64,000 nucleotides of DNA from contig JACOXD010000004.1 of assembly GCA_016176465.1 (NCBI GenBank), positions 50,119-114,118 on the forward strand, written 5' to 3'. The notes below the pieces were generated by a model that searched no databases, had not been told where the DNA came from, and was given only the letters and a program-made list of their open reading frames with translations. How positions within the stretch are numbered: position 1 is the stretch's first letter; every line of letters begins with the position of its first letter. The DNA is from Candidatus Daviesbacteria bacterium. Its GTDB lineage: Bacteria > Patescibacteriota > Microgenomatia > Daviesbacterales > UBA10151. A program made the position numbers and the translations under genes. Positions 1 through 64,000 of the stretch are shown piece after piece.

Positions 1-101
1 CTAGTAAATACCCACCTACTAGTAAGACTGCCACCAAAATTGCTGCACCCAAATAGAGGTTTTTATTACTCATAAATTAAGGTTAGAGGATTATAACATC
101 T

Positions 102-1205
102 CTATACTACTTTTTCCCAGGGAAATTCATCTCTACCAAAATGTCCATAAGCAGCGCTAGGTAAATAAATTGGTCGCCTTAAATCTAATTTTTTCAAAAT
201 CCCAGCGACAGATGTATCCAAAATTTTATTGATAAAATTTACTATAACTTTTTCTGTAGTTCTAGCGGTTCCAAAAGTTTCCACTTCCTGCATTAGAGGT
301 TTTTTGGCACCGATAAAATAAGCTAGGGATATTTCACACTTTTTCGCTAAATCATTGGCAACGATATTTTTCGCTAAATACCTGGCCGCGTAAGCACCAG
401 AGCGATCAACTTTGGTTGGATCTTTACCAGAAAAACAACCACCACCAACCCTACTCATGCCTCCATAACCATCTACAACAATTTTTCTACCTGTTAAACC
501 GGAATCTGAGGCCGGTCCCCCTTTATGCCAAACACCGGTTCCATTAACAATTAAATCCGTCTTTGCGATTTGAAATCCAAACTCTCCTAGTACTGGCAAA
601 ACTACTTGTTTATATAAATCATTTTTTACTTGGTTTAAACTTACTTTTTCTTCATGAGGAACTGCCAAAACAACCTTAGTTACTCTTCTTGGCTTATCTT
701 TTTCGTATTCAACCGTAACCTGGCTTTTTCCATCAGGGCGCAAATAAGGAAGGTGTTTTTCCTCTCTTACTTGATCCACTCTTCTGGTTAAGCCGTGAGC
801 TAAAGTAATTGGCATAGGCATATAGCTTTTGGTGTCTTTGCAAGCAAAACCAAACATCATCCCTTGATCCCCAGCACCTTGTTTTTCTACACCAACCGCT
901 ATTTCAGGAGATTGTTCATGAACATAAACTTCAATCGGAGATTTATCAGAAAAGCCAAATTTAGGATCAATGTATCCTAATCTTTTAATTTGTTCCCTGG
1001 CAATTTTTTTAAGATCTATTTTAGCTTTAGTTTTTACTTCCCCTACCATTATTAATCTGTTAAACCCGGCAACTGTTTCAACGGCAACCCGGCCATATGG
1101 ATCTTGCGCTAAAACTGCATCTAAAACTGCATCTGAAATTTGATCGCAAATTTTATCAGGATGTCCGGCACAAACTGATTCAGATGTAAACGTAGTTGTA
1201 CTCAT
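102..1205 (-). CDS. metK: S-adenosylmethionine synthetase
   Basis: 367 aa; MetK signature GAGDQGMMFGFA and full-length match to the MAT family. Confidence 0.92.
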   Translation of the reverse strand: MSTTTFTSESVCAGHPDKICDQISDAVLDAVLAQDPYGRVAVETVAGFNRLIMVGEVKTKAKIDLKKIAREQIKRLGYIDPKFGFSDKSPIEVYVHEQSPEIAVGVEKQGAGDQGMMFGFACKDTKSYMPMPITLAHGLTRRVDQVREEKHLPYLRPDGKSQVTVEYEKDKPRRVTKVVLAVPHEEKVSLNQVKNDLYKQVVLPVLGEFGFQIAKTDLIVNGTGVWHKGGPASDSGLTGRKIVVDGYGGMSRVGGGCFSGKDPTKVDRSGAYAARYLAKNIVANDLAKKCEISLAYFIGAKKPLMQEVETFGTARTTEKVIVNFINKILDTSVAGILKKLDLRRPIYLPSAAYGHFGRDEFPWEKVV

Positions 1206-1230
1206 TAAAAAACCCCTATCAAGGAGGGGT
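1206..1230 (-). terminator. Intrinsic terminator hairpin (cccctcc...gggg) followed by a U-run, 8 nt upstream of the metK start; likely the riboswitch expression platform
   Basis: Minus strand reads aaacccctccttgataggggtttttt directly before the ATG. Confidence 0.5.
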
Positions 1231-1238
1231 TTAGGTTT

Positions 1239-1268
1239 TCCTTCTCCGCCAGCCGGCGGATCAGGACA
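1239..1268. repeat. Fragment of the MITE-like repeat family (tccttctccgccagcYggcggatcagga), near-identical to the copy at 40340-40368
   Basis: 28/30 nt identity with the internal module of the element at 40264-40372. Confidence 0.5.
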
Positions 1269-1271
1269 TAT

Positions 1272-1378
1272 CTTTCCCCTAAGGAAGCTGGCACCGCGGT
1301 CCGATATGACATCGGACTCGGTTGTCGGTCCGACATCAATCGGACGCTCTTGATAATTACTAGCTATTAAAACACAAA
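1272..1378 (-). promoter_or_regulatory. Candidate SAM-responsive riboswitch (S-box-like) in the metK leader
   Basis: Minus-strand leader contains UUAUCAAGAG (P1-like), AACC, GGUGCCAGCUUCC (cf. SAM-I GGUGCCAAUUCC) and GAAAGAUAUG (cf. GAAAGAUGAG), followed by a terminator; the K-turn GGAGGGA is not seen. Confidence 0.35.
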
Positions 1379-1400
1379 AACTAACTTATGTAAATATTCA

Positions 1401-2285
1401 TTAAACAGGAGAAAATAACAAATTCTCATCCATTTGGATAATTTTTTTAGATTCTAGCTCTCTTAGAAACTCTCCTTTTTTATTTGAGTTGCAAATTTTA
1501 CAAAAAGATTTATTGCAAAAGCTTAATTTAGTGGTTGAGATAATTTTTGCTATTTTTTGTTTAAATATTTCTTCAAATTGGAAAACTTTATCTAAGTCAA
1601 ACTCCTCATAAAGATCATTGTTTTTGGGTTCCAACCAAAGTCTCACTATAAACCTAGCTTTTTTATAACCCAAATCTATTAATCTTTTGCAACAAAGCAA
1701 TGTATAAAGCTTGGGCATTAAATCCATATCTAAATTTTCTTTCCCCTTTTCTACATCTTCTCTGTATTTGTAATCACAAATCTCCGGGATTCCATCATCT
1801 CCCATCTCAATTGCATCAGGACCTCCCCAAAGTTTCCATTTTCCATCCTCCCCTTCAATTATCCATTCGCAAAACCCAACTGGTTCAATAGATTTTTTAA
1901 TGTGACCATTTAAGGCATTATAATATTCAATAAAAATTTCACTTGCTTTTTTACATAAATTATCATCAAGAAAATATTTGATTGCAGAGTAAAAAGTTGG
2001 AGAGGAACTTTTGGCAACTTTATCTAACATTTTATTTAAGCTCGCTTTTATTAAGTTAGCTACATACTCAGGTGGTTGATTGTAGGAATTTGTTTGATGA
2101 AACAGCTTAATAGTTTCATCCAATAAGCTGCCTAAAGCCATATTAAAATTTCCCTCTGCTAATTCATATTTTTTACCCAATCCAAAATGGTGTAGTACAA
2201 AAAACCTAAATGGGCAATATTCAAACTCACGAAAATCAGTTAGCGAAAAACAAAACTTACGGTCTATCCCGTCATTAAAAGGCAT
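1401..2285 (-). CDS. Cas4-like PD-(D/E)xK nuclease with predicted Fe-S cysteines (standalone, no CRISPR nearby)
   Basis: N-terminal FEYCPFRFF (Cas4 YCPR-like), GGPDAIE...EICDYK (D/ExK motifs), C-terminal CNKSFCKIC cysteine cluster. Confidence 0.5.
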   Translation of the reverse strand: MPFNDGIDRKFCFSLTDFREFEYCPFRFFVLHHFGLGKKYELAEGNFNMALGSLLDETIKLFHQTNSYNQPPEYVANLIKASLNKMLDKVAKSSSPTFYSAIKYFLDDNLCKKASEIFIEYYNALNGHIKKSIEPVGFCEWIIEGEDGKWKLWGGPDAIEMGDDGIPEICDYKYREDVEKGKENLDMDLMPKLYTLLCCKRLIDLGYKKARFIVRLWLEPKNNDLYEEFDLDKVFQFEEIFKQKIAKIISTTKLSFCNKSFCKICNSNKKGEFLRELESKKIIQMDENLLFSPV

Positions 2286-2362
2286 AATTAATTAACATAG
2301 CTTAATTTGCTTGCCTTGTAAAGGCAACTTTGGCGAAACTTTTTAAGTTATAATATCTTTTA

Positions 2363-2887
2363 GTGAAAAAATTTCTGCCCATTTTAGTAATATTTTCCCT
2401 AGCGCTTATTTTTCCTTACTACTCTCTAGCCAGAGTTACACCAGAAGATATTGTTAACTCACAAAAAGAGACCTTTGAATCCAAAATAAAAAATTATTCT
2501 CTGGAAAATCAAAATAAAATAAAAAGCCTAGTTGCCAAGATAGAAACTATTAATAAACAAAGGACACAGGAACTTGAATTAATTGTTCAAACCCAAGGAT
2601 TAATTTTAGATGAATATGTCAGAAGGAATAATATTCAAGAAGATGGAGGAAAAGATGGGATTCACCGAAGTAATGACCCTGTGGCAGTAGTCCGGATTGA
2701 AATCACCAGAGCCCATGAAGCGGTAGCATATCAAGCGGCTAAAAACTATATTCCCTCATTGACTTCAGAAAGTAATATGAAGTCTAATTTACTAAACCTT
2801 ATAAATAAATTGGAATATGAATTAAATTCTGCCAGATCCCAAGTTATTAAATCTCAAAATATACTAAAAGGAGTAATTAGTGAATAA
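2363..2887 (+). CDS. Secreted hypothetical protein (signal peptide, coiled-coil)
   Basis: N-terminal hydrophobic signal MKKFLPILVIFSLALIF; no recognisable domain. Confidence 0.4.
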   Translation: MKKFLPILVIFSLALIFPYYSLARVTPEDIVNSQKETFESKIKNYSLENQNKIKSLVAKIETINKQRTQELELIVQTQGLILDEYVRRNNIQEDGGKDGIHRSNDPVAVVRIEITRAHEAVAYQAAKNYIPSLTSESNMKSNLLNLINKLEYELNSARSQVIKSQNILKGVISE

Positions 2888-3149
2888 TATAAAAACAATT
2901 TCTTTGGTTATTATATTTTCCATACTAATTGGGGTTGCTATATTTTTTATAACTAATAAAAATACTCCAACAATTTCTAATATAAAATCATTTAATTTTT
3001 CCCAAAATATTGATCCCTCTCCTTCTTCTTCACCTACCCCAGAACCAGTTGATGAAAATACCAATTTAATGGAACAGTTAGAAAAAAATATACCAGAAGA
3101 TTTTTCTCAGGATTTTGAAGAAATAAAAAATATGGTAAATAATTACTAA
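2880..3149 (+). CDS. Membrane-anchored hypothetical protein with a Pro/Ser-rich linker
   Basis: One N-terminal TM helix followed by a PSPSSSPTPEP low-complexity segment. Confidence 0.3.
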   Translation: MNNIKTISLVIIFSILIGVAIFFITNKNTPTISNIKSFNFSQNIDPSPSSSPTPEPVDENTNLMEQLEKNIPEDFSQDFEEIKNMVNNY

Positions 3150-3160
3150 TAGAAAAAAAC

Positions 3161-3349
3161 TTAATTTTTTAATTTAAATGCAGAATATGCTAAATATCCT
3201 GCAACAACTAATCCAAGTATACTAAACCAAGTTGGAACAACCCACCCAGCTATACTTGCTTCCCAACCTAAGAAAAACCTTAATAAATGCAAAATAGCAA
3301 TTACTGCAAAAATAATACCAGTTACTTGATTAAATGTTTGCTGTTTCAA
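3161..3349 (-). CDS. Small 2-TM membrane protein
   Basis: 62 aa with two hydrophobic helices. Confidence 0.35.
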   Translation of the reverse strand: MKQQTFNQVTGIIFAVIAILHLLRFFLGWEASIAGWVVPTWFSILGLVVAGYLAYSAFKLKN

Positions 3350-3387
3350 TTCTTAAATCACCTCCTTAATAAATTGTACACCTTTAA

Positions 3388-4359
3388 TTAAGGGTAAGTA
3401 GAGATATTTTTATGATGCTCATCAAGTGTTTTTGCATAATGGGAATTTCCTGCTGAGTCATGGTAATAAAAAAGATAAGGAGTATTTGGATTAGCATTAG
3501 CTACAGCTTTTAAAGAAGAAAGGGAGGGATTGCAAATAGGGGTGGGAGGTAAACCTCGATATTTATAAGTATTATAGGGAGATTCTATTAATTTATCATC
3601 ATTGCTTAAATGCCTTTTCCACCAACTCTTTTCTTTTTCCTGGAAACCCAGGGCATATTGAATTGAGGCATCAACATTTAATCCCACTCCTTCATTGAAA
3701 CGCCTCAGTAAAATTCCTGCTATCTCAGTTCTGGCTTTATCAGAACGCGCTTCCCTCTCAACTAAAGATGCCAAAATCACCCCTTCTTCCAAAGTTAATC
3801 CTTGTTTTTTTATTTTACCCTGCAACTCTTGATCGTATTTTTGTTCAAAATTATTTTTCATTATTGAAGCTATATTCTCTGGCGTTGTTTTAGGATTAAA
3901 TAAATAAGTATCAGGAAACATATATCCTTCCTCTGCAACTTGAATAAACTCATCACTCCCAATTCCTAACTCATCAGCTAATTTTTTTGCTACCTCTTCT
4001 ACTCTTAACCCTTCTACTATAGTTACCCATTTATCTACTGAGCCACTGGAGAGTGTTTTTATGATTTCATCAAGTGACATTTTCCCTGATAATTTAAAAT
4101 CTCCCGCTTCAATCTTTCCTACCATTTTAGTAAGTCTTAATTTGGTTTTAAAAACTAAATTAGAGCGAATTAATCCCATCTTTTCTAGGCGTTTTCCAAT
4201 ACTATCTGTAGATTCTCCTCTGGGAATAACAAAAGCTATTACTTCTCCAGTTGGGTTAACAGGGGAGTTTAGGTAACTCCAATAAAATTTTGCTGCCAAG
4301 AATGCTATAAAAACCAAAAAAAGCAAAATAATCCAATTTCTAAAAAAATCTTTTTTCAT
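3388..4359 (-). CDS. mltG: Endolytic murein transglycosylase MltG/YceG
   Basis: N-terminal TM, YceG-like domain, YNTYKYRGLPPTPICNP motif. Confidence 0.8.
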   Translation of the reverse strand: MKKDFFRNWIILLFLVFIAFLAAKFYWSYLNSPVNPTGEVIAFVIPRGESTDSIGKRLEKMGLIRSNLVFKTKLRLTKMVGKIEAGDFKLSGKMSLDEIIKTLSSGSVDKWVTIVEGLRVEEVAKKLADELGIGSDEFIQVAEEGYMFPDTYLFNPKTTPENIASIMKNNFEQKYDQELQGKIKKQGLTLEEGVILASLVEREARSDKARTEIAGILLRRFNEGVGLNVDASIQYALGFQEKEKSWWKRHLSNDDKLIESPYNTYKYRGLPPTPICNPSLSSLKAVANANPNTPYLFYYHDSAGNSHYAKTLDEHHKNISTYP

Positions 4360-4364
4360 ATTTT

Positions 4365-4427
4365 TGTCATTCTGAACCGTAGGCGAAGAATCTATATCAT
4401 GAGATCCTTCACTCCGTTCAGGATGAC
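4365..4427. repeat. MITE/REP-like nested palindrome element (tgtcattctga...gaagaatct...agatccttc...tcaggatgac)
   Basis: Outer inverted repeat gtcattctga/tcaggatgac and inner inverted repeat gaagaatct/agatccttc; lies between mltG and ruvX. Confidence 0.75.
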
Positions 4428-4440
4428 TCCCAAGACAGAG

Positions 4441-4821
4441 TCAGTTTAGCGAATCTAAAAAATTTTGTAAAATTAAAGCCGCAGCGTATGAATCTTCTTT
4501 CTCTTTTTTGGAAACTCCAATTTTTAACATTAAATCTTTAGCATCATGAGAAGTTAAAGTTTCATCAGTTTCTATCACCACTACCTTAGGGTATTTTTTT
4601 AATTCCTTAATAAACTTTTTAACTAAAGCTTTACTCTCCCCACTTTCTGCAACTCCAATAACTACCCTTTCTATTTCTTCCTGCTCTATAACCTTCTTTA
4701 TTTTATAAAGTGCATCATTTAATCCATTAATCTTTAAGGTTTTATAAATTGAGGCAATCGCTCCATCAGATAGCGCTAAGCCTATTTTTTTCTTACCATA
4801 ATCAACTCCTAAATACTTCAT
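4441..4821 (-). CDS. ruvX: Holliday junction resolvase-like protein RuvX/YqgF
   Basis: MKYLGVDYGKKKIGLALSD, the YqgF/RNase H-like fold signature. Confidence 0.85.
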   Translation of the reverse strand: MKYLGVDYGKKKIGLALSDGAIASIYKTLKINGLNDALYKIKKVIEQEEIERVVIGVAESGESKALVKKFIKELKKYPKVVVIETDETLTSHDAKDLMLKIGVSKKEKEDSYAAALILQNFLDSLN

Positions 4822-4828
4822 ATTGATT

Positions 4829-4904
4829 TGTCATTCTGATACGTAAGTGAAGAATCTAAAGAAAGATCCTTCTCCCCTCCGGGGGGCCCGCGCTCAGGAT
4901 GACA
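4829..4904. repeat. MITE/REP-like element with a GC-rich mini-hairpin insert (cccctccggggggcccgcg)
   Basis: Same terminal and inner inverted repeats as 4365-4427; begins 8 nt upstream of the ruvX start. Confidence 0.75.
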
Positions 4905-4936
4905 GAAAACTTTAAATAATATAACTTCTGTCAACT

Positions 4937-5569
4937 CTATTTTAATTTTGCCAATACTACCAACCTTTTAGTATTAAATCCAGGCGGTACGCAAGTCATT
5001 AAAGTTAGGTATCTGCCTACTTTGTCTGGTGGATTAATCACAGAAATATCTTTAGGATCAACAATTTTTATTTGCAAAGTAACGTATTCAAACTTTTGTC
5101 CTGAAACATAAAGTTCAATATTATCACCAATCTTTAACTCAGGTAATTTGGCAAAAATTGCCTGGAAATTTCCAGGCTTATATAGCTGGACTAGTGATGA
5201 ATGACCGGTGATAAAAATATTACCCTTTTCTCCGGGAAGAGCAGAACCAGGCAAATGGGCCAAATTTTCCTCAAAACTATTAGTATCTACTTTAACTAAA
5301 ATATCTTTTAAATTGATTTTATTAATGGTTAAAAAAAATCGATCATAAGTATAACTTCTCTCTTTACTGTCGGAGATAAAGGCCGGAAAATTGCCTATAT
5401 TTTGAATACTTACTCCTGCAACTTCTCCTTTTTGGGGATCGATTAAAGCTTTACTTTGCCAATAGTTACTAAATTCCCAAAACTTAAATGCAATAAGCGG
5501 CATAATTATTTGAACTAAAATAAAAATCCCAATGCTTAGGCAGATTAGCGAAAATATTTTAATAACCAT
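4937..5569 (-). CDS. Sortase family transpeptidase
   Basis: N-terminal TM, ITGHS (His) and LTLMTCVP (TLxTC Cys) motifs. Confidence 0.7.
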   Translation of the reverse strand: MVIKIFSLICLSIGIFILVQIIMPLIAFKFWEFSNYWQSKALIDPQKGEVAGVSIQNIGNFPAFISDSKERSYTYDRFFLTINKINLKDILVKVDTNSFEENLAHLPGSALPGEKGNIFITGHSSLVQLYKPGNFQAIFAKLPELKIGDNIELYVSGQKFEYVTLQIKIVDPKDISVINPPDKVGRYLTLMTCVPPGFNTKRLVVLAKLK

Positions 5570-5571
5570 AA

Positions 5572-7824
5572 TTATTTAGCAGTTACATCAAGCGAGATAC
5601 GGGAAGCTAAAAACGGCAACCTTTGTAAAAATGAAGGTAGTGCTGGGTTAATTTGAATATCGCTTGAAATAACATTCTCGATAGAACGTAAAATAGATGC
5701 CGCATCTGTTGGAGTTTTAAATGCAATTTTCTTTTTAATATTTTCCTCATCTAATTTTGGCATTAATTTAGCCTTAAACTTTGCAAGAAAAATTAACTTC
5801 CCATCATCTTCCATCTTAGCCACATCAGCTTGGGTTTCTGTATCAGCTAAATCTAAACTAAAACCTGGCGGGACATTTGTTTCTACTAATTTAGAAACCA
5901 TTCTTTTTAAATCCATGTCTGAGTAGGCAGTACCAGTAAATTTAAGGGATAAATTAAGGGTAAAATCCACTCCTTGATCATTAATATTTTTAGAATAGGT
6001 CGTTTTGGCATTTTCTTCAGATAAAGCCTCTTCTAATACTTTATAATCTCCTGATAATTTAGCTTGTAGATTATCTTTAGCTTTTTTACGTAAATTGGAT
6101 GAAGCTATGGCCAACAATTTTTTCTGATCATCTGATGTCACAATTGTTACATCTTTACTGGTACCCCCGCTAAATGTGCTATCTACTTTGGCTGAGAAAT
6201 TATCGCTAGATTGACCTTGAATTGATAATTCCTTGCCGGCCGGTAAGTTACCTTCAGGTCCAATTTGAGCTGCTGTTACATTAGCGGTTGCTTTTCCAAA
6301 AGCAATTCCTCCTTCAACAGCAGACTCTGAAGCAATGTTAACTGTAGAATCCAAGGTAAATTGGATATTATCTCCAACTAAAATACTCCCTTGGGAGAAA
6401 GTTTTTGGGGAGGTGGTTTTATTGTAAATAACTACGGCTCCTTTTGAGGGATCTCCAATTTTTTTCTTTCCACTCGCAACTCCTCGCTCAAAACCTGTTA
6501 AAACTGTCTCTACCCGTTTACCCGGAATTTTCCTATTAGATTCATCTACAGAAGTCACTTCTGGATCTACTATAACTTGAGCCTCTTTTTCCAAAATTCT
6601 TGGATCAATAAATATTGTTACTTTGGCATGAGGAATAAATAAGTAGCTAACAATAAGTATTATTAAAATTAATATAGGTAATAGCCAAACTTTGGGAACA
6701 AATTGAAATCGAAAGGAAGTAATTTTATTTTTAATTACCAAAGGTAGACTAGTAGATAGCTTTGCTAAATAATTTGGAGGAATAATATCTTTTCTGATAA
6801 AATCTTTTTCCTGCTCATCTATTTCTAACCCTTCATCCATCAGTTGCTTCTCTTCCTTGTCCTGAGCGTTTGCAGTGAACGAAGTTGAACTGGAATCGAA
6901 GGATTCCTCTTCAATATTTCCTTGGACAAATCCTACCTCTTTTAAGGAATCATGCGAATGGGGGGAATCTAAACTGGCAATTTCTTGTTTTTTAACTTCT
7001 TTAGTTGTTAGATTATTTAAATCTTTTTCCCCGAAAGTAGTATCAGGATTTAACTCAGAGGCTCCAGCAAACGAAACAGCAGCAATGGTTACCTTTTGAT
7101 CCAAAATATCTACTTTAGGAAGGTGTAGGAAGGGCAAGTTTGACATCCAGGGAAAAGATAACAAATCATCTTTTAGTTTCTCACCGTTTACACTCCCTGT
7201 TGGACCAAACAGCAAAATTTTAGAAGGCAGCACTTCTACCTCAGAAAAAGTAAGCAAACCTTTTTCTATATCTTTTGCCAAATTATCAGATCTTCTAACA
7301 GATTCGCTTCCGATGATTTTTCCAGCTTTGACAATGGTGATGATTAAAGGATCAGAAATATTTACTAAAATAGCAGTTAAAGGCACTCCTTGGATTTTTT
7401 GCAGCAGATGGGAGATAGCGTGGGCTGATGAAACATAGGCCATGGGAGATAAATCTAACTCCTTAACTAAATCCTTAATGGTTTTTAAATGCTCCTCCTT
7501 TAAATTGTCATCCTGAAGCCAGGAATCAGGAACACCAAAGAGGATTTTTGAGGGTTCAATCTCAAGCGCGCCTAAAGTTTCATCTAAGCTCAAATTAGCA
7601 GCCTCAATTAATTTACCATCCTCAATATTAGCCAAAGCTATATTAACTAACTTTAGTTGATTGTTTTCCAGACTCCATAAACTTGCTTGAACTTGTGTTT
7701 GGTCAATATTTAACGCAAAAAAGTATTCATTTTCAGAAGACTTTGGAGAAAAAAAAGGTAGCTTGGGCAGCTTATCTAAAAAGCTCATAAGAAACTTAAA
7801 ATATCTTACCATACTCAATCTCAA
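5572..7824 (-). CDS. Large bitopic membrane protein with an FtsA/PilM-like (actin-fold) N-terminal domain, a central TM and a long extracytoplasmic C-terminal region
   Basis: 750 aa; N-terminal FFALNIDQTQV resembles the phosphate-1 motif of PilM/FtsA; TM VWLLPILILIILIVSYLF; Ser/Thr/Gly-rich beta-rich ectodomain. Confidence 0.3.
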   Translation of the reverse strand: MRLSMVRYFKFLMSFLDKLPKLPFFSPKSSENEYFFALNIDQTQVQASLWSLENNQLKLVNIALANIEDGKLIEAANLSLDETLGALEIEPSKILFGVPDSWLQDDNLKEEHLKTIKDLVKELDLSPMAYVSSAHAISHLLQKIQGVPLTAILVNISDPLIITIVKAGKIIGSESVRRSDNLAKDIEKGLLTFSEVEVLPSKILLFGPTGSVNGEKLKDDLLSFPWMSNLPFLHLPKVDILDQKVTIAAVSFAGASELNPDTTFGEKDLNNLTTKEVKKQEIASLDSPHSHDSLKEVGFVQGNIEEESFDSSSTSFTANAQDKEEKQLMDEGLEIDEQEKDFIRKDIIPPNYLAKLSTSLPLVIKNKITSFRFQFVPKVWLLPILILIILIVSYLFIPHAKVTIFIDPRILEKEAQVIVDPEVTSVDESNRKIPGKRVETVLTGFERGVASGKKKIGDPSKGAVVIYNKTTSPKTFSQGSILVGDNIQFTLDSTVNIASESAVEGGIAFGKATANVTAAQIGPEGNLPAGKELSIQGQSSDNFSAKVDSTFSGGTSKDVTIVTSDDQKKLLAIASSNLRKKAKDNLQAKLSGDYKVLEEALSEENAKTTYSKNINDQGVDFTLNLSLKFTGTAYSDMDLKRMVSKLVETNVPPGFSLDLADTETQADVAKMEDDGKLIFLAKFKAKLMPKLDEENIKKKIAFKTPTDAASILRSIENVISSDIQINPALPSFLQRLPFLASRISLDVTAK

Positions 7825-7840
7825 ATAAAAATAATTTTTG

Positions 7841-7849
7841 TGATATAAT
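7841..7849 (+). promoter_or_regulatory. Extended -10 promoter element (TGaTATAAT) for the alaS leader
   Basis: tgatataat located 170 nt upstream of the alaS GTG. Confidence 0.45.
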
Positions 7850-7854
7850 CTTTA

Positions 7855-8016
7855 ATGACAAAAGCGTTAACTGGAAAGAAGGGATTATCCCGGGCCAATC
7901 CAGGAGCTGGGTACGATGAGCATTCCCGTTGATAACGTAATAATCTAAATCAAGAAGCAAGCCAGGTGGTACCACGAAGTTAGACCTTCGTCCTAGCAAA
8001 GGATGGAGGTTTTTTT
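7855..8016 (+). promoter_or_regulatory. Candidate T-box riboswitch leader (tRNA-Ala sensing) with a terminator that sequesters the SD
   Basis: T-box core aagccaGGTGGTACCACGaag at 7957-7978; terminator ccuucgucc-uagcaaa-ggauggagg-U7 at 7986-8016 includes GGAGG; GCU-containing candidate specifier region gagcuggg. Confidence 0.55.
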
Positions 8017-9915
8017 GTGAAATCATCTGATATTAGAAAAAAATATTTAGAATTTTTCCAAAAAAGAGGACATAAAATAATTCCCTCCTCTTCTTTAGTG
8101 CCGGAAAATGACCCGACTACTTTATTTACTGGTTCTGGAATGCAGCCGATGATTCCTTATCTTTTAGGAGAACCTCATCCAGAGGGAAAAAGAATAGTTG
8201 ATTCCCAAGTGGCTTTTAGATCCCAAGATATTGAAGAAGTAGGTGATAATCGTCATGACACTTTATTTGAGATGCTGGGTAATTGGAGCTTGGGAGACTA
8301 TTTCAAAAAAGAGCAACTAAGTTGGTATTTCGAATTTTTAACCAAGGAGTTAAACCTTGATCCAAGTAAAATTTACGTTAGTGTTTTTATTGGAGATGAA
8401 AAAAATAAACTTCCTAAAGATATTGAGTCAGCAAAGATCTGGAAGGAGCTTTTTTCCAAAAAAGGAATTGAAGCTAAAGATTTTGAATTTGGTTCAATGG
8501 AGGATGCTGCAAAAATGGGGATGAAAGATGTCAGAATTTTTTATTATGATGCTTTAAAAAATTGGTGGTCCAGAGTTGGTGAACCGGAAAACATGCCTGC
8601 TGGAGAACCGGGTGGTCCGGATTCTGAAGTATTTTATGATTTTGGTTTAGAGCATGATCCAAAGTATGGTAAATATTGCCATCCTAATTGTGACTGCTCT
8701 AGGTTTGTAGAAATTGGTAATTCGGTTTTTATGCAATATATCAAACAATCGGATGGAAGTTTTAAAGAATTACCTCATAAAAATGTTGACTTTGGAGGAG
8801 GATTGGAGCGAACTTTAATGGCTGTTAATAATGAACCAGATATGTTCAAAAACGATCTCCATTTTCCAATAATTGAAAAACTTATTAAAGATACAGGTAA
8901 TGAATATGGAAAAGATGCAAAAGCTACCTCAGCTTTTAGGATTGTTGCTGATCACTTAAAAGCGGCTACATTTTTAATAAAAAATGGCGTCACTCCATCT
9001 AACAAACAACAAGGCTATGTCTTAAGAAGATTGCTTCGAAGATCCGCTGTTAAATTATCTGATTATGACTTGGATTTTGTAGATACTTTGGCCAATCTTT
9101 CTGGAGTAGTTATTGATATCTATCAGGGGACTGATTATTTTGGCAAAGACGATAATGAAAATATTAAAAAAGTGATTATTGATGAGTTAGAAAAGTTTGA
9201 AAAAACAATCAAACATGGACTAAAAGAAATAGAGAAAATAGAGAAAATTACTGGCAAAGTTGCCTTTTACTTTTATCAGACTTTTGGTTTTCCCTTAGAG
9301 ATAACTGCAGAGGTAGCTAAAGAAAAAGGACAGGAAATTAATTTTAAAGAATTTGAAGAAGAGTATAAATTACATCAAGAATTATCTAGAACAACCTCAG
9401 CTGGTACTTTTAAAGGAGGTTTGGCAGATGCTAAAGAACAAACTACTAAACTCCATACCGCTAATCACTTAATGCAAGCTGCACTAAGACAAATTTTAGG
9501 AGAGCATGTTAGACAACACGGATCAAATATAACAGCCGAGAGACTAAGATATGATTTTTCTCATGATCAAAAATTAAGTGATGCGGAAATCAAAAAAGTT
9601 GAAAATTTAGTAAATGAACAAATCAAGAAAGATTTAAAAGTATGGTTTGATATTGAAGATAGAGACCAGGCAATTAAAGATGGCGCTTTAACGAATGTTG
9701 GCGAGAGCTATCCTGATAAGGCCAAAGTTTATAAAATTGGCACCCTGCCCAGTCATCCCGATGAGTCCACGATATCGGAATCTCTCTTCTCTAAAGAGCT
9801 CTGTGGCGGGCCACATGTGGAACATACAGGTGTAATTGGAAAATTTAAAATTCTAAAACAAGAGTCTTTAGGTGCAGGTTTAAAAAGAATTTATGCTACA
9901 ATTGACAAAATATAA
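8017..9915 (+). CDS. alaS: Alanyl-tRNA synthetase, short form lacking the C-Ala domain (GTG start)
   Basis: Class II AlaRS N-terminus; editing-domain HTANHLMQAAL (HxxxH) and CGGPHV; 632 aa. Confidence 0.9.
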   Translation: MKSSDIRKKYLEFFQKRGHKIIPSSSLVPENDPTTLFTGSGMQPMIPYLLGEPHPEGKRIVDSQVAFRSQDIEEVGDNRHDTLFEMLGNWSLGDYFKKEQLSWYFEFLTKELNLDPSKIYVSVFIGDEKNKLPKDIESAKIWKELFSKKGIEAKDFEFGSMEDAAKMGMKDVRIFYYDALKNWWSRVGEPENMPAGEPGGPDSEVFYDFGLEHDPKYGKYCHPNCDCSRFVEIGNSVFMQYIKQSDGSFKELPHKNVDFGGGLERTLMAVNNEPDMFKNDLHFPIIEKLIKDTGNEYGKDAKATSAFRIVADHLKAATFLIKNGVTPSNKQQGYVLRRLLRRSAVKLSDYDLDFVDTLANLSGVVIDIYQGTDYFGKDDNENIKKVIIDELEKFEKTIKHGLKEIEKIEKITGKVAFYFYQTFGFPLEITAEVAKEKGQEINFKEFEEEYKLHQELSRTTSAGTFKGGLADAKEQTTKLHTANHLMQAALRQILGEHVRQHGSNITAERLRYDFSHDQKLSDAEIKKVENLVNEQIKKDLKVWFDIEDRDQAIKDGALTNVGESYPDKAKVYKIGTLPSHPDESTISESLFSKELCGGPHVEHTGVIGKFKILKQESLGAGLKRIYATIDKI

Positions 9916-9937
9916 TACAATGATACAATAGTATTGT

Positions 9938-10189
9938 ATGAGTAATTATGTTACAACCAATATCAGACTTCCAGAAGAGGACTACTTAAGGCTTAAAGAA
10001 GAAGCTGCTAAAAATAGAAAAAGCCTATCAGCTGTTATTAGAGAGAAAATTAGTGGAAAAAAGCCAATTAAGGATTTTGCTAAGATGCTTTTAGAGTTAA
10101 ACACTGATTGGTTTACCGAAGAAGATTTTAAGACGTATAAGAAAAGCAGAAGGCAACTTAAGAAAAGAGTAAAATTATACGATTGGTAA
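9938..10189 (+). CDS. vapB: Ribbon-helix-helix (CopG/VapB-like) antitoxin
   Basis: N-terminal RHH TTNIRLPEEDYLRLKEEAAKNRKSLSAVIREKI; abuts the downstream PIN gene. Confidence 0.6.
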   Translation: MSNYVTTNIRLPEEDYLRLKEEAAKNRKSLSAVIREKISGKKPIKDFAKMLLELNTDWFTEEDFKTYKKSRRQLKKRVKLYDW

Positions 10190-10597
10190 ATGCAGATCCT
10201 GCTTGATACTTCAATCATTATTGATTATCTTCGTCAAAAAGATAAAAGTAAAACTCTACTTTACTTATTCGCTCATAGGCAATATAAACTTTATGTTTCT
10301 ATAGTCACTTATGCAGAAAGCTATGCTGGTAGAAGTATCTGGGAGAGAAAAGAAGCCATGAAGATCTTAGAAAATCTTTTTTCTTATATCAAGATTTTAC
10401 CTTTAGAAGAAAAAATCTCTAAAAAAGCAGGAAATATTAGCCATATAAACAATTTGGAAATTGTTGATGCCATAATTGCTGCAACAGCGCTGTCTCATAA
10501 GTTAAAGCTTGCTACATTAAATGTAAAAGATTTTAAAAAGATTAAAGGTTTAAAACTCTTTACACAAATTACATTAAAGTCCAAAGAAAAGGTGTAA
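10190..10597 (+). CDS. vapC: PIN-domain toxin VapC
   Basis: MQILLDTSIIIDYL (N-terminal Asp), DAIIAATAL, 135 aa PIN fold. Confidence 0.75.
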   Translation: MQILLDTSIIIDYLRQKDKSKTLLYLFAHRQYKLYVSIVTYAESYAGRSIWERKEAMKILENLFSYIKILPLEEKISKKAGNISHINNLEIVDAIIAATALSHKLKLATLNVKDFKKIKGLKLFTQITLKSKEKV

Positions 10598-10634
10598 ACC
10601 TAAATCACCCGGAGGGTGTTAAGAGGACTTCTTT

Positions 10635-10718
10635 ACAGGTGTAATTGGAAAATTTAAAATTATTAAACAGGAAACTTTGGGATCAGGACTTAGAAGAATC
10701 TATGCCAAGGTTTCGTGA
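10635..10718 (+). pseudogene. Orphaned duplicate of the alaS 3' end (last 28 codons), left downstream of the VapBC cassette
   Basis: 27 nt identical to alaS 9826-9852 (acaggtgtaattggaaaatttaaaatt), then a homologous in-frame tail TGVIGKFKIIKQETLGSGLRRIYAKVS*. Confidence 0.6.
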
Positions 10719-11498
10719 AATGTCCCTTCTAAGAAGCTTGGTATAGTTGATATGGTTATAAGCTCTTAATATTAATCCTGTGACTCCGGGATGATGTTTC
10801 CTTAAAAACAAATCCATAGCAGCTTTTCCATACATATACTTTACACCTGTCACAGAGCCATAATGCATAACTTCAACAGTAGGATCATAGACTAATCTTC
10901 CACCTGTCTGCCTTACTCTCATACCAAAATCATTGTCCTCCCCATACAGAAAAAAGTCAGGATCAAAACCACATAAATCATCAAACATTTTCTTATCAGT
11001 TAAAAGCATAGCCCCAGATATCCAGGCAACATCTGTTGGTTGATTATGTTCTCTCCAAACAAATCCAGATTTTGACCACCAAGTAAAATCCCCATGATCC
11101 CATGATTGGATAACTCCAGCAGGTGTAAGTAGGGCTGGACCGACCGCTTTAATATCCGTAGCTTCATCCATTCTGTCTAATAATCTAGCTACAGTTCTTG
11201 GTTGAGTAATCCTGATATCTGGATTCATAACTAAAATAGTTCTTCCAGTAGCTTGTTTTGCTAATAAGTTATGTCCTCTGGAGAATCCTAAATTCGCAGG
11301 AGAAAAAACAAAGCTAACGTTGCTATCATCCCGATATTCAGTTTCCACACCAGATAAATCATCACCTGATCCATTCTCTAAAATGCAAATGCGATAGTTA
11401 ATCCCGCTTTGAGTTAAGTCATTTGCAATATCAACCATGCTTTGGCGCAAATAATCCTTAGTATTGTAATTTATCACCTGAACTGATACTTCAATCAC
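10683..11498 (-). CDS. Family 2 glycosyltransferase (GT-A fold)
   Basis: GT2 layout with DxD-like YGEDNDFGMR, 271 aa. Confidence 0.65.
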   Translation of the reverse strand: MIEVSVQVINYNTKDYLRQSMVDIANDLTQSGINYRICILENGSGDDLSGVETEYRDDSNVSFVFSPANLGFSRGHNLLAKQATGRTILVMNPDIRITQPRTVARLLDRMDEATDIKAVGPALLTPAGVIQSWDHGDFTWWSKSGFVWREHNQPTDVAWISGAMLLTDKKMFDDLCGFDPDFFLYGEDNDFGMRVRQTGGRLVYDPTVEVMHYGSVTGVKYMYGKAAMDLFLRKHHPGVTGLILRAYNHINYTKLLRRDISRNLGIDSSKS

Positions 11499-11562
11499 GA
11501 CTGCAAAGTATAATGCCTATCAGGAGTTAATTCAACTATAAGCCTATGAAGATATGGATAAA

Positions 11563-11829
11563 TTATTTTTTATCTTTTGAATGATCAATCACTCGTTTTA
11601 GTGATGGGATCTTAAAGCGGGAGAGTAATCCAGCTACTCCAGCTGCTGCCATTTTTAATGGAGCCCCAACCCCCTCTGCTACATCCTCAGCATTTTCCAA
11701 AATTTTATTTATTCTATCTAGCGCCAGTTTTACTTGCCTTAAAAAAACGAGCAAAGCAATAGCAATAATCACAAAAATCAAAGACCAAATTGAAATTAAA
11801 ATTACTAGAGCAATTTCTAAAGCGCTCAT
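11563..11829 (-). CDS. Small membrane protein (DUF948-like: N-terminal TM plus coiled coil)
   Basis: 88 aa, one TM helix followed by a helical segment. Confidence 0.3.
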   Translation of the reverse strand: MSALEIALVILISIWSLIFVIIAIALLVFLRQVKLALDRINKILENAEDVAEGVGAPLKMAAAGVAGLLSRFKIPSLKRVIDHSKDKK

Positions 11830-12467
11830 TTATTTTTAAGTATTACTGTCCTTTCAACTTTTGCTTCCTGCCCAAATTTGGAAGTTGCAGTAATTATAAT
11901 GGTATTTGCAGATGCTGACAACTTAACCTCTTCTTTAAATTTTCCATCCGAATCTATCCCGATCTCTTGATTATTAACCATTACTTTAACTTCAGGATCA
12001 GTTTTACCCTCAACTATAACTGATGGGATATCTACTGTTTGCCCCTCTTGAGGACTTAAAACTTCTAATGTTGGTGCACCAATAAAGTGCCTGTAGGAAA
12101 TCCAAAGATAAGTAAAAAAAATTAGAACTATTAAAGTCACAACAGCAATCAAAACTCTAGATGGAGTAATCTGTAATTTTTTAGGAGATAGCGGGTTAGA
12201 AAAACTCTCCATTACTAATGGTGGATGTTTTCTGGCTTCGAAGTCTCTCCTAAAAATTGCCAGTAATTTTTCGCTATCTAACCCTAAAAATTTTCCATAG
12301 TTTTTAATAAAACCCTGGACAAAGGTAGAAGGTGGTAGTTTTTCAAAATTATCCCCCTCCAGTGCCTCTAGTAACTCTTTTCTAATTTTAGTATGTTTTT
12401 CAATATCTTCTAATGTTAAAAGTTTAGATTCTCTTATCTCTTTTAATATTTGACCAACAGTTCTCAT
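11826..12467 (-). CDS. rodZ: RodZ-like cytoskeleton protein (HTH-XRE, TM, C-terminal beta domain)
   Basis: N-terminal HTH, central TM VLIAVVTLIVLIFFTYLWI, C-terminal DUF4115-like region. Confidence 0.55.
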   Translation of the reverse strand: MRTVGQILKEIRESKLLTLEDIEKHTKIRKELLEALEGDNFEKLPPSTFVQGFIKNYGKFLGLDSEKLLAIFRRDFEARKHPPLVMESFSNPLSPKKLQITPSRVLIAVVTLIVLIFFTYLWISYRHFIGAPTLEVLSPQEGQTVDIPSVIVEGKTDPEVKVMVNNQEIGIDSDGKFKEEVKLSASANTIIITATSKFGQEAKVERTVILKNK

Positions 12468-12524
12468 AAGATCAATTGCTTCATTGGCTATTATACCTTA
12501 CAATAGCGCTCGCCAATCAAAGAA

Positions 12525-13886
12525 ATGCAACTAAAAAATCTTAAAGAAGCTCAGGAGTTTTTAGAAGAACAAATTCCTCAATCAGCAAAGTTAAAATATA
12601 TGGGTGATTGGGGATTAGAGAGGACTAAATATTTTTTAAAACTTTTAGGTAACCCTCAAGATAAAATTAAAATAATCCATGTAGCTGGAACATCAGGTAA
12701 GGGATCAACTGCACATTTAACTAGTTTAATTTTAAAAAATTTGGGATTTAAGGTGGGCTTAACAGTTTCCCCACAAATTCAGGGAATAACTGAGCGCATC
12801 CAAATTAACAATCAGTTTATTTCTGAAAAAGATTTCGTTGACACTTTAAATGAACTAGTTCCTTTTATTGAAAAAGCTAAAAAATCAAAATTTGAATCCT
12901 CTCCAAGTTACTTTGAAATCTTCACTGCTTTGGCTTATTATTTTTTTTGGAAGAAAAAAGTGGATTATGCAGTAATAGAGACAGGGTTAGGCGGATTACT
13001 TGATGCAACAAATGTTGTTAGTAATAAAAATAAAGTTTGTGTTATAACCAGAATTGGTTTAGATCATACTAAAATATTGGGTAAAAAAATTGAAGATATT
13101 GCTTTACATAAAGCGGGAATTATCCAGGAAGGAAACCAAGCTTTTTCCATTTACCAGAGTAAAAAAATTAATAAAGTATTTGAAAACCAAGCGTTAAAAA
13201 GAAATGCCAGGATAACATTGTTAAAAAAAGGAGCTAATTTTAAAAACCTTTTAGTAAATAAGACTCTCACCTCTTTTGATTTTAACTTTGAGAATACAAA
13301 GCTGAGTAATTTGAAGTTGGGTTTAGTGGGATTACATCAAGCAGAAAACTGCAGTTTATCTTTGGCAACTATTTCGTACTTAGCAAAACGGGACAATTTT
13401 AAATTTGATAAAGAAAAAACAAGAAGTGCTTTAAAGACTGCCCAATTTATTGGCCGCTTAAATCTATTTCAATTTAAAAATAGAGAGATATTAATTGATA
13501 GCGCTCATAATCCACAAAAAATGAAAAGTTTAGTATACACTTTATTAAAACTTTACCCTAATCAAAAATTAGACTTTTTAGTTGCGTATAAGAAAGAAAA
13601 AGATGTTGGCAGTATGTTAAAAATTATTTCCCCCTTGGCAAATAAAATATTTCCAACCAGTTTTAAAACAGATAATAAAGGCTGGATTTCACACTCCGAG
13701 GATCCAGCAAAATTAGCAAAAACCCTTAAAAAAATGGGCTTCAAAAATTACCAAATTATAAAAGATTGTGAGAAATTAATAGAGCAAGTTTTACCTTTAG
13801 TTGATAAAGCTTTGGTAATTACTGGTTCAATATATTTAATTTCTCAAATTTATCCAATTTTAAAAAAGACCCTTGACAATAAATAG
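12525..13886 (+). CDS. folC: Folylpolyglutamate synthase/dihydrofolate synthase (Mur ligase family)
   Basis: P-loop VAGTSGKGST, FolC-type layout, 453 aa. Confidence 0.8.
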   Translation: MQLKNLKEAQEFLEEQIPQSAKLKYMGDWGLERTKYFLKLLGNPQDKIKIIHVAGTSGKGSTAHLTSLILKNLGFKVGLTVSPQIQGITERIQINNQFISEKDFVDTLNELVPFIEKAKKSKFESSPSYFEIFTALAYYFFWKKKVDYAVIETGLGGLLDATNVVSNKNKVCVITRIGLDHTKILGKKIEDIALHKAGIIQEGNQAFSIYQSKKINKVFENQALKRNARITLLKKGANFKNLLVNKTLTSFDFNFENTKLSNLKLGLVGLHQAENCSLSLATISYLAKRDNFKFDKEKTRSALKTAQFIGRLNLFQFKNREILIDSAHNPQKMKSLVYTLLKLYPNQKLDFLVAYKKEKDVGSMLKIISPLANKIFPTSFKTDNKGWISHSEDPAKLAKTLKKMGFKNYQIIKDCEKLIEQVLPLVDKALVITGSIYLISQIYPILKKTLDNK

Positions 13887-13912
13887 CTTAAATAATAATC
13901 TTTACTCCGGCA

Positions 13913-14587
13913 ATGAAATTAAGCAAAGAAAAACTATTATTTTTACTTATTTTTTCAGTAATTGGCTTTATAACCTTACAAGTTCCGTTTACTAAACTAG
14001 CAGGATCTACTGTTTCTTTTACTTTATTTGATTTTTTTGCTCCAATTACTGGAGCATTTTTAGGCCCAGTTTTTGGAGTAACATCAGTATTAGCTGTTGA
14101 GGTTATAAATCTTTTTATTAAACATACTTATCTAACAACTGGATCTATTATTAGGTTATTCCCAATGCTATTTGCTGTTTTATATTTCTCTTTTGTCTCC
14201 AAAAAGAAACTAGGTAGTGAGAAAATCTTTATCTTTACTATCCCCCTTTTAGCAATGGCCCTGTTTATCGCCCATCCAATAGGAAGAAGTGTTTGGTATT
14301 ACTCTCTTTTTTGGTTAATTCCTTTAATTACTTTGATTAAAAAAGATAACTTATTTTTGAAAAGTTTAGGAGCCACTTTTTTTGCACACAGTGTTGGAGG
14401 TGCTTTATGGATTTGGGCATTCAACTTACCAGTATCTGTTTGGAACTCACTAATTCCAGTTGTAATTCAAGAAAGATTACTTTTTGCTCTAGGAATTGCG
14501 GGATCTTTTATCTTAGTAAAACACACGCTAAGGTTTCTGATTGAAAAAAGAATCCTTCCTAATGTATTTAAATTTAAAATTTCCTAA
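13913..14587 (+). CDS. Polytopic membrane protein; possibly a vitamin/folate transporter S-component, judged by context only
   Basis: About 6 TM helices, sits between folC and a DHFR-family reductase; no diagnostic motif. Confidence 0.25.
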   Translation: MKLSKEKLLFLLIFSVIGFITLQVPFTKLAGSTVSFTLFDFFAPITGAFLGPVFGVTSVLAVEVINLFIKHTYLTTGSIIRLFPMLFAVLYFSFVSKKKLGSEKIFIFTIPLLAMALFIAHPIGRSVWYYSLFWLIPLITLIKKDNLFLKSLGATFFAHSVGGALWIWAFNLPVSVWNSLIPVVIQERLLFALGIAGSFILVKHTLRFLIEKRILPNVFKFKIS

Positions 14588-15275
14588 ATTAAAAAATAGG
14601 CCTTTTTTTTATACCAATTTTGTCGAAACTTTAGATGGGAAAGTGCAAGTTTTAAACAAGGATAAGGAGAAATATTGGCCAATAGGAACTGATGTAGATT
14701 TAGAAGCCTTTAGGCAACTTCGGGCCAATGCAGATTTGCTAATCCATGGAAAACTTAGCGCCTTTCACTTTAGAACTGTTGATAGTTTATCTAAAGATCA
14801 TTTAAGAAATATGAGAAAAAAATTAAATAAAAATGAGTTTTTGCCATATATGATAATCAGTAATCACTCTGATGAAAGATTAATAGAATACCTAGAAAAT
14901 ACCCATGGTATTGTCCCTATTTTAGCTACCTCTCAAAAATCAAAAGTACCTGAAAAACTAACAAAAATTGTTGAAATTGTCCGCATCGGAAAAGAAGATA
15001 TTGATTTAAAAAAATTATCAGAATTTATTTTTAAAAACGGCTATAAAAATGTTTTAGTTGAAGGCGGACCAAATTTAGTGGGTTCTTTTTTAAAGATTGG
15101 TTTAATAGATGAGGTTTTCTTAACTTTAGCTCCCAAAATTTTTGGTAATTTAAAAGGTGAAACCCTAACTATGGTTGAGGGTGTTTTATTACCACCTGAT
15201 AAAATTAAAAAGCTTCATCTTCTTTCAATTAAAAAAGTTAGGGATGAAGTTTTTTTAAGGTATCGGATCATTTAG
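14541..15275 (+). CDS. RibD C-terminal/DHFR-family reductase
   Basis: VLVEGGPNLVGSFLKIGLIDEVFLTLAPKIFG matches the RibD_C/dihydrofolate-reductase-like fold. Confidence 0.6.
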   Translation: MKKESFLMYLNLKFPKLKNRPFFYTNFVETLDGKVQVLNKDKEKYWPIGTDVDLEAFRQLRANADLLIHGKLSAFHFRTVDSLSKDHLRNMRKKLNKNEFLPYMIISNHSDERLIEYLENTHGIVPILATSQKSKVPEKLTKIVEIVRIGKEDIDLKKLSEFIFKNGYKNVLVEGGPNLVGSFLKIGLIDEVFLTLAPKIFGNLKGETLTMVEGVLLPPDKIKKLHLLSIKKVRDEVFLRYRII

Positions 15276-15281
15276 ACGTAT

Positions 15282-15791
15282 CTATTTAGGCAAAGCAGTG
15301 ACAATTAATCTTTTTTGATCAAAACTGCCATCACAAGTATATAAAGTTAACTGATTTTTATCAGAAACCACCGCATCCACATCAGTTGGCAATACTTGGT
15401 GTTTTTTAGAAACTACATAAGTATAAGTTTTTTGATCATGTTCCACAATTATCTCATCCCCTATTTCAATATTTTTTAAAGGTCCAAATAAGTTTTCTTT
15501 ATTATGGGCATATAAAATTACATTTCCTTTTTCTGGAGTAGCGGAGGTAGCAAGCCAAGAAACCTTATCATCATAAAGCGTCCATTCATCATTAGAAATT
15601 ACCCCTTGGGCAATTGGTAAAGTTAAATCAAACGGTTTAAAATAAATCGCGCTCGGGGAAGTTTTTATTTGATATTGAGGATCTTCTTTTGGAAGTGGGC
15701 TGACTATTTCCTCGGCCCTAACGCTTTGCGGAGAAAATATTCTATCAGGATATAAACGGGCGACTATCAGCGAGACTATCGCTGCAGTCAT
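15282..15791 (-). CDS. Sortase family transpeptidase
   Basis: N-terminal TM, LYAHN (His) and LTLYTCDGS (TLxTC) motifs. Confidence 0.7.
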   Translation of the reverse strand: MTAAIVSLIVARLYPDRIFSPQSVRAEEIVSPLPKEDPQYQIKTSPSAIYFKPFDLTLPIAQGVISNDEWTLYDDKVSWLATSATPEKGNVILYAHNKENLFGPLKNIEIGDEIIVEHDQKTYTYVVSKKHQVLPTDVDAVVSDKNQLTLYTCDGSFDQKRLIVTALPK

Positions 15792-15819
15792 TAAAATAAA
15801 GAAGCCTTGTAAGAAAATC

Positions 15820-16227
15820 TCACTCTTCAGTTTTGCTCCTTACTATTTTTAAACCTAGCAAAATAGCTATGATCAAAACACCAAAGACTAGAATCCATTT
15901 AACAACTTCTATTTGGGCACCAGTTGCACCTAAAACTTTAGTAGCGCCTAAAACTTCTGGTTTAGCAGAGGCTGATGGGGATGGTGAAGGAGATGGAGAA
16001 GCTGCTGGATTAGCTGAAGGAGAGGGCGAAGCGCTGGGATCAGGGGTAGGTGTTGCAGATGGGGATGGAGAAACACTACCTTGAACAGGTGAGGGAGAAG
16101 GACTAGCTGAAGGAGATGCATCCTGAGCTAAAACTAAACAAGGAAAGTTTAAGTAAAAAACAGTGACAATAGCAAAAATAAATAAGCTGATAAAAGTTTG
16201 GGAGCTAAGTAGTAGTTTCTTGGGCAT
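15820..16227 (-). CDS. Ser/Pro-rich secreted protein with a C-terminal sorting-signal-like region (candidate sortase substrate)
   Basis: Signal peptide, SPSPSA repeats, then VLGATKVLGATG, hydrophobic helix and a KIVRSKTEE tail; lies adjacent to a sortase. Confidence 0.45.
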   Translation of the reverse strand: MPKKLLLSSQTFISLFIFAIVTVFYLNFPCLVLAQDASPSASPSPSPVQGSVSPSPSATPTPDPSASPSPSANPAASPSPSPSPSASAKPEVLGATKVLGATGAQIEVVKWILVFGVLIIAILLGLKIVRSKTEE

Positions 16228-16285
16228 AAAAACTACCTTCTATTTTACCATAACCTAAAAATTGCTTGATTGCAAGCAAGGAGTT

Positions 16286-17587
16286 TTAAGCAGCGGGAGC
16301 CAGGGTAAAACCTAAATCACCCTCTACAGCTAATTTACCCTTAGGTGTATAAGCCCTTGCTTTTCCTGTACCACTTGCACTACCCCCTCTATCCTCTTGT
16401 AAATTAACCCCTTCTACTTCAATTCTTGCCTCATCTCCATACTGAAGCATTCTAAGAAATCTAACGCGAATTAACTCTGTAAGTAAAGCAACCCTTCCTT
16501 TATACTCTGGTTTTGATAAGATCACCATTGCACCAAATTGATTCATAGCTTCTTCTGTTATTACTCCTGGAATTACTGGGAATCCTGGGAAATGTCCTCC
16601 TCTCCAGTTTATATCAGGATGAATAAGATTTACCATGTGGCCTGAGGCTCTTTCTCCAGGAACTAACTCTAAAACTCCTCCTATAAAGTTAATTGGCCAG
16701 CGATGAGGAATAATATCCTCTACCTGTTCCCTGGTCATTATAGAATCTGCTCTCATTGGAGGAGGTCCAACTAATTCTCCATAACCCTCGGGAAGATGTT
16801 CCCTATATCTAGGTCTAACTCCAACATATTCTGTATGACCATTTGGGTAAGGCTTTGTTACAACTTTAACTATACTATTAGCATAATCTTGGGCCGAAGG
16901 TGTATGTCCAAACTCACCTATAGAGTCCCAATATGCAATCTTTGACTCTTCCGGCCTTCTTCTAGACCAATTATCTGTAACAAATGTTTGATCTAGCGCA
17001 TTCCCCACGACTTCTATGTATTTGAATCTTTCAAATTCTCCTCCTGCAGTAAATGCAAGCCGGAATTGGGTAGATGCAAATCTTTTACCCTCTCTTACAT
17101 TTATATATATATCGGGCACATAAAGCATTGCTTCAGGGTGATCAGTGTGTGCTTGAATACTTTGATTAAAAACAACAGGAGCTCCATCAGGCATCATGGG
17201 AGCTAATGCTCTTAAAAGTGCTAAGTTCCGACCATAATTAAATGCAATAGACTCTTCTAAGGTCCCTCGCAAACCTGCCCCTGTGTTCATAACTAAAGCA
17301 CCTACTACTCCACCTAATAAATGAGCTTTTTCTACATATTGATCAATAGTTTCATCTCTATTAAGATCCCCTTCAACATAAAACATATCCCTTCCAAGAG
17401 CTCTTACCCCATTTACTATTAATTCCTGATCTGAGCGGTGTTTATCGCTCCTAAAACCTCCTAGAACATTCCACTCTGCAACGGCAAAAGCCAAGGCAGT
17501 ATACTTACCTACATCTCTAGAAGTTCCAGTAATGGCAACAAGGGGTCTTCTTTTTTCTCCGGATTCTAATGCTGCGGGACCTGCCAT
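16286..17587 (-). CDS. Fusion of an SDR-type reductase (FabI-like Y-x6-K; putative enoyl reductase) and a FabZ-like hotdog 3-hydroxyacyl-ACP dehydratase
   Basis: N-terminal VAITGTSRDVGK Rossmann, LVMNTGAG (NNAG-like), YINVREGK (Y-x6-K); C-terminal HRWPINFIGGVLEL...WRGGHFPGFPVIPGVITEEAMNQ is the FabZ signature. Confidence 0.6.
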   Translation of the reverse strand: MAGPAALESGEKRRPLVAITGTSRDVGKYTALAFAVAEWNVLGGFRSDKHRSDQELIVNGVRALGRDMFYVEGDLNRDETIDQYVEKAHLLGGVVGALVMNTGAGLRGTLEESIAFNYGRNLALLRALAPMMPDGAPVVFNQSIQAHTDHPEAMLYVPDIYINVREGKRFASTQFRLAFTAGGEFERFKYIEVVGNALDQTFVTDNWSRRRPEESKIAYWDSIGEFGHTPSAQDYANSIVKVVTKPYPNGHTEYVGVRPRYREHLPEGYGELVGPPPMRADSIMTREQVEDIIPHRWPINFIGGVLELVPGERASGHMVNLIHPDINWRGGHFPGFPVIPGVITEEAMNQFGAMVILSKPEYKGRVALLTELIRVRFLRMLQYGDEARIEVEGVNLQEDRGGSASGTGKARAYTPKGKLAVEGDLGFTLAPAA

Positions 17588-17591
17588 AAAT

Positions 17592-18527
17592 TTATCCTAA
17601 TCTCAAATGAGTTACGCCTGCTTCTACTTCTAAAATTTGTCCTGTCACAGGTAGTGCGAGATCACTAATAAGATAAAGTACTGTGTGAGCTGCTTCTTCA
17701 GGGGTAATAAATCTTTGACCACCAAGAAGGGGCATTTTTTGTGCGATAGGTAATAGAGGGTCAACCCCCAGCTTTTTTTGCTCATCTGTTTGTTGTCGAC
17801 GATAAGCAAATTCCGCAGTTCTCCAAATTTTGGTCCTAATCGGGCCAAGAGCAGCTGAGTTAACAGCTACTCCATCTTGAGCAAATTCAATCGCCCAAGC
17901 CTTAGTGAGCCCATCAATGCCTGCTTTAGTTGCAACATAAGCTGATTGATAAGCGTTGCCATGACGTCTACTTATGCTTGTTATATTAGCAATTCGCCTT
18001 CTACCCCTAGGCGCTTTTCTTATATCTTCAATTACTCCCAATGTAGTATTAAAAGTTCCGATAAGATTAACCTCTACAACTCCCCTAAAGGTAATCATCA
18101 TCTTTTCTCTTGCTCTATCAGTTTCCCCACTAAATGGTCTATCTGCAGTTATTCCTGCGTTATTAACTAGAGTATCTAGCCCTCCAAATAAATCTCTTCC
18201 CACTCTGGCAATCGCCACTCCTGTTTCCGGCAATTGAATCTCTCCGGTTACTACCTCCACTCCTACTCCAAAACTATTAAGAGTATGAGCCAGTTCTTCT
18301 AATTGAACTTTTCTTTCTGGTTTTCCATTTAAAACTAAACTTGCTCCCGCAATTGCAAATCTTTCAGCAATAGCTTTACCTACTCCTGCATTTGCTCCTG
18401 TAATAGCTACAGTTCTTCCTGTTAAACTTAGTCCTGAGGTTCTTTCACCTTCTACAGTTCTATGGGGACCTAAGTGTCTTCGGAGAATTTGTCTTCTTGT
18501 TTCTGGTGCTTCTGAAGGTGCTGGCAT
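17592..18527 (-). CDS. 3-oxoacyl-ACP reductase-like SDR ketoreductase (FabG-like)
   Basis: TGANAGVGKAIA, NNAG, catalytic S...YVATK (Y-x3-K). Confidence 0.75.
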   Translation of the reverse strand: MPAPSEAPETRRQILRRHLGPHRTVEGERTSGLSLTGRTVAITGANAGVGKAIAERFAIAGASLVLNGKPERKVQLEELAHTLNSFGVGVEVVTGEIQLPETGVAIARVGRDLFGGLDTLVNNAGITADRPFSGETDRAREKMMITFRGVVEVNLIGTFNTTLGVIEDIRKAPRGRRRIANITSISRRHGNAYQSAYVATKAGIDGLTKAWAIEFAQDGVAVNSAALGPIRTKIWRTAEFAYRRQQTDEQKKLGVDPLLPIAQKMPLLGGQRFITPEEAAHTVLYLISDLALPVTGQILEVEAGVTHLRLG

Positions 18528-18734
18528 ATTTTTTTTAATTAAGCGCTAAACTAACATAGCAAAATATAATTTGCAATATAGTATTTACTAAAAGATCAAT
18601 CTGTAACTTTGGAAACAAAATTTTGGTTATTTTAATTACAAATTTTTAGTAACTAAAACTACAGAAAGTTAATTTTTAAAAGAATATATTGACAACTATT
18701 AACTAAAATTATAGGATCAATTTCATAATTAAAC

Positions 18735-20084
18735 ATGGAAAGATCTGGAGATATTGCTGTAACTGGAATGGGTCTTGTTTCTCCCTTAGGACCTGATAAA
18801 GAAAGTTCCTTTGAAGCCATGCTCAGAGGAGAATCCGGTATAGCATTACTTGAACCACAAAGAAAGTATAAAGGTCTTGGCACTCGAATTGGTGGACAAC
18901 TAAAAGGCTTTCGACCGGAGGATCACTTTAGCGCATTTGCCCGTTTACAAACTCACCGCTCAACCCAAATGGCAGAGGTAGTAGTAAGACAAGCTATAAA
19001 AGATGCAGGTTTTGAAATAGGAAAGAGAGGAGTTTTTGCTCCTGATCGAAAAAAAAGTTTAATCTCAGGTACTAGCGTAGGAGGGATGGTTGGACTTCCT
19101 TCAGAAGAGTGGGTATTAGCAAGGGCTCATTATGAAGAATGGTCTAGGGCGGCCTCTATGAGTACTTTAAGAAGTCTTCCAGAAAGATCTGCAACTTATC
19201 CTGCAATGGAGCATGGGATCACGGGTCCTGTTAAACAAGAATCTGGAGCCTGTGCAACATTCGCCTTAGTATTATCCGAAGCAGAGTTTAGGCTTAATTA
19301 CCGTTATACGAGAAACGGTTTAGATGAAAATGACCCAGATGCCACAGATGCAGACTTAATAATAGTAGTTGGAACAGATGCGGGAATTTCCCCACTAATG
19401 ATTAGATCCTTTAATGTCTTGGGGGGTAAGGAGGGAGCGCTTTCCAGAAGGAACGATGATCCAGAAGGTGCTAGCAGACCCTATGATCAATATGCGGATG
19501 GATTTGTTCCTGCTGAAATGGCAGCAGCTCTTCTCTTAGAGCCTCGAGAACTGGCTGAAGCAAGAGGTGCACATATTTATGCTTTATATCTAGGTGGAGC
19601 TGATACTTGCGATGCTGATAGGGCTACAGCTGTGAATTCAAATAGACTAGCCGATACATATAGACTTACTTTAAGAAGAAGTGGAATTATAATTGCTAAA
19701 AGGATTGATATTGCTTTTAATGCCCATGCCACCTCAACCCTTCCCGGTGATAAAGGTGAAGCAACTGCAGTGAAAATAGCATTTGGAGATAAAGCCAAAG
19801 ACATTCCTATAAGTGCAATGAAAGGGTATTTTGGTCATGGTCTAGGTCCTTGCGCCGGAGGAGAGATAGTAATGGGATTAATGGCTATGGAGAAACAAAT
19901 CGTAATTGCTAATCGTAATTTACATAATCGCATCCCTGAAGCTGAAGGTTTATTTTTAGTAGAGCCTGAATTAGTAGATGGTGAACTTAGATACTATAGA
20001 CCTTGGAAATATGATGTTATGTTGAAAGCTTCTTCTGGATTTGGTGGAATAAATTCTGTTCATGCTTTTAGACTATATCAATAG
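18735..20084 (+). CDS. Beta-ketoacyl-ACP synthase (KAS I/II, FabF/FabB-like), divergent
   Basis: AVTGMGLVSPLG; Cys in ESGACATFA; His in NAHATSTLPGDKGE; Lys/His in AMKGYFGHGLGPCAG. Confidence 0.8.
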   Translation: MERSGDIAVTGMGLVSPLGPDKESSFEAMLRGESGIALLEPQRKYKGLGTRIGGQLKGFRPEDHFSAFARLQTHRSTQMAEVVVRQAIKDAGFEIGKRGVFAPDRKKSLISGTSVGGMVGLPSEEWVLARAHYEEWSRAASMSTLRSLPERSATYPAMEHGITGPVKQESGACATFALVLSEAEFRLNYRYTRNGLDENDPDATDADLIIVVGTDAGISPLMIRSFNVLGGKEGALSRRNDDPEGASRPYDQYADGFVPAEMAAALLLEPRELAEARGAHIYALYLGGADTCDADRATAVNSNRLADTYRLTLRRSGIIIAKRIDIAFNAHATSTLPGDKGEATAVKIAFGDKAKDIPISAMKGYFGHGLGPCAGGEIVMGLMAMEKQIVIANRNLHNRIPEAEGLFLVEPELVDGELRYYRPWKYDVMLKASSGFGGINSVHAFRLYQ

Positions 20085-20087
20085 TTT

Positions 20088-21410
20088 ATGCGAGAAAAAG
20101 ATCTAGACGAGAGAGTTGCTATTGTTGGAGTTGGAGCTGTAACTCCTGCTGGTAATTCTGCCCAGGCTACTTGGGAAGGATTTACTCACTCAAACCGCTC
20201 CTTTATTACAGCTATGTCTGTTGGTCGTGATAATTTCCATTCTATGCAACTTGCAGGCAAAGTTAAAGATTTTGATCCATATAAATACGCTGGTGGAAAA
20301 CAACTTAAAAGATCAGACCGCTATGCTCAATTTGCAGTTGCAGCCTCGGTTGAGGCAATGTTAGCTTCAGGCCGCTTAAGGATGGTTACAAAACCAAATA
20401 GAACAACTGCAGCAGTTTATGAATTAATCGATATTGATCCTTTTAGAATAGGTGTAGATATGGGTATAGCGGTTGGCGGATCTTCTGCAATTGACCAAGG
20501 GAGAGAAGACATAATGCTAAAAGGCCCGGATAGAATTAGTCCTAATACAATTTCTCTTTTAAATCCCTCAAAAGCTGCAAGCGATCCAGCCCTTATAATT
20601 GGCGCGCTAGGCGGAGCGATGACTCATAACAGCGCGTGTGTGAGCGGAGTCAGCGGAATTATAGAGCTTTATAAAAAAATAGTCAGAGGTGATTTGGACA
20701 TGGGAGTTGGAGGTGGAACTGAGTCCCCCCTACACCCACTAGCTTTCTATGCATTCCAAAAAATGGGAGTGTTGGTTTCATATGAGAAATTTAAAGATAG
20801 CCCGGAAGAAGCCGTAAAGTCACTTGATGTAGATGGGGAGGGATTTGCTATGGGTGAAGGGGTAGGAGTTTTAGCCTTAGAGAGATATAGTTTGGCGGTA
20901 AAAAGAAAGGCAAGAATTCTAGGGGAAATTGTAGGACCAGCTTATTTTTGTGATCCAAGGGATGTGTTAGATCCAACTGAAAAGAACGTTGAAATATTAG
21001 TAGAAATGATCCTTGAAAATTCTGGCTTAGAACCATACGAGGTTGATCATCATAACCTTCATGCAGGCGCATCAACGGGTGATGGCACAGAACTGCGAGG
21101 ATCAAGAAGAGTTTACAAATACCAAACTGAATATATAAGTTTTCATGGACCTAAATCAAGAATTGGTCACTTAATGGGCGGGGCTGGAGGTGCTGAAAGT
21201 GTAATTTTAGTTTATGCAGTAGCAACTGATACCGACCCGCCTACTGCCAATTTGAAGAATCCAAGAGAGGCAGGCTTTTATGTTCCCAGAAGAACAGGTA
21301 GAAGATTAATAAGGGCAGGGATAAAAACAGCTTTGGGTTTAGATGGGCAATATGGTGGGTTTGGAGTCGTCAAACCTGCCCCCAGATATCTTAATTACGC
21401 TGCTGCTTAA
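20088..21410 (+). CDS. Second beta-ketoacyl-ACP synthase (FabF-like, retains Cys-His-His; not a CLF)
   Basis: AIVGVGAVTPAGN; Cys in HNSACVSGV; His in NLHAGASTGDGTE; PKSRIGHLMGGAGGAE. Confidence 0.75.
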   Translation: MREKDLDERVAIVGVGAVTPAGNSAQATWEGFTHSNRSFITAMSVGRDNFHSMQLAGKVKDFDPYKYAGGKQLKRSDRYAQFAVAASVEAMLASGRLRMVTKPNRTTAAVYELIDIDPFRIGVDMGIAVGGSSAIDQGREDIMLKGPDRISPNTISLLNPSKAASDPALIIGALGGAMTHNSACVSGVSGIIELYKKIVRGDLDMGVGGGTESPLHPLAFYAFQKMGVLVSYEKFKDSPEEAVKSLDVDGEGFAMGEGVGVLALERYSLAVKRKARILGEIVGPAYFCDPRDVLDPTEKNVEILVEMILENSGLEPYEVDHHNLHAGASTGDGTELRGSRRVYKYQTEYISFHGPKSRIGHLMGGAGGAESVILVYAVATDTDPPTANLKNPREAGFYVPRRTGRRLIRAGIKTALGLDGQYGGFGVVKPAPRYLNYAAA

Positions 21411-21450
21411 TTTCTTTTGTTTATGAGACGCTCGCTCAGCTTACTCATTA

Positions 21451-22446
21451 CTAAGAGGTGACCGGCTCCCAGCTAGTAGCAATGTGTAATCCTAAGCTAG
21501 TTAATATTTTCTCTGCTCTACCCTCACCAATAATTTTTGGATTCATGTCTGTTAGAGTAGTTTTTGTTCCAAATTCAACAAATCTTTGGACTCCTTCTTG
21601 TCTTAATTTCAAAACAGCATCTTTCCAACGGACAGCTGAAGTTAGCTGTGCTTCTAGCTCTTGTCTAATTTGTTCTACGGTCTCTAAAACCCAGGCTTTA
21701 GTATTGCCTACTATACCTACTACAGGTGGTTTAATAGGGGAACTTTCCAAAGCAGGGAGCAATCTTTCCCGGGCTGGTTGCATATGACGGGTATGAAAAG
21801 GACCTGCTACTCCTTTTAATAAGAAACCCCTTATTCTCGCTGGCTCCAGTAAGGCCGGAAGCTGATCCAAACTCTTCTTTAGCCCTCCGACTACGAACTG
21901 CTCACCATTATTAACCGAAGCAACATCAACTCCTATAGGACTTACTAAATTGATTAGTTCTGCTTCATTTTCTTCACTTGTTTCCATCCTAACAACATAT
22001 AATCCTCCTGGATTTTGAATACAAGCTTCCTGCATTGCCTCACCACGAATTTGCACTAATCTCAAAGCCTCTTCAAAGCTTAAAGCACCTGCCGCAACTA
22101 AAGCAGTATAGAGCCCAAGGCTGTGTCCAGAAGTAGAAATTTCCCATTCACTGAAGTCTCCATTATTCTCGTCTTCGAAGAGCTCTCTACAAACCTCGCC
22201 ATAAGCTAAGAGTCCTGGCTGGGTTACTCTAGTCTCAGTTAAAACCTCAATTGGTCCTTTAAACATTAGCTCTGTTAAAAATTTTCCACCACTACCTGTT
22301 GAAAAAGGACCTAAAGTATCATTAGCAACATCTAGTGTTTTTTTAACTCCTGGATATGTGGAGTATAAATCTGCTGCCATCCCTACAAATTGGCTTCCTT
22401 GGCCTGGAAACACCCAGGCGACTTTAGGTTTTTGCTCTACGCTCAT
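21451..22446 (-). CDS. fabD: Malonyl-CoA:ACP transacylase (FabD-like acyltransferase)
   Basis: FPGQGSQ, GHSLG active-site Ser, GPFHT. Confidence 0.85.
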   Translation of the reverse strand: MSVEQKPKVAWVFPGQGSQFVGMAADLYSTYPGVKKTLDVANDTLGPFSTGSGGKFLTELMFKGPIEVLTETRVTQPGLLAYGEVCRELFEDENNGDFSEWEISTSGHSLGLYTALVAAGALSFEEALRLVQIRGEAMQEACIQNPGGLYVVRMETSEENEAELINLVSPIGVDVASVNNGEQFVVGGLKKSLDQLPALLEPARIRGFLLKGVAGPFHTRHMQPARERLLPALESSPIKPPVVGIVGNTKAWVLETVEQIRQELEAQLTSAVRWKDAVLKLRQEGVQRFVEFGTKTTLTDMNPKIIGEGRAEKILTSLGLHIATSWEPVTS

Positions 22447-22486
22447 ATTAGGAGAAATACTATCATAAGCTTAGAGTAATTTTCTA

Positions 22487-24592
22487 CTAAGTAGAAGAAG
22501 AACCTGAGGACTGGGTGGCAAAATATTCTTCTGCATTTCTGACTAATACATCTCTAGGTTTAGCACCCTCACCTGGTCCTATAATTCCTGCTGCTTCTAA
22601 CTCATCTATAATCCTAGCTGCTCTGGCATAACCTACCCTTAGTCTCCTTTGCAAAAGTGAAGCTGAAGCCCGGTCATACTGGCAAACTGTTCTAACTGCT
22701 TCCTCAAATAAGTCATCTCTCTCATTTACTCCCGCTATCCCATTTCTACCCCATCTACCAAGTGGCATCTCAGTTACCTCAGTGGTGTATTGTGGCTCAA
22801 TTCCAATGGATTTTAGATACTTAATTAAATTATTAGTCTCTTGATCTGTAAGTAGCACTCCTTGAATCCTAATAGGCTTACTAGCATCAGGTGGTAAAAA
22901 TAACATATCTCCTCTTCCTAATAATTTTTCTGCCCCCGGACCATCCAAAATTACTCTGGAATCCACCATGGATGAGACATTAAAAGCAATACGACATGGG
23001 ATGTTAGCTTTGATTAAACCAGTTATAACATCAACAGAAGGTCTCTGAGTGGCTACTACTAAATGAAGTCCAGTAGCCCGAGCTAACTGGGCAATCCGGG
23101 TGATAGCATCCTCAACTTCAACAGGAGCAAACATCATTAAATCAGCTAACTCATCAACAATAATTACAATATTAGGAAGTGCTTGGAATCCTGACATCTC
23201 GTTATAGCCTGTAATATTTCTTACCCCCACAGATTGGAAAAGTTTATACCTTCTATCCATCTCCGCCATGGACCACTTTAGTGCAGATAAAATTTTCTCA
23301 GGCTCAGTAATAACCGGAGTTAAAAGGTGGGGGATTCCGTTATAATTTGTTAACTCCACCCTTTTTGGATCTATTAAAATTAATTTAAGCTCATCGGGTG
23401 AGTTTCTATATAAAAGCGTTGCAATAATAGCGTTAATTAAAACTGATTTTCCAGAGCCAGTGGTTCCGGCAATCAAACAGTGCGGCATCCGGTCTATATC
23501 TACAACCAAAGGACTGGAGGCTGTATCCCTACCTAATGCAATAGCTAGCTTTGATTTATGTTTACTCATCTCATCTGATGCTAAAATAGCTTTTAAACCC
23601 ACAATTTCTAAAGAGTGATTTGGTACCTCAATCCCAACTAAAGATTTTCCCGGAATAGGAGCTTCAATTCTGACAGTTCCTGTTCTGGTGGCTAGCGCCA
23701 GTGCGATATCATGTTGTAAGTTAGCAATCTTGGCAATTTTAGTTCCTGATGCAATCTCTAATGCATATTGAGTAACAGCAGGTCCGCCGTTAACTTCAGC
23801 CACTCTTGCTTGAATTCCAAAAGAATCTAAGGTTTTTTCAATAATTGATGCACTTTTTTTAATATCCCCCCGCTCAGCGGACGCTCCTACCCTATCAGAG
23901 AGAAGTGAAAGGGGTGGATACTTCCAAACAGTATTAGATCCTGCTACATTAGCAACTAATTGATCAGAAATTATCCCCTCTTTTGCGGCTGCTTTAGGCT
24001 TTTGCCTCTCATCCATTCCAGAGACTTTAATAGCCACATGTTTAATCGGCATCACATCAGAGTGATTAAATAACCTATTCACTCCTCTAAATAACTTACC
24101 AAAAATTTTGACACTTCCTTGTAAAATATGTCCGAGCGAAGACAGAGAGGTATTAAAAAGTACTACCAATCCCACTAAAAATACTCCTAGTAGTACAACT
24201 GCGCTTCCAACAGGAGTTAATAATTTAGCTGAGTTTACCCAAATCTCAACACCTAAATTTCCTGCAAAGGTAGCGCTAAAGATTGCTGTTAAACCTAAAA
24301 GAGCAACTAAAGATGTAACAAATCCCAAAAAAACATTTAACTGAGCCACTCTCCAGCGAAGTTTTTGTAAAGTTAAACCAGATAAAATAAAAAAAATAGC
24401 GGCAAAATAAGCGCCCCAGCCAAAGTTAGTAAGTAAAAAATTCCTCCAAAAACTTAGCGTCTGCGTTTCTGTAAACATTGAAACAAGAGATAGTCCACCC
24501 AGGATAAAAGAGACAATAGAAGCTATTGTAATTACTGTTCTCTGACGCAGTTTAAGTCTTGGTATAGAATAAATTGATCTTCGGCGGGGCAT
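22487..24592 (-). CDS. ftsK: DNA translocase FtsK
   Basis: 4 N-terminal TMs, Walker A AGTTGSGKSV, Walker B IVDELADLMM, C-terminal winged-helix gamma domain. Confidence 0.9.
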   Translation of the reverse strand: MPRRRSIYSIPRLKLRQRTVITIASIVSFILGGLSLVSMFTETQTLSFWRNFLLTNFGWGAYFAAIFFILSGLTLQKLRWRVAQLNVFLGFVTSLVALLGLTAIFSATFAGNLGVEIWVNSAKLLTPVGSAVVLLGVFLVGLVVLFNTSLSSLGHILQGSVKIFGKLFRGVNRLFNHSDVMPIKHVAIKVSGMDERQKPKAAAKEGIISDQLVANVAGSNTVWKYPPLSLLSDRVGASAERGDIKKSASIIEKTLDSFGIQARVAEVNGGPAVTQYALEIASGTKIAKIANLQHDIALALATRTGTVRIEAPIPGKSLVGIEVPNHSLEIVGLKAILASDEMSKHKSKLAIALGRDTASSPLVVDIDRMPHCLIAGTTGSGKSVLINAIIATLLYRNSPDELKLILIDPKRVELTNYNGIPHLLTPVITEPEKILSALKWSMAEMDRRYKLFQSVGVRNITGYNEMSGFQALPNIVIIVDELADLMMFAPVEVEDAITRIAQLARATGLHLVVATQRPSVDVITGLIKANIPCRIAFNVSSMVDSRVILDGPGAEKLLGRGDMLFLPPDASKPIRIQGVLLTDQETNNLIKYLKSIGIEPQYTTEVTEMPLGRWGRNGIAGVNERDDLFEEAVRTVCQYDRASASLLQRRLRVGYARAARIIDELEAAGIIGPGEGAKPRDVLVRNAEEYFATQSSGSSST

Positions 24593-24632
24593 TGGTAGTT
24601 ATTATATCATACTCCACTTCACTATGGGATAA

Positions 24633-26348
24633 TTAAACTTCAACCACCACAGTCAGGATAAGTGGGCTCCTTTTTGTTTCTTCAAAGAAAAATTTTTCTA
24701 AGTTTTCCTCAATAGTATGTCTAATATATCTCCAATCAAGCGGTGGTTTATGATCCCTTAGACAACTCTTAACAATCTCTTTTGCTGCCTCAAGTAAGTC
24801 TTCTGCCTGTTTTTCAAAAACAAATCCTCTGGAAATAATATCTGGTTCCCCTCCTACCTTTCCTGTTTGAGGCTCAACTGGTACCACCACAACTACAATT
24901 CCCTCCTCAGCCATTACCTGCCTATCTCTCAAAACAACAGTCCCAACATCTCCCACTCCTAGCCCATCAACATAGACATTAGCCACATTAATGGAAGAAC
25001 TTATATAAGCTCTATCTTTCTTGATATCAATTACCTGTCCCTCTGTTGGAAGTAATATTTGATTTTCCTCATAACCTAGCGACTTTGCCATACGTGAGAA
25101 TTCTTTCATATGTCTAAAAGTACCTCCAATTGGCAGTAAATATTTAGGTTTGGCTAAGTTAATCATGAGTTTAAGTTCTTCACTACTTGCATGTCCACTA
25201 ACGTGAAGGTCTGAAGTTAGCGCGCTGTAGTAAACATCACAGCCTAATTTAGTTAGATTATCAATTAAGGCATGCTGAGCAGATTCAGTTGAAGGGATCG
25301 GATCAGCACTAAAAACTACACTATCTAATTTGCCAAAATGAATGTATTTATGATCACCATTGGCTGCTCGAGAGAGGGAAGAGCCAGGTTGGCCTTGGGA
25401 GCCGGCGATTAAAATCATCAATTTATTTTCCGGATAGCTTTTAATTGATTCTTGGTTGATAACTAAACCAGGCGGCACATCTAAATAACCTAAATCTCTG
25501 GCAACTTGGAAATTATTTTCAACCGATCTACCGGATAAAGCTAATTTTCTACCAGCTTTGATTGCAACATTAATAGCTTGTTGGACCCTAGTTATATTAG
25601 AGGAAGTCATGGTAATTAAAACTTTTCCCCTAGTTTCACTTTCAACCTTGGAAAAAGTGCCCTCAATCGTTTTTTCAGATAAAGTATAGCCTTGTTTTTC
25701 TACCCTTAAACAATCAATGGACATAAATAAAACCCCTTGCTCACCCACTCTGGCAACAGTTCCCACATCAGTTACTTGATTATTAACAGGCGTCCAATCC
25801 ATTTTAAAATCTGCTTGGTGAATCAAAGTACCAACAGGAGTTCTTAAAACAATCCCCGTAGAATCAGGAATGGAGTGAGAAACTTGATAAAAAGAAGCTT
25901 CAAAGCTACCTAGTTTTATAGTTTGTTTTAAACCAACATTTTTAATTTTATCTTTAGGTAATCTATGCTCGCTAAATTTAGATCTAATTAATCCAGCAGT
26001 TAATTTTTGAGCATAAATTTCTACATCTAGCTCAGGCCAAATATAGGGAAGCCCACCAATATGATCATCATGAGCGTGAGTAATTAAAATTCCTCGTATC
26101 TTACTTTTTTTATCCCGAAGGTATGAGATATCAGGAATTACTAAATCAATCCCAGGCATTGCTTCATCAGGAAACCCAACTCCACAATCAATAATAACAA
26201 TATCATTACCATATTCATAAATATACATATTCTTTGTCACATCACCAATCCCGCCTAAGGGAGTGAGTTTTAAAGATCTCCCCCCTTGGTGAGGTTGGTG
26301 TATTATTGGTTGTTCTAAATGTCTTTTAACTTTATTTGGTTTAAACAT
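24633..26348 (-). CDS. rnj: Ribonuclease J (metallo-beta-lactamase/beta-CASP)
   Basis: HAHDDHIGGLPY motif, beta-CASP layout, 571 aa. Confidence 0.85.
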   Translation of the reverse strand: MFKPNKVKRHLEQPIIHQPHQGGRSLKLTPLGGIGDVTKNMYIYEYGNDIVIIDCGVGFPDEAMPGIDLVIPDISYLRDKKSKIRGILITHAHDDHIGGLPYIWPELDVEIYAQKLTAGLIRSKFSEHRLPKDKIKNVGLKQTIKLGSFEASFYQVSHSIPDSTGIVLRTPVGTLIHQADFKMDWTPVNNQVTDVGTVARVGEQGVLFMSIDCLRVEKQGYTLSEKTIEGTFSKVESETRGKVLITMTSSNITRVQQAINVAIKAGRKLALSGRSVENNFQVARDLGYLDVPPGLVINQESIKSYPENKLMILIAGSQGQPGSSLSRAANGDHKYIHFGKLDSVVFSADPIPSTESAQHALIDNLTKLGCDVYYSALTSDLHVSGHASSEELKLMINLAKPKYLLPIGGTFRHMKEFSRMAKSLGYEENQILLPTEGQVIDIKKDRAYISSSINVANVYVDGLGVGDVGTVVLRDRQVMAEEGIVVVVVPVEPQTGKVGGEPDIISRGFVFEKQAEDLLEAAKEIVKSCLRDHKPPLDWRYIRHTIEENLEKFFFEETKRSPLILTVVVEV

Positions 26349-26352
26349 AATT

Positions 26353-27387
26353 TTAAGTATTCAAGAAATCATTAACGTTTTGGTTTGTTATATTAAACGG
26401 TCCTGCCTCTCCTGAGACGACCCTTTTAGCGACTCTTCTAACTAAAGTTTCAATATTACGCCGCAGTGATCGGATCCCACCATCATAACCTAGGGGTCTT
26501 ACAATTTGACTCCATAAATTAGTATCAATATTTACTACTTTAGGATCCAGTGTGGCATTTTTTAAAGCTTGGGGTAAAAGATAATCTTTGCCAATAACAA
26601 TCTTTTGCTCATCTGAGTAAAATGGCATTTCAATAACTTCCAATCTATCTAAAACAGCAGTTGCTACATTGGAAACATTATTGGCTGTAGTTACAAATAA
26701 AACTTGGGATAAATCAAAAGGAATATCCAAATAATGATCCAAAAAGTGTTTATTTTGTTCTGGATCCAAAAGTTCAACTAATACTCCCATAATATCTGCC
26801 CTGGCCTCTGTTGTTACTCTATCTAGTTCATCTAGTAAAATGAGCGGGTTTTTGACTCCGGTTTTTTTTAAAGCTTTTATTATAAGTCCTGGTTCAGCCT
26901 CGGGTTTGACCCTGGATTCACCTCGTAGCTGCAATGCAGAGCCCAGTCCTCCAAAAGGAATCCTAACTAGCGGTTTACCCATTGATTCGGCAATTGAGTA
27001 AGCCAGGGTTGTTTTTCCGGATCCCGGCAAACCTACAAAAGCCAAGATAGGAATATTAGGCGTAGTTCCTTTCTGGTGATTTAAAATTAAAATAGCAATA
27101 TGCTCTAAAATCCTCTCTTTTATATTTTCCATTCCAAAATGATTTTTATCCAAAACCTGTTTTGCTCTATTTATATCTAAAATATCCTGACCCACTTTTT
27201 CCCAAGGAAGCTCGCAAACAAAATTGATAAAGGAAACCTCCCTATCAGCTTCTAAGCTATAACCTGAAGTTTTTAAAATAATTTCAACTCTTGCAAGGGA
27301 ATTATTAAGTCTGTCAACTACATCTGATGGTAGCTTGGAGGATTGAATTTTTGATTTTAATTTTTCTATCAGCTGAGCAGGATCCAT
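26353..27387 (-). CDS. Lon-like AAA+ ATPase module only (no LON N-domain, no S16 protease domain)
   Basis: ENIKERILEHIAI, Walker A GLPGSGKTTLAYSIA, LLDELDRV, VLDRLEVIE..., aligns to Lon residues ~230-585 and ends where the protease domain would start. Confidence 0.65.
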   Translation of the reverse strand: MDPAQLIEKLKSKIQSSKLPSDVVDRLNNSLARVEIILKTSGYSLEADREVSFINFVCELPWEKVGQDILDINRAKQVLDKNHFGMENIKERILEHIAILILNHQKGTTPNIPILAFVGLPGSGKTTLAYSIAESMGKPLVRIPFGGLGSALQLRGESRVKPEAEPGLIIKALKKTGVKNPLILLDELDRVTTEARADIMGVLVELLDPEQNKHFLDHYLDIPFDLSQVLFVTTANNVSNVATAVLDRLEVIEMPFYSDEQKIVIGKDYLLPQALKNATLDPKVVNIDTNLWSQIVRPLGYDGGIRSLRRNIETLVRRVAKRVVSGEAGPFNITNQNVNDFLNT

Positions 27388-27514
27388 ATTTGATTTGGAC
27401 AGATGTTAGCCAGTAAGCATAGTGCCTTTTAGTTGCACTATGAACGGACTTAACGCATTCTGTTTAATCAGTTTTTCTGCCGAATCGTCCATTACGAGCT
27501 TTTATCTTTTCTAA

Positions 27515-28144
27515 TTATTTTAAAAGGATTGAACCGGTTAGGTTCTTCCCCCTTACGTCAATACTAATTGTATCTACTTTATTTAGTATTGGAAATAGTC
27601 CATCCAATTTTTTAGAAATAAATAACTTACCAGACTCCGTTGCATGTTGAATCAAAGCAGTAGGATTTTTTACGCTTATTGCATAATCCCCGCCAGCTTG
27701 AGATTTAAAAGATAACTTGCCAGAATTACTCGCTAATTCAAAACTTTCCCCTGGTAATCCTGAGTTAAGAATTGATCGTGAATTACTTTTAAAAGCTAAC
27801 CCTTTATTTTGAAAATCCAAAGCAACCTCTAAAGGTAAGTGCTGATTTAGTTTTTGGATAGATTCACTATCCAGATCTATTTCAATTCCCTCAACCCAAG
27901 ATGTTCCAATTTTTAATCTATTAGAAAAATCAACTGCTTTACTCATATCTTTGTTAGAAATTTTAAAATCAATTTTTAAGTTATTTCCATTTGTATAAAT
28001 ACTGGCTTTACTTTTTTGCTCTAATAAATTAGTAGAAATTAAGTTTTTATTGGCAATTAAGTAAAATCCTGAAGTTATTATGAGTAAAAAAAACAAAAAA
28101 GTGATAAGTAAGGGGATAAATGAGACTTTTATCCTTACTTTCAT
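27515..28144 (-). CDS. Membrane-anchored hypothetical protein
   Basis: N-terminal TM, no recognisable domain. Confidence 0.35.
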   Translation of the reverse strand: MKVRIKVSFIPLLITFLFFLLIITSGFYLIANKNLISTNLLEQKSKASIYTNGNNLKIDFKISNKDMSKAVDFSNRLKIGTSWVEGIEIDLDSESIQKLNQHLPLEVALDFQNKGLAFKSNSRSILNSGLPGESFELASNSGKLSFKSQAGGDYAISVKNPTALIQHATESGKLFISKKLDGLFPILNKVDTISIDVRGKNLTGSILLK

Positions 28145-30366
28145 TACCTACTATATCCGCCTCCACCTCGTCGGTTTCGATTTCTTCCAAAATTATTAAA
28201 CCCTCTATTACCAACGCTTCGATGAGAAAAATTTCTTCTAAATCCCCCACCTCTACCTTCCCTTCTATGATTTTCCTTTCTTGCAGCATCCTCACCAAAT
28301 AACATTGAAAGAGCGATTTTCCCCATTGGATCAACATCAATTACTCTCACCTTTACTGTTTGTCCCTCAGAAACTACATCTTCAGGCCTCTCAACCCTAT
28401 AAGGTGCCATCTGGGAAACATGAACCAATCCTTCTTTACCGGGTATAAGTTCTACAAAAGCTCCAAAAGTAGTAATTTTAACTACTTTTCCTACGTATTC
28501 TTCTCCAGGTTCAATTTTTCTAAACATATTTTGGATAATGTTCATGGCTTTTTTAATAGCTTCGCCATTTGCAGATGAAACCATAACAGTTCCATCATCT
28601 TCAATGTCAACTTGAGCACCTGTTTGAGCAATAATTCCATTAATTGTTTTCCCACCACTACCAATAAGTAAGCCAATCTCTTCAGGTTTAATATGAGTTA
28701 CTTCAATTTTAGGAGCAAACTCGGAAATTTCTTCCTCTTTCGGAGCAACTTCTTTAATTTTAGCAATCATCATCTCTCTTGCCGCGCTGCCTTGCTTTAG
28801 GGCCTCTTCCACAATTTCAAAGCTAATCCCTTGTAATTTGGTGTCCATTTGGATTCCGGTAATTCCATTTATTGTACCCGCCACTTTAAAATCCATCTCT
28901 CCATAAAAGTCCTCAACTGCTCTCATATCAGTTATAACCTGGAATTTTCCCTCATTGGATAAAAGACCCAAGGCAATCCCGGCCACAGGCTCAATTGGCA
29001 CTCCAGCATTAAGTAACGCTAAGGTAGTTGCACAAACTGCAGCTTGGGAAGTAGAGGCATTAGAAGCTAACACCTCTGATACAACCCTAATTGCATAAGG
29101 AAAAGCTTCATCTGAAGGTAAAACAGGCAGAATTGAGCGCTCAACCAAGTCTCCATGACCAACATCCCTCCTATTTGGAGCTCCAATTTTTTTAACCTCA
29201 CCTGAGGCAAAAGGGTTAATGCTCATATTATAATGATGCATGAACCTTTTTTGGGATTCACCCTCCATCCCTTCTAAAGTTTGGGCTGCAGAAAGTGGGC
29301 CTAGTGTAACAACGGATAAAACCTGGGTATCACCACGCTGGAAAATAGCACTTCCATGAGTTCGAGGTAGTATATCTGTTTCAGCATAAATCTCCCTAAC
29401 TTCATCCATCGCCCTTCCATCTACTCTTTTACCCTTATTTAAAATTGTATCATTCATAATCTCTTTGGCTACCTTATCAAAGATTACTCCAACTTGAACG
29501 CTAGTTAGCGATTCTGCATATTTTTCTGCCAAGCTGTTTTTAATCTGCTCGCCTGTTGCATCATGCCAAGCAGTTGTTTTATCAAAAAGTGCAGCTTCAA
29601 TTAACTCTTTAGCTTCCTTTTTAACTTCTTTAAATAACTTCTCGTCCAGTTGATCTGCTAAAATGGTAAATGCTTTCTTTTCTTTAACACTGTCTTTGGT
29701 AAAATCTTCAATTAAATTAATTATTTTTTGGGATTCGCTATGACCTTTTTTAATCGCCTCCAAAACTACCTCATCAGCAATTTGCTTGGCTTCTGCCTCT
29801 ACCATAGCAATTTTTTCTTTGGTGGAAGCTACCAATAACTCTAGCGATAAACTCTCTGCTTCTGGCAGAGTAGGATTTATAACTATTTCTTCATTTTTGA
29901 TCCCTACTTTAGCAACTCCTAGCGGTCCATTCCATGGAACAGAGGAGATAGTTAGCGCAGCTGATGTAGCAATTAAGCCTAAAATAGCTGGATCATTAAT
30001 CCCATCAAAGGATAAAACTGTCACAATTATCTGCACTTCATATTGAAAATCTTTAGGGAAAAAAGGCCTAATGGAACGATCTATAGCCCGCCCAGACAAA
30101 ACTGCTTTATCAGATGGCCTCGTTTCTCTTTTAATAAATTTTTGAGCGGTGATTCTACCACCTGCATAGTATTTTTCAACATATTCAACAGATAAAGGAA
30201 AATAGCCTGGATCTTCTTTAATAGGTTGGGCTGAAACTGTAGCTAAAACAACTGTTTCTCCCCAAGTTGCCACAACAGAAGCGTCAGCTTGCTGGGCAAG
30301 CTTGCCTGTTTCTAGTTTTAAATTTGTACCATTTAGGTCAATTTCTTTTATTGTTACTTTATGCAT
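28144..30366 (-). CDS. pnp: Polynucleotide phosphorylase with an extra C-terminal RGG/RG-rich tail
   Basis: Two RNase PH domains, KH, S1, then RREGRGGGFRRNF...RNRNRRGGGGYSR. Confidence 0.9.
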   Translation of the reverse strand: MHKVTIKEIDLNGTNLKLETGKLAQQADASVVATWGETVVLATVSAQPIKEDPGYFPLSVEYVEKYYAGGRITAQKFIKRETRPSDKAVLSGRAIDRSIRPFFPKDFQYEVQIIVTVLSFDGINDPAILGLIATSAALTISSVPWNGPLGVAKVGIKNEEIVINPTLPEAESLSLELLVASTKEKIAMVEAEAKQIADEVVLEAIKKGHSESQKIINLIEDFTKDSVKEKKAFTILADQLDEKLFKEVKKEAKELIEAALFDKTTAWHDATGEQIKNSLAEKYAESLTSVQVGVIFDKVAKEIMNDTILNKGKRVDGRAMDEVREIYAETDILPRTHGSAIFQRGDTQVLSVVTLGPLSAAQTLEGMEGESQKRFMHHYNMSINPFASGEVKKIGAPNRRDVGHGDLVERSILPVLPSDEAFPYAIRVVSEVLASNASTSQAAVCATTLALLNAGVPIEPVAGIALGLLSNEGKFQVITDMRAVEDFYGEMDFKVAGTINGITGIQMDTKLQGISFEIVEEALKQGSAAREMMIAKIKEVAPKEEEISEFAPKIEVTHIKPEEIGLLIGSGGKTINGIIAQTGAQVDIEDDGTVMVSSANGEAIKKAMNIIQNMFRKIEPGEEYVGKVVKITTFGAFVELIPGKEGLVHVSQMAPYRVERPEDVVSEGQTVKVRVIDVDPMGKIALSMLFGEDAARKENHRREGRGGGFRRNFSHRSVGNRGFNNFGRNRNRRGGGGYSR

Positions 30367-30374
30367 TTTTTTTG

Positions 30375-30500
30375 ACAGTAGACGATGGAGGATAGAAGAT
30401 AGAACTTTGAGGACAGAAGATAGAAATTAGAGTTTTACTATTCTACCTTCCATTTTCCATCTTCAAAACACTATCTTCCACATTCTATCATCTATTTATG
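30375..30500 (-). promoter_or_regulatory. Long imperfect hairpin in the pnp 5' leader (candidate RNase III/autoregulatory site)
   Basis: gatggaggatagaagatagaa...ggacagaagatagaaa facing inverted copies ttctaccttccattttccatcttc...ctatcttccacattctatcatc. Confidence 0.35.
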
Positions 30501-30563
30501 TCATTCTGAGTGAAGCAAAGAATCTCATCTCTAGATCCTTCGGGCTCTACCCTCAGGATGACA
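30499..30563. repeat. MITE/REP-like element between pnp and rpsO
   Basis: tgtcattctgag...aagaatctcatctctagatcctt...cctcaggatgaca. Confidence 0.75.
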
Positions 30564-30569
30564 CAAGGA

Positions 30570-30839
30570 TCATTTAGATAAACCTAATTTCTCTATCACT
30601 CCTTTATAACGCTCACTATCTTTCTTAAGCAAATACTGAAGTAATCTTCGACGCTTATTAACCATTGATAGTAATCCTCTGCGTGAGTGAACGTCATGCG
30701 GATGTTCTTTTAAGTGAGCAGTTAAGTTTTTAATCTGTTCTGACAGTAATGCAGCCTGGACTTCAGGAGAACCTGTATCACCTTTATGGGTAGCAAACTG
30801 CTCAATAATCTGTTGCTTACTTTTTACATCAAGTGGCAT
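30570..30839 (-). CDS. rpsO: 30S ribosomal protein S15
   Basis: 89 aa, S15 family ([20 protein letters not shown]). Confidence 0.92.
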
Positions 30840-30944
30840 CTTACCTTTCTGAAAGAATAGGCAAGCTTTGCTTATCCTTCCTGGGAAAACCTTGGTGCCA
30901 AAAAGTAATCCCTAAATTTGTTTGGGGTATTATAGCAAAACAAA

Positions 30945-31328
30945 TTAGATAATGCAAGATTCAGAATCCAGGCTTGGAGTTTTTTGTCTGGCAATAACTG
31001 CTCCCCTATTCATCCAGTAATGATACTCGCTAACAGTTAGTTCATGTATAGTTTTCCCTGCACCAGCTAAAAAGAAAAGCCCGCCACCCCTTGCTAAAAA
31101 TCTTAGCCAAGGCGCTCTTATTAATTGAGCTCCTATTATTAGACCAAAACCCACAAGCGCTTTGTCTTTAACCATACCAATCCCCAACTCACGCATCTGC
31201 CCATAGAGACTACGATATGCAAACACTGATGCTGCTGAAGGGTCGGGAGATGTCATCATAATTTGCTCCACGAAACCTAATTCTGACCTTACATCTTGAT
31301 AATCTACTTCTTCAGCAATTTCTAACAT
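30945..31328 (-). CDS. Hypothetical protein
   Basis: 127 aa ORF at the position usually occupied by truB/ribF; no motif recognised. Confidence 0.3.
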   Translation of the reverse strand: MLEIAEEVDYQDVRSELGFVEQIMMTSPDPSAASVFAYRSLYGQMRELGIGMVKDKALVGFGLIIGAQLIRAPWLRFLARGGGLFFLAGAGKTIHELTVSEYHYWMNRGAVIARQKTPSLDSESCII

Positions 31329-31332
31329 CTTT

Positions 31333-32391
31333 TTATCCTAATGAAGTTCCTTTATAAACTTTTGGTGTTAGCCAATCAGGTGCAGGGGAGGCTTCGCCTT
31401 CACCTGATGAAGAGGTGGCATACTCACCACTTGGTACTTCTTCAGTTGGAGCACTTTGAGCTTGAGTTTGTTCAGGTTGGCTGTTAATAACAGGGGGGAC
31501 TGTAAAATTATCAGTTTGGACTTGTTGTTGACTTGGAATTTGCCCAGTAAAACCTCTTAGATCAAACCCAGGCTGTTGGGTTTGAGGGGTAGGTTGTTGG
31601 ATTGGCTGAGGAGCTGCACTAGGTTGAGCTTGGGTTAGAGGATTTTTAGCTCCTGCTTGCATTGCATTAGCTAAACTTAAAAAAGTATCTGCACTTACTC
31701 TAGAGGTTAAATTATTTGTAGCAGAATATATCCCAATTGAGATATTTGTTCCAGAATCTACATCTAAAGTTAGTCCTAAGCTTGGCATTAAATTGGCTAC
31801 CATTTCAGATAAAGAAGAGGCATTGGCATCTACAATATTATAAGTACCGAACATAGAGTTATTAGCTTGGTTATCTATATTAACTAAAGGCACTCCTTGG
31901 AAAGAATTAGTATTATTTAAATAAGTTCCTCCTAATTCATTAAGATTAGTTGTACCTACAGTAAAAATTAAATTAAAACCACTACTTTGATATTTGGGAG
32001 TTATATTTCTTGGTTCAAATTTTTGACCTGGTAAGATATGGAAAACTAAATTTAGATCTTGCCCCTGAGGATACCAATCAAGTTTCTCTAAAGCAGGCAC
32101 TGTTCCATCACTAGCTACTACCCCTTCTAAAGTTAAGATTAAATTTCCACCACTACTAGGTAACTCTTTTTTTACTTCCCCTATACCAAATAAATTAGAG
32201 TGGGAAACTAAAATTTGCCCTTCGGTTGCAATAGAAACATTTTGATAACCTTTAGATTGTAAACTTAAATATAAAGCGAGTCCTGCTGCCAGATGATCTA
32301 TGGTTATATTTACAGGAAGCGATATTAAAATATTTCCAGCTGTTTGGACTTTTGAAGGCAGATCTGCAATTTGTGAATCATACTTTGCCAT
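31333..32391 (-). CDS. Degenerate DHH-family (NrnA-like) protein with a Gln/Pro-rich C-terminal tail
   Basis: NILISLPVNITIDHLAAGLALYL resembles the NrnA DHH motif but lacks the catalytic Asp; sits in the infB-rbfA-nrnA position. Confidence 0.3.
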   Translation of the reverse strand: MAKYDSQIADLPSKVQTAGNILISLPVNITIDHLAAGLALYLSLQSKGYQNVSIATEGQILVSHSNLFGIGEVKKELPSSGGNLILTLEGVVASDGTVPALEKLDWYPQGQDLNLVFHILPGQKFEPRNITPKYQSSGFNLIFTVGTTNLNELGGTYLNNTNSFQGVPLVNIDNQANNSMFGTYNIVDANASSLSEMVANLMPSLGLTLDVDSGTNISIGIYSATNNLTSRVSADTFLSLANAMQAGAKNPLTQAQPSAAPQPIQQPTPQTQQPGFDLRGFTGQIPSQQQVQTDNFTVPPVINSQPEQTQAQSAPTEEVPSGEYATSSSGEGEASPAPDWLTPKVYKGTSLG

Positions 32392-32397
32392 ATATTT

Positions 32398-32532
32398 TTA
32401 TTGAGTGGGTTGTTGCGGACTCATTAACGCTTCTACTCGAGCTGTCAGTTCTTCAAGACGTCTACGTGCTTTAAAAGCTTTAAGATTGGGATTTTTTTGA
32501 AAAGCTCCTCTAATAGATTCTAATAAACCCAT
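32398..32532 (-). CDS. Unlisted small ORF (44 aa, basic/helical) between infB and the DHH-like gene
   Basis: My own translation: MGLLESIRGAFQKNPNLKAFKARRRLEELTARVEALMSPQQPTQ. Confidence 0.2.
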   Translation of the reverse strand: MGLLESIRGAFQKNPNLKAFKARRRLEELTARVEALMSPQQPTQ

Positions 32533-32568
32533 AGTCAGAATTATACTTAGTTTTTAAATAAAGTCAAC

Positions 32569-34038
32569 TTATAAAGTTCTAAAAGATTGGATGACATCTC
32601 CAACCTGAAAATCTATCGCTGGATCAAGCATAATCCCGCATTCTTCCCCTTTTTCTACTTTAGATACTTCATCTTTAAGCTTTTTCAAAGATTTAATTTT
32701 TGCTTCCCCAATCACTTGTCCTGAGCCTGCCGAAGGATCCTCTCTAACCACTCTTACTTTAGGACCTTTGGAGATTGCTCCATCTAATATTTTACATCCA
32801 GCAATCCTTTCATTTTTACCATAAGGAAACTCAGCTAAAATTTGGGCTACCCCAAACACTTCCTCAACTGCTCCTACCTTTAACATCTCCTCAACCACCT
32901 CTTCCATCTCATCTAGAAGTTCATAAATTATATTGTAGTTTCTAATTAAAACCCGCTCAGTCTCCGCTAATTTAGCAGCTGGGGAGGTAATTTTAGTATT
33001 AAAGCCAATTACAATAGATCTGGTTGCTGCTGCTAATTTAACATCAGCTTCCCCAATATCCCCTGTAGCAGAGGATATTATCTTAACATGTTCTTTTTCT
33101 TCATTAAATTTTTGCAAAGAACTCTCAATTGCCTCAAGTGAGCCTTGCTTATCTGCTTTAACTACCAAATTTAAAGTAGTTTCTTTATCTTCCTTTAATC
33201 TATCAATTAATGTTTTTGCCTCTGATTTAATATCTTTTACTTGGATTACTTCATCTCCCAAAGTTGCTCCAACAGCAGGCACGCTTTCTAAGCCTAATAT
33301 TTCAACAGGCATGGAAGGAGTTGCCTCATTTAAAGTTTTACCTTGATAATCAAAGATTCCTCTAATTTTTCCCTTTACTCCCCCTAAAAATATTTGATCA
33401 CCTTTTTTTAAAGTGCCGTTTCTAATAAGTAATGTCGCAATAGATCCTTTAAATTTATCCAAATTAGATTCAATTACTACCCCACTTGCAGGTAAACTAG
33501 GATCTCCTTTTAATTCATGTAGCTCAGCTACAAGCAAAATCATCTCTAATAACTTATCTACACCCAAACCAGATTTAGCAGATAAAGGTACAATTGGCAC
33601 ATCCCCACCGTACTCTTCTACTAAAACTTCATTATCAGATAACTGTTTTTTAATTTTTTCGGTTTGGACTTTTATATCAACACCTAAATCTATTTTATTG
33701 ATCGCCACAATCATAGGTACCTTAGCAGCTTTAATGTGCTTTATAGCCTCCACAGTTTGGGGCATCACTCCATCATCAACAGCTACCACTAAAACTGCTA
33801 TATCTGCTACATTTGCTCCCCTGGATCTCATCTTCTCAAAAGCAGCGTGGCCAGGAGTATCAATAAAAGTGATGAGTTTAGAGTTATGAGTTACTTGGTA
33901 TGCCCCAATTGCTTGGGTAATTCCCCCATGCTCTTTAGAAGCAACAGAGGATTTTCTGATAAAATCAAGCAGGGTAGTTTTTCCATGATCAACATGGCCT
34001 AAAATTGTTACAATTGGTGATCTGCTTATACTTGCCAT
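32569..34038 (-). CDS. infB: Translation initiation factor IF-2, short form starting at the G domain
   Basis: ILGHVDHGKTTLLD, DTPGH, NKID; 489 aa. Confidence 0.88.
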   Translation of the reverse strand: MASISRSPIVTILGHVDHGKTTLLDFIRKSSVASKEHGGITQAIGAYQVTHNSKLITFIDTPGHAAFEKMRSRGANVADIAVLVVAVDDGVMPQTVEAIKHIKAAKVPMIVAINKIDLGVDIKVQTEKIKKQLSDNEVLVEEYGGDVPIVPLSAKSGLGVDKLLEMILLVAELHELKGDPSLPASGVVIESNLDKFKGSIATLLIRNGTLKKGDQIFLGGVKGKIRGIFDYQGKTLNEATPSMPVEILGLESVPAVGATLGDEVIQVKDIKSEAKTLIDRLKEDKETTLNLVVKADKQGSLEAIESSLQKFNEEKEHVKIISSATGDIGEADVKLAAATRSIVIGFNTKITSPAAKLAETERVLIRNYNIIYELLDEMEEVVEEMLKVGAVEEVFGVAQILAEFPYGKNERIAGCKILDGAISKGPKVRVVREDPSAGSGQVIGEAKIKSLKKLKDEVSKVEKGEECGIMLDPAIDFQVGDVIQSFRTL

Positions 34039-34062
34039 TTTTCTTAAAAAACCGCCTCATAA

Positions 34063-35292
34063 CTACTCTTTTTTCTCTTCAGCACCGCTCTCTTTTTTTT
34101 CTTCCTCTTTAACAGCTTTATCTAATTTGTTAGTGGTTACATCATCTGTTGCTTGAGCCGAAGCACCAGCTTGAGTATCCTCTACCACATCTTTGTCTTC
34201 TTTTGTTCCTTCTTCCTTGCCCGCCGTAGCCTTGCTCGGTCTTCGAAGCTCCGGCGAAGGAGGCGCGGAGGCGGGTTTATCACCTTCTGCTTCCTTAACC
34301 GTACCATCTTCACTAACTTCTGCACTCTCCCCTGTTCCTTCAATATCTATTTTCCAACCTGTTAATTTAGCGGCTAATCTGACATTTTGTCCTCCCTTAC
34401 CAATAGCTAATGATAATTGATTATCAGGAATTTTAACCTTGGCAATTTTAGTTTCTTCATCCAAAAAAACTTGAATATCTTTGGCAGGCGATAGCGCTGC
34501 CACTATAAACCTGGCTGGATCATCAGAGTAAGAAACTATATCTATTTTTTCCTCACCCAATTCATTCATTACAGCCTGGACCCTAACTCCTTTTTGCCCA
34601 ACCAATGAACCTACAGGATCAACCCCTTCTTGAGAAGAAACAGCAGCTAACTTAGTTCTTCCTCCTGCTTCTCTGGCAATCTCTTTAATTTCAACTGCTC
34701 CTGATTGGATCTCCGGAACCTCTATAGCAAATAAACCCTTAACCAATCCTGCATCAGATCTTGAGACAATAATCTCCGGTCCTCTACCCGATTCTCTAAT
34801 CTCTTTGATATAAAATTTTAAGCGCTGGTTAGGCACGTAGGATTCATTTCTAGATTGCTCGGGAGGAGGCATTATCCCTTCCGCCCTACCTAAATCAATA
34901 AAATAAGTATTTCCTTCCTGGCGCTGGATCAAACCGGAAACTATCGCTCCTACTTTTTGTGCATACTCATCCATAATTGCTCCTTTTTCAGCTTCATTTA
35001 ATCTTTGGGTAATAACTTGTTTGGCTGTTTGAGCGGCAATTCTGGCAAATCCTGGAGGGGTGACATTTTTGTCACCACTATTGATAGTAATCTCACCACT
35101 TTGAGGATCAATTTTAGCCTCATATTCTTCAATATCCTCAGGAATAACTTCCCCTCTTAAAGATAAATCTTTACGATAAGCAGCCAGTGCAGCCTGTCTA
35201 ATAGCATCCAAAACTACATCAATCTCAACCCCTTTTTCCGAGGCTATTTGATTTATCGCTGCTGCAAATTCTGTTCGTGCCTGTATAGGCAT
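34063..35292 (-). CDS. nusA: Transcription termination/antitermination factor NusA with an acidic C-terminal tail
   Basis: NusA N-domain, S1, two KH domains. Confidence 0.88.
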   Translation of the reverse strand: MPIQARTEFAAAINQIASEKGVEIDVVLDAIRQAALAAYRKDLSLRGEVIPEDIEEYEAKIDPQSGEITINSGDKNVTPPGFARIAAQTAKQVITQRLNEAEKGAIMDEYAQKVGAIVSGLIQRQEGNTYFIDLGRAEGIMPPPEQSRNESYVPNQRLKFYIKEIRESGRGPEIIVSRSDAGLVKGLFAIEVPEIQSGAVEIKEIAREAGGRTKLAAVSSQEGVDPVGSLVGQKGVRVQAVMNELGEEKIDIVSYSDDPARFIVAALSPAKDIQVFLDEETKIAKVKIPDNQLSLAIGKGGQNVRLAAKLTGWKIDIEGTGESAEVSEDGTVKEAEGDKPASAPPSPELRRPSKATAGKEEGTKEDKDVVEDTQAGASAQATDDVTTNKLDKAVKEEEKKESGAEEKKE

Positions 35293-35298
35293 AAATTT

Positions 35299-35322
35299 AA
35301 AAAAGGTGGGGCAAGCCCACCT
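35299..35322 (-). terminator. Terminator-like hairpin plus U-run 10 nt upstream of the nusA ATG (candidate leader attenuator)
   Basis: Minus strand: aggugggcuugccccaccu followed by uuuuuuaaauuuAUG. Confidence 0.4.
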
Positions 35323-35436
35323 CTTACCTTCCTTTCTAACTCAACCTATTTTAGTCTTCTAAGCCTATTTAGTCAACCCTGTGTAAGCTAATTTTAAGTT
35401 CTTTTAATCCTTCAGAAAAAGTATTATATTACCATT

Positions 35437-36186
35437 ATGGAAAGTTGGCTTTTATATACGCTTATTGCAATTATAGTCATCATAATTTTATCGGGAATTA
35501 AAATCATTGACCAATATGAAAGAGGGGTTGTTTTAACACTAGGATCATTCACAGGAGTTTTAAACCCGGGATTAAGAATTGTTATTCCGATAATCCAAAG
35601 ATTAATTAAAGTCGATATGAGGATTACCACTTTGGATATCCCTCAACAGGAAGTTATTACCAAGGATAATGTGCCAGTTGGCATTAATGCAGTAGTTTAC
35701 TTTCAGGTAGAAAAGCCAGACGATGCTGTCTTGAAAATTCAAGATTTTTCTTATGCCATTATGCAGTATGCTCAAACTGCGCTAAGGGATGTAATTGGTG
35801 GGGTGGAGCTTGATACATTACTCACTGAGCGAGAAAAATTAGCCGAGCAAATCAAAGCTATTGTTGATAAAGAGACAGACCAATGGGGAGTTAATATGAC
35901 TTCTATAAAGATGCAAGATATTACATTGCCTCAGGATATGAAAAGGGTGATGGCCAAACAAGCTGAGGCGGAAAGGGAGCGAAGAGCTACAATCATTAGA
36001 GCAGAAGGAGAAAGATCAGCTGCTAAAAATTTAAAAGAAGCTATGGAGATTATGGATAGATCTGGAGCAATCTCTTTAAGAACCTTGCAAACCATAGAAT
36101 CAACTAATACTAATCCTCAATCTACTGTAATTTTTACGCTTCCTACAGAGATTTTAGCTGGTTTGAAGCAATTTCTGAAGCGCTAA
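35437..36186 (+). CDS. SPFH/band-7 (stomatin/prohibitin-like) membrane protein
   Basis: N-terminal TM, SPFH domain, Ala/Glu-rich coiled coil AKQAEAERERRATIIRAEGE. Confidence 0.75.
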   Translation: MESWLLYTLIAIIVIIILSGIKIIDQYERGVVLTLGSFTGVLNPGLRIVIPIIQRLIKVDMRITTLDIPQQEVITKDNVPVGINAVVYFQVEKPDDAVLKIQDFSYAIMQYAQTALRDVIGGVELDTLLTEREKLAEQIKAIVDKETDQWGVNMTSIKMQDITLPQDMKRVMAKQAEAERERRATIIRAEGERSAAKNLKEAMEIMDRSGAISLRTLQTIESTNTNPQSTVIFTLPTEILAGLKQFLKR

Positions 36187-36273
36187 TAGTGAAGTCCTTT
36201 TCTGATCTTTTAAGAAATTTAAGTTTTATATCTTTAGGAATTTTCTGTGTTACCCTTTTTCCAATTAAATAAT

Positions 36274-37218
36274 CTAAAACCAGCCTTTTTTCTTAGGTTT
36301 TAAGGAAGCTAATGTTTGATATAACTCTTTTTCCTCTGCAGATAAACTCTTAGGTACCTCAAGCCTAACTCTAACAAAATGATCTCCCCGACCTCCTCTT
36401 AAATTGAAAACTCCCTTTCCTTTTAATCTAATTAAGGCTCCTGCTTCTGTTCCTCCTGGAACTTTTACCTTAACTTTTCCATCTATAGTATTAACCTCTA
36501 TTGTATCTCCTAAAACAACTTGAGGGATTGTTAATATTCTTTCTGTAAAAATATCTGCGCCTTCTCTTAAAAACTCAGAGTGGCGTTTTACTCTAAAAAC
36601 AATATCTACATCTCCAAATCTCATCCTGGTTCCATTATCTACACCAGCTGGGACTTTAATAGTCATTCGCTCTCTTGTTCTTTTACTATTCCCTTCAATT
36701 CTTTCAATCTCTATATCTTTAGTAACTCCATGAACTGCCTCATCAAAAGTTAGATCCATCTGGAAACTTTGTCTTCTTCTAAAACCCTGGCTAAATTGTT
36801 CAGCAAATCCTCCCCCAAAAATTTGCTCAAATAAATCAAATGGGTCTACAAATCCACCACTTCCTTGCCCTCCACTACTGCTCCAAGAGTAGCTAAACCC
36901 ACCTTGTCCAAAGGGCCCGCCCTGAGTCCCACCGAATGGATTAAAACCTTCTCCAAATCCAGCGCCAGATGGACCACCAAATCCTGAGGCTCCTGGGCCA
37001 AAGGCACTATGGCCAAACTGGTCATAAGTTTTTCTTTTGCTTGAATCAGATAAAACTTGATAAGCTTCAGAAATCTCTTTAAATTTTTCAGCTGATCCCG
37101 GCGATTTATCTATATCAGGATGATGTTTTCTTGCGAGCTTCCTATAAGCACTTTTAATTTCTGCATCTGGTGCGCTTTTAGGTATGCCTAATACTTCATA
37201 ATAATCTTTTTTAGCCAT
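36274..37218 (-). CDS. dnaJ: DnaJ-family co-chaperone without a Cys-rich zinc finger (CbpA-like)
   Basis: J-domain HPD, G/F-rich region, C-terminal substrate-binding domains; no CxxCxGxG repeats. Confidence 0.7.
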
Positions 37219-37231
37219 TAGTTTATTTTTG

Positions 37232-37813
37232 TCATTCCGTGCTTGACACGGAATCCATATTATAACTCTTTAATGTGTTTAGATTATCTGGTAAATGATC
37301 CATACCTTCAAACTCCCTAACAACAATAGACTTTATTTTTTTCTTTAACTTAGGATCAATATAAGGATAAACCATTTCTTCCTCCCCACCAATGCTTTCA
37401 CAATCATCTTCTATATAGATATCAGGCACTAGACTTTCTACTATATCTTTATACTCTTCCCCTTGTTGCCTAAAATAAAGATTCTTTTGATCTGGAAAAT
37501 TAAACTTTTTTAAAACATCTTTTATATCTTCAATTTCCTTTTTGATTCTTCTGGATGTTAAATACATTATAACTACTCCTTGGTTTTTCCAAGTTGTTAT
37601 CTTTTGAACTGCATTACTAATTGGAATATAGCTAGCATAGTCATGAACAGACCCAGGTGGAATTTCATGCGTTATATTTGTTCCATATTTTAGAGTGTTT
37701 TCCTCTCTTTGGACACCAGCTTCATGAGAGCGTTTTACTCTTTCTTGACGATTCAAACCCTTAGCATTTTGATACATTAGGATTGTCCCTTCTGTAAAAA
37801 TTAGTACTTTCAT
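37232..37813 (-). CDS. Hypothetical protein inserted between dnaK and dnaJ (start moved to MKVLIF, 193 aa)
   Basis: The listed 226-aa ORF runs through a terminator and a repeat element at its 5' end; the internal Met at 37813 avoids both. Confidence 0.35.
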
Positions 37814-37816
37814 AAT

Positions 37817-37846
37817 CAAAAAAGCCTCGGAGATCTTCCGAGGCGA
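37817..37846 (-). terminator. Intrinsic terminator downstream of dnaK
   Basis: Minus strand: gccucggaagaucuccgaggc followed by UUUUUU. Confidence 0.5.
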
Positions 37847-37848
37847 TT

Positions 37849-37960
37849 TGTCATTCTGATCCTGAGCGTAGCCGAAGGAGAAGAATCTCAAGATTAGATC
37901 CTTCTGGTTCAATAGACCATCAGGTCTTCGACCCTGAGGCTCAGACCCGAAGGGATGATA
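37849..37960. repeat. Composite MITE/REP-like element between dnaK and the downstream ORF
   Basis: tgtcattctga + tcctgagcgtagccgaagga + gaagaatct...agatccttc + GC-rich tail. Confidence 0.7.
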
Positions 37961-37962
37961 GT

Positions 37963-39900
37963 TTATTCCTTTTCTTTTTTCTCCTCTCCAGCCTCATCCA
38001 CTACTTGTCCTTCAACCACATCCTCCTTCGGAGCTTGCGAGGACTCTTCCTCTTTTTTATCTTCAGAACCTGACTGACTTGCTTGTCCTTCGGTAGCTCC
38101 TGGAGCGGAGGAGGAGTACATAGCTGCTCCTACTTTTTGAATAGCCTCAGACAGCGCATCCATCTTGGGTTTTAAATCCGAAGTAGTAGCAGTTTGGACA
38201 ACTCCTTTTAGATCATTTAATTTTTGCTCAACGTCTGTTCTGACCTCAGGAGAAACTTTATCTCCAGCCTCTTTAAGAGTCCGCTCAGTTGTAAAAATTA
38301 ATGTATCTGCTTGATTTCTTACCTCTATTTCTTCTTTTTTCTTTCTATCTTCCTCAGCATTAGCTTCAGCTTCTTTAGTCATCCGTTCAACTTCTGCCTT
38401 ATCCAAACCTGTTGAACCAGTGATAGTTATTTTTTGCACTTTTTCAGTTGCTTTATCTTTTGCAGATACATTTAAAATTCCATTGGCATCAATATCAAAA
38501 GTAACCTCAATTTGAGGAATACCTCTAGGGGAGGGTGGAATTCCATCAAGTACAAATTTACCCAAAGATTTATTATCTGCTGCCATTGGCCTTTCCCCTT
38601 GCAACACATTAATCTCAACTGCTGGTTGATTATCTGCAGCAGTTGAAAAAACTTCTGATTTAGATGAAGGAATAGTTGTGTTTCTTGGAATTAGCGGGGT
38701 AGAGACTCCACCTAAAGTTTCTATTCCTAAAGTTAGAGGGGTTACATCTAAAAGCAAGACGTCTTTGACCTCTCCACCCAAAACCCCACCTTGAATAGCT
38801 GCTCCGATTGCCACTACCTCATCAGGATTAATACCTTTATGAGGCTCTTTGCCAAAAAACTCAGAGACCTTTTTAGAAACTGCAGGCATTCTAGTCATTC
38901 CTCCTACTAAAACTACCTCCTCCACTTTAGATGATTCAATCTTGGCATCTTTTAAAGCAGATTTTACAGCCTCAAATGTTTTATCAATTAACTCAGAAAC
39001 CAAACTTTCTAGTTTAGCACGGGAAAGCTTTGTTTCTAAGTGTTTAGGACCAGAGTCAGTGGCTGTTACAAAAGGTATTGAGATATCTGTTTCCATAGAA
39101 GAAGAAAGCTCAATTTTAGCTTTTTCTGCAGCATCCCTTAATCTTTGTAGGGCTTGTCTGTCACCTTTTAAATCTATTCCTTCCTGTTTTTTAAACTCTT
39201 CTGCTAAAAAGTCAATAATTTTTTGATCAAAATCATCTCCACCTAAATGAGTATCACCATTGGTACTTTTAACCTCAAACACACCTTCACCCAGCTCTAA
39301 TATAGATATATCAAAGGTCCCACCACCTAAATCATAAACAGCAATGGTGTGTGAGTGAGCTTTATCTAATCCATAAGCAAGCGCTGCTGCTGTTGGTTCA
39401 TTTATAATTCGGGATACATTTAATCCTGCAATTTCTCCTGCTTGTTTTGTAGCCTGGCGCTGTGAATCATCAAAATATGCTGGGACTGTTATAACTGCAT
39501 CAGTTACTTTTTCACCTAAATAGGACTCTGCATCAGCTTTAATTTTTTGCAGAATTTGTGCAGAGATTTCCTGAGGAGTATATTCATGACCCTCAACTTC
39601 AACAACAGCCATGCCATTTTTACCTTCTTTAATAGTGTAAGGAAGCCACTTTATATCCCGCTGAACCTCAGGATCACTAAATTTCCTACCCATAAGACGC
39701 TTTACAGAAAAAATAGTTTCTTTTGGATTTACAATAGCCTGGCGCTTTGCAACGCGCCCTACAATATTTTTTGTAGGATTAACAACACTAGGGATAATAT
39801 TTTCTCCTTCAGCAGAGTGAATAACTTTGGGTTTTCCACCCTCCATTACAGCTACAGCACTATTTGTTGTTCCTAAATCAATTCCAACTATTTTTGCCAT
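37963..39900 (-). CDS. dnaK: Chaperone DnaK (Hsp70)
   Basis: [20 protein letters not shown], full-length Hsp70. Confidence 0.95.
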
Positions 39901-39902
39901 AA

Positions 39903-40217
39903 TTAAGCTCCTCTCATTTCCTGACGTCTTTTTATCACATTAGGAATATCTTGTTCTCTATGCCAAACCTCAGTTCCTAAATTTCTTATATTATCTATAA
40001 AGCCACCAATTGGACCTCCAAATCTGACTCGTTTAAAACTTCTAAGTGTCTGCACGTAAGATTCGTTTCCAAATGGATTACCAATTTCCTCGTCTTTAAG
40101 ATCTGTCACTTCAACTCTATCTTCTCTATAAGCCTTTAAAGCATCAACAAACCATCTTACTGGACCAATTACAGTTTTTGCTACTTTTTCAGATATCATT
40201 CTTAGTTGTTCATTCAT
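39903..40217 (-). CDS. Hypothetical 104-aa protein encoded between grpE and dnaK
   Basis: ORF tightly abutting the dnaK start (2-nt gap); no recognisable domain. Confidence 0.4.
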
Positions 40218-40263
40218 AATTTTGTATCACCACTCTCTAGGCAGCTTTTATCTGTTCTCTTTC

Positions 40264-40372
40264 TGTCATTCTGAACTTGATTCAGAATCTTTTCTGTCAT
40301 TTCGATACGTAAGTGAGAAATCTCCAGACTAATCTTGAGATCCTTCTCCGCCAGCTGGCGGATCAGGATAAC
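40264..40372. repeat. Tandem (truncated plus full) MITE/REP-like element containing the ccgccagctggcgg mini-hairpin
   Basis: tgtcattctgaacttgattcagaatc followed by tgtcatttcgatacgtaagtgagaaatct...gatccttctccgccagctggcggatcaggataac. Confidence 0.7.
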
Positions 40373-40929
40373 AATTCCTTCCTCCCTACAACTACCTTTG
40401 CAGGTTTAATCACTTTTCCCCCTAAAGTATACCCTTTTTCTACAATTTCTAAAATAATATTATCATCACCATCTTTGGTGTCAACTGCTTCATGAAGGCT
40501 GGGATCAAACCGGGTACCACCCGTCCCGTGCGAAGACACGGGATCTATCTCAATCTCCTCCAACCCTTCATCAGCTAATACTGCTTGAAGCTGTTGTAAA
40601 GCTAACTCCACTCCCCTAAACCAACCTGATTCTCTATCTTCCTCTGATGCTCCTTTAATTGCTTTTTCAAAATGATCCAAAACAGGCAATATTTTAATAA
40701 TTAAATTAGCATTTGCCCAAGAACTTAATTCACCTCTTGCCTCTTGAATTCTTTTTTCTAAATTTTGATAATCAGCAACTGCTCTTTTGAGTTGATTTCT
40801 GATATCTTCATGATCTACCTTTACTCTTGCCAACTCCTCCTGTAGCTCTTGTACCTCTGCTTTTTTAGTAGCTTGAGAAATTACATCATCATGAGTATTA
40901 TTTTGATTATCTTCTTTTTGTTTTTTCAT
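40363..40929 (-). CDS. grpE: Nucleotide exchange factor GrpE
   Basis: Coiled-coil N-terminus and GrpE C-terminal domain (GYTLGGKVIKPAKVVV). Confidence 0.85.
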   Translation of the reverse strand: MKKQKEDNQNNTHDDVISQATKKAEVQELQEELARVKVDHEDIRNQLKRAVADYQNLEKRIQEARGELSSWANANLIIKILPVLDHFEKAIKGASEEDRESGWFRGVELALQQLQAVLADEGLEEIEIDPVSSHGTGGTRFDPSLHEAVDTKDGDDNIILEIVEKGYTLGGKVIKPAKVVVGRKELLS

Positions 40930-40935
40930 AAGTTT

Positions 40936-41667
40936 CTACCAAGAATGCAATGCTTGCGATACTAAATTACTCATATATTTTACATAAGGTAGTACTACCG
41001 GAAAATTTAATCTGGCCGGGCCAATCACCCCCAAAACTCCATCCCTTTCCCCTCTTCCTTCAAACTTACAAAAAACAAAACTAGTTGGCCGCAAATATTC
41101 ATACTCCATATCTTCTCCAAATAAAATATGTATCGGATCCGCTCCCATCGCCTTGCCTAATATTTGATTTAGAGTTGGGAATTCATCAAATAAAGACAGT
41201 ACAAATCTAGTTACATCAATATCGGAAAATTCCGGCCAATCTAAAATATTGGCTGCTCCTGCATAAAAAATTTCTCCATCCTCATTTACAGCTAGTGCCA
41301 AAATACTACAACGGTTGGCTAGCGAGCGAACTGCTGCTTTTAATAATCTGTTTTCTTCGTGACGAGATTGCCAAAGATTCTCTTTAAGTGAAACTTCCGC
41401 TGAAACAGGAAGTTCCTTTTCCTTCATCAATTCGGCAATGTAAACTCGATACCCCATTGATGTGGGAATCCTACCAGCACTGGTGTGGGGTTGTTTTAAA
41501 TAACCATCTTGAGTCAAACGAACCATCTCATGGCGGATGGTGGCAGGGGAGACTCCTAAGTTAAACTCTTTATCAACATTTTCGCTCCCAACAGGTTCTC
41601 CGCTTTTAACATAAAACTCAACTATGGCTTTGAGTAAATCTTTTTGTCTATCGTTTAAATCTGACAT
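40936..41667 (-). CDS. hrcA: Heat-inducible transcription repressor HrcA (short)
   Basis: N-terminal winged HTH and HrcA family similarity, 243 aa. Confidence 0.8.
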   Translation of the reverse strand: MSDLNDRQKDLLKAIVEFYVKSGEPVGSENVDKEFNLGVSPATIRHEMVRLTQDGYLKQPHTSAGRIPTSMGYRVYIAELMKEKELPVSAEVSLKENLWQSRHEENRLLKAAVRSLANRCSILALAVNEDGEIFYAGAANILDWPEFSDIDVTRFVLSLFDEFPTLNQILGKAMGADPIHILFGEDMEYEYLRPTSFVFCKFEGRGERDGVLGVIGPARLNFPVVLPYVKYMSNLVSQALHSW

Positions 41668-41676
41668 AATTTTTAA

Positions 41677-41703
41677 TTAGCACTAATATACCAAGAGTGC
41701 TAA
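41677..41703. promoter_or_regulatory. CIRCE operator (TTAGCACT-N10-GAGTGCTAA)
   Basis: ttagcactaatataccaagagtgctaa lies 10 nt upstream of the hrcA start. Confidence 0.85.
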
Positions 41704-41762
41704 TATATGTCAAGTAGTCTATTTAGTTTGCTTAGCTGGTAATTTGTATTTATAATTTATTT

Positions 41763-42164
41763 ATGGAATCAACTAATAATCCCCTGCAAGAATATAGGTT
41801 TATTCCCCATTATCATGGTGATAAAGTAAGAATTTTATTTATAATTGCTGGTATAATCATGATCCTTGGACTTCCTTTTTTCCAAGAGCTAATTCACTTA
41901 CCCCTGTATAGTTCTTTTTTAGGAATTCTAGCACTTGGTTTTATAGCAGGGCTCACCAATCCCCGCCAAATGTGGGTTGCGCTCCTTGATACATGTATTT
42001 CCATAGCAGCTTTAGTAATTTTTGAGTACTACGCAATCCATAGTTTCAATCAAGAAAGTCTAATATTTTTTTGGACAAATCAAATTTTAGCCTTACTTTT
42101 TTTTGCTGCTTTATATTTCTCCACCAAAACTTTAAGAGGATTTTTCTTTAGGAAACCAAAATAA
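41763..42164 (+). CDS. 4-TM membrane protein, hypothetical
   Basis: Hydrophobic helices only; no domain recognised. Confidence 0.35.
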   Translation: MESTNNPLQEYRFIPHYHGDKVRILFIIAGIIMILGLPFFQELIHLPLYSSFLGILALGFIAGLTNPRQMWVALLDTCISIAALVIFEYYAIHSFNQESLIFFWTNQILALLFFAALYFSTKTLRGFFFRKPK

Positions 42165-42771
42165 ATTTAGTAGTTTTATAATATCTAGGATCTGAGTGCA
42201 AAGTTAAATCTCTGGAGTTTAAAACCCTATCTATATTAATAATCCCATCCATATGATCTATTTCATGTTGGAAAACCCTATTTAGAATTTTTCCCAATTT
42301 AGTATTATCTTTGGTATTCCAATAATTTTTATTTCCTTTTTCATCAAAATATTCAAACTCTATCCATGAGGGTCTAACAGTTGGAGCAACGATAGGGTGA
42401 GTGCTCATACACATTTCTTTATATAAATATTTTTTCTTTGAAACTTTAGTAATTTTAGGATTAATAATGATCTGGTATTTTTCAGGAGTGTAAATTACGG
42501 AAAATTTCTCAGGGATGCCAACTTGGACTGCAGTTATGCCCCTACCTACTCTTGTTAATTTTCTATATTTAATTAAACATTTTTTTAAATACCTAAATTT
42601 TGCTTGGTATTCTTTTGTGTTAATTTTATTTAAAGGAACATCGATAGATCGTTTTCTTAAATCTTTATACTCGCCAATTTGATAAATAAAATCAGCAACC
42701 AAAGCTGCATGATGAGCAACTTGCTTTTTAAATCTCCTATTTGGTGCTAATTTTTTCTTCCAAGTTTTCAT
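42148..42771 (-). CDS. def: Peptide deformylase
   Basis: GRGITAVQVG, EMCMS (EGCLS-like), QHEIDHMDG. Confidence 0.8.
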   Translation of the reverse strand: MKTWKKKLAPNRRFKKQVAHHAALVADFIYQIGEYKDLRKRSIDVPLNKINTKEYQAKFRYLKKCLIKYRKLTRVGRGITAVQVGIPEKFSVIYTPEKYQIIINPKITKVSKKKYLYKEMCMSTHPIVAPTVRPSWIEFEYFDEKGNKNYWNTKDNTKLGKILNRVFQHEIDHMDGIINIDRVLNSRDLTLHSDPRYYKTTKFILVS

Positions 42772-42807
42772 TGGCGAAAGTATACACTAGAAGCTAACGT
42801 AGGAAAA

Positions 42808-44043
42808 CTAAATGAGTTTTTTATCCTTTAAGGATATATAAAACCTTTTTCTTTCAATTAAAATAGCCCCCATTCCAACTAAAATTGAAACAAACATTAT
42901 TATCCAACCTATAACGGGAATTAAAGTTAGGACTTCATAAATTATTAAACCAACAATAAAAGCAATACTTAAATTTATCTTTCTATTGGTTAAGTCCATT
43001 AATTTTTGCCCAATTAACATCATTATAAAAAGTGGTGATATATATAAAAGTATTAGATAAATTACTAATAAAATTAAAGCTAATGGCAATCCAACAATGG
43101 TAATCAATAAAACAAAGATCAAGAAAGGTGTAAGAATTAATGCTAAAAATCCAACAAATAATGAAAGCCAAGGGCGCTCCGAAATTAGATTAACATTTTT
43201 CTGAGTATAAATTGGAACTAAATTAATAAGTAAAACTCCTATTATTAATAAAGAAAGTGCGCTAAATAATTTTACAAAGAAGCCAAATCGAGCAATTTGA
43301 CCGGCAATTTTTTCTTTATCTAATCTTTCTTTGGGGAAACTTAATTGTCTAATTTCTCCCGATATAGTTGCACCTGGTTGTAAGTCCAACGGATCTGAGC
43401 TAAAGTATTTTATATCCCCCGCTACATTTGCATTTGAAGTTAACATTAATTTTCCCACCCCTGCTAATACATCCCCGCTTACTGTACTTGCCAAAGTTAG
43501 CTGTCCAGCTCCAGCAGTTATGTCCTTAGGAACTGGTGCAAAAATATTTAAAGAACCTGCTCCGGAAACTATCGATCCTCCAATAACTGCTGAATCAGAA
43601 ATATTAACTACTCCACCAAAAACAGTAATATTTCTACCCACCTCTCCGGTAATATTAACTTGCCCGCCACCTACTCTTAAATCATTACTTACTTTCCCTC
43701 TAATATTTACTGAACCTCCGGCAACTAAAAGATCACCATTTATATCCCCTTCCACTAATATATTTCCCCCTGCTAAATAAGCATCACCATTAATAGTTCC
43801 AGAAATTGTGATACTTTCTCCCATTGCAAAATAGTCTTTATTAATAATTTGATCTTTTGGTAAAACAATAGTTTCTTTTCGATCTATATTTTCTACTTGC
43901 CCTAAACCAGCAAGTGTTGGATTTTGCTCTTCTTCTACTTCAATTAAGGGTTCAGTTGGAATTATCTCTTGAGCCAAGATAGGGGTAACTAGCAAAAGGG
44001 GCAGAAGGATAATAATGAGTAAAGCTAAGATCCTTCTTATCAT
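42808..44043 (-). CDS. Secreted beta-helix repeat protein (bactofilin/DUF4097-like repeats) with a C-terminal polytopic membrane anchor
   Basis: Signal peptide; repeated G-D/N-h-x-h-x-G units (GDAYLAGGNILVEGDINGDLLVAGGSVNIRGKV...); 5-6 C-terminal TMs. Confidence 0.35.
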   Translation of the reverse strand: MIRRILALLIIILLPLLLVTPILAQEIIPTEPLIEVEEEQNPTLAGLGQVENIDRKETIVLPKDQIINKDYFAMGESITISGTINGDAYLAGGNILVEGDINGDLLVAGGSVNIRGKVSNDLRVGGGQVNITGEVGRNITVFGGVVNISDSAVIGGSIVSGAGSLNIFAPVPKDITAGAGQLTLASTVSGDVLAGVGKLMLTSNANVAGDIKYFSSDPLDLQPGATISGEIRQLSFPKERLDKEKIAGQIARFGFFVKLFSALSLLIIGVLLINLVPIYTQKNVNLISERPWLSLFVGFLALILTPFLIFVLLITIVGLPLALILLVIYLILLYISPLFIMMLIGQKLMDLTNRKINLSIAFIVGLIIYEVLTLIPVIGWIIMFVSILVGMGAILIERKRFYISLKDKKLI

Positions 44044-44138
44044 TTAAACTCCTCGAGAATAGTCAAATTAGCTTAACTTGTCAACTATTAAGAAATTATT
44101 GCATATTTTAATAATCTGGTTTATTATTCGGGGAATCT

Positions 44139-44663
44139 ATGGGTAAAGATAAAATCCAGCAAATTGAGCTAAAAACAAGAGATATCTTAGAGCAAGTTTT
44201 AGGAAAAATTATAGATCTAAAACCTCCTATTAATTTAGCCAAAGTTTTAGAGTATTTTGATGTTTCTTTAAGTCTGGCACGTTTTAAAGTTCCATCAGTT
44301 GCTGGAGCTTTTGATAAGAGATTAAAAATGATTTATCTATCAAAAGATGAACCATACAAAAGACAATTTTTTACAGCAGCTCATGAGTTAGGACACTTAG
44401 TTTTAAATCATAAAAAAAACTTTGATGTTTTTTATAGACAACAGCTTTCAGAGTTTAATGGTTTATCCGCCGAAGCTAGAGCGAAGGAGGGAAAAGCTTC
44501 TGAAGAAAAAGAAGCAAATTATTTTGCAGCATCCTTACTAATGCCCGAAGAATTAGTTAAAAAATTCTGGAATGAGAAAAAAGATATAGAACTTTTAGCA
44601 GCTTACTTTGGTGTCTCCCGTTCTGCTGCCTACTGGAGACTTAAAAACTTAAAGGTTATTTAA
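44139..44663 (+). CDS. ImmA/IrrE-family (DUF955) zinc metallopeptidase
   Basis: HELGHLVLNH (HExxH), EEKEANYFAASLLMP. Confidence 0.55.
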   Translation: MGKDKIQQIELKTRDILEQVLGKIIDLKPPINLAKVLEYFDVSLSLARFKVPSVAGAFDKRLKMIYLSKDEPYKRQFFTAAHELGHLVLNHKKNFDVFYRQQLSEFNGLSAEARAKEGKASEEKEANYFAASLLMPEELVKKFWNEKKDIELLAAYFGVSRSAAYWRLKNLKVI

Positions 44664-44664
44664 T

Positions 44665-45051
44665 ATGGCAGTAGCAAATTTTCTTTCTCCCCAAAAAATT
44701 ATAGAAACAAAAACAGTTGAGGTTTTAAAAAATCCTCAAACTTGGCAAAAGCAAGCAACCCAAGAAGTAAGAGAGGACTTCTCTGAGTTAGATAAATTAA
44801 GGTTTAAAGATATAGATTGGAGGCTAAAAAATAGAGAAAACTTTAGAAAATTTTTAATGGGACTTTTGATTTTTCAAAATGTTGCTGTGTTTTTAATAGT
44901 AGGACTAGCAGTTTGGTTTGATAAAGTAAAAGGTTTAGAGTTAATCTTTGCAACATTAATTGGTGGAACCTTGCTAGAGACAGCTGGGTTAATTCTAATA
45001 ATTATTAAGTGGTTATTTTCAGAAATATCTTATAAGGGTAAAAACTTTTAA
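44665..45051 (+). CDS. Membrane protein (2 C-terminal TMs) translationally coupled to the ImmA-like gene
   Basis: 2-nt gap from the upstream gene; hydrophobic C-terminal half. Confidence 0.35.
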   Translation: MAVANFLSPQKIIETKTVEVLKNPQTWQKQATQEVREDFSELDKLRFKDIDWRLKNRENFRKFLMGLLIFQNVAVFLIVGLAVWFDKVKGLELIFATLIGGTLLETAGLILIIIKWLFSEISYKGKNF

Positions 45052-46043
45052 GAGGAGTCTCTTAATGTAAGACTTCCTGTTGGTATACTGTCTCTCCAAG
45101 ATTCAAATCTACCTCTGGGAGTATGTTCAGCTATAATCATAAGTCTATCTGTCATTCTCCCTAATTGACCAATGCCTAAAGGTGTAACAAATTGACGTGC
45201 ACTCACTATCGCAAACCTATTTGCTTCTAAAGTATCTAGAACATCTCCCGAGTTTACATCGCCAATCTCTATTGTTTCTCCTGTTTCAACTTTCTTAATA
45301 GTCATTGGATTATTATGGATAACTAAATATAGTCTACCCAACCCATTAGGATTTATGACTCGAGCCATCTCTGAAATAGCCCTTTGCCACTCAGGTACCC
45401 ATTGCAAAGAATTATTACAAATAATTTGATCAAAGGTACCATTAGGGTATCTTAAAGAAGTCATGTCACCTGTTTTAGCTTCTATATTCCTTTCTACACC
45501 CGCAGCGGCAATCACTTTTTTATTAAAAGTCGTCATCTCAGGTGCATAATCTACACAGGTAATTCTTACTCGACCTCCATGTTGTTCTTGAAAAAAGACT
45601 CCTAGATAAGCTTCATATAATCCTGGTCCAGCTCCGAGACTTGCCCATCTTTCTGGTTTTGTAGCACTTTGAAAACGCATATGATAAAGAAGAGATTCCA
45701 TGGTAAGTGAGTAGGTTGCTCTAGACTCAATTCTTGCCCACTGTCCCGCTCTTAGGTTCCATACATTTAGCAAAAATATTTTGGGATCCTTCCCTGGATC
45801 AGGTTCAGAAGGAACCATTATTGCAGAAGATACTGCTTCTGGATTAGGATCAATCTGTCTTAGAATTGATTCAATAAACTGAAGGAACATTTTCCCATGC
45901 ATCTGGGCTAGAGATAAGCGTCGTGGATCAAGTTGAGTCAGGGCTTGTACTCCTAATCTAAATTCTTCTGCAGCTCGAGAGACATCTGCCTTAGTAAGGG
46001 CCCCAAAATTAACATTTATTCCTGGTCTAGTCTCATCTACCAT
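45048..46043 (-). CDS. Class I SAM-dependent methyltransferase (higher GC than its neighbours)
   Basis: Motif I SLGAGPGLYEAYLG, ICNNSLQWVP; about 43-45% GC. Confidence 0.55.
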   Translation of the reverse strand: MVDETRPGINVNFGALTKADVSRAAEEFRLGVQALTQLDPRRLSLAQMHGKMFLQFIESILRQIDPNPEAVSSAIMVPSEPDPGKDPKIFLLNVWNLRAGQWARIESRATYSLTMESLLYHMRFQSATKPERWASLGAGPGLYEAYLGVFFQEQHGGRVRITCVDYAPEMTTFNKKVIAAAGVERNIEAKTGDMTSLRYPNGTFDQIICNNSLQWVPEWQRAISEMARVINPNGLGRLYLVIHNNPMTIKKVETGETIEIGDVNSGDVLDTLEANRFAIVSARQFVTPLGIGQLGRMTDRLMIIAEHTPRGRFESWRDSIPTGSLTLRDSS

Positions 46044-46120
46044 CAGCGAATTATAGGGTATATTTAAATTGGCGTCAAATCTAACTTTTTAAAATACTCG
46101 AGTGCCCCTGGAAATTTAGA

Positions 46121-46441
46121 CTATTTTTTAATTGAATGGGCTACCATAGAACCTGACTTAATTTTACTTAGGATTTCATTTATATCCTCGTGCTCTTGGC
46201 TGTGAGCTGCTTGCTCTTCTCTGATAGTCTTTAATTCACCAATTACTTTATCTAATCTGTCATAAGTCCCATTTTTAAACTCCCCCAGCTCCTCTTTAGT
46301 GGCATATTTTTGTAGCTCATATTTCAATTCATCCTTTGAGGTAAAAAAATTAGTTATTTCTTCTTTGGTAAAATAGTTTTCTAAGTCTTGTTTAGTAGCT
46401 AAAACTTTTAGCAGTTTTTTAATATCTTGATCAGTTAACAT
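46121..46441 (-). CDS. Coiled-coil hypothetical protein
   Basis: 106 aa, Lys/Glu-rich heptads. Confidence 0.3.
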   Translation of the reverse strand: MLTDQDIKKLLKVLATKQDLENYFTKEEITNFFTSKDELKYELQKYATKEELGEFKNGTYDRLDKVIGELKTIREEQAAHSQEHEDINEILSKIKSGSMVAHSIKK

Positions 46442-46495
46442 AGATTTAATTTTATCACAGAAAGATTACTTGACAGCTCAACTAAAATATAAGGT

Positions 46496-46888
46496 ATGAA
46501 TACTCAAAATGTTATTGATAAATTTAGAGGCAAAATTTTGGGAAATCAGGCAACTAAGAAAATTATTGCTGAAACTTTACTTTTACTTCCAGAGAAAACT
46601 ATAGAGGATTTATCTAAACATGTTTGGTTTATGTCCTCTTTTGATGATGCCTGGGCATATACTTTTAGAGGGAATGATCTAAAAGGGAAAAAGATGATCT
46701 TTTTATCTGATGAGTTATTATCTCAAGATAAAGAATCTATTCAGTTCACTATCCTCCATGAAGTAGGACATGTAGTTTTAAACCATAGAAATTCAATTAA
46801 CTTTAGACAAACTAGAGAAGAGGTTAACAAACAAGAGCAAGAAGCAGATAAATTTGCTTTTAGATACTTAAACCAATCTTTTCTCTAG
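46496..46888 (+). CDS. Second ImmA/IrrE-family (DUF955) metallopeptidase
   Basis: ILHEVGHVVLNH, EQEADKFAFRYLN. Confidence 0.6.
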   Translation: MNTQNVIDKFRGKILGNQATKKIIAETLLLLPEKTIEDLSKHVWFMSSFDDAWAYTFRGNDLKGKKMIFLSDELLSQDKESIQFTILHEVGHVVLNHRNSINFRQTREEVNKQEQEADKFAFRYLNQSFL

Positions 46889-47401
46889 CTCTTCTACTGT
46901 TTGTTCTACAGTTAAATTAGAATTGTCTATAACAACTTCTTCTTTGTCTTTCCACGACTCCATCATCTCGTAAATAGTTTTAACCATCTCATCGCTTAGT
47001 TTTTCTTCCCCCTCTCTTAAAAAGTTTCTTCTTATTAGCGCATCAAACGATGGCATAAGTACAACAACTTTCATAGCAACAGGCCCCAATACTTGCTTCC
47101 AGTTATCTAGCCCTGCCTCTTCCCACTCTGGAAAAACAGCATCATCTATAACACAGTTATATCCTTCAGCTAGGTAAATCTTCACAACTTCTGCACAGGA
47201 TTTTTGAGCTAAACTCAATTGCCTTTTAGTTTCTTCACTCCATCCTTCTTGAGGATCTACAAGTCCTGACTTCACGAAATATCTAAATTGGTCTAAAGAG
47301 AGATGAATTGTTGGAATCTTCTGTTTTTTAGCCCAAGAATCTGCAACCGAACTTTTTCCAGCTCCAGCAGGTCCAGTGATTAACAAAATAAAATTATTCA
47401 C
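46868..47401 (-). CDS. P-loop kinase-like NTPase (AAA_33/CPT-like)
   Basis: Walker A ITGPAGAGKSS, 177 aa. Confidence 0.5.
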   Translation of the reverse strand: MNNFILLITGPAGAGKSSVADSWAKKQKIPTIHLSLDQFRYFVKSGLVDPQEGWSEETKRQLSLAQKSCAEVVKIYLAEGYNCVIDDAVFPEWEEAGLDNWKQVLGPVAMKVVVLMPSFDALIRRNFLREGEEKLSDEMVKTIYEMMESWKDKEEVVIDNSNLTVEQTVEELEKRLV

Positions 47402-49209
47402 TAACTTTTAAGTATACTTAAAAAGGCCTCTTGTGGTATCTCCACGTTGCCTATCATTTTCATCTTTTTCTTTCCCTTTTTTTGTTTTTCCAAAAGTTTA
47501 TCTTTTCTTGTTCTATCTCCACCATATAATTTTTGAGTCACATCTTTTCTGAAAGGAGAGATTGTTTCACGAGCAATAATTTTTCCACCAATTGCAGCCT
47601 GAAGTGCTATAGCAAAATTTTGGCGAGGCAAAACTTCTTTTAGTTTTTCAACCATCCGCCGACCGGCGGATTCTGCTTTCTGTCTATAAACTATTGTAGA
47701 AAGTGCATCTACTTTTTCTCCTCCTACTAAAAAATCAACTCTTACACCGTCAACTTCCCTAAAATCTATTAAGTTCCAATCTAAGGAAGCAAACCCAGAA
47801 GAGACTGATTTTAATTTGTCATAAAAATCTGTAATCATCTCAGATAAGGGCATTTCATAACTTAGCTGCACTTGTAAACCAAAATGCTGCATGTTTAAAA
47901 ACCGACCCCTCCTATCCTGGACTAATTCCATAACTGCTCCTATATATTGTTGTGGAACGAATATCTCAAGCTTAACCCATGGCTCTTTAAGGGGTCGTCC
48001 TGAGGAGTTTACCATTGAGGGATCTAATTCAGACGGATTATGTATCAATTTCCCATCCCAGAGATATTCCACACTTGGTGCTGTTGCTAGAAGATCTACA
48101 CTAAATTCTCCCTGTAATCTTTCCTGCACAACTTCAGCATGAAGCAATCCTAAAAACCCACATCTAAACCCAGCACCTAAGGCTGTTGAATTTTCCAGCT
48201 CATATGTAAAAGCTGGATCAGATAATCTGAATTTATCTAAGGCTTCTTTTATATCATGGTATTCATCCTGATCAATTGGATAGAGCCCTACAAAAACCAT
48301 TGGTTTTACATCTTTATAGCCAGGTAGCGCTGTTACACCTCCGAGGTGTGATGTTACGGTGTCACCTACTTTCACCAGGTCAGGAGTTTTTATTCCTGTT
48401 GCAACATAACCTATTTCCCCTGCTTTTAAGCTTTCTGATATGGAAAGTTTTGGAGAAAAATATCCTTTTTCTAAAACCTGTCCCTTTGCTTTTGTCCCAA
48501 GAAAATATATTTCTGATTGGTCTTTAGGAACTTCCCCTTCCATAATTCGGACACAAGCGATAACTCCTTTATATGCATCAAAAAAACAGTCGAACACAAG
48601 GGCGCGAAGAGGAAGGTGCAAAGCTAATCCACCTTCCAGGTGGTTTACGTTGACACCTGCGGATTTTGGAGGCGGAATACGCTCTATTATTGCTTTTAAT
48701 ATTTCTTCCACCCCCTGCCCTGTTTTTCCTGATGCTAAAATAATTTCTGATTCCAAAAAACCAAAAGTATCAGTTAATTCTTTTTTTACTTTTTCAACAT
48801 CAGCATTTGGCAAATCTACTTTGTTCACAACTGGAATTAAAGTTAGATTTTGCTCCAAAGCTGAGAGTCCATGAGACAAAGTTTGAGCTTGGATCCCTTG
48901 AGTTGCATCAACTAAAATCACTGCACCTTCAACTGCAGCTAAAGCACGAGAAACCTCATAAGAAAAATCCACGTGACCAGGAGTGTCAATTAGGTTTAGT
49001 ATATAGGGTATAGCATTTAGGGTATAGTTTAAACGCACAGGAGCAAGTTTTATAGTAATTCCCCGTTCTCTCTCAAGTGCTAAAGAATCCAAAAGTTGGG
49101 GTTCCATTTTATCTTTAGCAACAGTACCTGTTATTTCAATCAACCTATCTGATAAAGTTGATTTGCCATGATCTACATGTGCAATGATACTGAAATTGCG
49201 AATATTCAT
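47401..49209 (-). CDS. lepA: Elongation factor 4 (LepA)
   Basis: IAHVDHGKSTL, DTPGH, LepA C-terminal domain. Confidence 0.92.
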   Translation of the reverse strand: MNIRNFSIIAHVDHGKSTLSDRLIEITGTVAKDKMEPQLLDSLALERERGITIKLAPVRLNYTLNAIPYILNLIDTPGHVDFSYEVSRALAAVEGAVILVDATQGIQAQTLSHGLSALEQNLTLIPVVNKVDLPNADVEKVKKELTDTFGFLESEIILASGKTGQGVEEILKAIIERIPPPKSAGVNVNHLEGGLALHLPLRALVFDCFFDAYKGVIACVRIMEGEVPKDQSEIYFLGTKAKGQVLEKGYFSPKLSISESLKAGEIGYVATGIKTPDLVKVGDTVTSHLGGVTALPGYKDVKPMVFVGLYPIDQDEYHDIKEALDKFRLSDPAFTYELENSTALGAGFRCGFLGLLHAEVVQERLQGEFSVDLLATAPSVEYLWDGKLIHNPSELDPSMVNSSGRPLKEPWVKLEIFVPQQYIGAVMELVQDRRGRFLNMQHFGLQVQLSYEMPLSEMITDFYDKLKSVSSGFASLDWNLIDFREVDGVRVDFLVGGEKVDALSTIVYRQKAESAGRRMVEKLKEVLPRQNFAIALQAAIGGKIIARETISPFRKDVTQKLYGGDRTRKDKLLEKQKKGKKKMKMIGNVEIPQEAFLSILKS

Positions 49210-49217
49210 GGAGGATA

Positions 49218-50855
49218 TTATACTGCGCTAGTTTCATCAACTAGCTCTTCTGTTTTTAATTTTGTTTGGAATTTAGAAATCTTTTTAATTAGATTTACAA
49301 AGGTAGCAAGCTCTTCCACTTTTAGTAGCCAAACCAAAATTAAATAAATCCCTAAACCAAAGATAGATGCAATACCGGTTAGAATTAATAAATTAATAGT
49401 TTTAGTGGTATCAAAAACCAGCTGATCTAGTGCTTTTATAGGAATGTATAAAGCAATAGCAGAAACAATAGCGGCCAAAAGCATCTTAGAAGCCGGTGCA
49501 AATAAAGCCTGTCGGTCAAATCCCCCTACTTTTTGATGTAAGTAATAAATTAAAAGTAAAACAGAAATATTGGTTGCCACAGCTGAAGATAGTGCCAGTC
49601 CCCAAACGTCAAGATTGAAAAAATATACAACTAATAAATTTAAAACGATATTAATTAAAACTCCAATAAAAGAAACTAAAACAGGTGTCCTAATGTCTTT
49701 AAAAGCATAAAAACCGCGAACTAAAAGTAAAATTACAGATTGAGCGGCCAAACCTACTGCAAACCAAGCAACAGTCATCCCGGTTAAAACAGTATCATCC
49801 CAATCAAATTGTGAGGCTCCAAAAACTAATCTCACTGCCGGGATCCGCAAAACTATTAAAATTGCCGCCGCAGGTAAAGTTAAAAATAAAATCTGGTGCA
49901 TGGTTGTTAGAAGGGTTAATTTAAATGACTCAATCTCCCCTTTGGAGTGCTCCCTTGACAAAACAGGCAAAGCAGCTTGGGCTATTGTTGCACCAAATAA
50001 CCCAATAGGGACAGTGTATAGGTGTTGGGCAAAAGTTAAAAGGGTTACTGACTGGTAAGAGATAAGGGATGAAAGAGCAATAGCTACCCTATCTGATATT
50101 TGTTCAAAAACTAACCCTAAGTTCCGTAAACTCATCATTCTAATAATCTCTCTTACCCCGCTATTAAATAAATCTAAGGTAAGTTCATATTTAAATCCAA
50201 GAGATGAAATTAATGGCAGCTGGATTAAAGCATGCAAAATCGCTCCAATGACTACTCCGAAAGCAGGCCCCATAATTCCTAAGGGTTTTGATAAAAATAC
50301 TATCCCAAAAATAATACCTAAGTTATAAAAAAGTGGAGCGAGTGATGGAATTATAAAGCGCTGGTAACTTTGGGCCAAGGCTATAAAAAAAGAACCAATA
50401 AGCAATGCAATCTCAGCGAGTAATATTATTCTACTTATTGAATCTGTTAACTGCTTTTGCTCTCCACTAAATCCAGGCACTAATAAACTGTTTAAAGGAG
50501 CAACAAAAACAAAGGCTAACACTGATGCAAAAGTAAAAATAAGCAATGCCAAATTTAATGTTGTGGTCGCAAACTTAAATGCTTCCTCCTCACCTTTATG
50601 AGATATAAAATCAGTGAAAACTGGGATAAAAGCAAGGGACAGCGCCCCAAAAATTAATAGTTGAAAAATCAAATCAGGCAAAGAAAAAGCAGCTAAAAAA
50701 ATAGCAGCTGTTGAGGTATCAAAATTATGAACTAATAACCTATCTCTGATTAAGCCTAAAACTTTTGATGCAAAAACAGCAAACATCAAAATAGCAGCAC
50801 CTGATAAAATACTGTTTTGGCGCAGTGAGATTAAAGAAAGGAGTGATTTAACCAT
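49218..50855 (-). CDS. murJ: Lipid II flippase MurJ/MviN
   Basis: About 14 TMs, MOP-superfamily layout. Confidence 0.8.
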   Translation of the reverse strand: MVKSLLSLISLRQNSILSGAAILMFAVFASKVLGLIRDRLLVHNFDTSTAAIFLAAFSLPDLIFQLLIFGALSLAFIPVFTDFISHKGEEEAFKFATTTLNLALLIFTFASVLAFVFVAPLNSLLVPGFSGEQKQLTDSISRIILLAEIALLIGSFFIALAQSYQRFIIPSLAPLFYNLGIIFGIVFLSKPLGIMGPAFGVVIGAILHALIQLPLISSLGFKYELTLDLFNSGVREIIRMMSLRNLGLVFEQISDRVAIALSSLISYQSVTLLTFAQHLYTVPIGLFGATIAQAALPVLSREHSKGEIESFKLTLLTTMHQILFLTLPAAAILIVLRIPAVRLVFGASQFDWDDTVLTGMTVAWFAVGLAAQSVILLLVRGFYAFKDIRTPVLVSFIGVLINIVLNLLVVYFFNLDVWGLALSSAVATNISVLLLIYYLHQKVGGFDRQALFAPASKMLLAAIVSAIALYIPIKALDQLVFDTTKTINLLILTGIASIFGLGIYLILVWLLKVEELATFVNLIKKISKFQTKLKTEELVDETSAV

Positions 50856-51035
50856 ATGAAATTAAGTAAATATAATTCTAAGTCACAGGTAAGTTTTAAT
50901 CCATAGCTAATATTGTTGCAAGCTAATATAAAGCTATGATAAGATTCGCTCTGCCCTTGTCAAAATGCTCTCGCATTTTGCAAGCGATCTCGCAAGCAGA
51001 TTGTTATCTCAAGTTTTAAGGAGGCTTGTTCCGAT

Positions 51036-51395
51036 ATGCCTATAATACGTTCCGCAAAAAAGAAAATGCGCCAGGATAAAGTAAGAACTTTACGCAATCA
51101 AAATAAAAAATTAGCTTTAAAAAAGCTAATCAAATCTATGCGCAAAACTCCAAGCGCTAAATTACTAACTCAAATTTCATCAAGCTTGGATAAAGCAAGT
51201 AAAACTAATTTAATCCATGCTAATAAGGCATCACGATTGAAGTCAAGACTATCAAAATTGATAGCTCAGCCTTCTTTTGCGAACAAAAGTAAAGCCTCCA
51301 GGTTAAAATCCAGATTATCTAAACTAATTGTTTCTAAACCCAAAGCTCAAATCCTGGTTAAAACAGCCGCTAAAAAAACTTCTAAGAAGACTTAA
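51036..51395 (+). CDS. rpsT: 30S ribosomal protein S20 with a C-terminal tandem-repeat extension
   Basis: MPIIRSAKKKMRQDKVRTLRNQNKK; duplicated KASRLKSRLSKLI at 51226-51262 and 51291-51327. Confidence 0.75.
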   Translation: MPIIRSAKKKMRQDKVRTLRNQNKKLALKKLIKSMRKTPSAKLLTQISSSLDKASKTNLIHANKASRLKSRLSKLIAQPSFANKSKASRLKSRLSKLIVSKPKAQILVKTAAKKTSKKT

Positions 51396-51777
51396 AGTTC
51401 AAAGCTAGCGAGTTAATACAATATCTTTTCCTAGTTGCAGTTGGACCATCATCAAATAAATGCCCTAAGTGAGCTCCACAATTTTTACACAAAACCTCAA
51501 TTCTTTTCATCCCATGAGATAAATCCACCTTTAACTTCACTTTTTCATTTTCAGCTACTTTATCGAAAGAGGGCCAGCCTGTACCTGATTCAAATTTATC
51601 ATCTGATAAAAAAAGCTTCTCCCCGCAAACCACACACTGGTAAATCCCTCTTGCTTTATTATGAAGATACTTTCCGCTAAAAGGGGCCTCTGTTGATTTT
51701 AGGAAGCAAATTTCATATTGCTTTTGTGTTAAAGCTTTTTTCAACTCTTTTAAGTTTTTTCTTTTTACATAATCCAC
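51382..51777 (-). CDS. msrB: Peptide methionine-R-sulfoxide reductase MsrB
   Basis: CxxC plus RIEVLCKNCGAHLGHLFDDGP. Confidence 0.85.
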   Translation of the reverse strand: MDYVKRKNLKELKKALTQKQYEICFLKSTEAPFSGKYLHNKARGIYQCVVCGEKLFLSDDKFESGTGWPSFDKVAENEKVKLKVDLSHGMKRIEVLCKNCGAHLGHLFDDGPTATRKRYCINSLALNFKSS

Positions 51778-51820
51778 AACTTAATATTATACCAACGCTT
51801 TCACGCTGTATAATATTGAT

Positions 51821-52384
51821 ATGTTGGAATCTGCCCCAAAAATTAAACTTAATTTAAACCTGCTTTTCCCTCAAGGCATCCCGCAAAAGATTCATGTTAA
51901 ATTTTTAAAGTGGTTGCTTACATTTGGAAGATATATAGCAGTAGTTGTTGAGATTTTAGTATTAGCTACTTTTGCAGCAAGGTTTAAGTTTGATAGTGAC
52001 TTAGTTCATCTTAAAGAAGAAATTAACAAACATATCCCATTTATAGAAAGCCTAGCAACCCAAGAAGTTTTAATTAGAGAGACTCAATTTAAAATTGATG
52101 TTGGTAAAAAAACCTACAACTTAAACCCTAATATCTCTTTGATTGTAACTACAGTAGCCTCACTTACTCCAACAGGAATTAGGATTAGCAGTATGCATTT
52201 TGATAACAATTCAGGGAAGGTTAATCTTCCATTTAGGCTCGCAGGCAAAACAAATTCAAACAATGATTTGGCAGTTTTTTTAAGCAACTTAAAAAATGAT
52301 TCAACCTTTACTAATATTGATTTGGTTGGTTTGACTTTTGAACAAGGCGAGATGAACTTTTCTATTACCGGAAATGTTAAGTAA
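51821..52384 (+). CDS. PilN-like type IV pilus assembly protein (bitopic)
   Basis: Single TM followed by a periplasmic alpha/beta domain; sits next to a PilO-like gene. Confidence 0.4.
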   Translation: MLESAPKIKLNLNLLFPQGIPQKIHVKFLKWLLTFGRYIAVVVEILVLATFAARFKFDSDLVHLKEEINKHIPFIESLATQEVLIRETQFKIDVGKKTYNLNPNISLIVTTVASLTPTGIRISSMHFDNNSGKVNLPFRLAGKTNSNNDLAVFLSNLKNDSTFTNIDLVGLTFEQGEMNFSITGNVK

Positions 52385-52392
52385 CTAAAATT

Positions 52393-52989
52393 ATGGATGG
52401 ACGTTTTGGCAGATATTACACTTATATTAAGCCTGTTTTAAGAAACAGCTATGTCCGAACTTATAGTTCCCTGGTTTTTAGTTTAATAGCTATTGTATTT
52501 TTTGGCGTTTTTGCCATAAGGCCTACTCTTAAAACAATTTTTTCATTGCAAAAAGATATTGCTCAACAAGAGCAAGTTTTAAAGCAGCTGACGCAAAAAT
52601 CAACCAATCTTGAGCTAGGTAGACAAAATTATTTAAATTTAGATCTTGCTAGTTTGGAGGCTCTAGATCGATTGTTACCAAATAATGCTGCGCTTGCAGA
52701 TTTGATTGACGATCTCCAAACAACTGCTTTTGAAAATAATGCCTCCATTTCAGGACTGCAGTTTCAACCTATTGAGATAGAAAACTCATCCACAACAGTC
52801 GCCAAAACTAACGTCCAGGAAGTAGTTTTTACTATAAACATGCAAGGAAGTTATCAAGCACTGCTAAATGTATTAGATTCTCTTATCAACTTTCCCCGCT
52901 TAATCTCTTTAAGTACTGTCAGCCTTAATAAAATAGAGGGTGGTCCTTTGGTTTTATCAATTAATGGAAAAGCACTTTACTTAAAATGA
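52393..52989 (+). CDS. PilO-like type IV pilus assembly protein
   Basis: TM, coiled coil (QQEQVLKQLTQ) and C-terminal ferredoxin-like domain. Confidence 0.4.
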   Translation: MDGRFGRYYTYIKPVLRNSYVRTYSSLVFSLIAIVFFGVFAIRPTLKTIFSLQKDIAQQEQVLKQLTQKSTNLELGRQNYLNLDLASLEALDRLLPNNAALADLIDDLQTTAFENNASISGLQFQPIEIENSSTTVAKTNVQEVVFTINMQGSYQALLNVLDSLINFPRLISLSTVSLNKIEGGPLVLSINGKALYLK

Positions 52990-53222
52990 ACAAAAAAGAA
53001 TTACTTGTCTTAAGTTTAGTCACTTTTTTAGTTTTTATAGTCTGGATATCAACCGATATTTACAGAACAAAGTCTAATATTGAAATTTCACCCAAACTGC
53101 AACAAGCTCTAGAACCCCTTAATCCTAATTTTGATAAAACTTTTTTAGAACGGATTAAAAGTCAAAACTTAAATCAGTCAATAGATAATAATCCGGAAAG
53201 CAGCGATTCAGGAGAACTTTAA
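52986..53222 (+). CDS. Small bitopic membrane protein
   Basis: 78 aa, one TM helix. Confidence 0.3.
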   Translation: MNKKELLVLSLVTFLVFIVWISTDIYRTKSNIEISPKLQQALEPLNPNFDKTFLERIKSQNLNQSIDNNPESSDSGEL

Positions 53223-54121
53223 TGAATTCTAATCCTTTTATAAAAATACCTACCCTTCTTGGACTGACGCTTTTGGCTATTGCGCTAGGTATAGGAATTA
53301 TCCTTTTTCGCTATCATCAATATGTAACTTTTCAAACTAAAGCAGCTTTTGAACCCAAAAGTATTAAAATTGTCAATATTAGCGATTCTTCCGCCACAAT
53401 CACTTGGAATACTGATAATTTAACAACTGGCAAAGTTCTCTTTGGAGAAACACCAATGCTAGGTTTATCGCAAAAAGATGAGCGAGATTTGAAAACTACC
53501 TATCCAAGGTTAACCCATTTTGTAACATTAAAAAATTTAAGTAGTGAAAAAAATTATTATTTTCAAGTTTTAAATAATGAGTTTAGCTATCCTGATCAAG
53601 TTTTACAATTTAAAACTAATCCCAAAAATGAAAATCCTTCCCAGGCAAAATCCCATCTGGCAGTTTCCGGTTCGCTACTTTCTCAAAGAAAGCAATTAAT
53701 TGATGATGCCTTAGTTTTTTTGAAAATTCCCAGGCATGGAGATTTGGCTACTTTTATCACTCCCCTTGGTAATTTTATCATCACTGTTGATAATTTAAAT
53801 CTTGAATCAAAAACTGAAAGCTTACTTATTGCCTCTTCGGGTAACATAACCTCTCAAGTTAAAATAACTCTTTCCCAAAATAGCAAACCGCTTCCTCCTA
53901 TTGTTTTAGGAGAGGATGCCGATTTTAGCAATCTTCCGCAGTTAGATAATCCAAATTCAAGCAATTTAGATATTAATCTGGATGGATCAATTAATTCCCT
54001 AGATCTATCTTTAGTGTTAAACAATATTGGAAAACAAATAAAAAATCCCAGAGTTGATATTAATTTTGACGGAAAGGTTGATCAAAAGGATGTTGAGCTA
54101 ATTAAGCAAAAATTACGCTAA
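53222..54121 (+). CDS. Membrane-anchored protein with an Fn3-like domain and a C-terminal dockerin-like repeat pair
   Basis: SATITWNTDNLTTGKVLFG...YYFQV (Fn3-like); DINLDGSINSLDLSLVLNNIG...DINFDGKVDQKDVELIKQKL (dockerin type I-like). Confidence 0.45.
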   Translation: MNSNPFIKIPTLLGLTLLAIALGIGIILFRYHQYVTFQTKAAFEPKSIKIVNISDSSATITWNTDNLTTGKVLFGETPMLGLSQKDERDLKTTYPRLTHFVTLKNLSSEKNYYFQVLNNEFSYPDQVLQFKTNPKNENPSQAKSHLAVSGSLLSQRKQLIDDALVFLKIPRHGDLATFITPLGNFIITVDNLNLESKTESLLIASSGNITSQVKITLSQNSKPLPPIVLGEDADFSNLPQLDNPNSSNLDINLDGSINSLDLSLVLNNIGKQIKNPRVDINFDGKVDQKDVELIKQKLR

Positions 54122-54757
54122 AAATTTCCAGATTAAGCTTTGCAAAGCTAATCTTTCTTCAATTAATCCTTGTTTAATTTTATAATCTGTTATTAATATC
54201 TGATGATAAAAAAACTTAAGTTTTTCAAGGGGGAAATTTCTTTTTTGTTGTTCTATTTTTTTAAAGATAAAACTGGAAGTATTTTTAGGATTTAGAATTA
54301 ATCTTCTTAGCATATAAAAAAGCATTGTTAAAATATATTGGCAGTTTACTTCTTTGAGCAATATTTCAAACTCATCCATAGCTTTGGGATTTTTTTCTGA
54401 AAGCATGTTTAACAAAGGAAAAATAGTTATTTCTTTTTCTTCATTAATTTGGATTACTTGAATTTTTTTATTCATTAAAATTTTGCTAGAGGGTTTTTTT
54501 GAGAATTTTAAAATTAAGGTTAAAGAATCATCTATATCTAGTTGGTTTATATCCAAAGATTCATCAACATCCTCAACAATGACTAATCTTTTTTCAGAAA
54601 ATAAATCCATACTAGCTAGCTCTATTAACAACTTAGCTAATCCAATTTCTTCAAAATTAATTTCTTTGACGCTTAAGGGGTCAAAATCTTTTTTTATCTC
54701 ACTAATCTTTTTATTTAATGCCGCGAGGGCACTCCCATAAGCAACAATTATTTTCAT
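54113..54757 (-). CDS. DNA polymerase III delta subunit-like (HolA-like, short)
   Basis: N-terminal SMDLFSEKRLVIVEDVD resembles the HolA N-domain. Confidence 0.35.
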   Translation of the reverse strand: MKIIVAYGSALAALNKKISEIKKDFDPLSVKEINFEEIGLAKLLIELASMDLFSEKRLVIVEDVDESLDINQLDIDDSLTLILKFSKKPSSKILMNKKIQVIQINEEKEITIFPLLNMLSEKNPKAMDEFEILLKEVNCQYILTMLFYMLRRLILNPKNTSSFIFKKIEQQKRNFPLEKLKFFYHQILITDYKIKQGLIEERLALQSLIWKFLA

Positions 54758-55977
54758 TTTTGATCTTCCGTTTTACTAAAACTCATCCTTACGAAATTGT
54801 GTATTTTTTTCATATCATTATCTTGTGGAATTAATACAAATGCTCCTCCATAAAAAGCGGCAGGAGGCGTAACCAAGATTGATTTTCCTTCACCCAAATC
54901 CCCCAATACAACGCTTTCTACTTTCTTTGTTGTTTTAATTAATTTATAAAATTCCAAATAATGTTCAAAAGGGATATCTGTTTCCAAACTTGATCCAAGA
55001 GTTGCCACCAAACCTGTAACTTTTATTGGATTAGCTAAAGTTTCTAAAGACAACACTTTTTCTCTAAATGCTTGGATAATAAGTTGTTGTCTTCTTGATC
55101 TGGCAAAATCCGATCCTTCACCATTGCTTCCCATTCTAGAGCGAACAAATTTGAGAGCAGTTTCCCCATCCATTTTTGTACTACCTTCATCAAAGTGTAT
55201 ATGTTCAAAACGACAATCAAACCTAATTTTATTTGAATCGGTAGCAATAGCCCCTGTTGGATCAAGCAATATTTTATATTTCCCTGAAGCTAGGGGGTAA
55301 GGCTTATCAGAATACCAAAGTCCACTCGGATAAGGTGTCGCTAAATTTAGCTTTTGTATATCTTCGTCTTTTAACTCTCTTTCCTCCTCTTTATAATCAC
55401 ACAATTCATCTTCTTTGCCTTCAATTGGGTAGTTGTAGTCATCAAATGTATGTGGCACATTGACCTTAACCCCTTCTATTAAATCTATTGCTTTGGCAAA
55501 ACCGCTAAAATCCAACCTTATGGCATAATGAATTGGAATCCCCATAATTTCTCCAATTTTACTTTTGGTGTAATTTAACCCATCCCCCTTTTTAACTCCA
55601 ATTGCGTACAGGGTATTTACTTTAACTGACGCTTTATCAATCCATAAATCCCTAGGGATAGAAAAAAGAATAGCTTTTTTGGTTTTTAAATTATATGAGG
55701 CAATAATTATTGAATCAGTAAGTAATGGTCCATCATGCCCTCCCCCAGCATTTCCTATCATTAAAATATTTACCCGATCATTATCAGATTTTATAGGAGA
55801 GGCTCCAGGAAGTAGTGGTATTTTAAATATAAAGGAACTGGAAGAAGAAGTAGTTTGAGCCCAAATAAAAATTATTAAAAAAACCATTCCCAACCCTATT
55901 AAAAAAGGTAAAAATTTTTTAAAATTTTGTTTATTTTTTCTATTTTGTTTCTGTAAATCTATCTTTTTAAGCATCAA
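54754..55977 (-). CDS. LytR-CpsA-Psr (LCP) family cell-envelope phosphotransferase
   Basis: N-terminal TM, ILMIGNAGGGHDGPLLTDSIIIASYN. Confidence 0.75.
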   Translation of the reverse strand: MMLKKIDLQKQNRKNKQNFKKFLPFLIGLGMVFLIIFIWAQTTSSSSSFIFKIPLLPGASPIKSDNDRVNILMIGNAGGGHDGPLLTDSIIIASYNLKTKKAILFSIPRDLWIDKASVKVNTLYAIGVKKGDGLNYTKSKIGEIMGIPIHYAIRLDFSGFAKAIDLIEGVKVNVPHTFDDYNYPIEGKEDELCDYKEEERELKDEDIQKLNLATPYPSGLWYSDKPYPLASGKYKILLDPTGAIATDSNKIRFDCRFEHIHFDEGSTKMDGETALKFVRSRMGSNGEGSDFARSRRQQLIIQAFREKVLSLETLANPIKVTGLVATLGSSLETDIPFEHYLEFYKLIKTTKKVESVVLGDLGEGKSILVTPPAAFYGGAFVLIPQDNDMKKIHNFVRMSFSKTEDQK

Positions 55978-56635
55978 CTTGGGAAATTATTTTTAAGAAA
56001 TCGGATGGATTTAGCGCCCCAGTTGCGACTAAGACTCCATTAATATTTTCTTGCATTAAAAAATCTTTAACATTTTCAAAATTAACACTCCCCCCATATA
56101 AAACTTCCAAATTATCCTTCTTTGTCTTTAACTTAGTAGCAACACTATTGGCGTTAGATGGAGTATCAGGATTACCAGTGCCTATGGCAAAGATTGGCTC
56201 ATAAGCAACCAAATTGCAATCATTCGGAATAGGGGTATTTTCCCCTTGAACACAGACTAAAGGAATAATATTATACTTTTTAGCTTCCATAACTTTTTGA
56301 GCTACCATCTCATCAGTTTCAGCAAAATTTTTCCGCCTCTCGCTATGACCTAAAATTGCCAGATCAATAAAAGGAGATAAAAATTTTGCAGCTTCCTCAC
56401 CAGTGTAGGAACCCTCTGGAAAGGGGGATAAATCTTGAGAACCTACAAGTATTGGGAAATTATTTACAAGCATTTGTTTTTTAACTTCTTCAATGCTTAA
56501 AAAATCAGGACAAACAACTATTTTTAAATCTTCCCTTTTATAAAGCTTTGGACCAACCACAGATACCCAATCAAGCGTTTTATTGATATCTAAATTGGAT
56601 TTAAAATTTACAATAACCCAAAGATTTTTATTCAT
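55967..56635 (-). CDS. tpiA: Triosephosphate isomerase
   Basis: AYEPIFAIGTG, GHSERR. Confidence 0.88.
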   Translation of the reverse strand: MNKNLWVIVNFKSNLDINKTLDWVSVVGPKLYKREDLKIVVCPDFLSIEEVKKQMLVNNFPILVGSQDLSPFPEGSYTGEEAAKFLSPFIDLAILGHSERRKNFAETDEMVAQKVMEAKKYNIIPLVCVQGENTPIPNDCNLVAYEPIFAIGTGNPDTPSNANSVATKLKTKKDNLEVLYGGSVNFENVKDFLMQENINGVLVATGALNPSDFLKIISQVDA

Positions 56636-56640
56636 ATAAA

Positions 56641-56798
56641 GCTTACGCCTGCTAAAGACAGTGAAGTCACGAGCTAGAAAAATGTAGTGCGTTTCGCTTA
56701 TGCCAAGTCAATGACCGTAGACCAGTCTGGTGCGAAACAAACTCCAAGCGAGACGCGTGGAAGGTCGAGCGGTTTTTTCAGCCGTGACGAACTAGTCT
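56641..56798. ncRNA. GC-rich, hairpin-rich intergenic block of unknown function (candidate small RNA or leader)
   Basis: About 50% GC against <35% flanks; nested inverted repeats gtttcgc...gcgaaac and ggtcgagcgg...ccgtgac; no ORF. Confidence 0.2.
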
Positions 56799-57101
56799 TT
56801 AATTTCCGAACCAACCGTACTTTTTTAAGTCTACCATGAAATCTGAAGAAACCTCCACCCCCTCTTGTTCAAGGAGTGTTTTTTGCAAAGCTTTTGAGTG
56901 ATCAAAGCATTTAATGGAGATAAATCCATGTCTATTTATCACCCTAAACCAAGGTAAATCCTCTTCATTATTGTGTAAAATTCCTCCTACAATTCTAGCT
57001 GCTCTTGGCATACCAGCTAAAGTAGCTAATGTTCCATAAGTAGTTACTTTACCATAGGGAATTTTTTTAGTTAAGGAAATAACTTGTAATTTAAAACTCA
57101 A
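56799..57101 (-). CDS. atl: Alkyltransferase-like protein (ATL; MGMT DNA-binding fold with Trp replacing the active-site Cys)
   Basis: YGTLATLAGMPRAARIVGGIL plus PWFRVIN where MGMT has PCHRV. Confidence 0.7.
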   Translation of the reverse strand: MSFKLQVISLTKKIPYGKVTTYGTLATLAGMPRAARIVGGILHNNEEDLPWFRVINRHGFISIKCFDHSKALQKTLLEQEGVEVSSDFMVDLKKYGWFGN

Positions 57102-57355
57102 GATTGGATTAATTTAACCAGTTCTGCTTTTGGCATAGCTCCAATTTTCCTACCCACTTCTTTACCATCCTTTAATACTATATAAGTAGGAATGCTCATT
57201 ACACCATTTTGGGAGGCTTTATCAGGTTCTTCATCAACATTAATCTTTACAATCTCTACTTTACCTGAATATTCTTTTTCTACCTCTTCCAAAATAGGAT
57301 CCATTATCCTACAAGGTCCACACCATGGAGCCCAAAAATCAAGAAGCTGTGTCAT
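57098..57355 (-). CDS. trxA: Thioredoxin
   Basis: WAPWCGPC. Confidence 0.88.
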   Translation of the reverse strand: MTQLLDFWAPWCGPCRIMDPILEEVEKEYSGKVEIVKINVDEEPDKASQNGVMSIPTYIVLKDGKEVGRKIGAMPKAELVKLIQS

Positions 57356-57400
57356 AGGATAAAAATTATATCACCAAAATTTAAAGATTAAAGTAGTTAC

Positions 57401-58132
57401 TTAAATGAAACCGTGCGCTGAAACTTGACCTCCCTGTTGAGAAGGCGCTTCCATTAAAACTGCTCGTACATGAGCCTCTACCAATTTAGACATAACCTCC
57501 CCATCTCCTTGATCCATAAAGTACTCCAATATAGTAAAGTAATTCTCCTGATCTGAATCGTCACCTGAGATAAATTGTTTAGCCCAGGCTATCGCCGCAA
57601 CTCTACGATGAGCTAGTTCTACTCTATCTGGTCCTTCGTAAATTTTTCTCACTTGCTCAAGGGGAATCAGTTTCTTATCGTCTTTTCCTAGAAGCAAGGA
57701 TCCGGCCAATTTAGCAAACCCATCACAGATTTCACCATGTAATTCTCCCATCCTTTCTTGAAGTGGAGTTCTTAACCCTGCTGCGGAAGTATAGAATGCC
57801 TCTGCCAATAACTCTAACTTCTCGCGCGTATTAGGAAGAGAATCCCAATCACTTCTAAAAAACGCCGGTACTCCAATTGAAAACCTCTGCGCTTCAGTAT
57901 AGGCCGGATCAGTTCTCACTCCTGCTAATCCACGAGCTGCCAAACTCATCGCTTCAGCCAAAGCTTCATTCCTATTCGGCGCCATCTCTCCATGTGGGCT
58001 AATCAACACATCTATTATTCCTCTTCCCACAACATACATCTCATGAGGCCTTAGAGAACCTGGATCTTGCTCGAATCTTGCTAATAAATCCGGACTTGCC
58101 ATAATTGCTGGGTAATATAAACCTATAGGCAT
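57401..58132 (-). CDS. Hypothetical protein, Ala/Arg/Gly-rich, higher GC (likely acquired)
   Basis: No motif recognised; composition differs from its neighbours. Confidence 0.35.
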   Translation of the reverse strand: MPIGLYYPAIMASPDLLARFEQDPGSLRPHEMYVVGRGIIDVLISPHGEMAPNRNEALAEAMSLAARGLAGVRTDPAYTEAQRFSIGVPAFFRSDWDSLPNTREKLELLAEAFYTSAAGLRTPLQERMGELHGEICDGFAKLAGSLLLGKDDKKLIPLEQVRKIYEGPDRVELAHRRVAAIAWAKQFISGDDSDQENYFTILEYFMDQGDGEVMSKLVEAHVRAVLMEAPSQQGGQVSAHGFI

Positions 58133-58192
58133 ATTTTGTCAAATTTTGTCAAAGAATTTTATTAGTGTTAAACTATGCACCATCACCGCTCC

Positions 58193-58256
58193 TGTCATTC
58201 TGAGGCGGAGCCGAAGAATCTAATCTAGATCCTTCACCAGAACGTTCAGGATGACA
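58193..58256. repeat. MITE/REP-like element immediately upstream of uvrD
   Basis: tgtcattctgaggcggagccgaagaatctaatctagatccttcaccagaacgttcaggatgacag. Confidence 0.75.
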
Positions 58257-58265
58257 GTAAACCAT

Positions 58266-60311
58266 ATGCCCAATAAGCTCCTAGATGATTTAAACCCTAT
58301 CCAACAACAAGCTGTTAAAGCAACTGAGGGCCCTAATTTGGTTTTAGCTGGAGCAGGATCAGGAAAAACAAGAGTACTAACCTACAAGGTTGCATATTTA
58401 ATTTCTGAAAAAAAAGTTCCTGCAGAAGACATAGTTTGTTATACATTTACTAATAAGGCCGCAGGGGAAATGCGAGACCGAATCCTTAAGCTTCTTCAAC
58501 TATACGCTAAACCCTACACCCTAAACGCTATTCCTTTAATGGGTACATTCCACTCTATCTGTGCCAAGATTTTAAGGAAAGAAGGATATAATATTGGGCT
58601 ATCCCCTGGCTTTTCTATTTATGATGAAGGGGATGCGCTAGATGCTGTTAAAGAAGCAATGAAGAATTTAAATCTAGCTACTCAAAAAATTAACCCTGGT
58701 GCTGTTAGGCATACAATTTCATCAGCTAAAAATGAACTAATTTCAGAGTTAGAATATCCCCAAATGATAAGGGGTTATTTTCAAGAAACTGTAGCTAAAG
58801 TTTATTTAGAATATCAAAAAATTTTAAGGCAAAACCAGGCTTTGGATTTTGATGATTTATTAATGAGCACTATTCAACTATTTCAAAGTAACCCTCCAGT
58901 ACTGGCGCGCTATCAAAACCAGTTTCAATATATTTTAGTAGATGAGTATCAAGATACTAATGCCGCTCAGTATCAGCTAATAAAACTTTTAGCTGCGAAA
59001 CACCGAAACATTTGTGTAGTTGGCGACTTCGCACAGGCGATATATAGCTTCAGAGGCGCTGATTATCGAAATATGCTTAGTTTCCAAAAAGATTATCCTG
59101 AGGCTAAGGTATTTAATTTAGAACAAAACTACCGCTCTACTCAAATTATTTTAGATGCAGCCCAAGCTGTAATCTCAGAAAATAAACTGCATCCTATTTT
59201 AAAGCTGTGGACTGATAAAAAAGGTGGCGTAAAAATTAAAATCTTCCAAGCCCGCTCTGAAGTTGAAGAAGCGTTATTTATAGTAGAACAAATACAAACT
59301 CTTACTAGAGCGAGGGGTGACGGCGAGCGGGGTGCCCCATTGAGTCCACGCAGTGAAACGAGGAGATCGAATGGGGCTGCAAGCCGGCAGAACCCGGAGC
59401 AAATGAGTCTATCGGATTTTGCAGTTTTATATCGTACTAATGCTCAATCCAGAGCGCTGGAAGAGGTTTTCCTAAAGTCAGGTATTCCTTATAAATTAGT
59501 AGGCGGGGTGCAATTTTATGAGCGAAAAGAGATTAAGGATGTTTTATCTTATTTAAAGCTATTGCAAAATCCTAAAGATTCTATAGCTATAAAAAGAATA
59601 GAAAAAATAGGTAAGCTTAGGGCTTCTAAATTTTTTGAATTTCAACAGGTCATCCTGAACCCTTCGCTACGCTCGAGGGTGAACTCCGTGAAGGATCCAG
59701 ATTCTTCTCAGGCGAAGCCTGATCAGAATGACAGTATTCCCTTTACCACCCTAGAACTTTTAGATCAAATTTTATCTTTAACCGGTTACTTAGCATATTT
59801 AGACGATGGGAGTGAACAAGGAAAAGTTAGGGTAGAAAACGTTAAAGAGTTACGCTCTGTTGCGGAAGAGTTTCCTAATTTAGTTTTATTTTTGGAAAAT
59901 GTAGCTTTAGTTCAAGAAAACCAGCTACCTGAAAGTAAAAGAAAAATGGATCAAGAAGCTGTTACTTTAATGACAATTCATGCCTCCAAAGGTTTGGAAT
60001 TTCCAGTTATATTTTTAACTGGAATGGAGGAAGGTTTATTCCCCCACTCCCGTTCTATGCTTGATCCCAGTGAAATGGAGGAAGAAAGACGTTTAGCTTA
60101 TGTAGGAATTACCAGAGCAAAAGATAAATTATTTTTAACTCATACCCGCTCAAGATTATATTTTGGAAGTAAAACAAATAGCATTGTCTCCCGTTTTATT
60201 ATGGCAATACCAGAAAAGCTACTGGATTTATCTGAAGGTTTCAGAGATTCTGATAGATTTGATGATGATATAACTCCTATTAATGATGAGGAAGAGTGGT
60301 TAAATGGATAA
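58266..60311 (+). CDS. uvrD: UvrD/PcrA-family DNA helicase carrying two in-frame insertions (start moved to MPNKLLDDLNPIQQQAV)
   Basis: GAGSGKT Walker A, DEYQDTN, YRSTQ, VLYRTNAQSR, MTIHASKGLEF, VGITRAK; the listed ATG at 58251 lies inside the repeat terminus tcaggATGACAG. Confidence 0.85.
   Translation: MPNKLLDDLNPIQQQAVKATEGPNLVLAGAGSGKTRVLTYKVAYLISEKKVPAEDIVCYTFTNKAAGEMRDRILKLLQLYAKPYTLNAIPLMGTFHSICAKILRKEGYNIGLSPGFSIYDEGDALDAVKEAMKNLNLATQKINPGAVRHTISSAKNELISELEYPQMIRGYFQETVAKVYLEYQKILRQNQALDFDDLLMSTIQLFQSNPPVLARYQNQFQYILVDEYQDTNAAQYQLIKLLAAKHRNICVVGDFAQAIYSFRGADYRNMLSFQKDYPEAKVFNLEQNYRSTQIILDAAQAVISENKLHPILKLWTDKKGGVKIKIFQARSEVEEALFIVEQIQTLTRARGDGERGAPLSPRSETRRSNGAASRQNPEQMSLSDFAVLYRTNAQSRALEEVFLKSGIPYKLVGGVQFYERKEIKDVLSYLKLLQNPKDSIAIKRIEKIGKLRASKFFEFQQVILNPSLRSRVNSVKDPDSSQAKPDQNDSIPFTTLELLDQILSLTGYLAYLDDGSEQGKVRVENVKELRSVAEEFPNLVLFLENVALVQENQLPESKRKMDQEAVTLMTIHASKGLEFPVIFLTGMEEGLFPHSRSMLDPSEMEEERRLAYVGITRAKDKLFLTHTRSRLYFGSKTNSIVSRFIMAIPEKLLDLSEGFRDSDRFDDDITPINDEEEWLNG
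59309..59403 (+). repeat. GC-rich structured insertion inside uvrD (in frame, ~32 codons)
   Basis: gagcgaggggtgacggcgagcggggtgccccattgag...tcgaatggggctgcaagccggcag; ~65% GC; encodes RARGDGERGAPLSPRSETRRSNGAASRQNPEQ, absent from canonical UvrD. Confidence 0.4.
59649..59734. repeat. MITE/REP-like element inserted in frame inside uvrD
   Basis: gtcatcctgaacccttcgctacgctcgagggtgaactccgtgaaggatccagattcttctcaggcgaagcctgatcagaatgacag; encodes VILNPSLRSRVNSVKDPDSSQAKPDQNDS. Confidence 0.7.
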
Positions 60312-60996
60312 GGCAGCTCTTCTTTTGCTATTAACTTTATCTTCAGCAATTTTTCCCAACTTACCTTCATTTTCCCTTCCAACAGAAAATAGTGAGACAG
60401 AACCAGATCTAGTTTTAAAAGTATCCCAACCAGTTAAAACTTCTTCTTTTTTTGAGGAAAAAGAAGAAGTTAAGGAAGAAGAAATAGAAAGGCAAACAAA
60501 ATACGAGGATGATGCAGAGTTAGAACTGGGGGAAGAAAAAATAAAAGAAGCGGGTGAGGATGGAAAAAGGATAAAAACTTATAAAGTGACCTTTTACCAA
60601 GGAAAAGAATATGAAAGAGAACTTATATCTACTAAGATAGATTACCCTAAAGATAAGATTATATTAAAAGGAACAAAAATTGTTTGGAGAACTGCCAGTA
60701 CCCCTGATGGAGATATTCAGTATTGGAGGAAACTTAAAGTTTGGGCAACTCATTATGATTCTAAGTGTTTAGGTTGTAATGAATGGACAGCAACAGGATT
60801 AAGAGCAGGCAAAGGAGTAATCGCAGTTGATCCAAAAGTAATAAAATTAGGATCACGAGTTTACATCCCAGGATATGGGCTTGCAACAGCAGGTGATACA
60901 GGTGGGGCAATTAAAGGAAATATTATAGATTTAGGATTTGATGACGCTAGAACTGCAGGGTGGCGAGCACAATATGTGGACATTTATCTTCTATAA
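60304..60996 (+). CDS. Secreted G5-domain plus 3D-domain (MltA-like, YabE/Rpf-type) cell-wall protein
   Basis: Signal peptide, G5-like KVTFYQGKEYERELISTKIDYPKDKIILKGTK, C-terminal 3D domain with conserved D residues. Confidence 0.55.
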   Translation: MDKAALLLLLTLSSAIFPNLPSFSLPTENSETEPDLVLKVSQPVKTSSFFEEKEEVKEEEIERQTKYEDDAELELGEEKIKEAGEDGKRIKTYKVTFYQGKEYERELISTKIDYPKDKIILKGTKIVWRTASTPDGDIQYWRKLKVWATHYDSKCLGCNEWTATGLRAGKGVIAVDPKVIKLGSRVYIPGYGLATAGDTGGAIKGNIIDLGFDDARTAGWRAQYVDIYLL

Positions 60997-61000
60997 TTTT

Positions 61001-61026
61001 CCATCCTGAGCGTAGTCGAAGGATAG
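61001..61026. repeat. Short fragment of the repeat family (atcctgagcgtagtcgaaggat)
   Basis: Matches the internal module tcctgagcgtagccgaagga of the element at 37849-37960. Confidence 0.5.
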
Positions 61027-61037
61027 ATATATATCTT

Positions 61038-61838
61038 TTATAAAAATTTAAATGTTTCAATTATCTTTTCATATATAGCTTTATTTTTATCAGGGTTTCC
61101 TGAAGTTTGAGCCGGATTTATAATGATCTCATAAATTTTATCTCCTTTTAATGCAACTATATTAGCTTCAACCCCTACTTGTCCCCCGCAACATCCATCT
61201 ATTCTTAATGCGTCTAGTCCTCCTAGTTTAGTATTCTTAATCTCTATATCTTTTAAGCTATCTTTACCATATTTTATAAATAAACCCTTCCCAAAATACT
61301 GTTCCAAATTTTCCCTTGTGTACCCTTCATTATTCTTTTTTATTCCTATCGATACTTGGTAAGTTACTGCTAGGGGCTTTTCTTCATTAAAAATGTCATT
61401 AGGCTCTAAATTAATAATGCCTGGCCAAGAGGCATTTATATTAGCTGGACCACTCCTTATTGAATATTTATCAAGTGGATACTCTATTTGATAAAACCTT
61501 GTTGCCTGATAAGTACTCCAATTTGTAGAATCAGATTTGCTATCTTCTAATTCTTTAAACTCATCCTCTAGTCTTTTCTGTTCCTCTTCACTAAGTTTTT
61601 GGGTAAAACTTCTTCCATCTTTAGTATTACACTGAGTAGGATAAGATTCCATCACTGGATAATATTTTGCACACTCTTCAAAAGAATTAATATTTTTAAT
61701 TCTTTGCTGCTGAAAATAGAAATATGTACCGTATACTAATCCTGCAAAAATCACTACAGCTAAAAGTATAACTACTAAAGAAAACCCTTTTGCATTAAGT
61801 TTTTTTGATTTCAAGTGGGATGGAGATAGTATGAACAT
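61038..61838 (-). CDS. Type IV pilin-like protein, paralog A (real start probably downstream of 61838)
   Basis: KGFSLVVILLAVVIFAGL prepilin-like N-terminus (no Glu5), Cys-rich C-terminus RIDGCCGG; the listed N-terminus overlaps the neighbouring ORF by 44 nt. Confidence 0.45.
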   Translation of the reverse strand: MFILSPSHLKSKKLNAKGFSLVVILLAVVIFAGLVYGTYFYFQQQRIKNINSFEECAKYYPVMESYPTQCNTKDGRSFTQKLSEEEQKRLEDEFKELEDSKSDSTNWSTYQATRFYQIEYPLDKYSIRSGPANINASWPGIINLEPNDIFNEEKPLAVTYQVSIGIKKNNEGYTRENLEQYFGKGLFIKYGKDSLKDIEIKNTKLGGLDALRIDGCCGGQVGVEANIVALKGDKIYEIIINPAQTSGNPDKNKAIYEKIIETFKFL

Positions 61839-62127
61839 TTTTTATTTTATCCTCAGCTTTTTTAGCTCTTTTAGAAAAATCTGGGCCAGCATCCTTAAAA
61901 AATCTGCTAGCGAATAAAACCTCAATGTAAACTGGCTCATCATCCTTTGTATAATGGGTAATAATTAGATTCCCATCATCTTCACCGTATTCATAAGGTT
62001 TATCTGATAACCAAATATTTAATACATCATCCTCAGGTTCATAAATTATTTTATTTTTTCTAAAAACATTTTTTTTATTCTTAGAAAAGCTTTGCTTATT
62101 CATAGAAAAACTTCGTTTATTTTTCAT
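61795..62127 (-). CDS. DUF2283-like protein (putative antitoxin partner)
   Basis: DDVLNIWLSDKPYEYGEDDGNLIITHYTKDDEPVYIEVLFAS. Confidence 0.4.
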   Translation of the reverse strand: MKNKRSFSMNKQSFSKNKKNVFRKNKIIYEPEDDVLNIWLSDKPYEYGEDDGNLIITHYTKDDEPVYIEVLFASRFFKDAGPDFSKRAKKAEDKIKNVHTISIPLEIKKT

Positions 62128-62374
62128 ATCTACCCCTCCTTGTGGGATAAAAAGTTACTAAGGTAATTATACCATTTACCTCAGAATAAATTATTCTTAA
62201 ATTATAATCCTCATTCAGTTTTCTTAATACAATTTTTACTTTAAGTTCATAATTCTCCATGTAGTGATCAGGGCGCAAAATAGCTTCCTTAATATTATTT
62301 CTCTTTATATTGAATTTAATAATCGAAGGATGGTTAAATTTGTCCTTGGCATGTTTCGTATAAACAAGCTTCAC
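62117..62374 (-). CDS. DUF4258-like protein (putative toxin)
   Basis: MKLVYTKHAKDKF...ITLVTFYPTRRG; overlaps its partner by 11 nt. Confidence 0.4.
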   Translation of the reverse strand: MKLVYTKHAKDKFNHPSIIKFNIKRNNIKEAILRPDHYMENYELKVKIVLRKLNEDYNLRIIYSEVNGIITLVTFYPTRRGRYEK

Positions 62375-62438
62375 AATGTGATCATATCATGCTGCTTAAG
62401 CTTCAGGCTGGTCAGCAAGATAAATGGATATATTTACT

Positions 62439-63371
62439 CTAATCACAATAATGGTATTTTGTCCCTCTTGAACAACCCATGACAGCACAACTTTCACTTT
62501 TGCTCGTTTTTATATCCTCAGCTTTAATTTCATCTAAACTATCCCCCTTACTTTTGTATAAACATTGCGTCTCAGCTGGAACTCCTCCGCAACACCCGCA
62601 TCCACAAGCCGTATAACTATTAGCCTCTATATCTTCAGCAACATTCTGATCTAAAAATTTAAAAGTAGAGATAATTTTCTCGTATAACCCATTATCCTCT
62701 TTTGGCCACAAAAAAAGATTAGGTTCAATAGCGATCAAATATCTTGGATTGCTGGGGATAGAGATTAAGGTTTGTTGTTTTCCAGATGAAGTCACAACTG
62801 AGTAATATTCACCAAAAATATTACTAACTTTTTTTACTATTTCTTTCGGGGCATTAGGCAGACATGAACTGCCCATATTACATTGAGGATATTCTAATCC
62901 ATATTTTTTTGCTTCTTCCAAACTTGAGATATCAGCTGATTTAGCAATTACGGAAATTTTAATAGAATACGTTGGCGCTTCATTAACTCCAGCCTTAAAG
63001 GTATTCTCTGTTTGTTCACTATCAAATCTTATATTATCTGCGTCAGAATCATAAATATTCCAATTACTGGGATAGCTAATTCTATAGCTCCATTTATCAT
63101 TTGTATAAATTTTCCAATCAGATATATCAACAGGTGGTTTTAGTTTTTCCTGTTCCTCCTCACTTAACTGCTCAGTAAAACTTTTTCCATCTTTAGATTT
63201 GCACTGTCTGGGGTAACTCTCTAAAACAGGATTTCCTGCTTTAACGCACTCTTCAAAAGAATTTATATTTTTGATTTTTTGCTGCTGAAAATAAGAATAA
63301 GTTCCATAAGCTAAACCAGCAAGGATAAGTAAAGCTATTAGAACAATTACTAGCGAAAATCCTTTTTGCAT
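62439..63371 (-). CDS. Type IV pilin-like protein, paralog B (Cys-rich C-terminus)
   Basis: MQKGFSLVIVLIALLILAGLAYG prepilin-like N-terminus; C-terminal CGCGCCGG...CAVMGC...HYC. Confidence 0.45.
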   Translation of the reverse strand: MQKGFSLVIVLIALLILAGLAYGTYSYFQQQKIKNINSFEECVKAGNPVLESYPRQCKSKDGKSFTEQLSEEEQEKLKPPVDISDWKIYTNDKWSYRISYPSNWNIYDSDADNIRFDSEQTENTFKAGVNEAPTYSIKISVIAKSADISSLEEAKKYGLEYPQCNMGSSCLPNAPKEIVKKVSNIFGEYYSVVTSSGKQQTLISIPSNPRYLIAIEPNLFLWPKEDNGLYEKIISTFKFLDQNVAEDIEANSYTACGCGCCGGVPAETQCLYKSKGDSLDEIKAEDIKTSKSESCAVMGCSRGTKYHYCD

Positions 63372-63383
63372 AATTTAAGGTCC

Positions 63384-64000
63384 AAATTTTATGCTACCAA
63401 GAATATTCTCTATGACTTGTTTGTTTTTATTACTGTCTTTTAAAGGGGGGACAATTGTGAACCTAAATATTACACTAGAAATTGCTCCAGAAGGTTGATC
63501 CAGTATCTTGATCACAAATATTTCACTCCCAGGGGAACATCCTTCTCCGTTACAATCAACATCTAGCCTTATCCCCGATAACCCGTCAACTGAGGTTTCT
63601 TTGGCGGTTACACCTTTATCAAAACCAAGATAGACTGGTGATATATATCCATATCTTTCAGATAAATCTTTAGCATTAAAAAGAGCTAAATTATCTTTAT
63701 TATTAAAAACAAATATGGATAAAGTATATGGTGGATTTTCAAGATTTTGTTTTGCATATTGATCGTTTGGTTTTAAAGTAACCCCAATAGGTTGAAATAA
63801 GAGGCTACGTGAATTATAAAGACCCCCGATGTATGTTTCATCTGGCCATAAAAGTGAATACTTATCTAGGGGATACTTGAGCTCCTTTATCCATCCTTGC
63901 TTAAAGGTCTCCCAATTAGCTGTTTCATCTACTGAGAGTGAGGATTGGGGAGATGATGTTATTACAGGGTTTTGGGGTTGGGGTTTTGGAGTACTAACCC
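63384..64000 (-). CDS. Pilin-like paralog C, 5'-truncated by the window end (not in the ORF track)
   Basis: My own translation ends ...RLDVDCNGEGCSPGSEIFVIKILDQP...NKNKQVIENILGSIKFGP*, homologous to the C-terminus of paralog A. Confidence 0.35.

Follow-up and report, generated by a model that had tools for sequence, protein, structure and literature searches.

The palindromic repeats in a 64-kb window of a Candidatus Daviesbacteria genome (the whole 64,000-nt stretch of DNA that was analysed) form a real family, in which each member consists of a small DNA hairpin module paired in inverted orientation. The elements are probably pairs of Ssn-related motifs (SRMs, a class that includes the Neisseria NTS/dRS3 repeats) and gene-less derivatives of an SRM-ssn-SRM unit, because an identical layout flanks small single-domain GIY-YIG (Ssn-type) genes elsewhere. 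Their membership in the SRM class is argued from common architecture and gene association, since the published search pattern fails on the modules of the window. Judged by its sequence, the tandem-GA form of the module appears to be a new variant of the hairpin modules cut by Ssn, found here in a candidate-phyla (CPR) bacterium. These gene-less SRM pairs are best read as REPIN-like elements and not as classical MITEs, because they lack target-site duplications. The Ssn/SRM system is recent, having been described in 2025: SsnA binds and cuts NTS/SRM hairpins as single-stranded DNA, and the Neisseria dRS3 repeat is a subset of NTS (Chenal 2025, Nat Commun, PMC11893778).

The Repeat Family in the Window

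Seven composite elements are present in the window, together with several solo units (Table 1). Repeats with the architecture described in the initial annotation are present at every position it had named, and the dispersed, modular palindromic family that it proposed is confirmed by enrichment, a rule scan and a covariance model. At ≤1 mismatch, TGTCATTCTGA occurs 11 times against 1.27 expected, a count reached in 0 of 100 shuffles. The half-unit rule GTCA-N4-GA-loop-GA-rcN4-TC finds 10 units compared with 0-2 in shuffles. A covariance model trained solely on units from other organisms recovers 11 units at E<0.1, plus 5 with weaker scores, exactly at the reported places. Siting at gene boundaries, also proposed there, holds for most copies but not for the copy at 59649-59732, which lies in frame within the uvrD/pcrA ORF. 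Only the core is common to all copies. Loops and spacers differ in each, apart from a 9-nt loop (TACGTAAGT) common to the 4829 and 40295 units, and because of this copy-to-copy difference nothing points to a very recent burst.

Table 1. Repeat elements of the window and the helicase gene that hosts one of them.
Feature	Position	Strand	Description
E2, composite	4365..4428	+	T-type 4365-4393 (+), C-type 4402-4428 (-), 8-nt spacer; between mltG/YceG start (4359) and ruvX stop (4441); 41 and 29.1 bits
E3, composite	4829..4904	+	T-type 4829-4857 (+), C-type 4864-4904 (-) with GC-rich loop; between ruvX start (4821) and sortase stop (4937)
E4, composite	30499..30563	+	T-type 30499-30525 (+), C-type 30533-30563 (-); rpsO-pnp intergenic, 7 nt from rpsO stop; 37.2 and 31.3 bits
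Solo NTS-like module	37230..37256	+	GTCATTCCGTG-CTTGA-CACGGAATC; perfect hairpin, no GA pairs; between dnaJ start and stop of upstream hypothetical ORF
E6, composite	37849..37960	+	T-type module with C-type core nested in loop (37849-37888), followed by expanded, degenerate right arm; begins 2 nt past dnaK stop codon
E7, composite	40264..40373	+	NTS-like 40264-40290 (+), TTTC/GAAA-stem module 40295-40323 (+), C-type 40338-40373 (-)
E8, composite	58193..58256	+	T-type 58193-58221 (+), C-type 58227-58256 (-); uvrD 5' leader, 9 nt before conserved start codon 58266; absent from syntenic L324
E9, composite	59649..59732	-	84 nt, in frame within uvrD/pcrA; reads VILNPSLRSRVNSVKDPDSSQAKPDQND; C-type first in mRNA, T-type 59699-59733 (-)
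Half element	1239..1268	-	C-type right arm only (TCCTTC-TCCGCCAGCCGGCGGA-TCAGGACA), metK leader; 96% identical to E7 right arm
Degenerate solo C-type module	61001..61026	+	CCATCCTGAGCGTAGTCGAAGGATAG; between convergent genes; covariance-model E 0.71
uvrD/pcrA helicase gene	58266..60311	+	Contains E9 plus another palindromic insert, also in frame; start corrected 58251 -> 58266

Some copies have features of their own. The end of E7, as read from the sequence, supplies the last three sense codons of grpE and its TGA stop (40363-40365). E2 is identical in two Logan assemblies, and the source population occurs in SRR12113424 and SRR12113420. The solo module at 37230 has a DNA fold of -7.8 kcal/mol (z -5.1) and a covariance-model E of 0.18. 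An intrinsic-terminator-like hairpin was observed after E6 on the gene strand, at about 37822-37847. Small ORFs beside E7 and E8 (39903-40217 and 57401-58132) were considered as possible GIY-YIG remnants and were excluded.

Structure of the Module

In every composite a ~25-nt module is present as an inverted pair; it reads (T)GTC-A-stem-GA-[GNA mini-hairpin]-GA-stem'-T-C. Across the family the module spans ~25-50 nt. It opens with an invariant 5' (T)GTC, followed by an A-T pair that closes a covarying stem of 4 bp. Inside this stem come a tandem G.A/A.G internal loop and a mini-stem of 2-3 bp with a GNA loop as its cap, and the stem is followed by an invariant C. Paired modules face each other over a spacer of 5-15 nt, with their GTCAT ends pointing outward. 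The repeats had initially been annotated as an outer inverted repeat enclosing an inner one, but they are better described as two separate facing hairpins: the left stem (ATTCT/AGAAT) and the right stem (ATCCT/AGGAT) each pair perfectly with themselves, whereas pairing between left and right modules would involve one G.U and one A.C.

Since the stems covary, each module is a hairpin of its own. The 4-nt stems are perfectly complementary in 524 of 634 loose matches, in 13 kinds (chance 1/256), and the mixed TTCT/AGGA combination accounts for only 4 cases among these matches. The inner mini-stem covaries as well, though it was not preselected (GC 40, AU 17, GU 5 at one pair; CG 50, UG 7, UA 4 at the other). 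Covariation is also seen within the genome, where the unit at 40295 has a TTTC/GAAA stem and the unit at 4829 a TTCT/AGAA stem around the same loop. The modules are thus hairpin-forming semi-palindromes of 20-50 nt by stem complementarity, covariation and folds.

The sequence at both ends of the module is strongly conserved. G2, T3, C4 and A5 never vary among 65 units of other organisms, and (T)GTCAT starts nearly all modules of the window, the exceptions being the 61001 solo (CCAT), the right arms of E7 (GTTAT) and E6 (ATCAT), and the truncated 1239 arm. The C directly after the palindrome is invariant (column 26 of alignment A3); the ending AT-C is found in 10 of 10 rule-matched window modules and is absent from the truncated 1239 arm and the degenerate 61001 unit. 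In the published system, a conserved sequence directly 5' of the palindrome, (H)GTC(W)(Y), gives the repeat its orientation, the three upstream nucleotides are needed for cleavage, and the C after the palindrome contributes more than any other base to SsnA binding in N. meningitidis (PMC11893778). An obligatory pairing of one T-type with one C-type arm was considered and rejected: in the viral set, which comprises 35 convergent pairs with a median spacer of 22 nt, the arms differ in 26 of 35 short pairs, but they are the same in 15 of 22 gene-bearing units.

Distribution and Association with GIY-YIG Genes

Copies of this composite are distributed over more than 15 bacterial phyla. A composite pattern with 28 specified bases matches at least 120 stretches of genome_contigs, against a calculated expectation of ~0.01. 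The taxa matched include Nitrospirota, Omnitrophota, Patescibacteria, Bacteroidota, Acidobacteriota, Bacillota, Planctomycetota, Chloroflexota, Pseudomonadota, Rickettsiales, Deinococcota and others, and the pattern also matches viral contigs. Confinement of the family to the window, which would have spoken against it, is therefore not what is found. BLAST of E8 against PLSDB plasmids gave no match. An exact-protein look-up returned only the identical population for ruvX and no match for rpsO, so near-identical empty sites are lacking. Literature searches with raw sequence strings gave only chance matches, and searches for Patescibacteria found no description of a palindromic element.

Among the first 242 loci fetched there are three GIY-YIG genes, all in the genome-contig set. 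In two loci (L237 and L223) the gene is directly flanked by modules, and in L237 it is nested between two arms. CPR genomes with such genes are represented by L198, L325 and L327. In L198 a CTTGA-loop NTS-type unit, the loop type of the 37230 module, stands immediately before the gene; in L325 an SRM-flanked GIY-YIG gene lies directly upstream of uvrD. An independent test was made on 80 metagenome loci chosen by protein homology only. Next to the single-domain GIY-YIG gene of ~95 aa, the module lies upstream in 44 of 75 cases and downstream in 36 of 78, with 31 flanked on both sides. Module density falls about 20-fold, from 2.26 per kb at 0-150 nt to 0.10 per kb beyond 1.5 kb, and the commonest layout is a pair of inverted arms around the gene. 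A GA-type module is absent nearby in 30 of the 80 loci. The associated proteins match Pfam PF01541 (GIY-YIG), with a distant PDB match to a UPF0213 protein (E 0.0015).

The published degenerate search sequence, HGTCWYN(0-2)YYVSBRHN(0-5)WNVSBRGN(0-2)RNCYNB, has 0 matches in the window, in an implementation that recognises the two NTS variants tried. It matches only 2 of the 80 GIY-YIG loci, compared with 50 of 80 by the GA-type rule. Current SRM counts are probably underestimates, because the published pattern misses the GA variant that flanks most of the related nuclease genes in the metagenome sample. Within the 64-kb window itself, a six-frame search and Pfam found no ssn-like gene, and Pfam found no transposase.

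In-Frame Insertion in UvrD

E9 corresponds to 28 codons within the UvrD_C domain and, like the RPEs of Rickettsia, is an in-frame insertion into a protein-coding gene. Among 118 homologues there are two recurrent insertion hot spots in UvrD, with and without inserts, and E9 and a second insert family occupy these two hot spots in frame. The translated inserts have no NCBIfam or Pfam match at E up to 10, which leaves them without an RPE family assignment from these two libraries. Presence and absence at orthologous loci, expected of the mobile element initially proposed, is observed: the syntenic relative L324 has conserved flanks, no copy upstream of uvrD and neither in-frame insert. The annotation's suggestion of recent activity finds no support, as the copies have diverged and the uvrD insert is also present in a lineage with just 64% identity in UvrD.

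Alternative Explanations

Two other kinds of mobile element were weighed. A classical MITE would have arisen by deletion from an insertion sequence and would depend for its movement on a DDE transposase that acts in trans on its terminal inverted repeats. This label, which the initial annotation had used, fits the small size of the elements, their terminal inverted repeats (at least 11 nt), their multiple copies at dispersed sites and their presence or absence between relatives. However, in 102 full elements target-site duplications of k=2-6 are as frequent as in shuffled sequence, and none is seen at the window flanks. The stems also covary, which is not expected of inverted repeats read by a protein, the window has no transposase, and the sole recurrent gene between or beside the arms encodes a 95-aa GIY-YIG nuclease. 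A MITE origin is thus very unlikely. Equally improbable is a REP/REPIN family moved by a RAYT (an IS200/IS605-type Y1 transposase), the partner that had been suggested. Although REPINs share the architecture, in which two imperfect hairpins lie inverted across a short spacer, begin with a conserved 5' tetranucleotide and are not flanked by a target-site duplication, the 5' sequence here is GTCA and not GTAG. Clustering of neighbour genes at 120 loci found no transposase or Y1 family (the largest cluster is an ABC ATPase), and the window has none; the association is instead with ~95-aa GIY-YIG genes, matching the Ssn/SRM system (PMC11893778).

The structured-RNA alternative, that the elements are terminators, RNase targets, mRNA stabilisers or sRNAs selected at the RNA level with dispersal secondary, is somewhat less remote and still unlikely. 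Sense-strand folds of -27 to -31 kcal/mol (z -3.5 to -5.7) favour it, as does the position of most copies in transcribed UTRs beside stop or start codons, with 6 of 7 composites in the same orientation relative to transcription. Against it, Rfam has no match to the elements at gathering score or E up to 5, modules occur in both orientations and are also translated as inserts within coding sequence, E6 is followed by a distinct terminator-like hairpin, and the core is conserved across phyla whatever the neighbouring genes. Moreover, the published nuclease acts on single-stranded DNA and is inactive on RNA (PMC11893778). The elements may nevertheless have secondary RNA effects. That the similarities are chance or low-complexity matches with no family behind them has practically no probability; the inner motif GAAGAATCT alone is weakly enriched (47 matches versus 31 expected), but the enrichment and covariation of the whole lie far beyond chance. 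What stands of the original interpretation is a dispersed, modular, non-autonomous family that behaves as a relative of a gene-carrying unit, and not its MITE label, its TnpA partner or its recent activity.

Proposed Mechanism and Implications

SRM pairs could spread as follows. When DNA becomes single-stranded during replication, repair or DNA uptake, each module would fold. A cognate Ssn would then bind the folded module and, as published biochemistry suggests, nick that strand alone, a few nucleotides 5' of GTC. Because such a nick is strand-specific and 5' of GTC, an inverted pair would place the cut sites just outside both of its ends, on opposite strands. Spread would proceed without target-site duplication, and copies would persist where tolerated, in UTRs, gene ends and protein surface loops; tolerance in a protein loop would need a length that is a multiple of three and an open frame (GTC ATY ... 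AAT GAC). The window copies would relate to the SRM-ssn-SRM unit much as REPINs relate to RAYTs. We infer that the Daviesbacteria genome has an Ssn that cleaves GA-type modules and drives their spread; its host function may be, for example, restriction of incoming single-stranded DNA. Movement of the elements and a role in their Daviesbacteria host are likewise presumed. Mobilisation of the motif by Ssn is raised only as a hypothesis in the published work (PMC11893778).

Three points differ from the published account (PMC11893778): the tandem-GA variant, the CPR host, and the in-frame UvrD copy together with a second insert family. The modules appear to move about as tight gene-less pairs without target-site duplication, and pairs can be gained or lost at orthologous sites. 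Even in a reduced CPR genome, a pair is tolerated in frame within an essential-type helicase. How palindromic elements enter protein-coding genes has been a question since 2000, for which Ssn is a concrete candidate enzyme. A broader proposal is tentative and rather doubtful at present: GA-type SRM pairs could be a REPIN-like replicator moved in trans by Ssn-family GIY-YIG nucleases, conserved nearly base for base in more than 15 phyla. They might then be the general cause of in-frame palindromic insertions in bacterial proteins (the RPE phenomenon, of which the CPR UvrD would be a case), with hot-spot copies continually replaced to match the nuclease specificity of each genome. The elements also create annotation hazards, including a false start codon (uvrD, 58251), a supplied stop codon (grpE) and spurious ORFs.

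Comparison with Known Systems

MITEs such as Correia/NEMIS, RUP and QMITE are similarly short and non-coding, have terminal inverted repeats, extend into gene ends and are able to provide start or stop codons. The window elements differ from them in having no target-site duplication and no transposase-bearing parent. QMITE1/2 of Coxiella were set aside as different elements, as they are 150-400 bp long with direct repeats. RPEs are palindromic repeats inserted in frame in unrelated housekeeping genes, where they contribute an extra peptide segment at tolerated sites, and are also intergenic (PMC10969869). However, RPEs are ~100-150 bp long and are reported from Rickettsia. Their modules may be related in sequence to the window modules. 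Rickettsia is among the genomes with more than 300 SRMs (PMC11893778).

The REPIN/RAYT system (Bertels and Rainey) likewise joins two hairpin repeats in inverted orientation over a short spacer. It too shows no target-site duplication, and it has a cognate gene flanked by the same repeats and a proposed recognition of single-stranded DNA hairpins. The differences are that the partner here is a GIY-YIG nuclease and not a Y1/HUH transposase, that the 5' sequence is GTCA versus GTAG, and that the window family is cross-phylum whereas REPINs are lineage-restricted.

The closest likeness is to NTS/SRM repeats. Both are oriented hairpin repeats that start with (C/T)GTCAT and have a C right after the palindrome, are present in tens to hundreds of copies that are mostly intergenic, and are found across phyla. 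Both also flank a ~94-aa single-domain GIY-YIG gene, on both sides in 42% of cases in the paper versus 31 of 80 metagenome loci, and two window units (37230 and 40264) are plain NTS-like hairpins. In contrast to NTS, with its continuous G-C pairs, most window modules have a tandem G.A/A.G loop and a GNA-capped mini-hairpin. NTS is reported rarely (2%) inside genes (PMC11893778), whereas the window modules form tight gene-less inverted pairs, one of them translated within a gene, in a CPR host.

Architecture of the repeats

The repeats in the window form a real, non-random family of paired hairpin modules, and a system described in 2025 accounts for them: in it, Ssn-related motifs (SRMs) accompany the single-strand nuclease Ssn. 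All of the sequence described in the initial annotation is present at every coordinate listed there. With at most one mismatch, TGTCATTCTGA occurs 11 times in the AT-rich window (G+C 31-41%) against 1.27 expected from dinucleotide shuffles, none of which reached 11, and a module rule scan finds 10 modules against 0-2 in shuffles. The inner 9-mer by itself is weakly enriched (47 vs 31 expected), so the case for a repeat family rests on the combined architecture. The window belongs to a Candidatus Daviesbacteria (Microgenomates/Patescibacteria) genome, the name borne by the closest UvrD relatives (≤72% identity), and two Logan assemblies contain the same population, base for base.

The outer and inner inverted repeats noted initially do exist as sequence; they are better read as two facing copies of one module of ~25-50 nt. 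Each module follows (T)GTC-A-N4-GA-[mini-hairpin]-GA-N4'-T-C, and a spacer followed by a second module in reverse complement completes the composite element, with the GTCAT ends pointing outward. In + orientation the arms are ATTCT...AGAAT in the left module and ATCCT...AGGAT in the right; self-pairing is perfect in each, whereas left-right pairing, as read from the sequence, includes a G.U and an A.C whichever strand is taken. The variable GC-rich mini-hairpins of the initial annotation are the module loops, usually 2-3 bp capped by a GNA triloop, some containing a nested second GA module (e.g. 37849-37888). Outside the core, copies diverge in nearly all loops and spacers, and one 9-nt loop is common to two modules. 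The module at 40295-40323 (stem TTTC/GAAA) and that at 4829 (TTCT/AGAA) have the same loop, TACGTAAGT, a double compensatory change within one genome. The locations are summarized below.

Composite elements and other features of the window, with genes identified by Pfam
Position	Feature	Setting
4365-4428	E2	between mltG start and ruvX stop
4829-4904	E3	between ruvX start and a sortase stop
30499-30563	E4	between rpsO and pnp
37849-37960	E6	2 nt past dnaK stop, before a terminator-like hairpin
40264-40373	E7	small ORF on one side, grpE on the other; final three grpE sense codons and its TGA come from the element
58193-58256	E8	uvrD leader
59649-59732	E9	inside uvrD, within the UvrD_C domain; 84 nt, exactly 28 codons, translated as VILNPSLRSRVNSVKDPDSSQAKPDQND
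58251-58268	GGATGACA	longest uvrD ORF begins at 58251, ATG within E8; conserved ATG at 58266
37232-37912	ORF	N-terminal part is translated element
1239-1268	half element	adjoins metK leader hairpin
1270-1340	long GC-rich hairpin	metK leader; 1215-1340 folds at -54 kcal/mol
9751-9783	weak SRM-like hairpin, GTCATCCCGAT...ATCGGAATC	coding sequence near alaS 3' end; covariance model E 8
40517-40539	weak SRM-like hairpin, GTCCCGTG-CGAAGA-CACGGGATC	grpE coding sequence
59310-59396	GC-rich palindromic insert, 29 aa (ARGDGERGAPLSPRSETRRSNGAASRQNP)	in frame at first UvrD hot spot; RNA fold -37.7 kcal/mol
7858-7998	T-box leader-like match, 34.4 bits, E 6e-4 (gathering score 93)	directly upstream of alanyl-tRNA synthetase gene (8017-9915)
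9825-9896 / 10634-10705	direct repeat, 72 nt, 82% identity	alaS 3' end and near a PIN-domain gene
61569-61791 / 63141-63366	direct repeat	paralogous ORFs 61038-61838 and 62439-63371
44382-44416 / 46757-46791	direct repeat	two IrrE/M78-peptidase paralogues

The elements also give rise to spurious ORFs and false start codons. A relative lacking E8 (L324) shows that the conserved ATG, not the one within E8, is the true uvrD start. The two weak SRM-like hairpins could be in-frame modules that have decayed, or could match by chance.

Distribution and covariation

With 28 specified bases, the composite pattern is calculated to occur ~0.01 times in 596 Gb, and it matched at least 120 stretches in one-genome-per-species contigs. 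The matches listed include Nitrospirales, Omnitrophota, Patescibacteria, Saccharibacteria, Curtissbacteria, Flavobacterium, Pedobacter, Mucilaginibacter, Acidobacteriota, Clostridia, Planctomycetota, Chloroflexota, Myxococcales, Bdellovibrionales, Coxiellaceae, Rickettsiales, Ignavibacteriota, Trueperaceae and others. In viral contigs the T-type half-unit (ATTCT/AGAAT arms) most often has the loop GCGNAGC (58/164 among the matches listed), with GCGAAGC commonest. A covariance model built from foreign units only recovers the window modules.

The module is a selected hairpin. Stems are fully complementary in 524 of 634 loose matches from 1.95 Mb of fetched loci and are of 13 different kinds, and the mixed TTCT/AGGA combination occurs in four cases only. 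Outer-stem covariation in a 65-sequence alignment is by construction, and the unbiased evidence for that stem is the 634-match count; the inner mini-stem, which the choice of sequences left free to vary, covaries in the same alignment. No target-site duplication was found across 102 full elements, which have T at position -1 in 79 and A at +1 in 77, with other positions weakly biased. Four composites at 3547-4109 of a Pedobacter nototheniae locus, spaced ~135 nt apart with conserved sequence between them, form one tandem array and not a dispersed set.

In-frame insertion in UvrD

Alignment of the window UvrD with 118 homologues reveals two hot spots (columns 439-506 and 600-657) where some proteins have 8-49 extra residues and many have none. 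SRM-derived peptides at both use one reading frame throughout, GTC ATY ... AAT GAC (VI...ND), and their subtype varies by lineage: VILxxxKDL...QND, VIASxAKQS...IATS..PRND, or VIPAKAGIQ...GDD, the last being the canonical Neisseria-type SRM (NTS) translated. In the syntenic relative L324 (UvrD 72% identical), E8, E9 and the insert at the first hot spot are all missing, with flanks conserved. The more distant L323 (64%) has a 57-nt insert at the exact E9 position. Its arms are of the types seen in E9, and its mini-hairpin differs by a compensatory change (CAGGC/GCCTG vs CCGGC/GCCGG). The E9 site has therefore seen independent gains or precise loss. The constant frame is not readily accounted for by independent insertion alone; both it and the lineage-tracking subtype could reflect re-insertion, or gene conversion by copies elsewhere in the genome.

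The second insert in the window protein, at the first hot spot, has no GTCAT module and is the sole copy in the window. Other Daviesbacteria UvrD proteins (P0001, P0006, P0011, P0063) carry related 'RGD...G...RQDPE' peptides at the two hot spots, so the insert is a separate repeat family.

Association with GIY-YIG genes

When ORFs within 2.5 kb of an element were clustered across 120 genome loci, no shared neighbour emerged apart from a ~95-aa single-domain GIY-YIG protein (PF01541) at three loci. At one of these, L237, the gene is enclosed by two inverted arms, with 24 nt separating the first module from the ATG and 6 nt separating the TGA from the inverted module; beside it is a gene-less copy whose arms are the same. 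The association was examined independently at 80 metagenome loci picked solely by homology to the GIY-YIG protein. A GA-type module, that is, one with a tandem G.A/A.G internal loop, lies ≤150 nt upstream of the gene at 44/75 loci, downstream at 36/78 and on both sides at 31. Module density is 2.26/kb at 0-150 nt, 1.86/kb at 150-300 nt, ~0 at 600-1050 nt and 0.10/kb beyond 1.5 kb; most often the gene is bracketed by inverted arms that lie 29 and 16 nt from the domain ends. Names on related proteins are Patescibacteria, Doudnabacteria and Moranbacteria.

In another Patescibacteria genome (GCA_041666325.1, locus positions 1380-1980), an Ssn-like GIY-YIG gene sits immediately upstream of uvrD. 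Several SRM hairpins flank it, one of them ending 6 nt ahead of the uvrD start, the place occupied by gene-less E8 in the window. Ssn-like genes are found mostly on very short contigs, often <3 kb, as would be expected if gene and repeats break metagenome assemblies; the system is thus probably under-represented in MAGs.

Other features of the window

The match upstream of alaS is plausibly a divergent T-box. The metK leader hairpin has no Rfam match, SAM riboswitches included, and the paralogous ORFs at 61038-61838 and 62439-63371 have no Pfam match. The three direct repeats are unrelated to the modules. PilN/PilO are also encoded in the window.

Mechanism and alternatives

The initial annotation favoured a MITE/REP-like non-autonomous element, with IS200/IS605 TnpA as a suggested partner and structured RNA as the alternative. 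Pfam and ORF searches of the 64 kb found no transposase, Y1/RAYT or GIY-YIG gene. The modules form pairs that carry no gene, orthologous sites gain and lose these pairs with no duplication, and the module class is tied to Ssn-type genes. As sense-strand RNA the full elements fold strongly (-27 to -31 kcal/mol, z -3.5 to -5.7), and less strongly as DNA; RNA-level side effects of UTR copies are possible, although not indicated.

From the published biochemistry of SsnA (PMC11893778), each module would fold in ssDNA and be nicked just 5' of GTC. Two nicks on opposite strands would then bracket the inverted pair, which could be the step that moves or copies it. Restriction of incoming single strands is a possible host role. 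The modules may also be linked to insertions of the Rickettsia palindromic element type.

Comparison with known systems

The Neisseria NTS is CGTCATTCCCGCGMAVGCGGGAATCYRG, and its relatives were named Ssn-related motifs (Chenal et al. 2025, PMC11893778). SsnA, a 94-aa single-domain GIY-YIG nuclease, binds these motifs and cuts them solely as ssDNA, strand-specifically and a few nucleotides upstream; the three nucleotides preceding the palindrome matter for cleavage and the C following it for binding (PMC11893778). A motif is nearby in 71% of SsnA homologues and on both sides in 42%, the NTS-ssnA-NTS layout resembles an insertion sequence, and Rickettsia and Wolbachia are among the genomes richest in SRMs (PMC11893778). 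The independent association numbers and the invariant GTC...C are close to this system, so the window elements belong to that kind.

REPINs and Rickettsia palindromic elements are the closest behavioural parallels. REPINs share gene-less inverted hairpin pairs, but membership fails on the partner enzyme; Rickettsia palindromic elements share in-frame insertion, but membership fails on sequence models. In-frame insertion of Ssn-type modules is absent from the published description. The published degenerate SRM search sequence matched no window module and 2/80 GIY-YIG loci, whereas the GA-type rule matches 50/80. By-eye alignment of NTS (GTCATTCC-C-GC-GAAA-GC-G-GGAATC) with the GA-type (GTCATTCC-GA-GC-GAA-GC-GA-GGAATC) places the tandem G.A/A.G where the NTS stem has a C-G pair. 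Two window units, at 37230 and 40264, have a CTTGA loop in a plain NTS-like hairpin, a type that also flanks the GIY-YIG gene upstream of uvrD in GCA_041666325.1. The window modules are a new sequence variant of the Ssn/SRM system, in a new host group.

What the first reader, a model, noticed from the sequence alone, without database searches (positions are those of the whole stretch)
9826..10718. VapBC cassette inserted at the alaS 3' end, flanked by a 27-bp direct repeat and an orphaned copy of the alaS tail
The last 27 nt of homology (acaggtgtaattggaaaatttaaaatt, 9826-9852) recur at 10635-10661, immediately after the RHH-antitoxin/PIN-toxin pair. The second copy continues in frame into a diverged but homologous AlaRS C-terminus (TGVIGKFKIIKQETLGSGLRRIYAKVS*). 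This is the signature of a small integrative element that targets the gene's 3' end and brings a replacement tail. Alternatively it is a recombination-mediated cassette insertion with target duplication.
Basis: seen in the sequence. Interest (0 to 1): 0.6.

Follow-up and report, generated by a model that had tools for sequence, protein, structure and literature searches.

The report
Toxin-antitoxin cassette between two alaS tails
A small VapBC toxin-antitoxin gene pair sits at the end of the alanyl-tRNA synthetase gene between two different versions of that gene's last ~25 codons. This looks like the scar of ordinary host recombination stacking DNA from two lineages, not the work of a dedicated integrating element, and the same scar recurs around other toxin-antitoxin cassettes in related ultra-small bacteria.

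Summary
An exact 28-nt direct repeat (9825-9852 = 10634-10661) opens two alaS 3' ends that are only 68% identical afterwards. The differences between the tails are mostly synonymous or conservative, so both evolved as working tails in different lineages.

No integrase or transposase was found in the 64 kb. The ~0.68-kb vapBC cassette occurs at unrelated sites elsewhere. At two of them it is flanked by perfect 30- and 33-nt repeats of unrelated sequence.

Other toxin-antitoxin cassettes (ParDE, HigBA, HicAB, MazF) in Patescibacteria are likewise bounded by duplicated heads or tails of housekeeping genes. A relative (L162) has a second orphan alaS tail behind a different insert.

Best reading: two alternative alaS-end modules were stacked by one homologous exchange at the 28-nt core and one non-homologous joint at 10633|10634. 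This matches "insertion with long target duplication", previously described for restriction-modification gene complexes. A replacement tail is supported. A site-specific integrative element is not. Which module arrived last is unresolved. Interest is moderate.

The parts
8017..9915 (+). alaS (alanyl-tRNA synthetase, 632 aa, short Patescibacteria type ending after the editing/SAD domain). Its last 4 codons (IDKI*) read into the vapBC promoter.
   Evidence: Pfam tRNA-synt_2c and tRNA_SAD. 100% match to an NCBI Candidatus Daviesbacteria AlaRS. Relatives end ...RIYATVE*.
9825..9852 (+). Core repeat, copy 1 (TACAGGTGTAATTGGAAAATTTAAAATT), inside alaS codons T-G-V-I-G-K-F-K-I.
   Evidence: Exact repeat, 0 expected by chance. 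28/28 identical to copy 2 but only 22-26/28 to relatives.
9853..9915 (+). Tail A: the functional alaS 3' end. It is the LGAGLKR type, as in L163 and the L162 orphan.
   Evidence: Alignment A1. 38-42/47 identity to relatives' tails, 32/47 to tail B.
9902..9939 (+). vapBC promoter (TTGACA-16 nt-TG-n-TACAAT, 9902-9929) and palindrome ATACAATA-G-TATTGTAT (9923-9939), which overlaps the -10 and the vapB ATG and is a likely VapB operator. This is the left end of the conserved cassette.
   Evidence: Promoter scan, 11 of 12 matches plus TG. Similarity between cassettes from 9 contexts starts sharply at the -35 hexamer, which is TTGACA in 7 of them. The palindrome was read from the sequence; the operator role is inferred.
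9938..10189 (+). vapB, ribbon-helix-helix antitoxin (83 aa).
   Evidence: Pfam RHH_1 3e-05. Homologous cassettes also carry an 81-86-aa upstream gene.
10190..10597 (+). vapC, PIN-domain toxin (135 aa). Its start abuts the vapB stop. Its C-terminus is about 8-10 aa longer than homologues because it reads into the alaS-type terminator region.
   Evidence: Pfam PIN 1.3e-19 over 118/120 profile positions. Homologues of 125-131 aa cover about 91% of the query. Acidic residues D6, E43, D93 and D114 are seen in the sequence.
10581..10623 (.). Canonical alaS-downstream intergenic terminator region (hairpin CACCCGGAGGGTG at 10606-10618), now displaced behind vapC.
   Evidence: Aligns with the sequence just downstream of alaS in L163 and L164; 32 nt are identical to L164. 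Terminator-like hit on the - strand. The fold is not better than shuffles; conservation is the evidence.
10624..10633 (.). About 10 nt of unassigned sequence ending at the non-homologous joint 10633|10634. It may be the start of a donor's small-gene tail (reverse reads KKSS*).
   Evidence: No similarity to the sequence left of core copy 1. The reading as a gene-tail remnant is tentative.
10634..10661 (+). Core repeat, copy 2.
10662..10718 (+). Tail B: the orphaned alaS 3' end (LGSGLRR type), intact reading frame with a stop codon. It has no start codon, and there is an in-frame stop upstream at 10620-10622.
   Evidence: Over codons 10-24 there are 14 nt differences from tail A but only 4 conservative amino-acid changes.
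10683..11498 (-). Family-2 glycosyltransferase gene. Its last 12 codons overlap tail B on the opposite strand. It belongs to the module attached to tail B and is absent from relatives' alaS loci.
   Evidence: Pfam Glycos_transf_2 1.3e-13. No hit in 80 alaS loci. Not present in L162-L164. Nearest representatives are at most 41% identical apart from two truncated hits (46% and 44%).
11563..11829 (-). Small membrane-protein gene (88 aa). In relatives it is the convergent neighbour of alaS. It marks the right edge of the variable region.
   Evidence: Orthologues of 74-76 aa lie next to alaS in L162-L164.

Best explanation
The locus holds two alternative 'alaS 3'-end modules' in tandem, joined by host recombination rather than by an element-encoded recombinase.

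Module X (9853-10633) is a contiguous piece of canonical Daviesbacteria DNA: alaS tail A, a vapBC cassette, and the normal alaS terminator. The cassette is a simple insertion with no duplication of its own. It sits between the third-from-last alaS codon and about 10 nt past the old stop.

Module Y (10662 onward) is a more divergent alaS tail B fused tail-to-tail with a glycosyltransferase gene.

Each module is preceded by the same 28 nt of this genome's alaS. That is what one homologous exchange at or next to this identity block, plus one non-homologous joint at 10633|10634, would leave. Two routes give this result: Campbell-type or ends-in integration of a short fragment, or an unequal exchange between two allelic chromosomes.

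The outcome is an 'insertion with long target duplication' that spans the stop codon. alaS therefore stays intact, with a slightly altered C-terminus (...ATIDKI), and one tail is orphaned.

vapBC is an intact, self-promoted, probably autoregulated type II toxin-antitoxin pair. Its addiction property plausibly explains why such rare recombinants persist.

Shown: the anatomy, the foreign-versus-self discontinuity at the core, the absence of mobility genes, and recurrence at other loci.
Inferred: the recombination route, the direction (which module came last), and TA activity.
For: 1. Repeat and gene identities.

2. There is a discontinuity at the core. It is 28/28 identical between copies, while the next 47 nt are 32/47. 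Relatives show 22-26/28 and 38-42/47. The probability that all 13 mismatches fall in the last 44 of 72 positions is 7e-4.

3. The tails differ by 14 nt in codons 10-24 but by only 4 conservative residues. Tail B's residues (I, S, R) occur in relatives' working tails. So both evolved as functional tails.

4. Positions 10581-10623 are the alaS-downstream terminator of L163 and L164. The block between the repeats is therefore a chunk of a genome with canonical synteny.

5. Relatives L163 and L164 have alaS, then the terminator, then the small gene, with no cassette and a single tail.

6. No integrase, transposase or recombinase domain in about 56 ORFs. No plasmid or phage match.

7. The cassette family is 77-78% identical to this cassette in DNA across contexts, with a fixed left end at the -35. 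It lies at unrelated loci. Two have the same geometry with different cores: L165, 33 nt perfect then 72% (thioredoxin gene head); and L185, 30 nt. The window's own thioredoxin locus is an empty site.

8. The same scar surrounds other cargo: ParDE at the alaS head (L106); HigBA plus HicAB at a triplicated gene head (L122); MazF, HicA and other inserts at the ung tail (L066, L087, L053, L112); and a second orphan alaS tail behind a 267-aa gene plus higBA in L162.

9. [quoted passage not shown] These have no mobility genes, and the repeats often span start or stop sites (PMC2853133).
Against: - No closely related genome (closest AlaRS 69% identical) with a single-module allele was found, so no true empty site exists for this event.
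- The direction is ambiguous. In three loci the vapBC block is what lies between the repeats, which suggests it was the insert. But tail A and the terminator are the phylogenetically concordant parts, while tail B and the glycosyltransferase are the outliers, which suggests they were the incoming DNA.
- About half of the vapBC contexts examined show no flanking repeat, so the duplication is not obligatory for this cassette.
- A trans-acting recombinase encoded outside the 64 kb cannot be excluded.
- The assignment of 10624-10633 is weak.
Confidence: 0.68

Rival explanations
1. A non-autonomous site-specific integrative cassette. The 28-nt core is an att site, and the unit (tail A + vapBC) is moved by an integrase encoded elsewhere, as prophages e14 and 21 do at icd, carrying a replacement gene end.
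For: The identity block followed by a homeologous gene end is the classical attL/attR picture. Core lengths are similar (28, 30, 33 nt) at three vapBC loci.
Against: No integrase in the unit or in 64 kb. The cores at the three loci are unrelated in sequence. The conserved cassette starts at its promoter and excludes the tail. The unit also carries the host-type terminator. The same scar surrounds unrelated TA families.
Confidence: 0.1
2. An old in-place tandem duplication of the alaS end, unrelated to vapBC, whose copies then diverged. The cassette and the glycosyltransferase were inserted later.
For: Two relatives (the window and L162) have the left edge of the orphan tail within about 10 nt of each other in alaS. 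The vapBC insertion itself made no duplication.
Against: A decaying orphan should collect random changes. Instead, 8 of 12 changed codons are silent and the 4 replacements are conservative states seen in working tails. A 28/28 core next to a 68% tail is not uniform decay. L163 and L164, which are closer in the 3' half of alaS, have one tail. L162's orphan has no perfect core and is of the other tail type.
Confidence: 0.1
3. Assembly artefact: two strain variants of the alaS downstream region were chained through the shared 28-mer.
For: This is a metagenome-assembled genome, and the region is strain-variable in related populations (L165 vs L175).
Against: The joint 10633|10634 must exist in reads for any k above 28. 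An independent Logan contig is 100% identical across vapBC, the joint, tail B and the glycosyltransferase start. The analogous L165 structure recurs in 8 assemblies from different projects.
Confidence: 0.04

Closest known systems
[quoted passage not shown] 2000 Gene 259:99; Furuta, Abe & Kobayashi 2010, PMC2853133)
   Same: A small addiction-type gene complex is bounded by direct repeats of about 30 to several hundred bp that are unique in the genome. No transposase or integrase is present. The repeats span a gene's start or stop so the target gene stays intact. Examples are mostly in naturally competent bacteria.
   Different: The cargo here is a type II VapBC pair, not a restriction-modification system. 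The two repeat copies are chimeric (28 nt perfect, then 68%), whereas reported repeats are about 93-100% identical throughout. The host is a Patescibacteria genome. No same-species empty site is available.
Prophage e14 / phage 21 integration in icd, and dusA- or tRNA-targeting genomic islands that carry a substitute gene end (own knowledge)
   Same: An identity block is followed by a diverged but functional replacement of the gene end, leaving an orphaned original end beyond the insert.
   Different: Those elements encode their own tyrosine integrase and always use the same att core. Here there is no integrase, the cores differ at each locus, and the insert is 0.8 kb.
Campbell-type insertion-duplication and homology-facilitated illegitimate recombination in transformable bacteria (de Vries & Wackernagel 2002; Prudhomme et al. 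2002; own knowledge)
   Same: One homologous exchange plus one non-homologous joint (or circle closure). A 3'- or 5'-terminal gene fragment on the incoming DNA yields one intact gene and one orphan fragment. The identity block is near the minimal size for RecA exchange.
   Different: These are laboratory-defined processes. Their operation here is inferred from the product only. Homology-facilitated illegitimate recombination normally deletes rather than duplicates recipient DNA.
Resistance of chromosomal addiction modules to allelic replacement (Handa et al. 2001; Sadykov et al. 2003, as summarised in PMC3874152)
   Same: An addiction module at a locus undergoing allelic exchange is retained, together with the incoming allele, through rearrangement or duplication.
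   Different: This was shown experimentally only for restriction-modification systems. It is not tested for VapBC or here.
Integron gene cassettes (including TA cassettes of chromosomal superintegrons)
   Same: Small, often TA-bearing cassettes are stacked in arrays at one site (compare L122 and L066).
   Different: No IntI integrase, no attC-type imperfect inverted repeat at cassette ends, and the cassette carries its own promoter. The repeated 'site' is a piece of a neighbouring housekeeping gene.

Membership tests
Type II toxin-antitoxin, VapBC | PIN-domain toxin with conserved acidic residues | tested here: met
   PF01850 1.3e-19 over 118/120 profile positions. D6, E43, D93 and D114 are visible in the sequence. 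308 homologues found, the listed ones all carrying the Pfam PIN domain and many named VapC.
Type II toxin-antitoxin, VapBC | Small DNA-binding antitoxin gene immediately upstream, in one operon | tested here: met
   RHH_1 3e-05. The vapB stop abuts the vapC ATG. The same 81-86-aa partner is found in all homologous cassettes.
Type II toxin-antitoxin, VapBC | Toxicity neutralised by the antitoxin; autoregulation at an operator | not testable with these tools
   Only a strong promoter match and a 17-nt palindrome over the -10 and ATG are seen.
Insertion with long target duplication (Furuta 2010 criteria) | Direct repeat longer than 30 bp flanking the insert, unique in the genome | tested here: met
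   72 nt at 82% (28 nt exact). It is the only such repeat in 64 kb.
Insertion with long target duplication (Furuta 2010 criteria) | Insert under 20 kb carrying an addiction-type complex and no mobility genes | tested here: met
   781-nt block containing only vapBC. No mobility domains in the window.
Insertion with long target duplication (Furuta 2010 criteria) | Related genome with an empty site in which the repeat occurs once | tested here: inconclusive
   L163 and L164 have a single tail, the terminator and no cassette, but are only about 80% identical in DNA. No close relative was found.
Integrase-mediated integrative element with replacement gene end | Element-encoded (or nearby) tyrosine or serine recombinase | tested here: not met
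   None in the unit or the 64-kb window. The rest of the genome was not available.
Integrase-mediated integrative element with replacement gene end | Same att core at independent insertions of the same element | tested here: not met
   The cores at the window, L165 and L185 are unrelated. The 27-mer is absent from the 184 loci fetched from other genomes (its one match, L081, is a copy of this locus).
Integrase-mediated integrative element with replacement gene end | Identity block followed by a substitute gene end that keeps the target gene intact | tested here: met
Transposon / IS / MITE | Terminal inverted repeats and a short fixed-length target duplication | tested here: not met
   No inverted repeats at the cassette ends. 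Repeat lengths vary from 18 to 235 nt between loci.
Integron cassette | attC recombination site at the cassette end and an IntI/attI platform | tested here: not met
   No conserved sequence beyond the vapC end across contexts. No integrase.

The most novel reading that the evidence does not exclude
In Patescibacteria, duplicated ends of conserved housekeeping genes may act as portable homology arms, or as scars of failed allelic replacement, for toxin-antitoxin cassettes.

A TA module cannot be displaced by an incoming allele because of post-segregational killing. Survivors are then recombinants that stack the resident and incoming modules in tandem, duplicating the gene end. The resulting [gene end]-cargo-[gene end] unit can afterwards be exchanged between lineages, or extended into arrays, by plain RecA recombination. 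That would amount to an integrase-free analogue of an integron.

This would explain three things: why every repeat-bounded insert found in 1.47 Mb sits at a gene head or tail and most carry TA genes; why the repeat copies are chimeric; and why the same gene ends (alaS tail, ung tail, RodZ-like gene head) carry different cargo in different genomes.
Probability: 0.25. Interest if true: 0.65.

Novelty: new member of a known kind. Interest (0 to 1): 0.45.

Why it matters
The locus shows, in an uncultivated streamlined bacterium, how a toxin-antitoxin cassette can sit inside the end of an essential gene without harming it, and how it can spread without any mobility enzyme. It extends 'insertion with long target duplication', documented for restriction-modification systems, to classical type II TA cassettes. 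It also adds a feature: chimeric repeats that record exchange between lineages. If the pattern is general, duplicated gene ends could serve as a simple genomic signature for finding accessory and defence cassettes and recombination hot spots in Patescibacteria. It would also give a testable link between addiction and genome rearrangement. For annotation, orphan gene tails and heads next to TA pairs should not be called pseudogenes of a decaying paralogue.

Tried and rejected
- **Empty-site search.**
  - The exact AlaRS look-up failed.
  - A chimeric query (AlaRS C-terminus plus tail B) found only short proteins of 60% identity or less.
  - An exact glycosyltransferase look-up found nothing.
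  - The closest AlaRS is 69% identical.
- **Distant alaS loci.** The 160 alaS loci from the genome and metagenome scans are 51-60% identical. None has vapBC, the glycosyltransferase or a second tail. They were useful only as a background set.
- **The 267-aa gene in L162.** I first took the gene overlapping alaS in L162 for the glycosyltransferase orthologue. BLASTP shows no similarity.
- **The 'junk' after vapC.** I first treated 10598-10633 as junk. It is the alaS terminator.
- **Plasmid or phage vehicle.** No match.
- **Breakpoint mapping inside alaS.** Sliding identity to L162-L164 is uninformative because the relatives are too distant.
- **Glycosyltransferase C-terminus.** Checked for conservation to date the tail B/glycosyltransferase overlap. 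The last ~30 aa do not align in any homologue, so the check was uninformative.
- **RNA fold of the terminator region.** Not better than shuffles.
- **Shared motif among the cores.** None seen in the window, L165, L185, L106 or L162.
- **MazF arrays.** The assumption that L053, L087 and L112 are MazF arrays like L066 was wrong. They carry other cargo at the same ung tail.
Full report
**Observation**

The reported 27-mer is present exactly twice in the window, at 9826-9852 and 10635-10661. No match occurred in 100 shuffles, even with three mismatches allowed. The identity is in fact 28 nt (9825-9852 = 10634-10661), and ungapped similarity runs on to 72 nt at 82%. It is the only exact direct repeat of 20 nt or more with 200-4000 nt spacing in the 64 kb.

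- alaS is 8017-9915 (tRNA-synt_2c, tRNA_SAD).
- The ORFs between the repeats are an RHH antitoxin (9938-10189) and a PIN toxin (10190-10597).
- The second repeat copy continues in frame as TGVIGKFKIIKQETLGSGLRRIYAKVS* (10635-10718).
- A convergent family-2 glycosyltransferase gene (10683-11498) overlaps its last 36 nt.

The window is a Candidatus Daviesbacteria contig. A separate Logan assembly contig is 100% identical over 9865-10904, which covers the critical joint.

**The two tails are alleles, not a decayed copy**

After the 28-nt core the tails differ at 13 of the next 44 aligned positions. The chance that all 13 mismatches avoid the first 28 positions is 7e-4. In codons 10-24 there are 14 nucleotide differences but only four amino-acid changes (L/I, S/T, A/S, K/R). 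Tail B's residues are ones that working AlaRS tails of relatives use.

Over the 47 nt after the core, tail A matches relatives at 38-42/47. Tail B matches everything, including tail A, at only 31-35/47. Yet the cores are 28/28 identical to each other and 22-26/28 to relatives. There is therefore a sharp recombination breakpoint at the right edge of the core. At least one tail comes from another lineage.

**What lies between the repeats**

Comparison with the three closest syntenic loci was decisive. These are L162, L163 and L164, with AlaRS 63-69% identical. L163 and L164 have alaS, then a short spacer with the hairpin CACCCGGAGGGTG, then a convergent 75-aa membrane-protein gene.

The same spacer sequence follows vapC in the window (10581-10623). 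Thirty-two nt are identical to L164. So the block 9853-10633 is a contiguous piece of a canonical Daviesbacteria genome: alaS tail A, vapBC and the alaS terminator.

Within that block the cassette is a plain insertion without duplication. Similarity among cassettes from nine contexts starts exactly at the -35 hexamer, which is TTGACA in seven of them. In the window this hexamer lies within the last alaS codons (...ACA ATT GAC AAA ATA TAA). The vapC reading frame runs about 10 codons into the terminator region. About 16 nt of the original alaS end and spacer were replaced.

The promoter is strong by consensus (TTGACA-16-TGnTACAAT). A 17-nt palindrome covers the -10 and the ATG. After 10623 come about 10 unassigned nucleotides and then, abruptly, core copy 2. 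There is no similarity between the sequences to the left of the two cores. Position 10633|10634 is therefore a non-homologous joint.

**No mobility enzyme, no common site**

Pfam scans of about 56 ORFs across the window found no integrase, transposase or recombinase. The cassette has no match in the plasmid or phage collections.

VapC has many 55-77% identical homologues in Daviesbacteria, Levybacteria and relatives. Their cassettes are 77-78% identical to this one in DNA and lie in unrelated contexts.

Two of those contexts repeat the window's geometry with different cores:

- **L165** (eight independent assemblies). A perfect 33-nt repeat lies inside the 5' end of a thioredoxin gene. It is followed by a 72%-identical start codon and upstream segment. 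The cassette sits between the copies, with only 13 nt after the vapC stop.
- **L185.** A perfect 30-nt repeat abuts the cassette, 5 nt before the -35 and 8 nt after the stop.

The window's own thioredoxin locus (57098-57355) is syntenic with L165 and has one copy and no cassette. The other vapBC contexts show no flanking repeat. L175 shares L165's flanks but carries another cassette allele, which shows cassette exchange by homologous recombination within a population.

**The scar is general**

I scanned 1.47 Mb (186 sequences: 185 fetched loci plus the window) for non-low-complexity exact direct repeats of 24 nt or more, spaced 200-4000 nt. Every one bounds a small accessory insert at the head or tail of a housekeeping gene.

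| Locus | Cargo | Duplicated gene end |
|---|---|---|
| L106 | ParDE | alaS head (orphan head of ~40 codons) |
| L122 | HigBA + methyltransferase, then HicAB | head of a RodZ-like gene, three copies |
| L066 | two MazF genes | ung tail |
| L087 | HicA pair | ung tail |
| L053, L112 | unknown ORFs | ung tail |
| L002 | Y1-transposase-like gene | 235-nt duplication of the next gene's head |

The closest alaS relative, L162, has a second orphan alaS tail (8429-8509). It lies behind an unrelated 267-aa gene plus higBA and abuts the small gene, just as a native tail would. L162 also has an orphan tail of the small gene. Only the window and L162, out of about 165 alaS loci, have two tails. The alaS/small-gene junction is therefore a recurrent stacking point in this clade.

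**Mechanism**

The product needs one homologous exchange at or just left of the core and one non-homologous joint at 10633|10634. Two routes fit:

- (a) Single-crossover or ends-in integration of an ~0.8-kb fragment (core, tail A, vapBC, terminator) into a genome whose alaS ended in tail B next to the glycosyltransferase.
- (b) Stacking of an incoming allele (core, tail B, glycosyltransferase) behind a resident vapBC-bearing allele, by unequal or illegitimate exchange.

Route (a) is favoured because the vapBC block is the repeat-bounded unit at three loci, with cores of 28-33 nt. This is near the minimal identity for RecA exchange (own knowledge). Route (b) is favoured because tail A and the terminator are the concordant parts, while tail B and the glycosyltransferase are the outliers. 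The glycosyltransferase's nearest full-length homologues are no more than 41% identical.

Both routes require that the two parental alleles shared alaS up to 9852. I cannot resolve the direction.

**Comparison with known systems**

[quoted passage not shown] Those have repeats of about 30 to several hundred bp and no mobility genes. Their repeats often span start or stop sites so the target gene survives, and most examples are in competent species (PMC2853133).

The 2013 review of restriction-modification and TA systems attributes this mode only to restriction-modification systems (PMC3874152). My literature searches found no description of it for type II TA cassettes.

It resembles integrase-mediated insertion with a substitute gene end (e14 and phage 21 at icd; own knowledge). 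However, it fails the defining tests for that class: there is no recombinase and no common core.

Chromosomal restriction-modification complexes resist allelic replacement (Handa 2001, via PMC3874152). That suggests the more novel reading given in the section on the most novel reading.

**Verdict**

This is a new example, with type II TA cargo and chimeric repeats, of a known but mechanistically unexplained class of rearrangement. Its recurrence in Patescibacteria gives it moderate interest.

Noticed in passing
L162:6824-8730: The closest alaS relative has its own orphan alaS tail (8429-8509, LLGKFKIIKQESLGANLKRIYATVEN*). It lies behind an unrelated 267-aa gene and a higBA (Gp49/HTH_3) pair. 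There is also an orphan tail of the small convergent gene (an 18-nt exact repeat, 7684-7701 = 8506-8523).
   Followed up: partly
L165:3622-4484 (also L166-L172): A vapBC cassette sits at the 5' end of a thioredoxin gene. It is flanked by a perfect 33-nt repeat ending at the WCGPC cysteine codon, then a 72%-identical start codon and upstream segment. The orphan head lies next to a thioredoxin-reductase-like gene.
   Followed up: partly
window 56799-58132: The window's own thioredoxin locus (MGMT-like gene, thioredoxin, then a 243-aa gene) is syntenic with L165. It has a single gene head and no cassette, so it is an empty site at genus or family distance.
   Followed up: yes
L106:68-897: A ParDE-type cassette (a 75-aa ORF plus a ParE toxin) lies between an orphan alaS 5' head and the full alaS gene. 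The repeat is 101 nt at 96% and decays towards the cassette.
   Followed up: partly
L122:1-1979: Three copies of the first ~6 codons plus upstream of a RodZ-like HTH_25 gene, with higBA plus a methyltransferase between the first two and hicAB between the last two. It looks like an integron-like array but has no integrase.
   Followed up: partly
L066:660-2042; L087:1325-2138; L053:1275-2126; L112:1394-1944: The 3' tail of the uracil-DNA glycosylase gene (..GFFGSKPFSKTNE..) is repeated downstream in four related genomes, with different cargo between the copies: two MazF genes, a HicA pair, a 242-aa unknown ORF and a 68-aa ORF.
   Followed up: partly
L002:5975-7388: A Y1 (IS200-like) transposase-like gene is flanked by a perfect 235-nt direct repeat of the head of the gene downstream of alaS. 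L163 also has a Y1_Tnp gene just upstream of alaS.
   Followed up: no
L177:1-119 and 1967-2085 (L174:1-64): The end of vapC, the spacer and the 3' tail of the NDK gene are repeated upstream of a 366-aa gene. The contig starts inside the repeat, so its extent is unknown.
   Followed up: no
window 8413-8724 vs L163/L164 (proteins P0021, P0023): alaS is mosaic in this clade. L163 and L164 share about 80% DNA identity with the window in the 3' half but only 20-40% in part of the catalytic half, where they carry a different AlaRS type.
   Followed up: partly
window 9700-9825: A GC-rich patch (46% vs about 32%) encodes a variable loop (LPSHPDESTISESL) just before the ELCGGPH motif. Relatives have different inserts here, up to ~50 aa in P0012.
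   Followed up: no
window 16286-22446: A cluster of two ketoacyl synthases, a ketoreductase/enoyl-reductase-type SDR, a FabA-like dehydratase fusion and an acyltransferase. This is a fatty-acid or polyketide-type set, which is unusual for Patescibacteria.
   Followed up: no
window 44139-45051 and 61795-62374: Two further small gene pairs of possible TA or immunity type: an IrrE/M78 peptidase plus a 128-aa ORF, and a DUF2283 protein plus an 85-aa ORF. Neither is flanked by a direct repeat.
   Followed up: no
L185:2510-2680: A truncated Gp49/HigB-like reading frame (MEGKWQIELYENAEGEKLVEEFFDSLDKKAKNN*) lies next to an intact HTH antitoxin gene, immediately left of the 30-nt repeat that bounds the vapBC cassette.
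   Followed up: no

Follow-up and report, generated by a model that had tools for sequence, protein, structure and literature searches.

Canonical FAS-II, as known from Escherichia coli and Bacillus subtilis, uses FabD, FabF/FabB, FabG, FabZ and FabI/FabL. The mycobacterial FAS-II operon runs fabD-acpM-kasA-kasB-accD6, with its ACP (AcpM) encoded inside it. Proteins that place such domains on one chain have precedents: LpxC-FabZ (NCBIfam PRK13188) joins FabZ to a partner and so links lipid A and FAS steps, while peroxisomal MFE-2, an enzyme of beta-oxidation, unites an SDR (a classical Y-x3-K dehydrogenase) with a hotdog domain (a MaoC-type hydratase). Pseudomonas aeruginosa FabY, a KAS I/II-family enzyme, can assume the initiating role of FabH and offers a model for a FabH-less cluster such as the one described below. 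Members of the CPR are thought to recycle the lipids of their hosts (PMC7242380; PMC12455944), and some Patescibacteria carry acpP (PMC12455944). The closest CPR case is that of Nealsonbacteria, which have partial FAS-II homologs without ACP-processing machinery (Probst et al. 2020, PMC7242380).

The window, a 64-kb stretch of DNA from a Candidatus Daviesbacteria genome (CPR; Microgenomates), holds a FAS-II-like set of five ORFs: a FabD-type acyltransferase (AT), two FabF-family ketosynthases (KS1 and KS2), a FabG-like ketoreductase (KR) and a fusion of enoyl reductase and dehydratase (ER::DH). An earlier note, made from the letters alone, had described exactly these ORFs, and its gene content and coordinates hold in full; the motifs it cited are found in the translations, and its statement that the set covers each catalytic reaction of the elongation cycle is supported. 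All five proteins pass Pfam gathering thresholds (including the KS and DH domains for which a profile-HMM check had been proposed), and all five score far below NCBIfam equivalog cutoffs. The host, guessed to be CPR-like, is confirmed as such by an identical protein that carries the NCBI name Candidatus Daviesbacteria, and the remark that FAS genes are unexpected in CPR agrees with the literature: this is a group believed incapable of its own fatty-acid synthesis, yet an intact, highly divergent enzyme set is present. The assembly is sound: four independent Logan assemblies match at 100% identity, one of them (locus L001, covering 11891-23042) across both island junctions. Core genes flank the island. 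From its sequences, we read the region as a probable divergent, catalytically intact FAS-II elongation module long resident in the Daviesbacteria genome, with a probability of roughly 0.57.

The island has all five enzyme families in common with canonical FAS-II, and with them the Cys-His-His of the KS, the GQGSQ, GHSLG, Arg and His of FabD, the Ser-Tyr-Lys of FabG, the His/Glu of FabZ and the Tyr-x6-Lys of the ER. It differs in carrying DH and ER in one polypeptide, in having two deeply diverged FabF-type KS genes, in lacking acpP, fabH and acc from both cluster and window, and in its CPR host. Like the Nealsonbacteria set, it raises the question of how CPR come by their acyl chains (PMC7242380). 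Nealsonbacteria belong to a different superphylum (Parcubacteria rather than Microgenomates); FabD, reported missing there, is present here, and the report contains no ER::DH fusion, no two-KS layout and no linkage to a Crp regulator, ACC or BirA (PMC7242380).

The fusion gene (16286-17587, minus strand, 433 aa) matches adh_short and FabA in Pfam and FabZ in NCBIfam (1.6e-17), and a profile search of the PDB finds FabZ (2.5e-17) and FabL (3oic, 5e-14); an alignment of its family (A1) has 11 members. The reductase domain occupies 16802-17554 (minus strand, about aa 12-262) and shows TGTSRDVG, NxAG, N117, S143 and Y161-x6-K168. When this domain is searched against the PDB with its own profile (A2), B. 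subtilis FabL (enoyl-ACP reductase III, PDB 3OIC/3OID) is the best match and the sole solved structure aligned across the whole SDR half (3.2e-14), with the Y-x6-K placed on the FabL catalytic Tyr and Lys. The two have in common a TGxSRxVGK-type N-terminus and the Asn...Ser...Tyr-x6-Lys series, the latter in agreement with the FabL signature given in a review (PMC9260719). Identity to FabL is about 20-25%, the FabL equivalog model gives only 23 bits (cutoff 328), and the fusion ER departs from FabL in being joined to FabZ, in an invariant Asp where TGxxxGxG, the dinucleotide motif, has its middle Gly, and in three relatives that have His for the Lys of Y-x6-K. The structure model is of moderate quality (pLDDT 66), with the Rossmann core of the ER at 77-95; in structure searches the SDR half gives a generic match, FabL appearing only at rank 46. 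Because of the full-length FabL match, the aligned Asn/Ser/Tyr-x6-Lys and the presence of a separate KR in the cluster, the SDR half is most plausibly an enoyl reductase. The FabZ hotdog domain (16289-16735, minus strand, about aa 285-433; HRWP...GHFPGFPVIPGV) keeps the catalytic His332 and Glu346, invariant across the family in A1, and aligns with FabZ both in HMM searches and in Foldseek (TM 0.77-0.88). The earlier reading, a FabI-like Y-x6-K SDR joined to FabZ, thus stands with its SDR half assigned to the FabL type. Unlike LpxC-FabZ and MFE-2, it joins a Y-x6-K reductase to a FabZ-type dehydratase, a reductase-dehydratase two-in-one enzyme that is previously undescribed. Directly after its stop codon lies a terminator-like hairpin and T-run (16262-16279, minus strand; consensus scan); terminator-like matches overall are not above chance, and the argument for this one is its position.

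The KR gene (17592-18527, minus strand, 311 aa) lies 4 nt upstream of the fusion gene. Its product matches adh_short (2.5e-34), adh_short_C2 and KR in Pfam, finds FabG as its best NCBIfam models (144.6 bits, below the 296 cutoff), and shows TGxxxGxG, NNAG and S...YxxxK; it is extended at the N-terminus and carries an internal insertion. KS1 (18735-20084, plus strand, 449 aa) and KS2 (20088-21410, plus strand, 440 aa, starting 3 nt after KS1) both match ketoacyl-synt and Ketoacyl-synt_C and both retain Cys-His-His. KS1 has full-length FabF matches in the PDB at 1e-42 and intact Cys/His/Lys/His and GFGG; it is an orphan (best non-self match 35% identical), orthologous to the single KS of related CPR clusters, with which it shares an "LPER" loop motif. 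KS2 is very divergent, with FabF matches at 8e-56, intact Cys/His/Lys/His and orthologs in KSb441 of a related locus from another lineage (L015) and P0289 (46%). The AT gene (21451-22446, minus strand, 331 aa) is convergent to KS2 and follows ftsK, which shares its strand, at a distance of 40 nt; its product matches Acyl_transf_1 in Pfam, scores 214 bits against TIGR00128 fabD (below the 261 cutoff), and aligns full length with FabD structures (4e-42), in register at GQGSQ, GHSLG, Arg and PFH.

Between the KR and KS1 genes lies a divergent intergenic region (18528-18734, 207 nt, 18.8% GC). The earlier note took it for an AT-rich bidirectional promoter of about 200 nt. The AT-rich gap is real and holds one promoter-like site (TTGACA-17-TAGGAT at 18689-18717, plus strand, ending 18 nt before the KS1 ATG), but promoter-like matches across the region, 11 observed against 15.2 expected, are not above chance. 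Three TAACTAAAA-like repeats occur in it, and the TGTAA-N6-TTACA operator of related clusters is absent from it.

In the proposed pathway, the FabD-like AT would pass malonate from malonyl-CoA to a carrier thiol, presumably that of a holo-ACP encoded elsewhere in the genome, and KS1 and KS2 would carry out decarboxylative Claisen condensation. The KR would reduce the 3-keto group, the FabZ half of the fusion would dehydrate the intermediate, and the FabL-type half would reduce the enoyl product, probably with NADPH, to give what are likely saturated acyl chains for membrane lipid. Fusion would set DH and ER at 1:1 stoichiometry and could pass the enoyl intermediate straight to the reductase. 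Adjacent genes are probably co-transcribed. A split of KS1 and KS2 into initiation and elongation, which the earlier note suggested with FabY as its model, is plausible. Initiation could use malonyl decarboxylation or a FabY-like reaction; no specific FabY similarity was found for either KS, both matching generic FabF models best (NCBIfam, PDB).

As the earlier note said of the island, ACP, FabH, AcpS and ACC are missing, and this extends to the whole window: a Pfam sweep of all non-island ORFs of the 64 kb yields no ACP, AcpS, FabH, ACC or Pls, phmmer finds no ACP or AcpS match among all its six-frame ORFs, and BirA was likewise not found there. Nor does any of some 11 distinct loci show an ACP or AcpS less than about 10 kb from the cluster. 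Such consistency, together with conserved proteins of 170-193 aa without a Pfam match that occur in the clusters, could suggest a pathway that dispenses with ACP and uses CoA thioesters or some carrier not recognised as such, for which these proteins would be candidates, an idea raised by Probst et al. for Nealsonbacteria (PMC7242380). Yet acpP is unlinked from some fab genes in many bacteria, and a FabD-type transacylase would have no obvious role without a carrier. To our knowledge, FabD, FabF and FabZ homologs are ACP-dependent in every characterised system, and we consider an ACP-free pathway improbable. The likeliest reading is a working FAS-II-type acyl-chain module, anciently resident and probably ACP-dependent, whose ACP is presumably encoded elsewhere in the genome. 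Against this reading count the failure to find ACP or AcpS in the window or near the related clusters, the lack of ACC, BirA, FabH and Pls in the window, the low equivalog scores, the Asp and His changes of the ER, the generic structural match of its SDR fold with a model of moderate quality, the degenerate KS2 gating loop and decay in relatives.

The fusion family is rare: 1.84 billion representatives contain three clusters of it at 50% identity. Its closest relatives are 36-43% identical and come from Patescibacteria wherever the locus can be placed. Their clusters conserve a Crp/FNR regulator, KS, KR, sometimes AT, acyl-AMP ligase, BirA (a BirA-type biotin ligase) and fused ACC, with FabH associated more distantly. 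Two loci that share the diagnostic fusion (L009 and L012) encode a fused AccC+AccD+AccA carboxylase. In locus L017 the fusion is a distant one, and next to it lie a bona fide FabH and a CDP-alcohol phosphatidyltransferase. Such genes would provide malonyl-CoA, chain initiation and the assembly of phospholipid. These clusters also bear on whether the module might instead elongate or remodel fatty acids that are scavenged from a host, with an acyl-AMP ligase or an acyl-ACP synthetase to activate them. Mycobacterial FAS-II, in which the KasA/KasB pair extends preformed primers, would be the parallel: there too, two adjacent, both-active FabF-family KS stand beside fabD, and a carriage of carboxylase in the operon is shared by relatives of the island cluster. 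The mycobacterial DH (HadABC) and ER (InhA) are separate, unrelated proteins, and no evolutionary relationship is implied. The long-chain acyl-AMP/CoA ligase within the L012 cluster, the absence of FabH and ACC from the window, and the supposed recycling of host lipids by CPR (PMC7242380; PMC12455944) would all suit elongation. However, elongation needs malonyl units and therefore still needs ACC, and the fused ACC and BirA of relatives, with the true FabH of L017, fit de novo synthesis; elongation of scavenged chains is possible but doubtful. Division of labour between KS1 and KS2 could still follow chain-length range, by analogy with KasA/KasB.

The KS pair might also point away from bulk membrane fatty acid, to a specialised lipid or a polyketide-like compound (for instance an unsaturated or hydroxy acid, or a surface-lipid anchor) made by KS1 and KS2 as an obligate KS/CLF-like heterodimer. 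The two are only 22% identical, translationally adjacent and conserved as a pair, and KS2 is degenerate in its gating loop and in structural motifs (GFGG to GLDG, ASRP to AVKS). Weak NCBIfam matches to cispentacin AmcE/AmcF models and an ApeI-like hotdog, a phosphonopyruvate-decarboxylase-like gene adjoining the L005 cluster, and sortase and cell-surface genes next to the island would be in keeping with this. But KS2 keeps the active-site Cys where CLF has Gln, a full KR, DH and ER set implies complete reduction, and only one KS is present in most relatives. Genes for a cyclase, aromatase, thioesterase, ACP or tailoring enzymes do not accompany the cluster; its associates are ACC, BirA, FabH and a phospholipid transferase. 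A specialised product is accordingly quite unlikely.

Relatives are under purifying selection: their KS, KR and fusion genes have dN/dS of 0.10-0.25, much as a housekeeping gene next to them does. They also show lineage-specific decay: an internal deletion of KR (L009), loss of the hotdog domain (L008 and L013), a KS reduced to a remnant (L010) and a KS2-type gene standing alone (L018). That the Daviesbacteria copy is itself a non-functional relic heading for loss, as such decay might hint, is very improbable, given five full-length ORFs with all catalytic residues intact, identity across four samples, and purifying selection in the family.

The earlier note proposed acquisition from a higher-GC donor. 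Its compositional premise holds in direction, island proteins being Ala/Arg/Gly-rich (A+G+R+P fraction 0.33 vs 0.21) and GC being higher, at 40.7% against 35.2% for the rest of the window instead of the 42-46% against 33% given there. Per gene the island spans 40.8-42.4% against a mean of 34.5% for other genes; other housekeeping genes of the window reach 41-44%. By raw 4-mer distance the island is the most extreme part of the window (z=2.8), and the cluster's distribution is patchy; both would fit recent arrival as a genomic island. But only codon positions 1 and 2 carry the GC excess: GC3 is 0.241 vs 0.244 (Mann-Whitney p=0.86), synonymous codon usage is within the host range, and the GC-normalised 4-mer signature is host-like (z=-0.7). 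Around the island no integrase, transposase, tRNA or flanking repeat was found, and no donor could be detected: non-self matches reach at best 35-46% identity, and the placeable ones are CPR. Recent acquisition is thus disfavoured and has very little chance of being right. The observation named beforehand as able to refute it, a cluster universal in the host lineage, is not what is seen, since the cluster is far from universal. In another lineage, L015 keeps the same divergent KS-KS / KR-fusion layout, with KS1-type and KS2-type orthologs. Host-like composition, absence of mobility genes, the core genes on either side, placed relatives that are all CPR, and the L015 layout together indicate that the cluster is an old, patchily retained feature of the lineage and not a one-off island.

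The five genes of the island (16286-22446) have exactly the coordinates given in the earlier note, and all five products score above the Pfam gathering thresholds. They are the fusion of an enoyl reductase to a dehydratase (ER::DH; 16286-17587, minus strand; adh_short and FabA), the ketoreductase KR (17592-18527, minus strand; adh_short, adh_short_C2 and KR; 311 aa), the ketosynthases KS1 (18735-20084, plus strand) and KS2 (20088-21410, plus strand), each matching the N- and C-terminal ketoacyl-synt models, and the acyltransferase AT (21451-22446, minus strand; Acyl_transf_1). The top NCBIfam models for these proteins are FabZ, FabG, FabF (twice) and FabD. All scores fall well under the curated equivalog cutoffs (in bits, 214 vs 261 for fabD, 225 and 238 vs 494 for fabF with KS1 and KS2, 145 vs 296 for FabG, 64 vs 113 for FabZ, and 23 vs 328 for FabL), so the island encodes very divergent members of these families. 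Judged by sequence, this Daviesbacteria genome carries every catalytic activity of a type II fatty acid synthesis (FAS-II) cycle. Identical proteins are deposited in the public database under Candidatus Daviesbacteria. Four independent Logan assemblies agree at 100% nucleotide identity, and one of them covers 11891-23042, including both island borders; the juxtaposition of island and host is therefore not an artefact of assembly or binning.

FabZ makes up the last 150 residues of the fusion: HMM matches reach 1e-17, the motifs HRWP...GHFPG...E are invariant in 11 homologs, and Foldseek superposes this half on FabZ structures with TM 0.77-0.88. For the short-chain dehydrogenase/reductase (SDR) half, the only solved structure aligned over its full length is Bacillus subtilis FabL, an NADPH enoyl-ACP reductase (3e-14), while FabG-type matches extend over the first ~90-140 residues only, the Rossmann part. 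Tyr161 and Lys168 fall on the Y-x6-K of FabL, and N117 and S143 fill out the signature Asn-Xn-Ser-Xn-Tyr-X6-Lys that a review of enoyl reductases gives for FabL (PMC9260719). N117, S143 and Y161 are invariant, and K168 is found in the window copy and in 8 of 11 members (the position is His in three relatives, P0007, P0008 and the L008 copy). The dinucleotide-binding motif reads TGTSRDVG, with Asp25 replacing the middle Gly of the canonical TGxxxGxG in 11/11 members. The AF2 model of the whole fusion is of moderate quality (pLDDT 66, pTM 0.49, lid and linker unreliable); a Foldseek search with it places FabL at rank 46 among many classical SDRs, and enoyl reductase and ketoreductase are not separable by fold. 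Because the FabL match is full-length, the signature aligns, and a separate FabG-like ketoreductase is encoded next door (Pfam and NCBIfam FabG models rank top for KR), the assignment as a FabL-type reductase joined to FabZ is well supported by sequence. The interpretation of the island as FAS-like, with an ER::DH fusion, holds.

Two other readings fare less well. An MFE-2-like protein of beta-oxidation is rejected in view of the FabZ type of the hotdog domain and the Y-x6-K of the SDR. Clusters of the aryl-polyene (APE) type contain KS/CLF, KR and one or more DH genes, no ER, and in addition ACPs, an APE-specific transferase and export genes; here an ER is present, fused to the DH, the window has no ACPs or export genes, and the ApeI-like Pfam match merely overlaps the FabZ hotdog of the fusion. 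KR itself differs in length between cluster types: it has 311 aa in the window and 304 aa in the related locus L015 (3632-4546) vs 249-257 aa in clusters with one KS, the version from two-KS clusters being ~55-60 residues longer through an extended N-terminus and an insertion within the chain.

FabF crystal structures match KS1 (1e-42) and KS2 (8e-56) from end to end. Both enzymes keep the Cys of the active site, the Lys and the two His, and they share only 22% identity with each other. KS1 keeps the GFGG gating loop; its substrate loop reads LPER (canonically LMPN), an unusual form common to the single KS of related clusters from the candidate phyla radiation (CPR, or Patescibacteria). In KS2, GFGG becomes GLDG and ASRP becomes AVKS, with the Cys kept in the active site, SACVSG. 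The hallmark of a type II polyketide synthase is a partner subunit without the active-site Cys (Gln in the chain-length factor, CLF), in a cluster with an ACP and a cyclase or aromatase. A KS/CLF heterodimer of this kind is not supported here, as KS2 keeps its Cys and the window has no ACP, cyclase or aromatase; the retained Cys likewise disfavours a classical CLF role for KS2. The conserved pair could divide chain lengths in the manner of KasA and KasB, could consist of one FabY-like initiator and one elongator, or could form a heterodimer. AT aligns over its full length with FabD structures (best, Thermus thermophilus FabD, 4e-42), and GQGSQ, GHSLG, the malonyl-binding Arg and the His of PFH are all four in place. 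Its gene follows ftsK at a distance of 40 nt, on the same strand, and no terminator is predicted in between, an arrangement that suggests integration into a host transcription unit. All catalytic residues of the window copy of the cluster are intact. In NCBI, the fusion is annotated as "SDR family NAD(P)-dependent oxidoreductase" and KS2 as "hypothetical protein HYS91_01195"; under such names automated metabolic reconstructions would overlook one KS as well as the DH and ER, and with them the pathway.

The simplest account is that the island is a FAS-II-type module for acyl-chain synthesis or elongation, long resident in this part of the CPR. Its mechanism would be that of the canonical cycle: the FabD-type AT would load malonate, KS1 and KS2 would catalyze condensation, KR would perform the reduction step, the FabZ half of the fusion would dehydrate, and the FabL-type half would reduce the enoyl intermediate; the fusion would enforce a 1:1 stoichiometry of dehydration and enoyl reduction.

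Such a fusion is rare. An indexed search of 5.8 billion proteins yields 11 full-length relatives of the fusion at 34-43% identity. An HMM search at full sensitivity against 1.84 billion representatives yields three close clusters (clustered at 50% identity) plus fragments and, further out, more distant SDR::hotdog fusions (400-545 aa) as a second tier, and a metagenome scan adds only two further loci. Where a source is named, it belongs to the Patescibacteria (Daviesbacteria RIFCSPLOWO2_01_FULL_39_12 and "Patescibacteria group bacterium Ike-100m-12"). A further contig, L006 (CAZYPW010000011.1), is titled "uncultured Gammaproteobacteria", yet it is gene-for-gene syntenic and homologous with Daviesbacteria-type contigs (shared order: GH-like, Crp, KS, KR, fusion, DinB, epimerase), and because of this synteny it is probably mis-binned or mislabelled.

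Related loci L005-L012 share a core of a Crp/FNR-family regulator followed by KS, KR and the fusion. After this core come, in varying combinations, genes for an AT with a membrane anchor, a long-chain acyl-AMP/CoA ligase, a biotin ligase of the BirA type, a 187-193 aa conserved protein, and an AccC+AccD+AccA fusion of 1090 aa. L015 has exactly the layout of the window, with two KS genes divergent from KR and the fusion; one of the pair is an ortholog of the KS1 type, the other of the KS2 type. L016 encodes the regulator, a fusion and a KS; L017 combines a distant fusion with an AT, a bona fide FabH (over both NCBIfam cutoffs) and a CDP-alcohol phosphatidyltransferase. The 1090-aa carboxylase fusion (L009 6861-10133; L012 12576-15848) is without a recognisable biotinyl (BCCP) domain. 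The 187-193 aa protein, which has no Pfam match, is encoded between the BirA-type ligase and this fusion (L009 6294-6857; L012 11934-12515) and may be a divergent biotin carrier. A match to BPL_LplA_LipB gave rise to the idea of lipoate synthesis, with the pathway supplying octanoyl-ACP, which is rejected as the ligase is of the BirA type. In the Ike-100m-12 genome, a phosphonopyruvate-decarboxylase-like TPP enzyme directly follows the fusion gene (L005 11327-12682; TIGR03297, 142 bits, under cutoff).

A Pfam sweep of all other ORFs of at least 100 aa in the 64-kb window finds no ACP, AcpS, FabH, acetyl-CoA carboxylase (ACC), biotin ligase, PlsX/Y/C or other lipid gene, and a motif scan of the window finds no ACP. 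Searches by phmmer with Escherichia coli AcpP, B. subtilis AcpA and E. coli AcpS detect no ACP or AcpS when run on six-frame ORFs (40 aa or longer) from the window and from 17 loci, and none of the small neighbouring ORFs (e.g. 52 aa in L005, 87 aa in L014) is an ACP by Pfam. The absence of ACP, FabH, AcpS and ACC, which the earlier note reported for the island, is therefore borne out across the whole window. FabH and ACC/biotin ligase, which have no window copy, do occur in relatives: ACC and BirA in L009 and L012, FabH in L017. The presence of these three in relatives' clusters suggests de novo synthesis; the acyl-AMP ligase in L012, together with a window that has neither FabH nor ACC, suggests extension of scavenged acids.

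To our knowledge, enzymes of the FabD, FabF and FabZ types depend on ACP in every case studied. Given this dependence, and since some Patescibacteria carry acpP (PMC12455944), an unlinked acpP and acpS are the default assumption for the carrier. ACP or AcpS is linked to the cluster in 0 of ~11 loci, and on this basis one might suppose that the ER::DH clusters of Patescibacteria constitute a self-contained fatty acid synthase without canonical ACP and AcpS, using CoA thioesters or an unrecognised carrier, for which one conserved 170-193 aa protein, for example, may be a candidate. We regard this as quite improbable; if true, its mechanism would set it apart as a new kind of bacterial FAS, and some CPR lineages would be lipid-autonomous.

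A large part of bacterial diversity falls within the CPR. According to published genome analyses, these bacteria lack fatty acid synthesis (PMC5220378, PMC4736985), and the source of their membrane lipids is an acknowledged open question (PMC7242380, PMC5220378, PMC4736985). The nearest precedent is that of some Nealsonbacteria, which have FAS-II homologs but are without AcpS and FabD (PMC7242380), whereas a FabD-type AT is present in the window. A literature search, including the dedicated review of enoyl reductases (ENRs), found no description of this cluster or of a FabL-FabZ fusion (PMC9260719). What is novel here is the ER::DH domain fusion and the unexpected host group; the enzyme families are already known. 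Among relatives sharing the diagnostic fusion, the set grows to include FabH, a phospholipid transferase, acetyl-CoA carboxylase, biotin ligase and an acyl-activating enzyme. An active cluster would mean that at least some CPR lineages produce or extend acyl chains themselves, and would call for a revision of the view that lipid auxotrophy is universal there. A new architecture (FabL-like plus FabZ) would also join the list of bacterial ENRs. The island genes are small, and their products soluble.

The island was also claimed to have been acquired from a donor of higher GC. It is indeed the richer in GC, but at 40.7% vs 35.2% the difference is less than claimed; gene by gene, the island has 40.8-42.4% vs a mean of 34.5% elsewhere in the window, where several housekeeping genes have 41-44%. 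The excess lies wholly in codon positions 1 and 2 (island vs rest, GC1 0.56 vs 0.45, GC2 0.45 vs 0.34), while GC3 is 0.241 vs 0.244 (p=0.86), so the signal comes from protein composition rather than from recently imported DNA. The content of Ala, Gly, Arg and Pro is 0.33 in island proteins vs 0.21, and amino acid composition explains the deviant bulk GC. Synonymous codon usage and codon log-likelihood are inside the host range. No other part of the window has a raw 4-mer distance as large as that of the island (z=2.8); its GC-normalised tetranucleotide correlation is unremarkable (z=-0.71). The k-mer and codon-usage comparison proposed in the earlier note thus finds a host-like signature at synonymous sites. 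The island borders show no hallmarks of mobility (integrase or transposase, tRNA, direct repeats), its neighbours being a sortase gene and ftsK, and the window as a whole contains no tRNA and no Rfam families. Surrounding genes are core housekeeping ones: MetK, AlaRS, a FolC-like ligase, sortases, FtsK, RNase J, PNPase, IF-2, NusA, DnaK/DnaJ/GrpE, LepA, MurJ, TIM and UvrD. No donor is identifiable among the best non-self homologs (35-46%), of which the placeable ones are CPR; homolog searches with KS1 and KS2 yield one CPR-type match at 46% and otherwise nothing but generic FabF (30-36%, many phyla). Host-like GC3, codon usage and normalised 4-mers, with no mobility genes and no donor, all argue against the acquisition, which is not supported.

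Between relatives, dN/dS is 0.10-0.25 for KS, KR and the fusion; for an adjacent housekeeping epimerase it is 0.12-0.14. Several lineages show erosion of the cluster: an internally deleted KR of 111 aa (L009 3696-4031), a truncated fusion without its hotdog domain (L008 9097-9822, also L013), a 20-residue remnant of KS upstream of KR and the fusion (L010 3125-3184), and a lone KS2-type gene (L018 3108-4397) whose PGK-Wzy_C neighbourhood is shared with the complete cluster of L015. The simplest account is that the cluster is kept by selection in some lineages and is eroding in others, as reductive evolution would predict. Between L009 and L012, dS is uneven across the cluster (KS 0.32, fusion 1.10, ACC 1.86, Crp 2.67), which hints at recombination or gene replacement within it.

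Five sites in ~190 kb of related loci match the palindrome TGTAA-N6-TTACA exactly (L006 7067-7082; L009 1500-1515 and 2234-2249; L012 4979-4994; L015 3533-3548). All five lie in promoter regions of the Crp/FNR-family regulator or of KS/KR genes of related clusters, and the palindrome is probably the operator of this regulator. The window promoter region has no such operator, and the island has no regulator gene; one-mismatch matches in the window fall outside the island at chance frequency. The divergent intergenic region does hold three copies of a TAACTAAAA-like 9-mer (18584-18710), and an 18-nt direct repeat (18647-18664 and 18697-18714) is part of this set. These repeats could be a regulatory site or could arise by chance in DNA of 19% GC.

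Directly beside a sortase gene (15282-15791, minus strand), the window encodes a secreted Pro/Ser-rich protein of 135 aa (15820-16227, minus strand). It has a signal-like N-terminus and a membrane helix at the C-terminus, and may be a sortase substrate or a protein of the cell surface; the window has another sortase gene at 4937-5569. At 51821-54121, PilN- and PilO-like genes are followed by one for a 299-aa protein with purple-acid-phosphatase-N-like and dockerin-like domains; this locus may serve a type IV pilus or adhesion.
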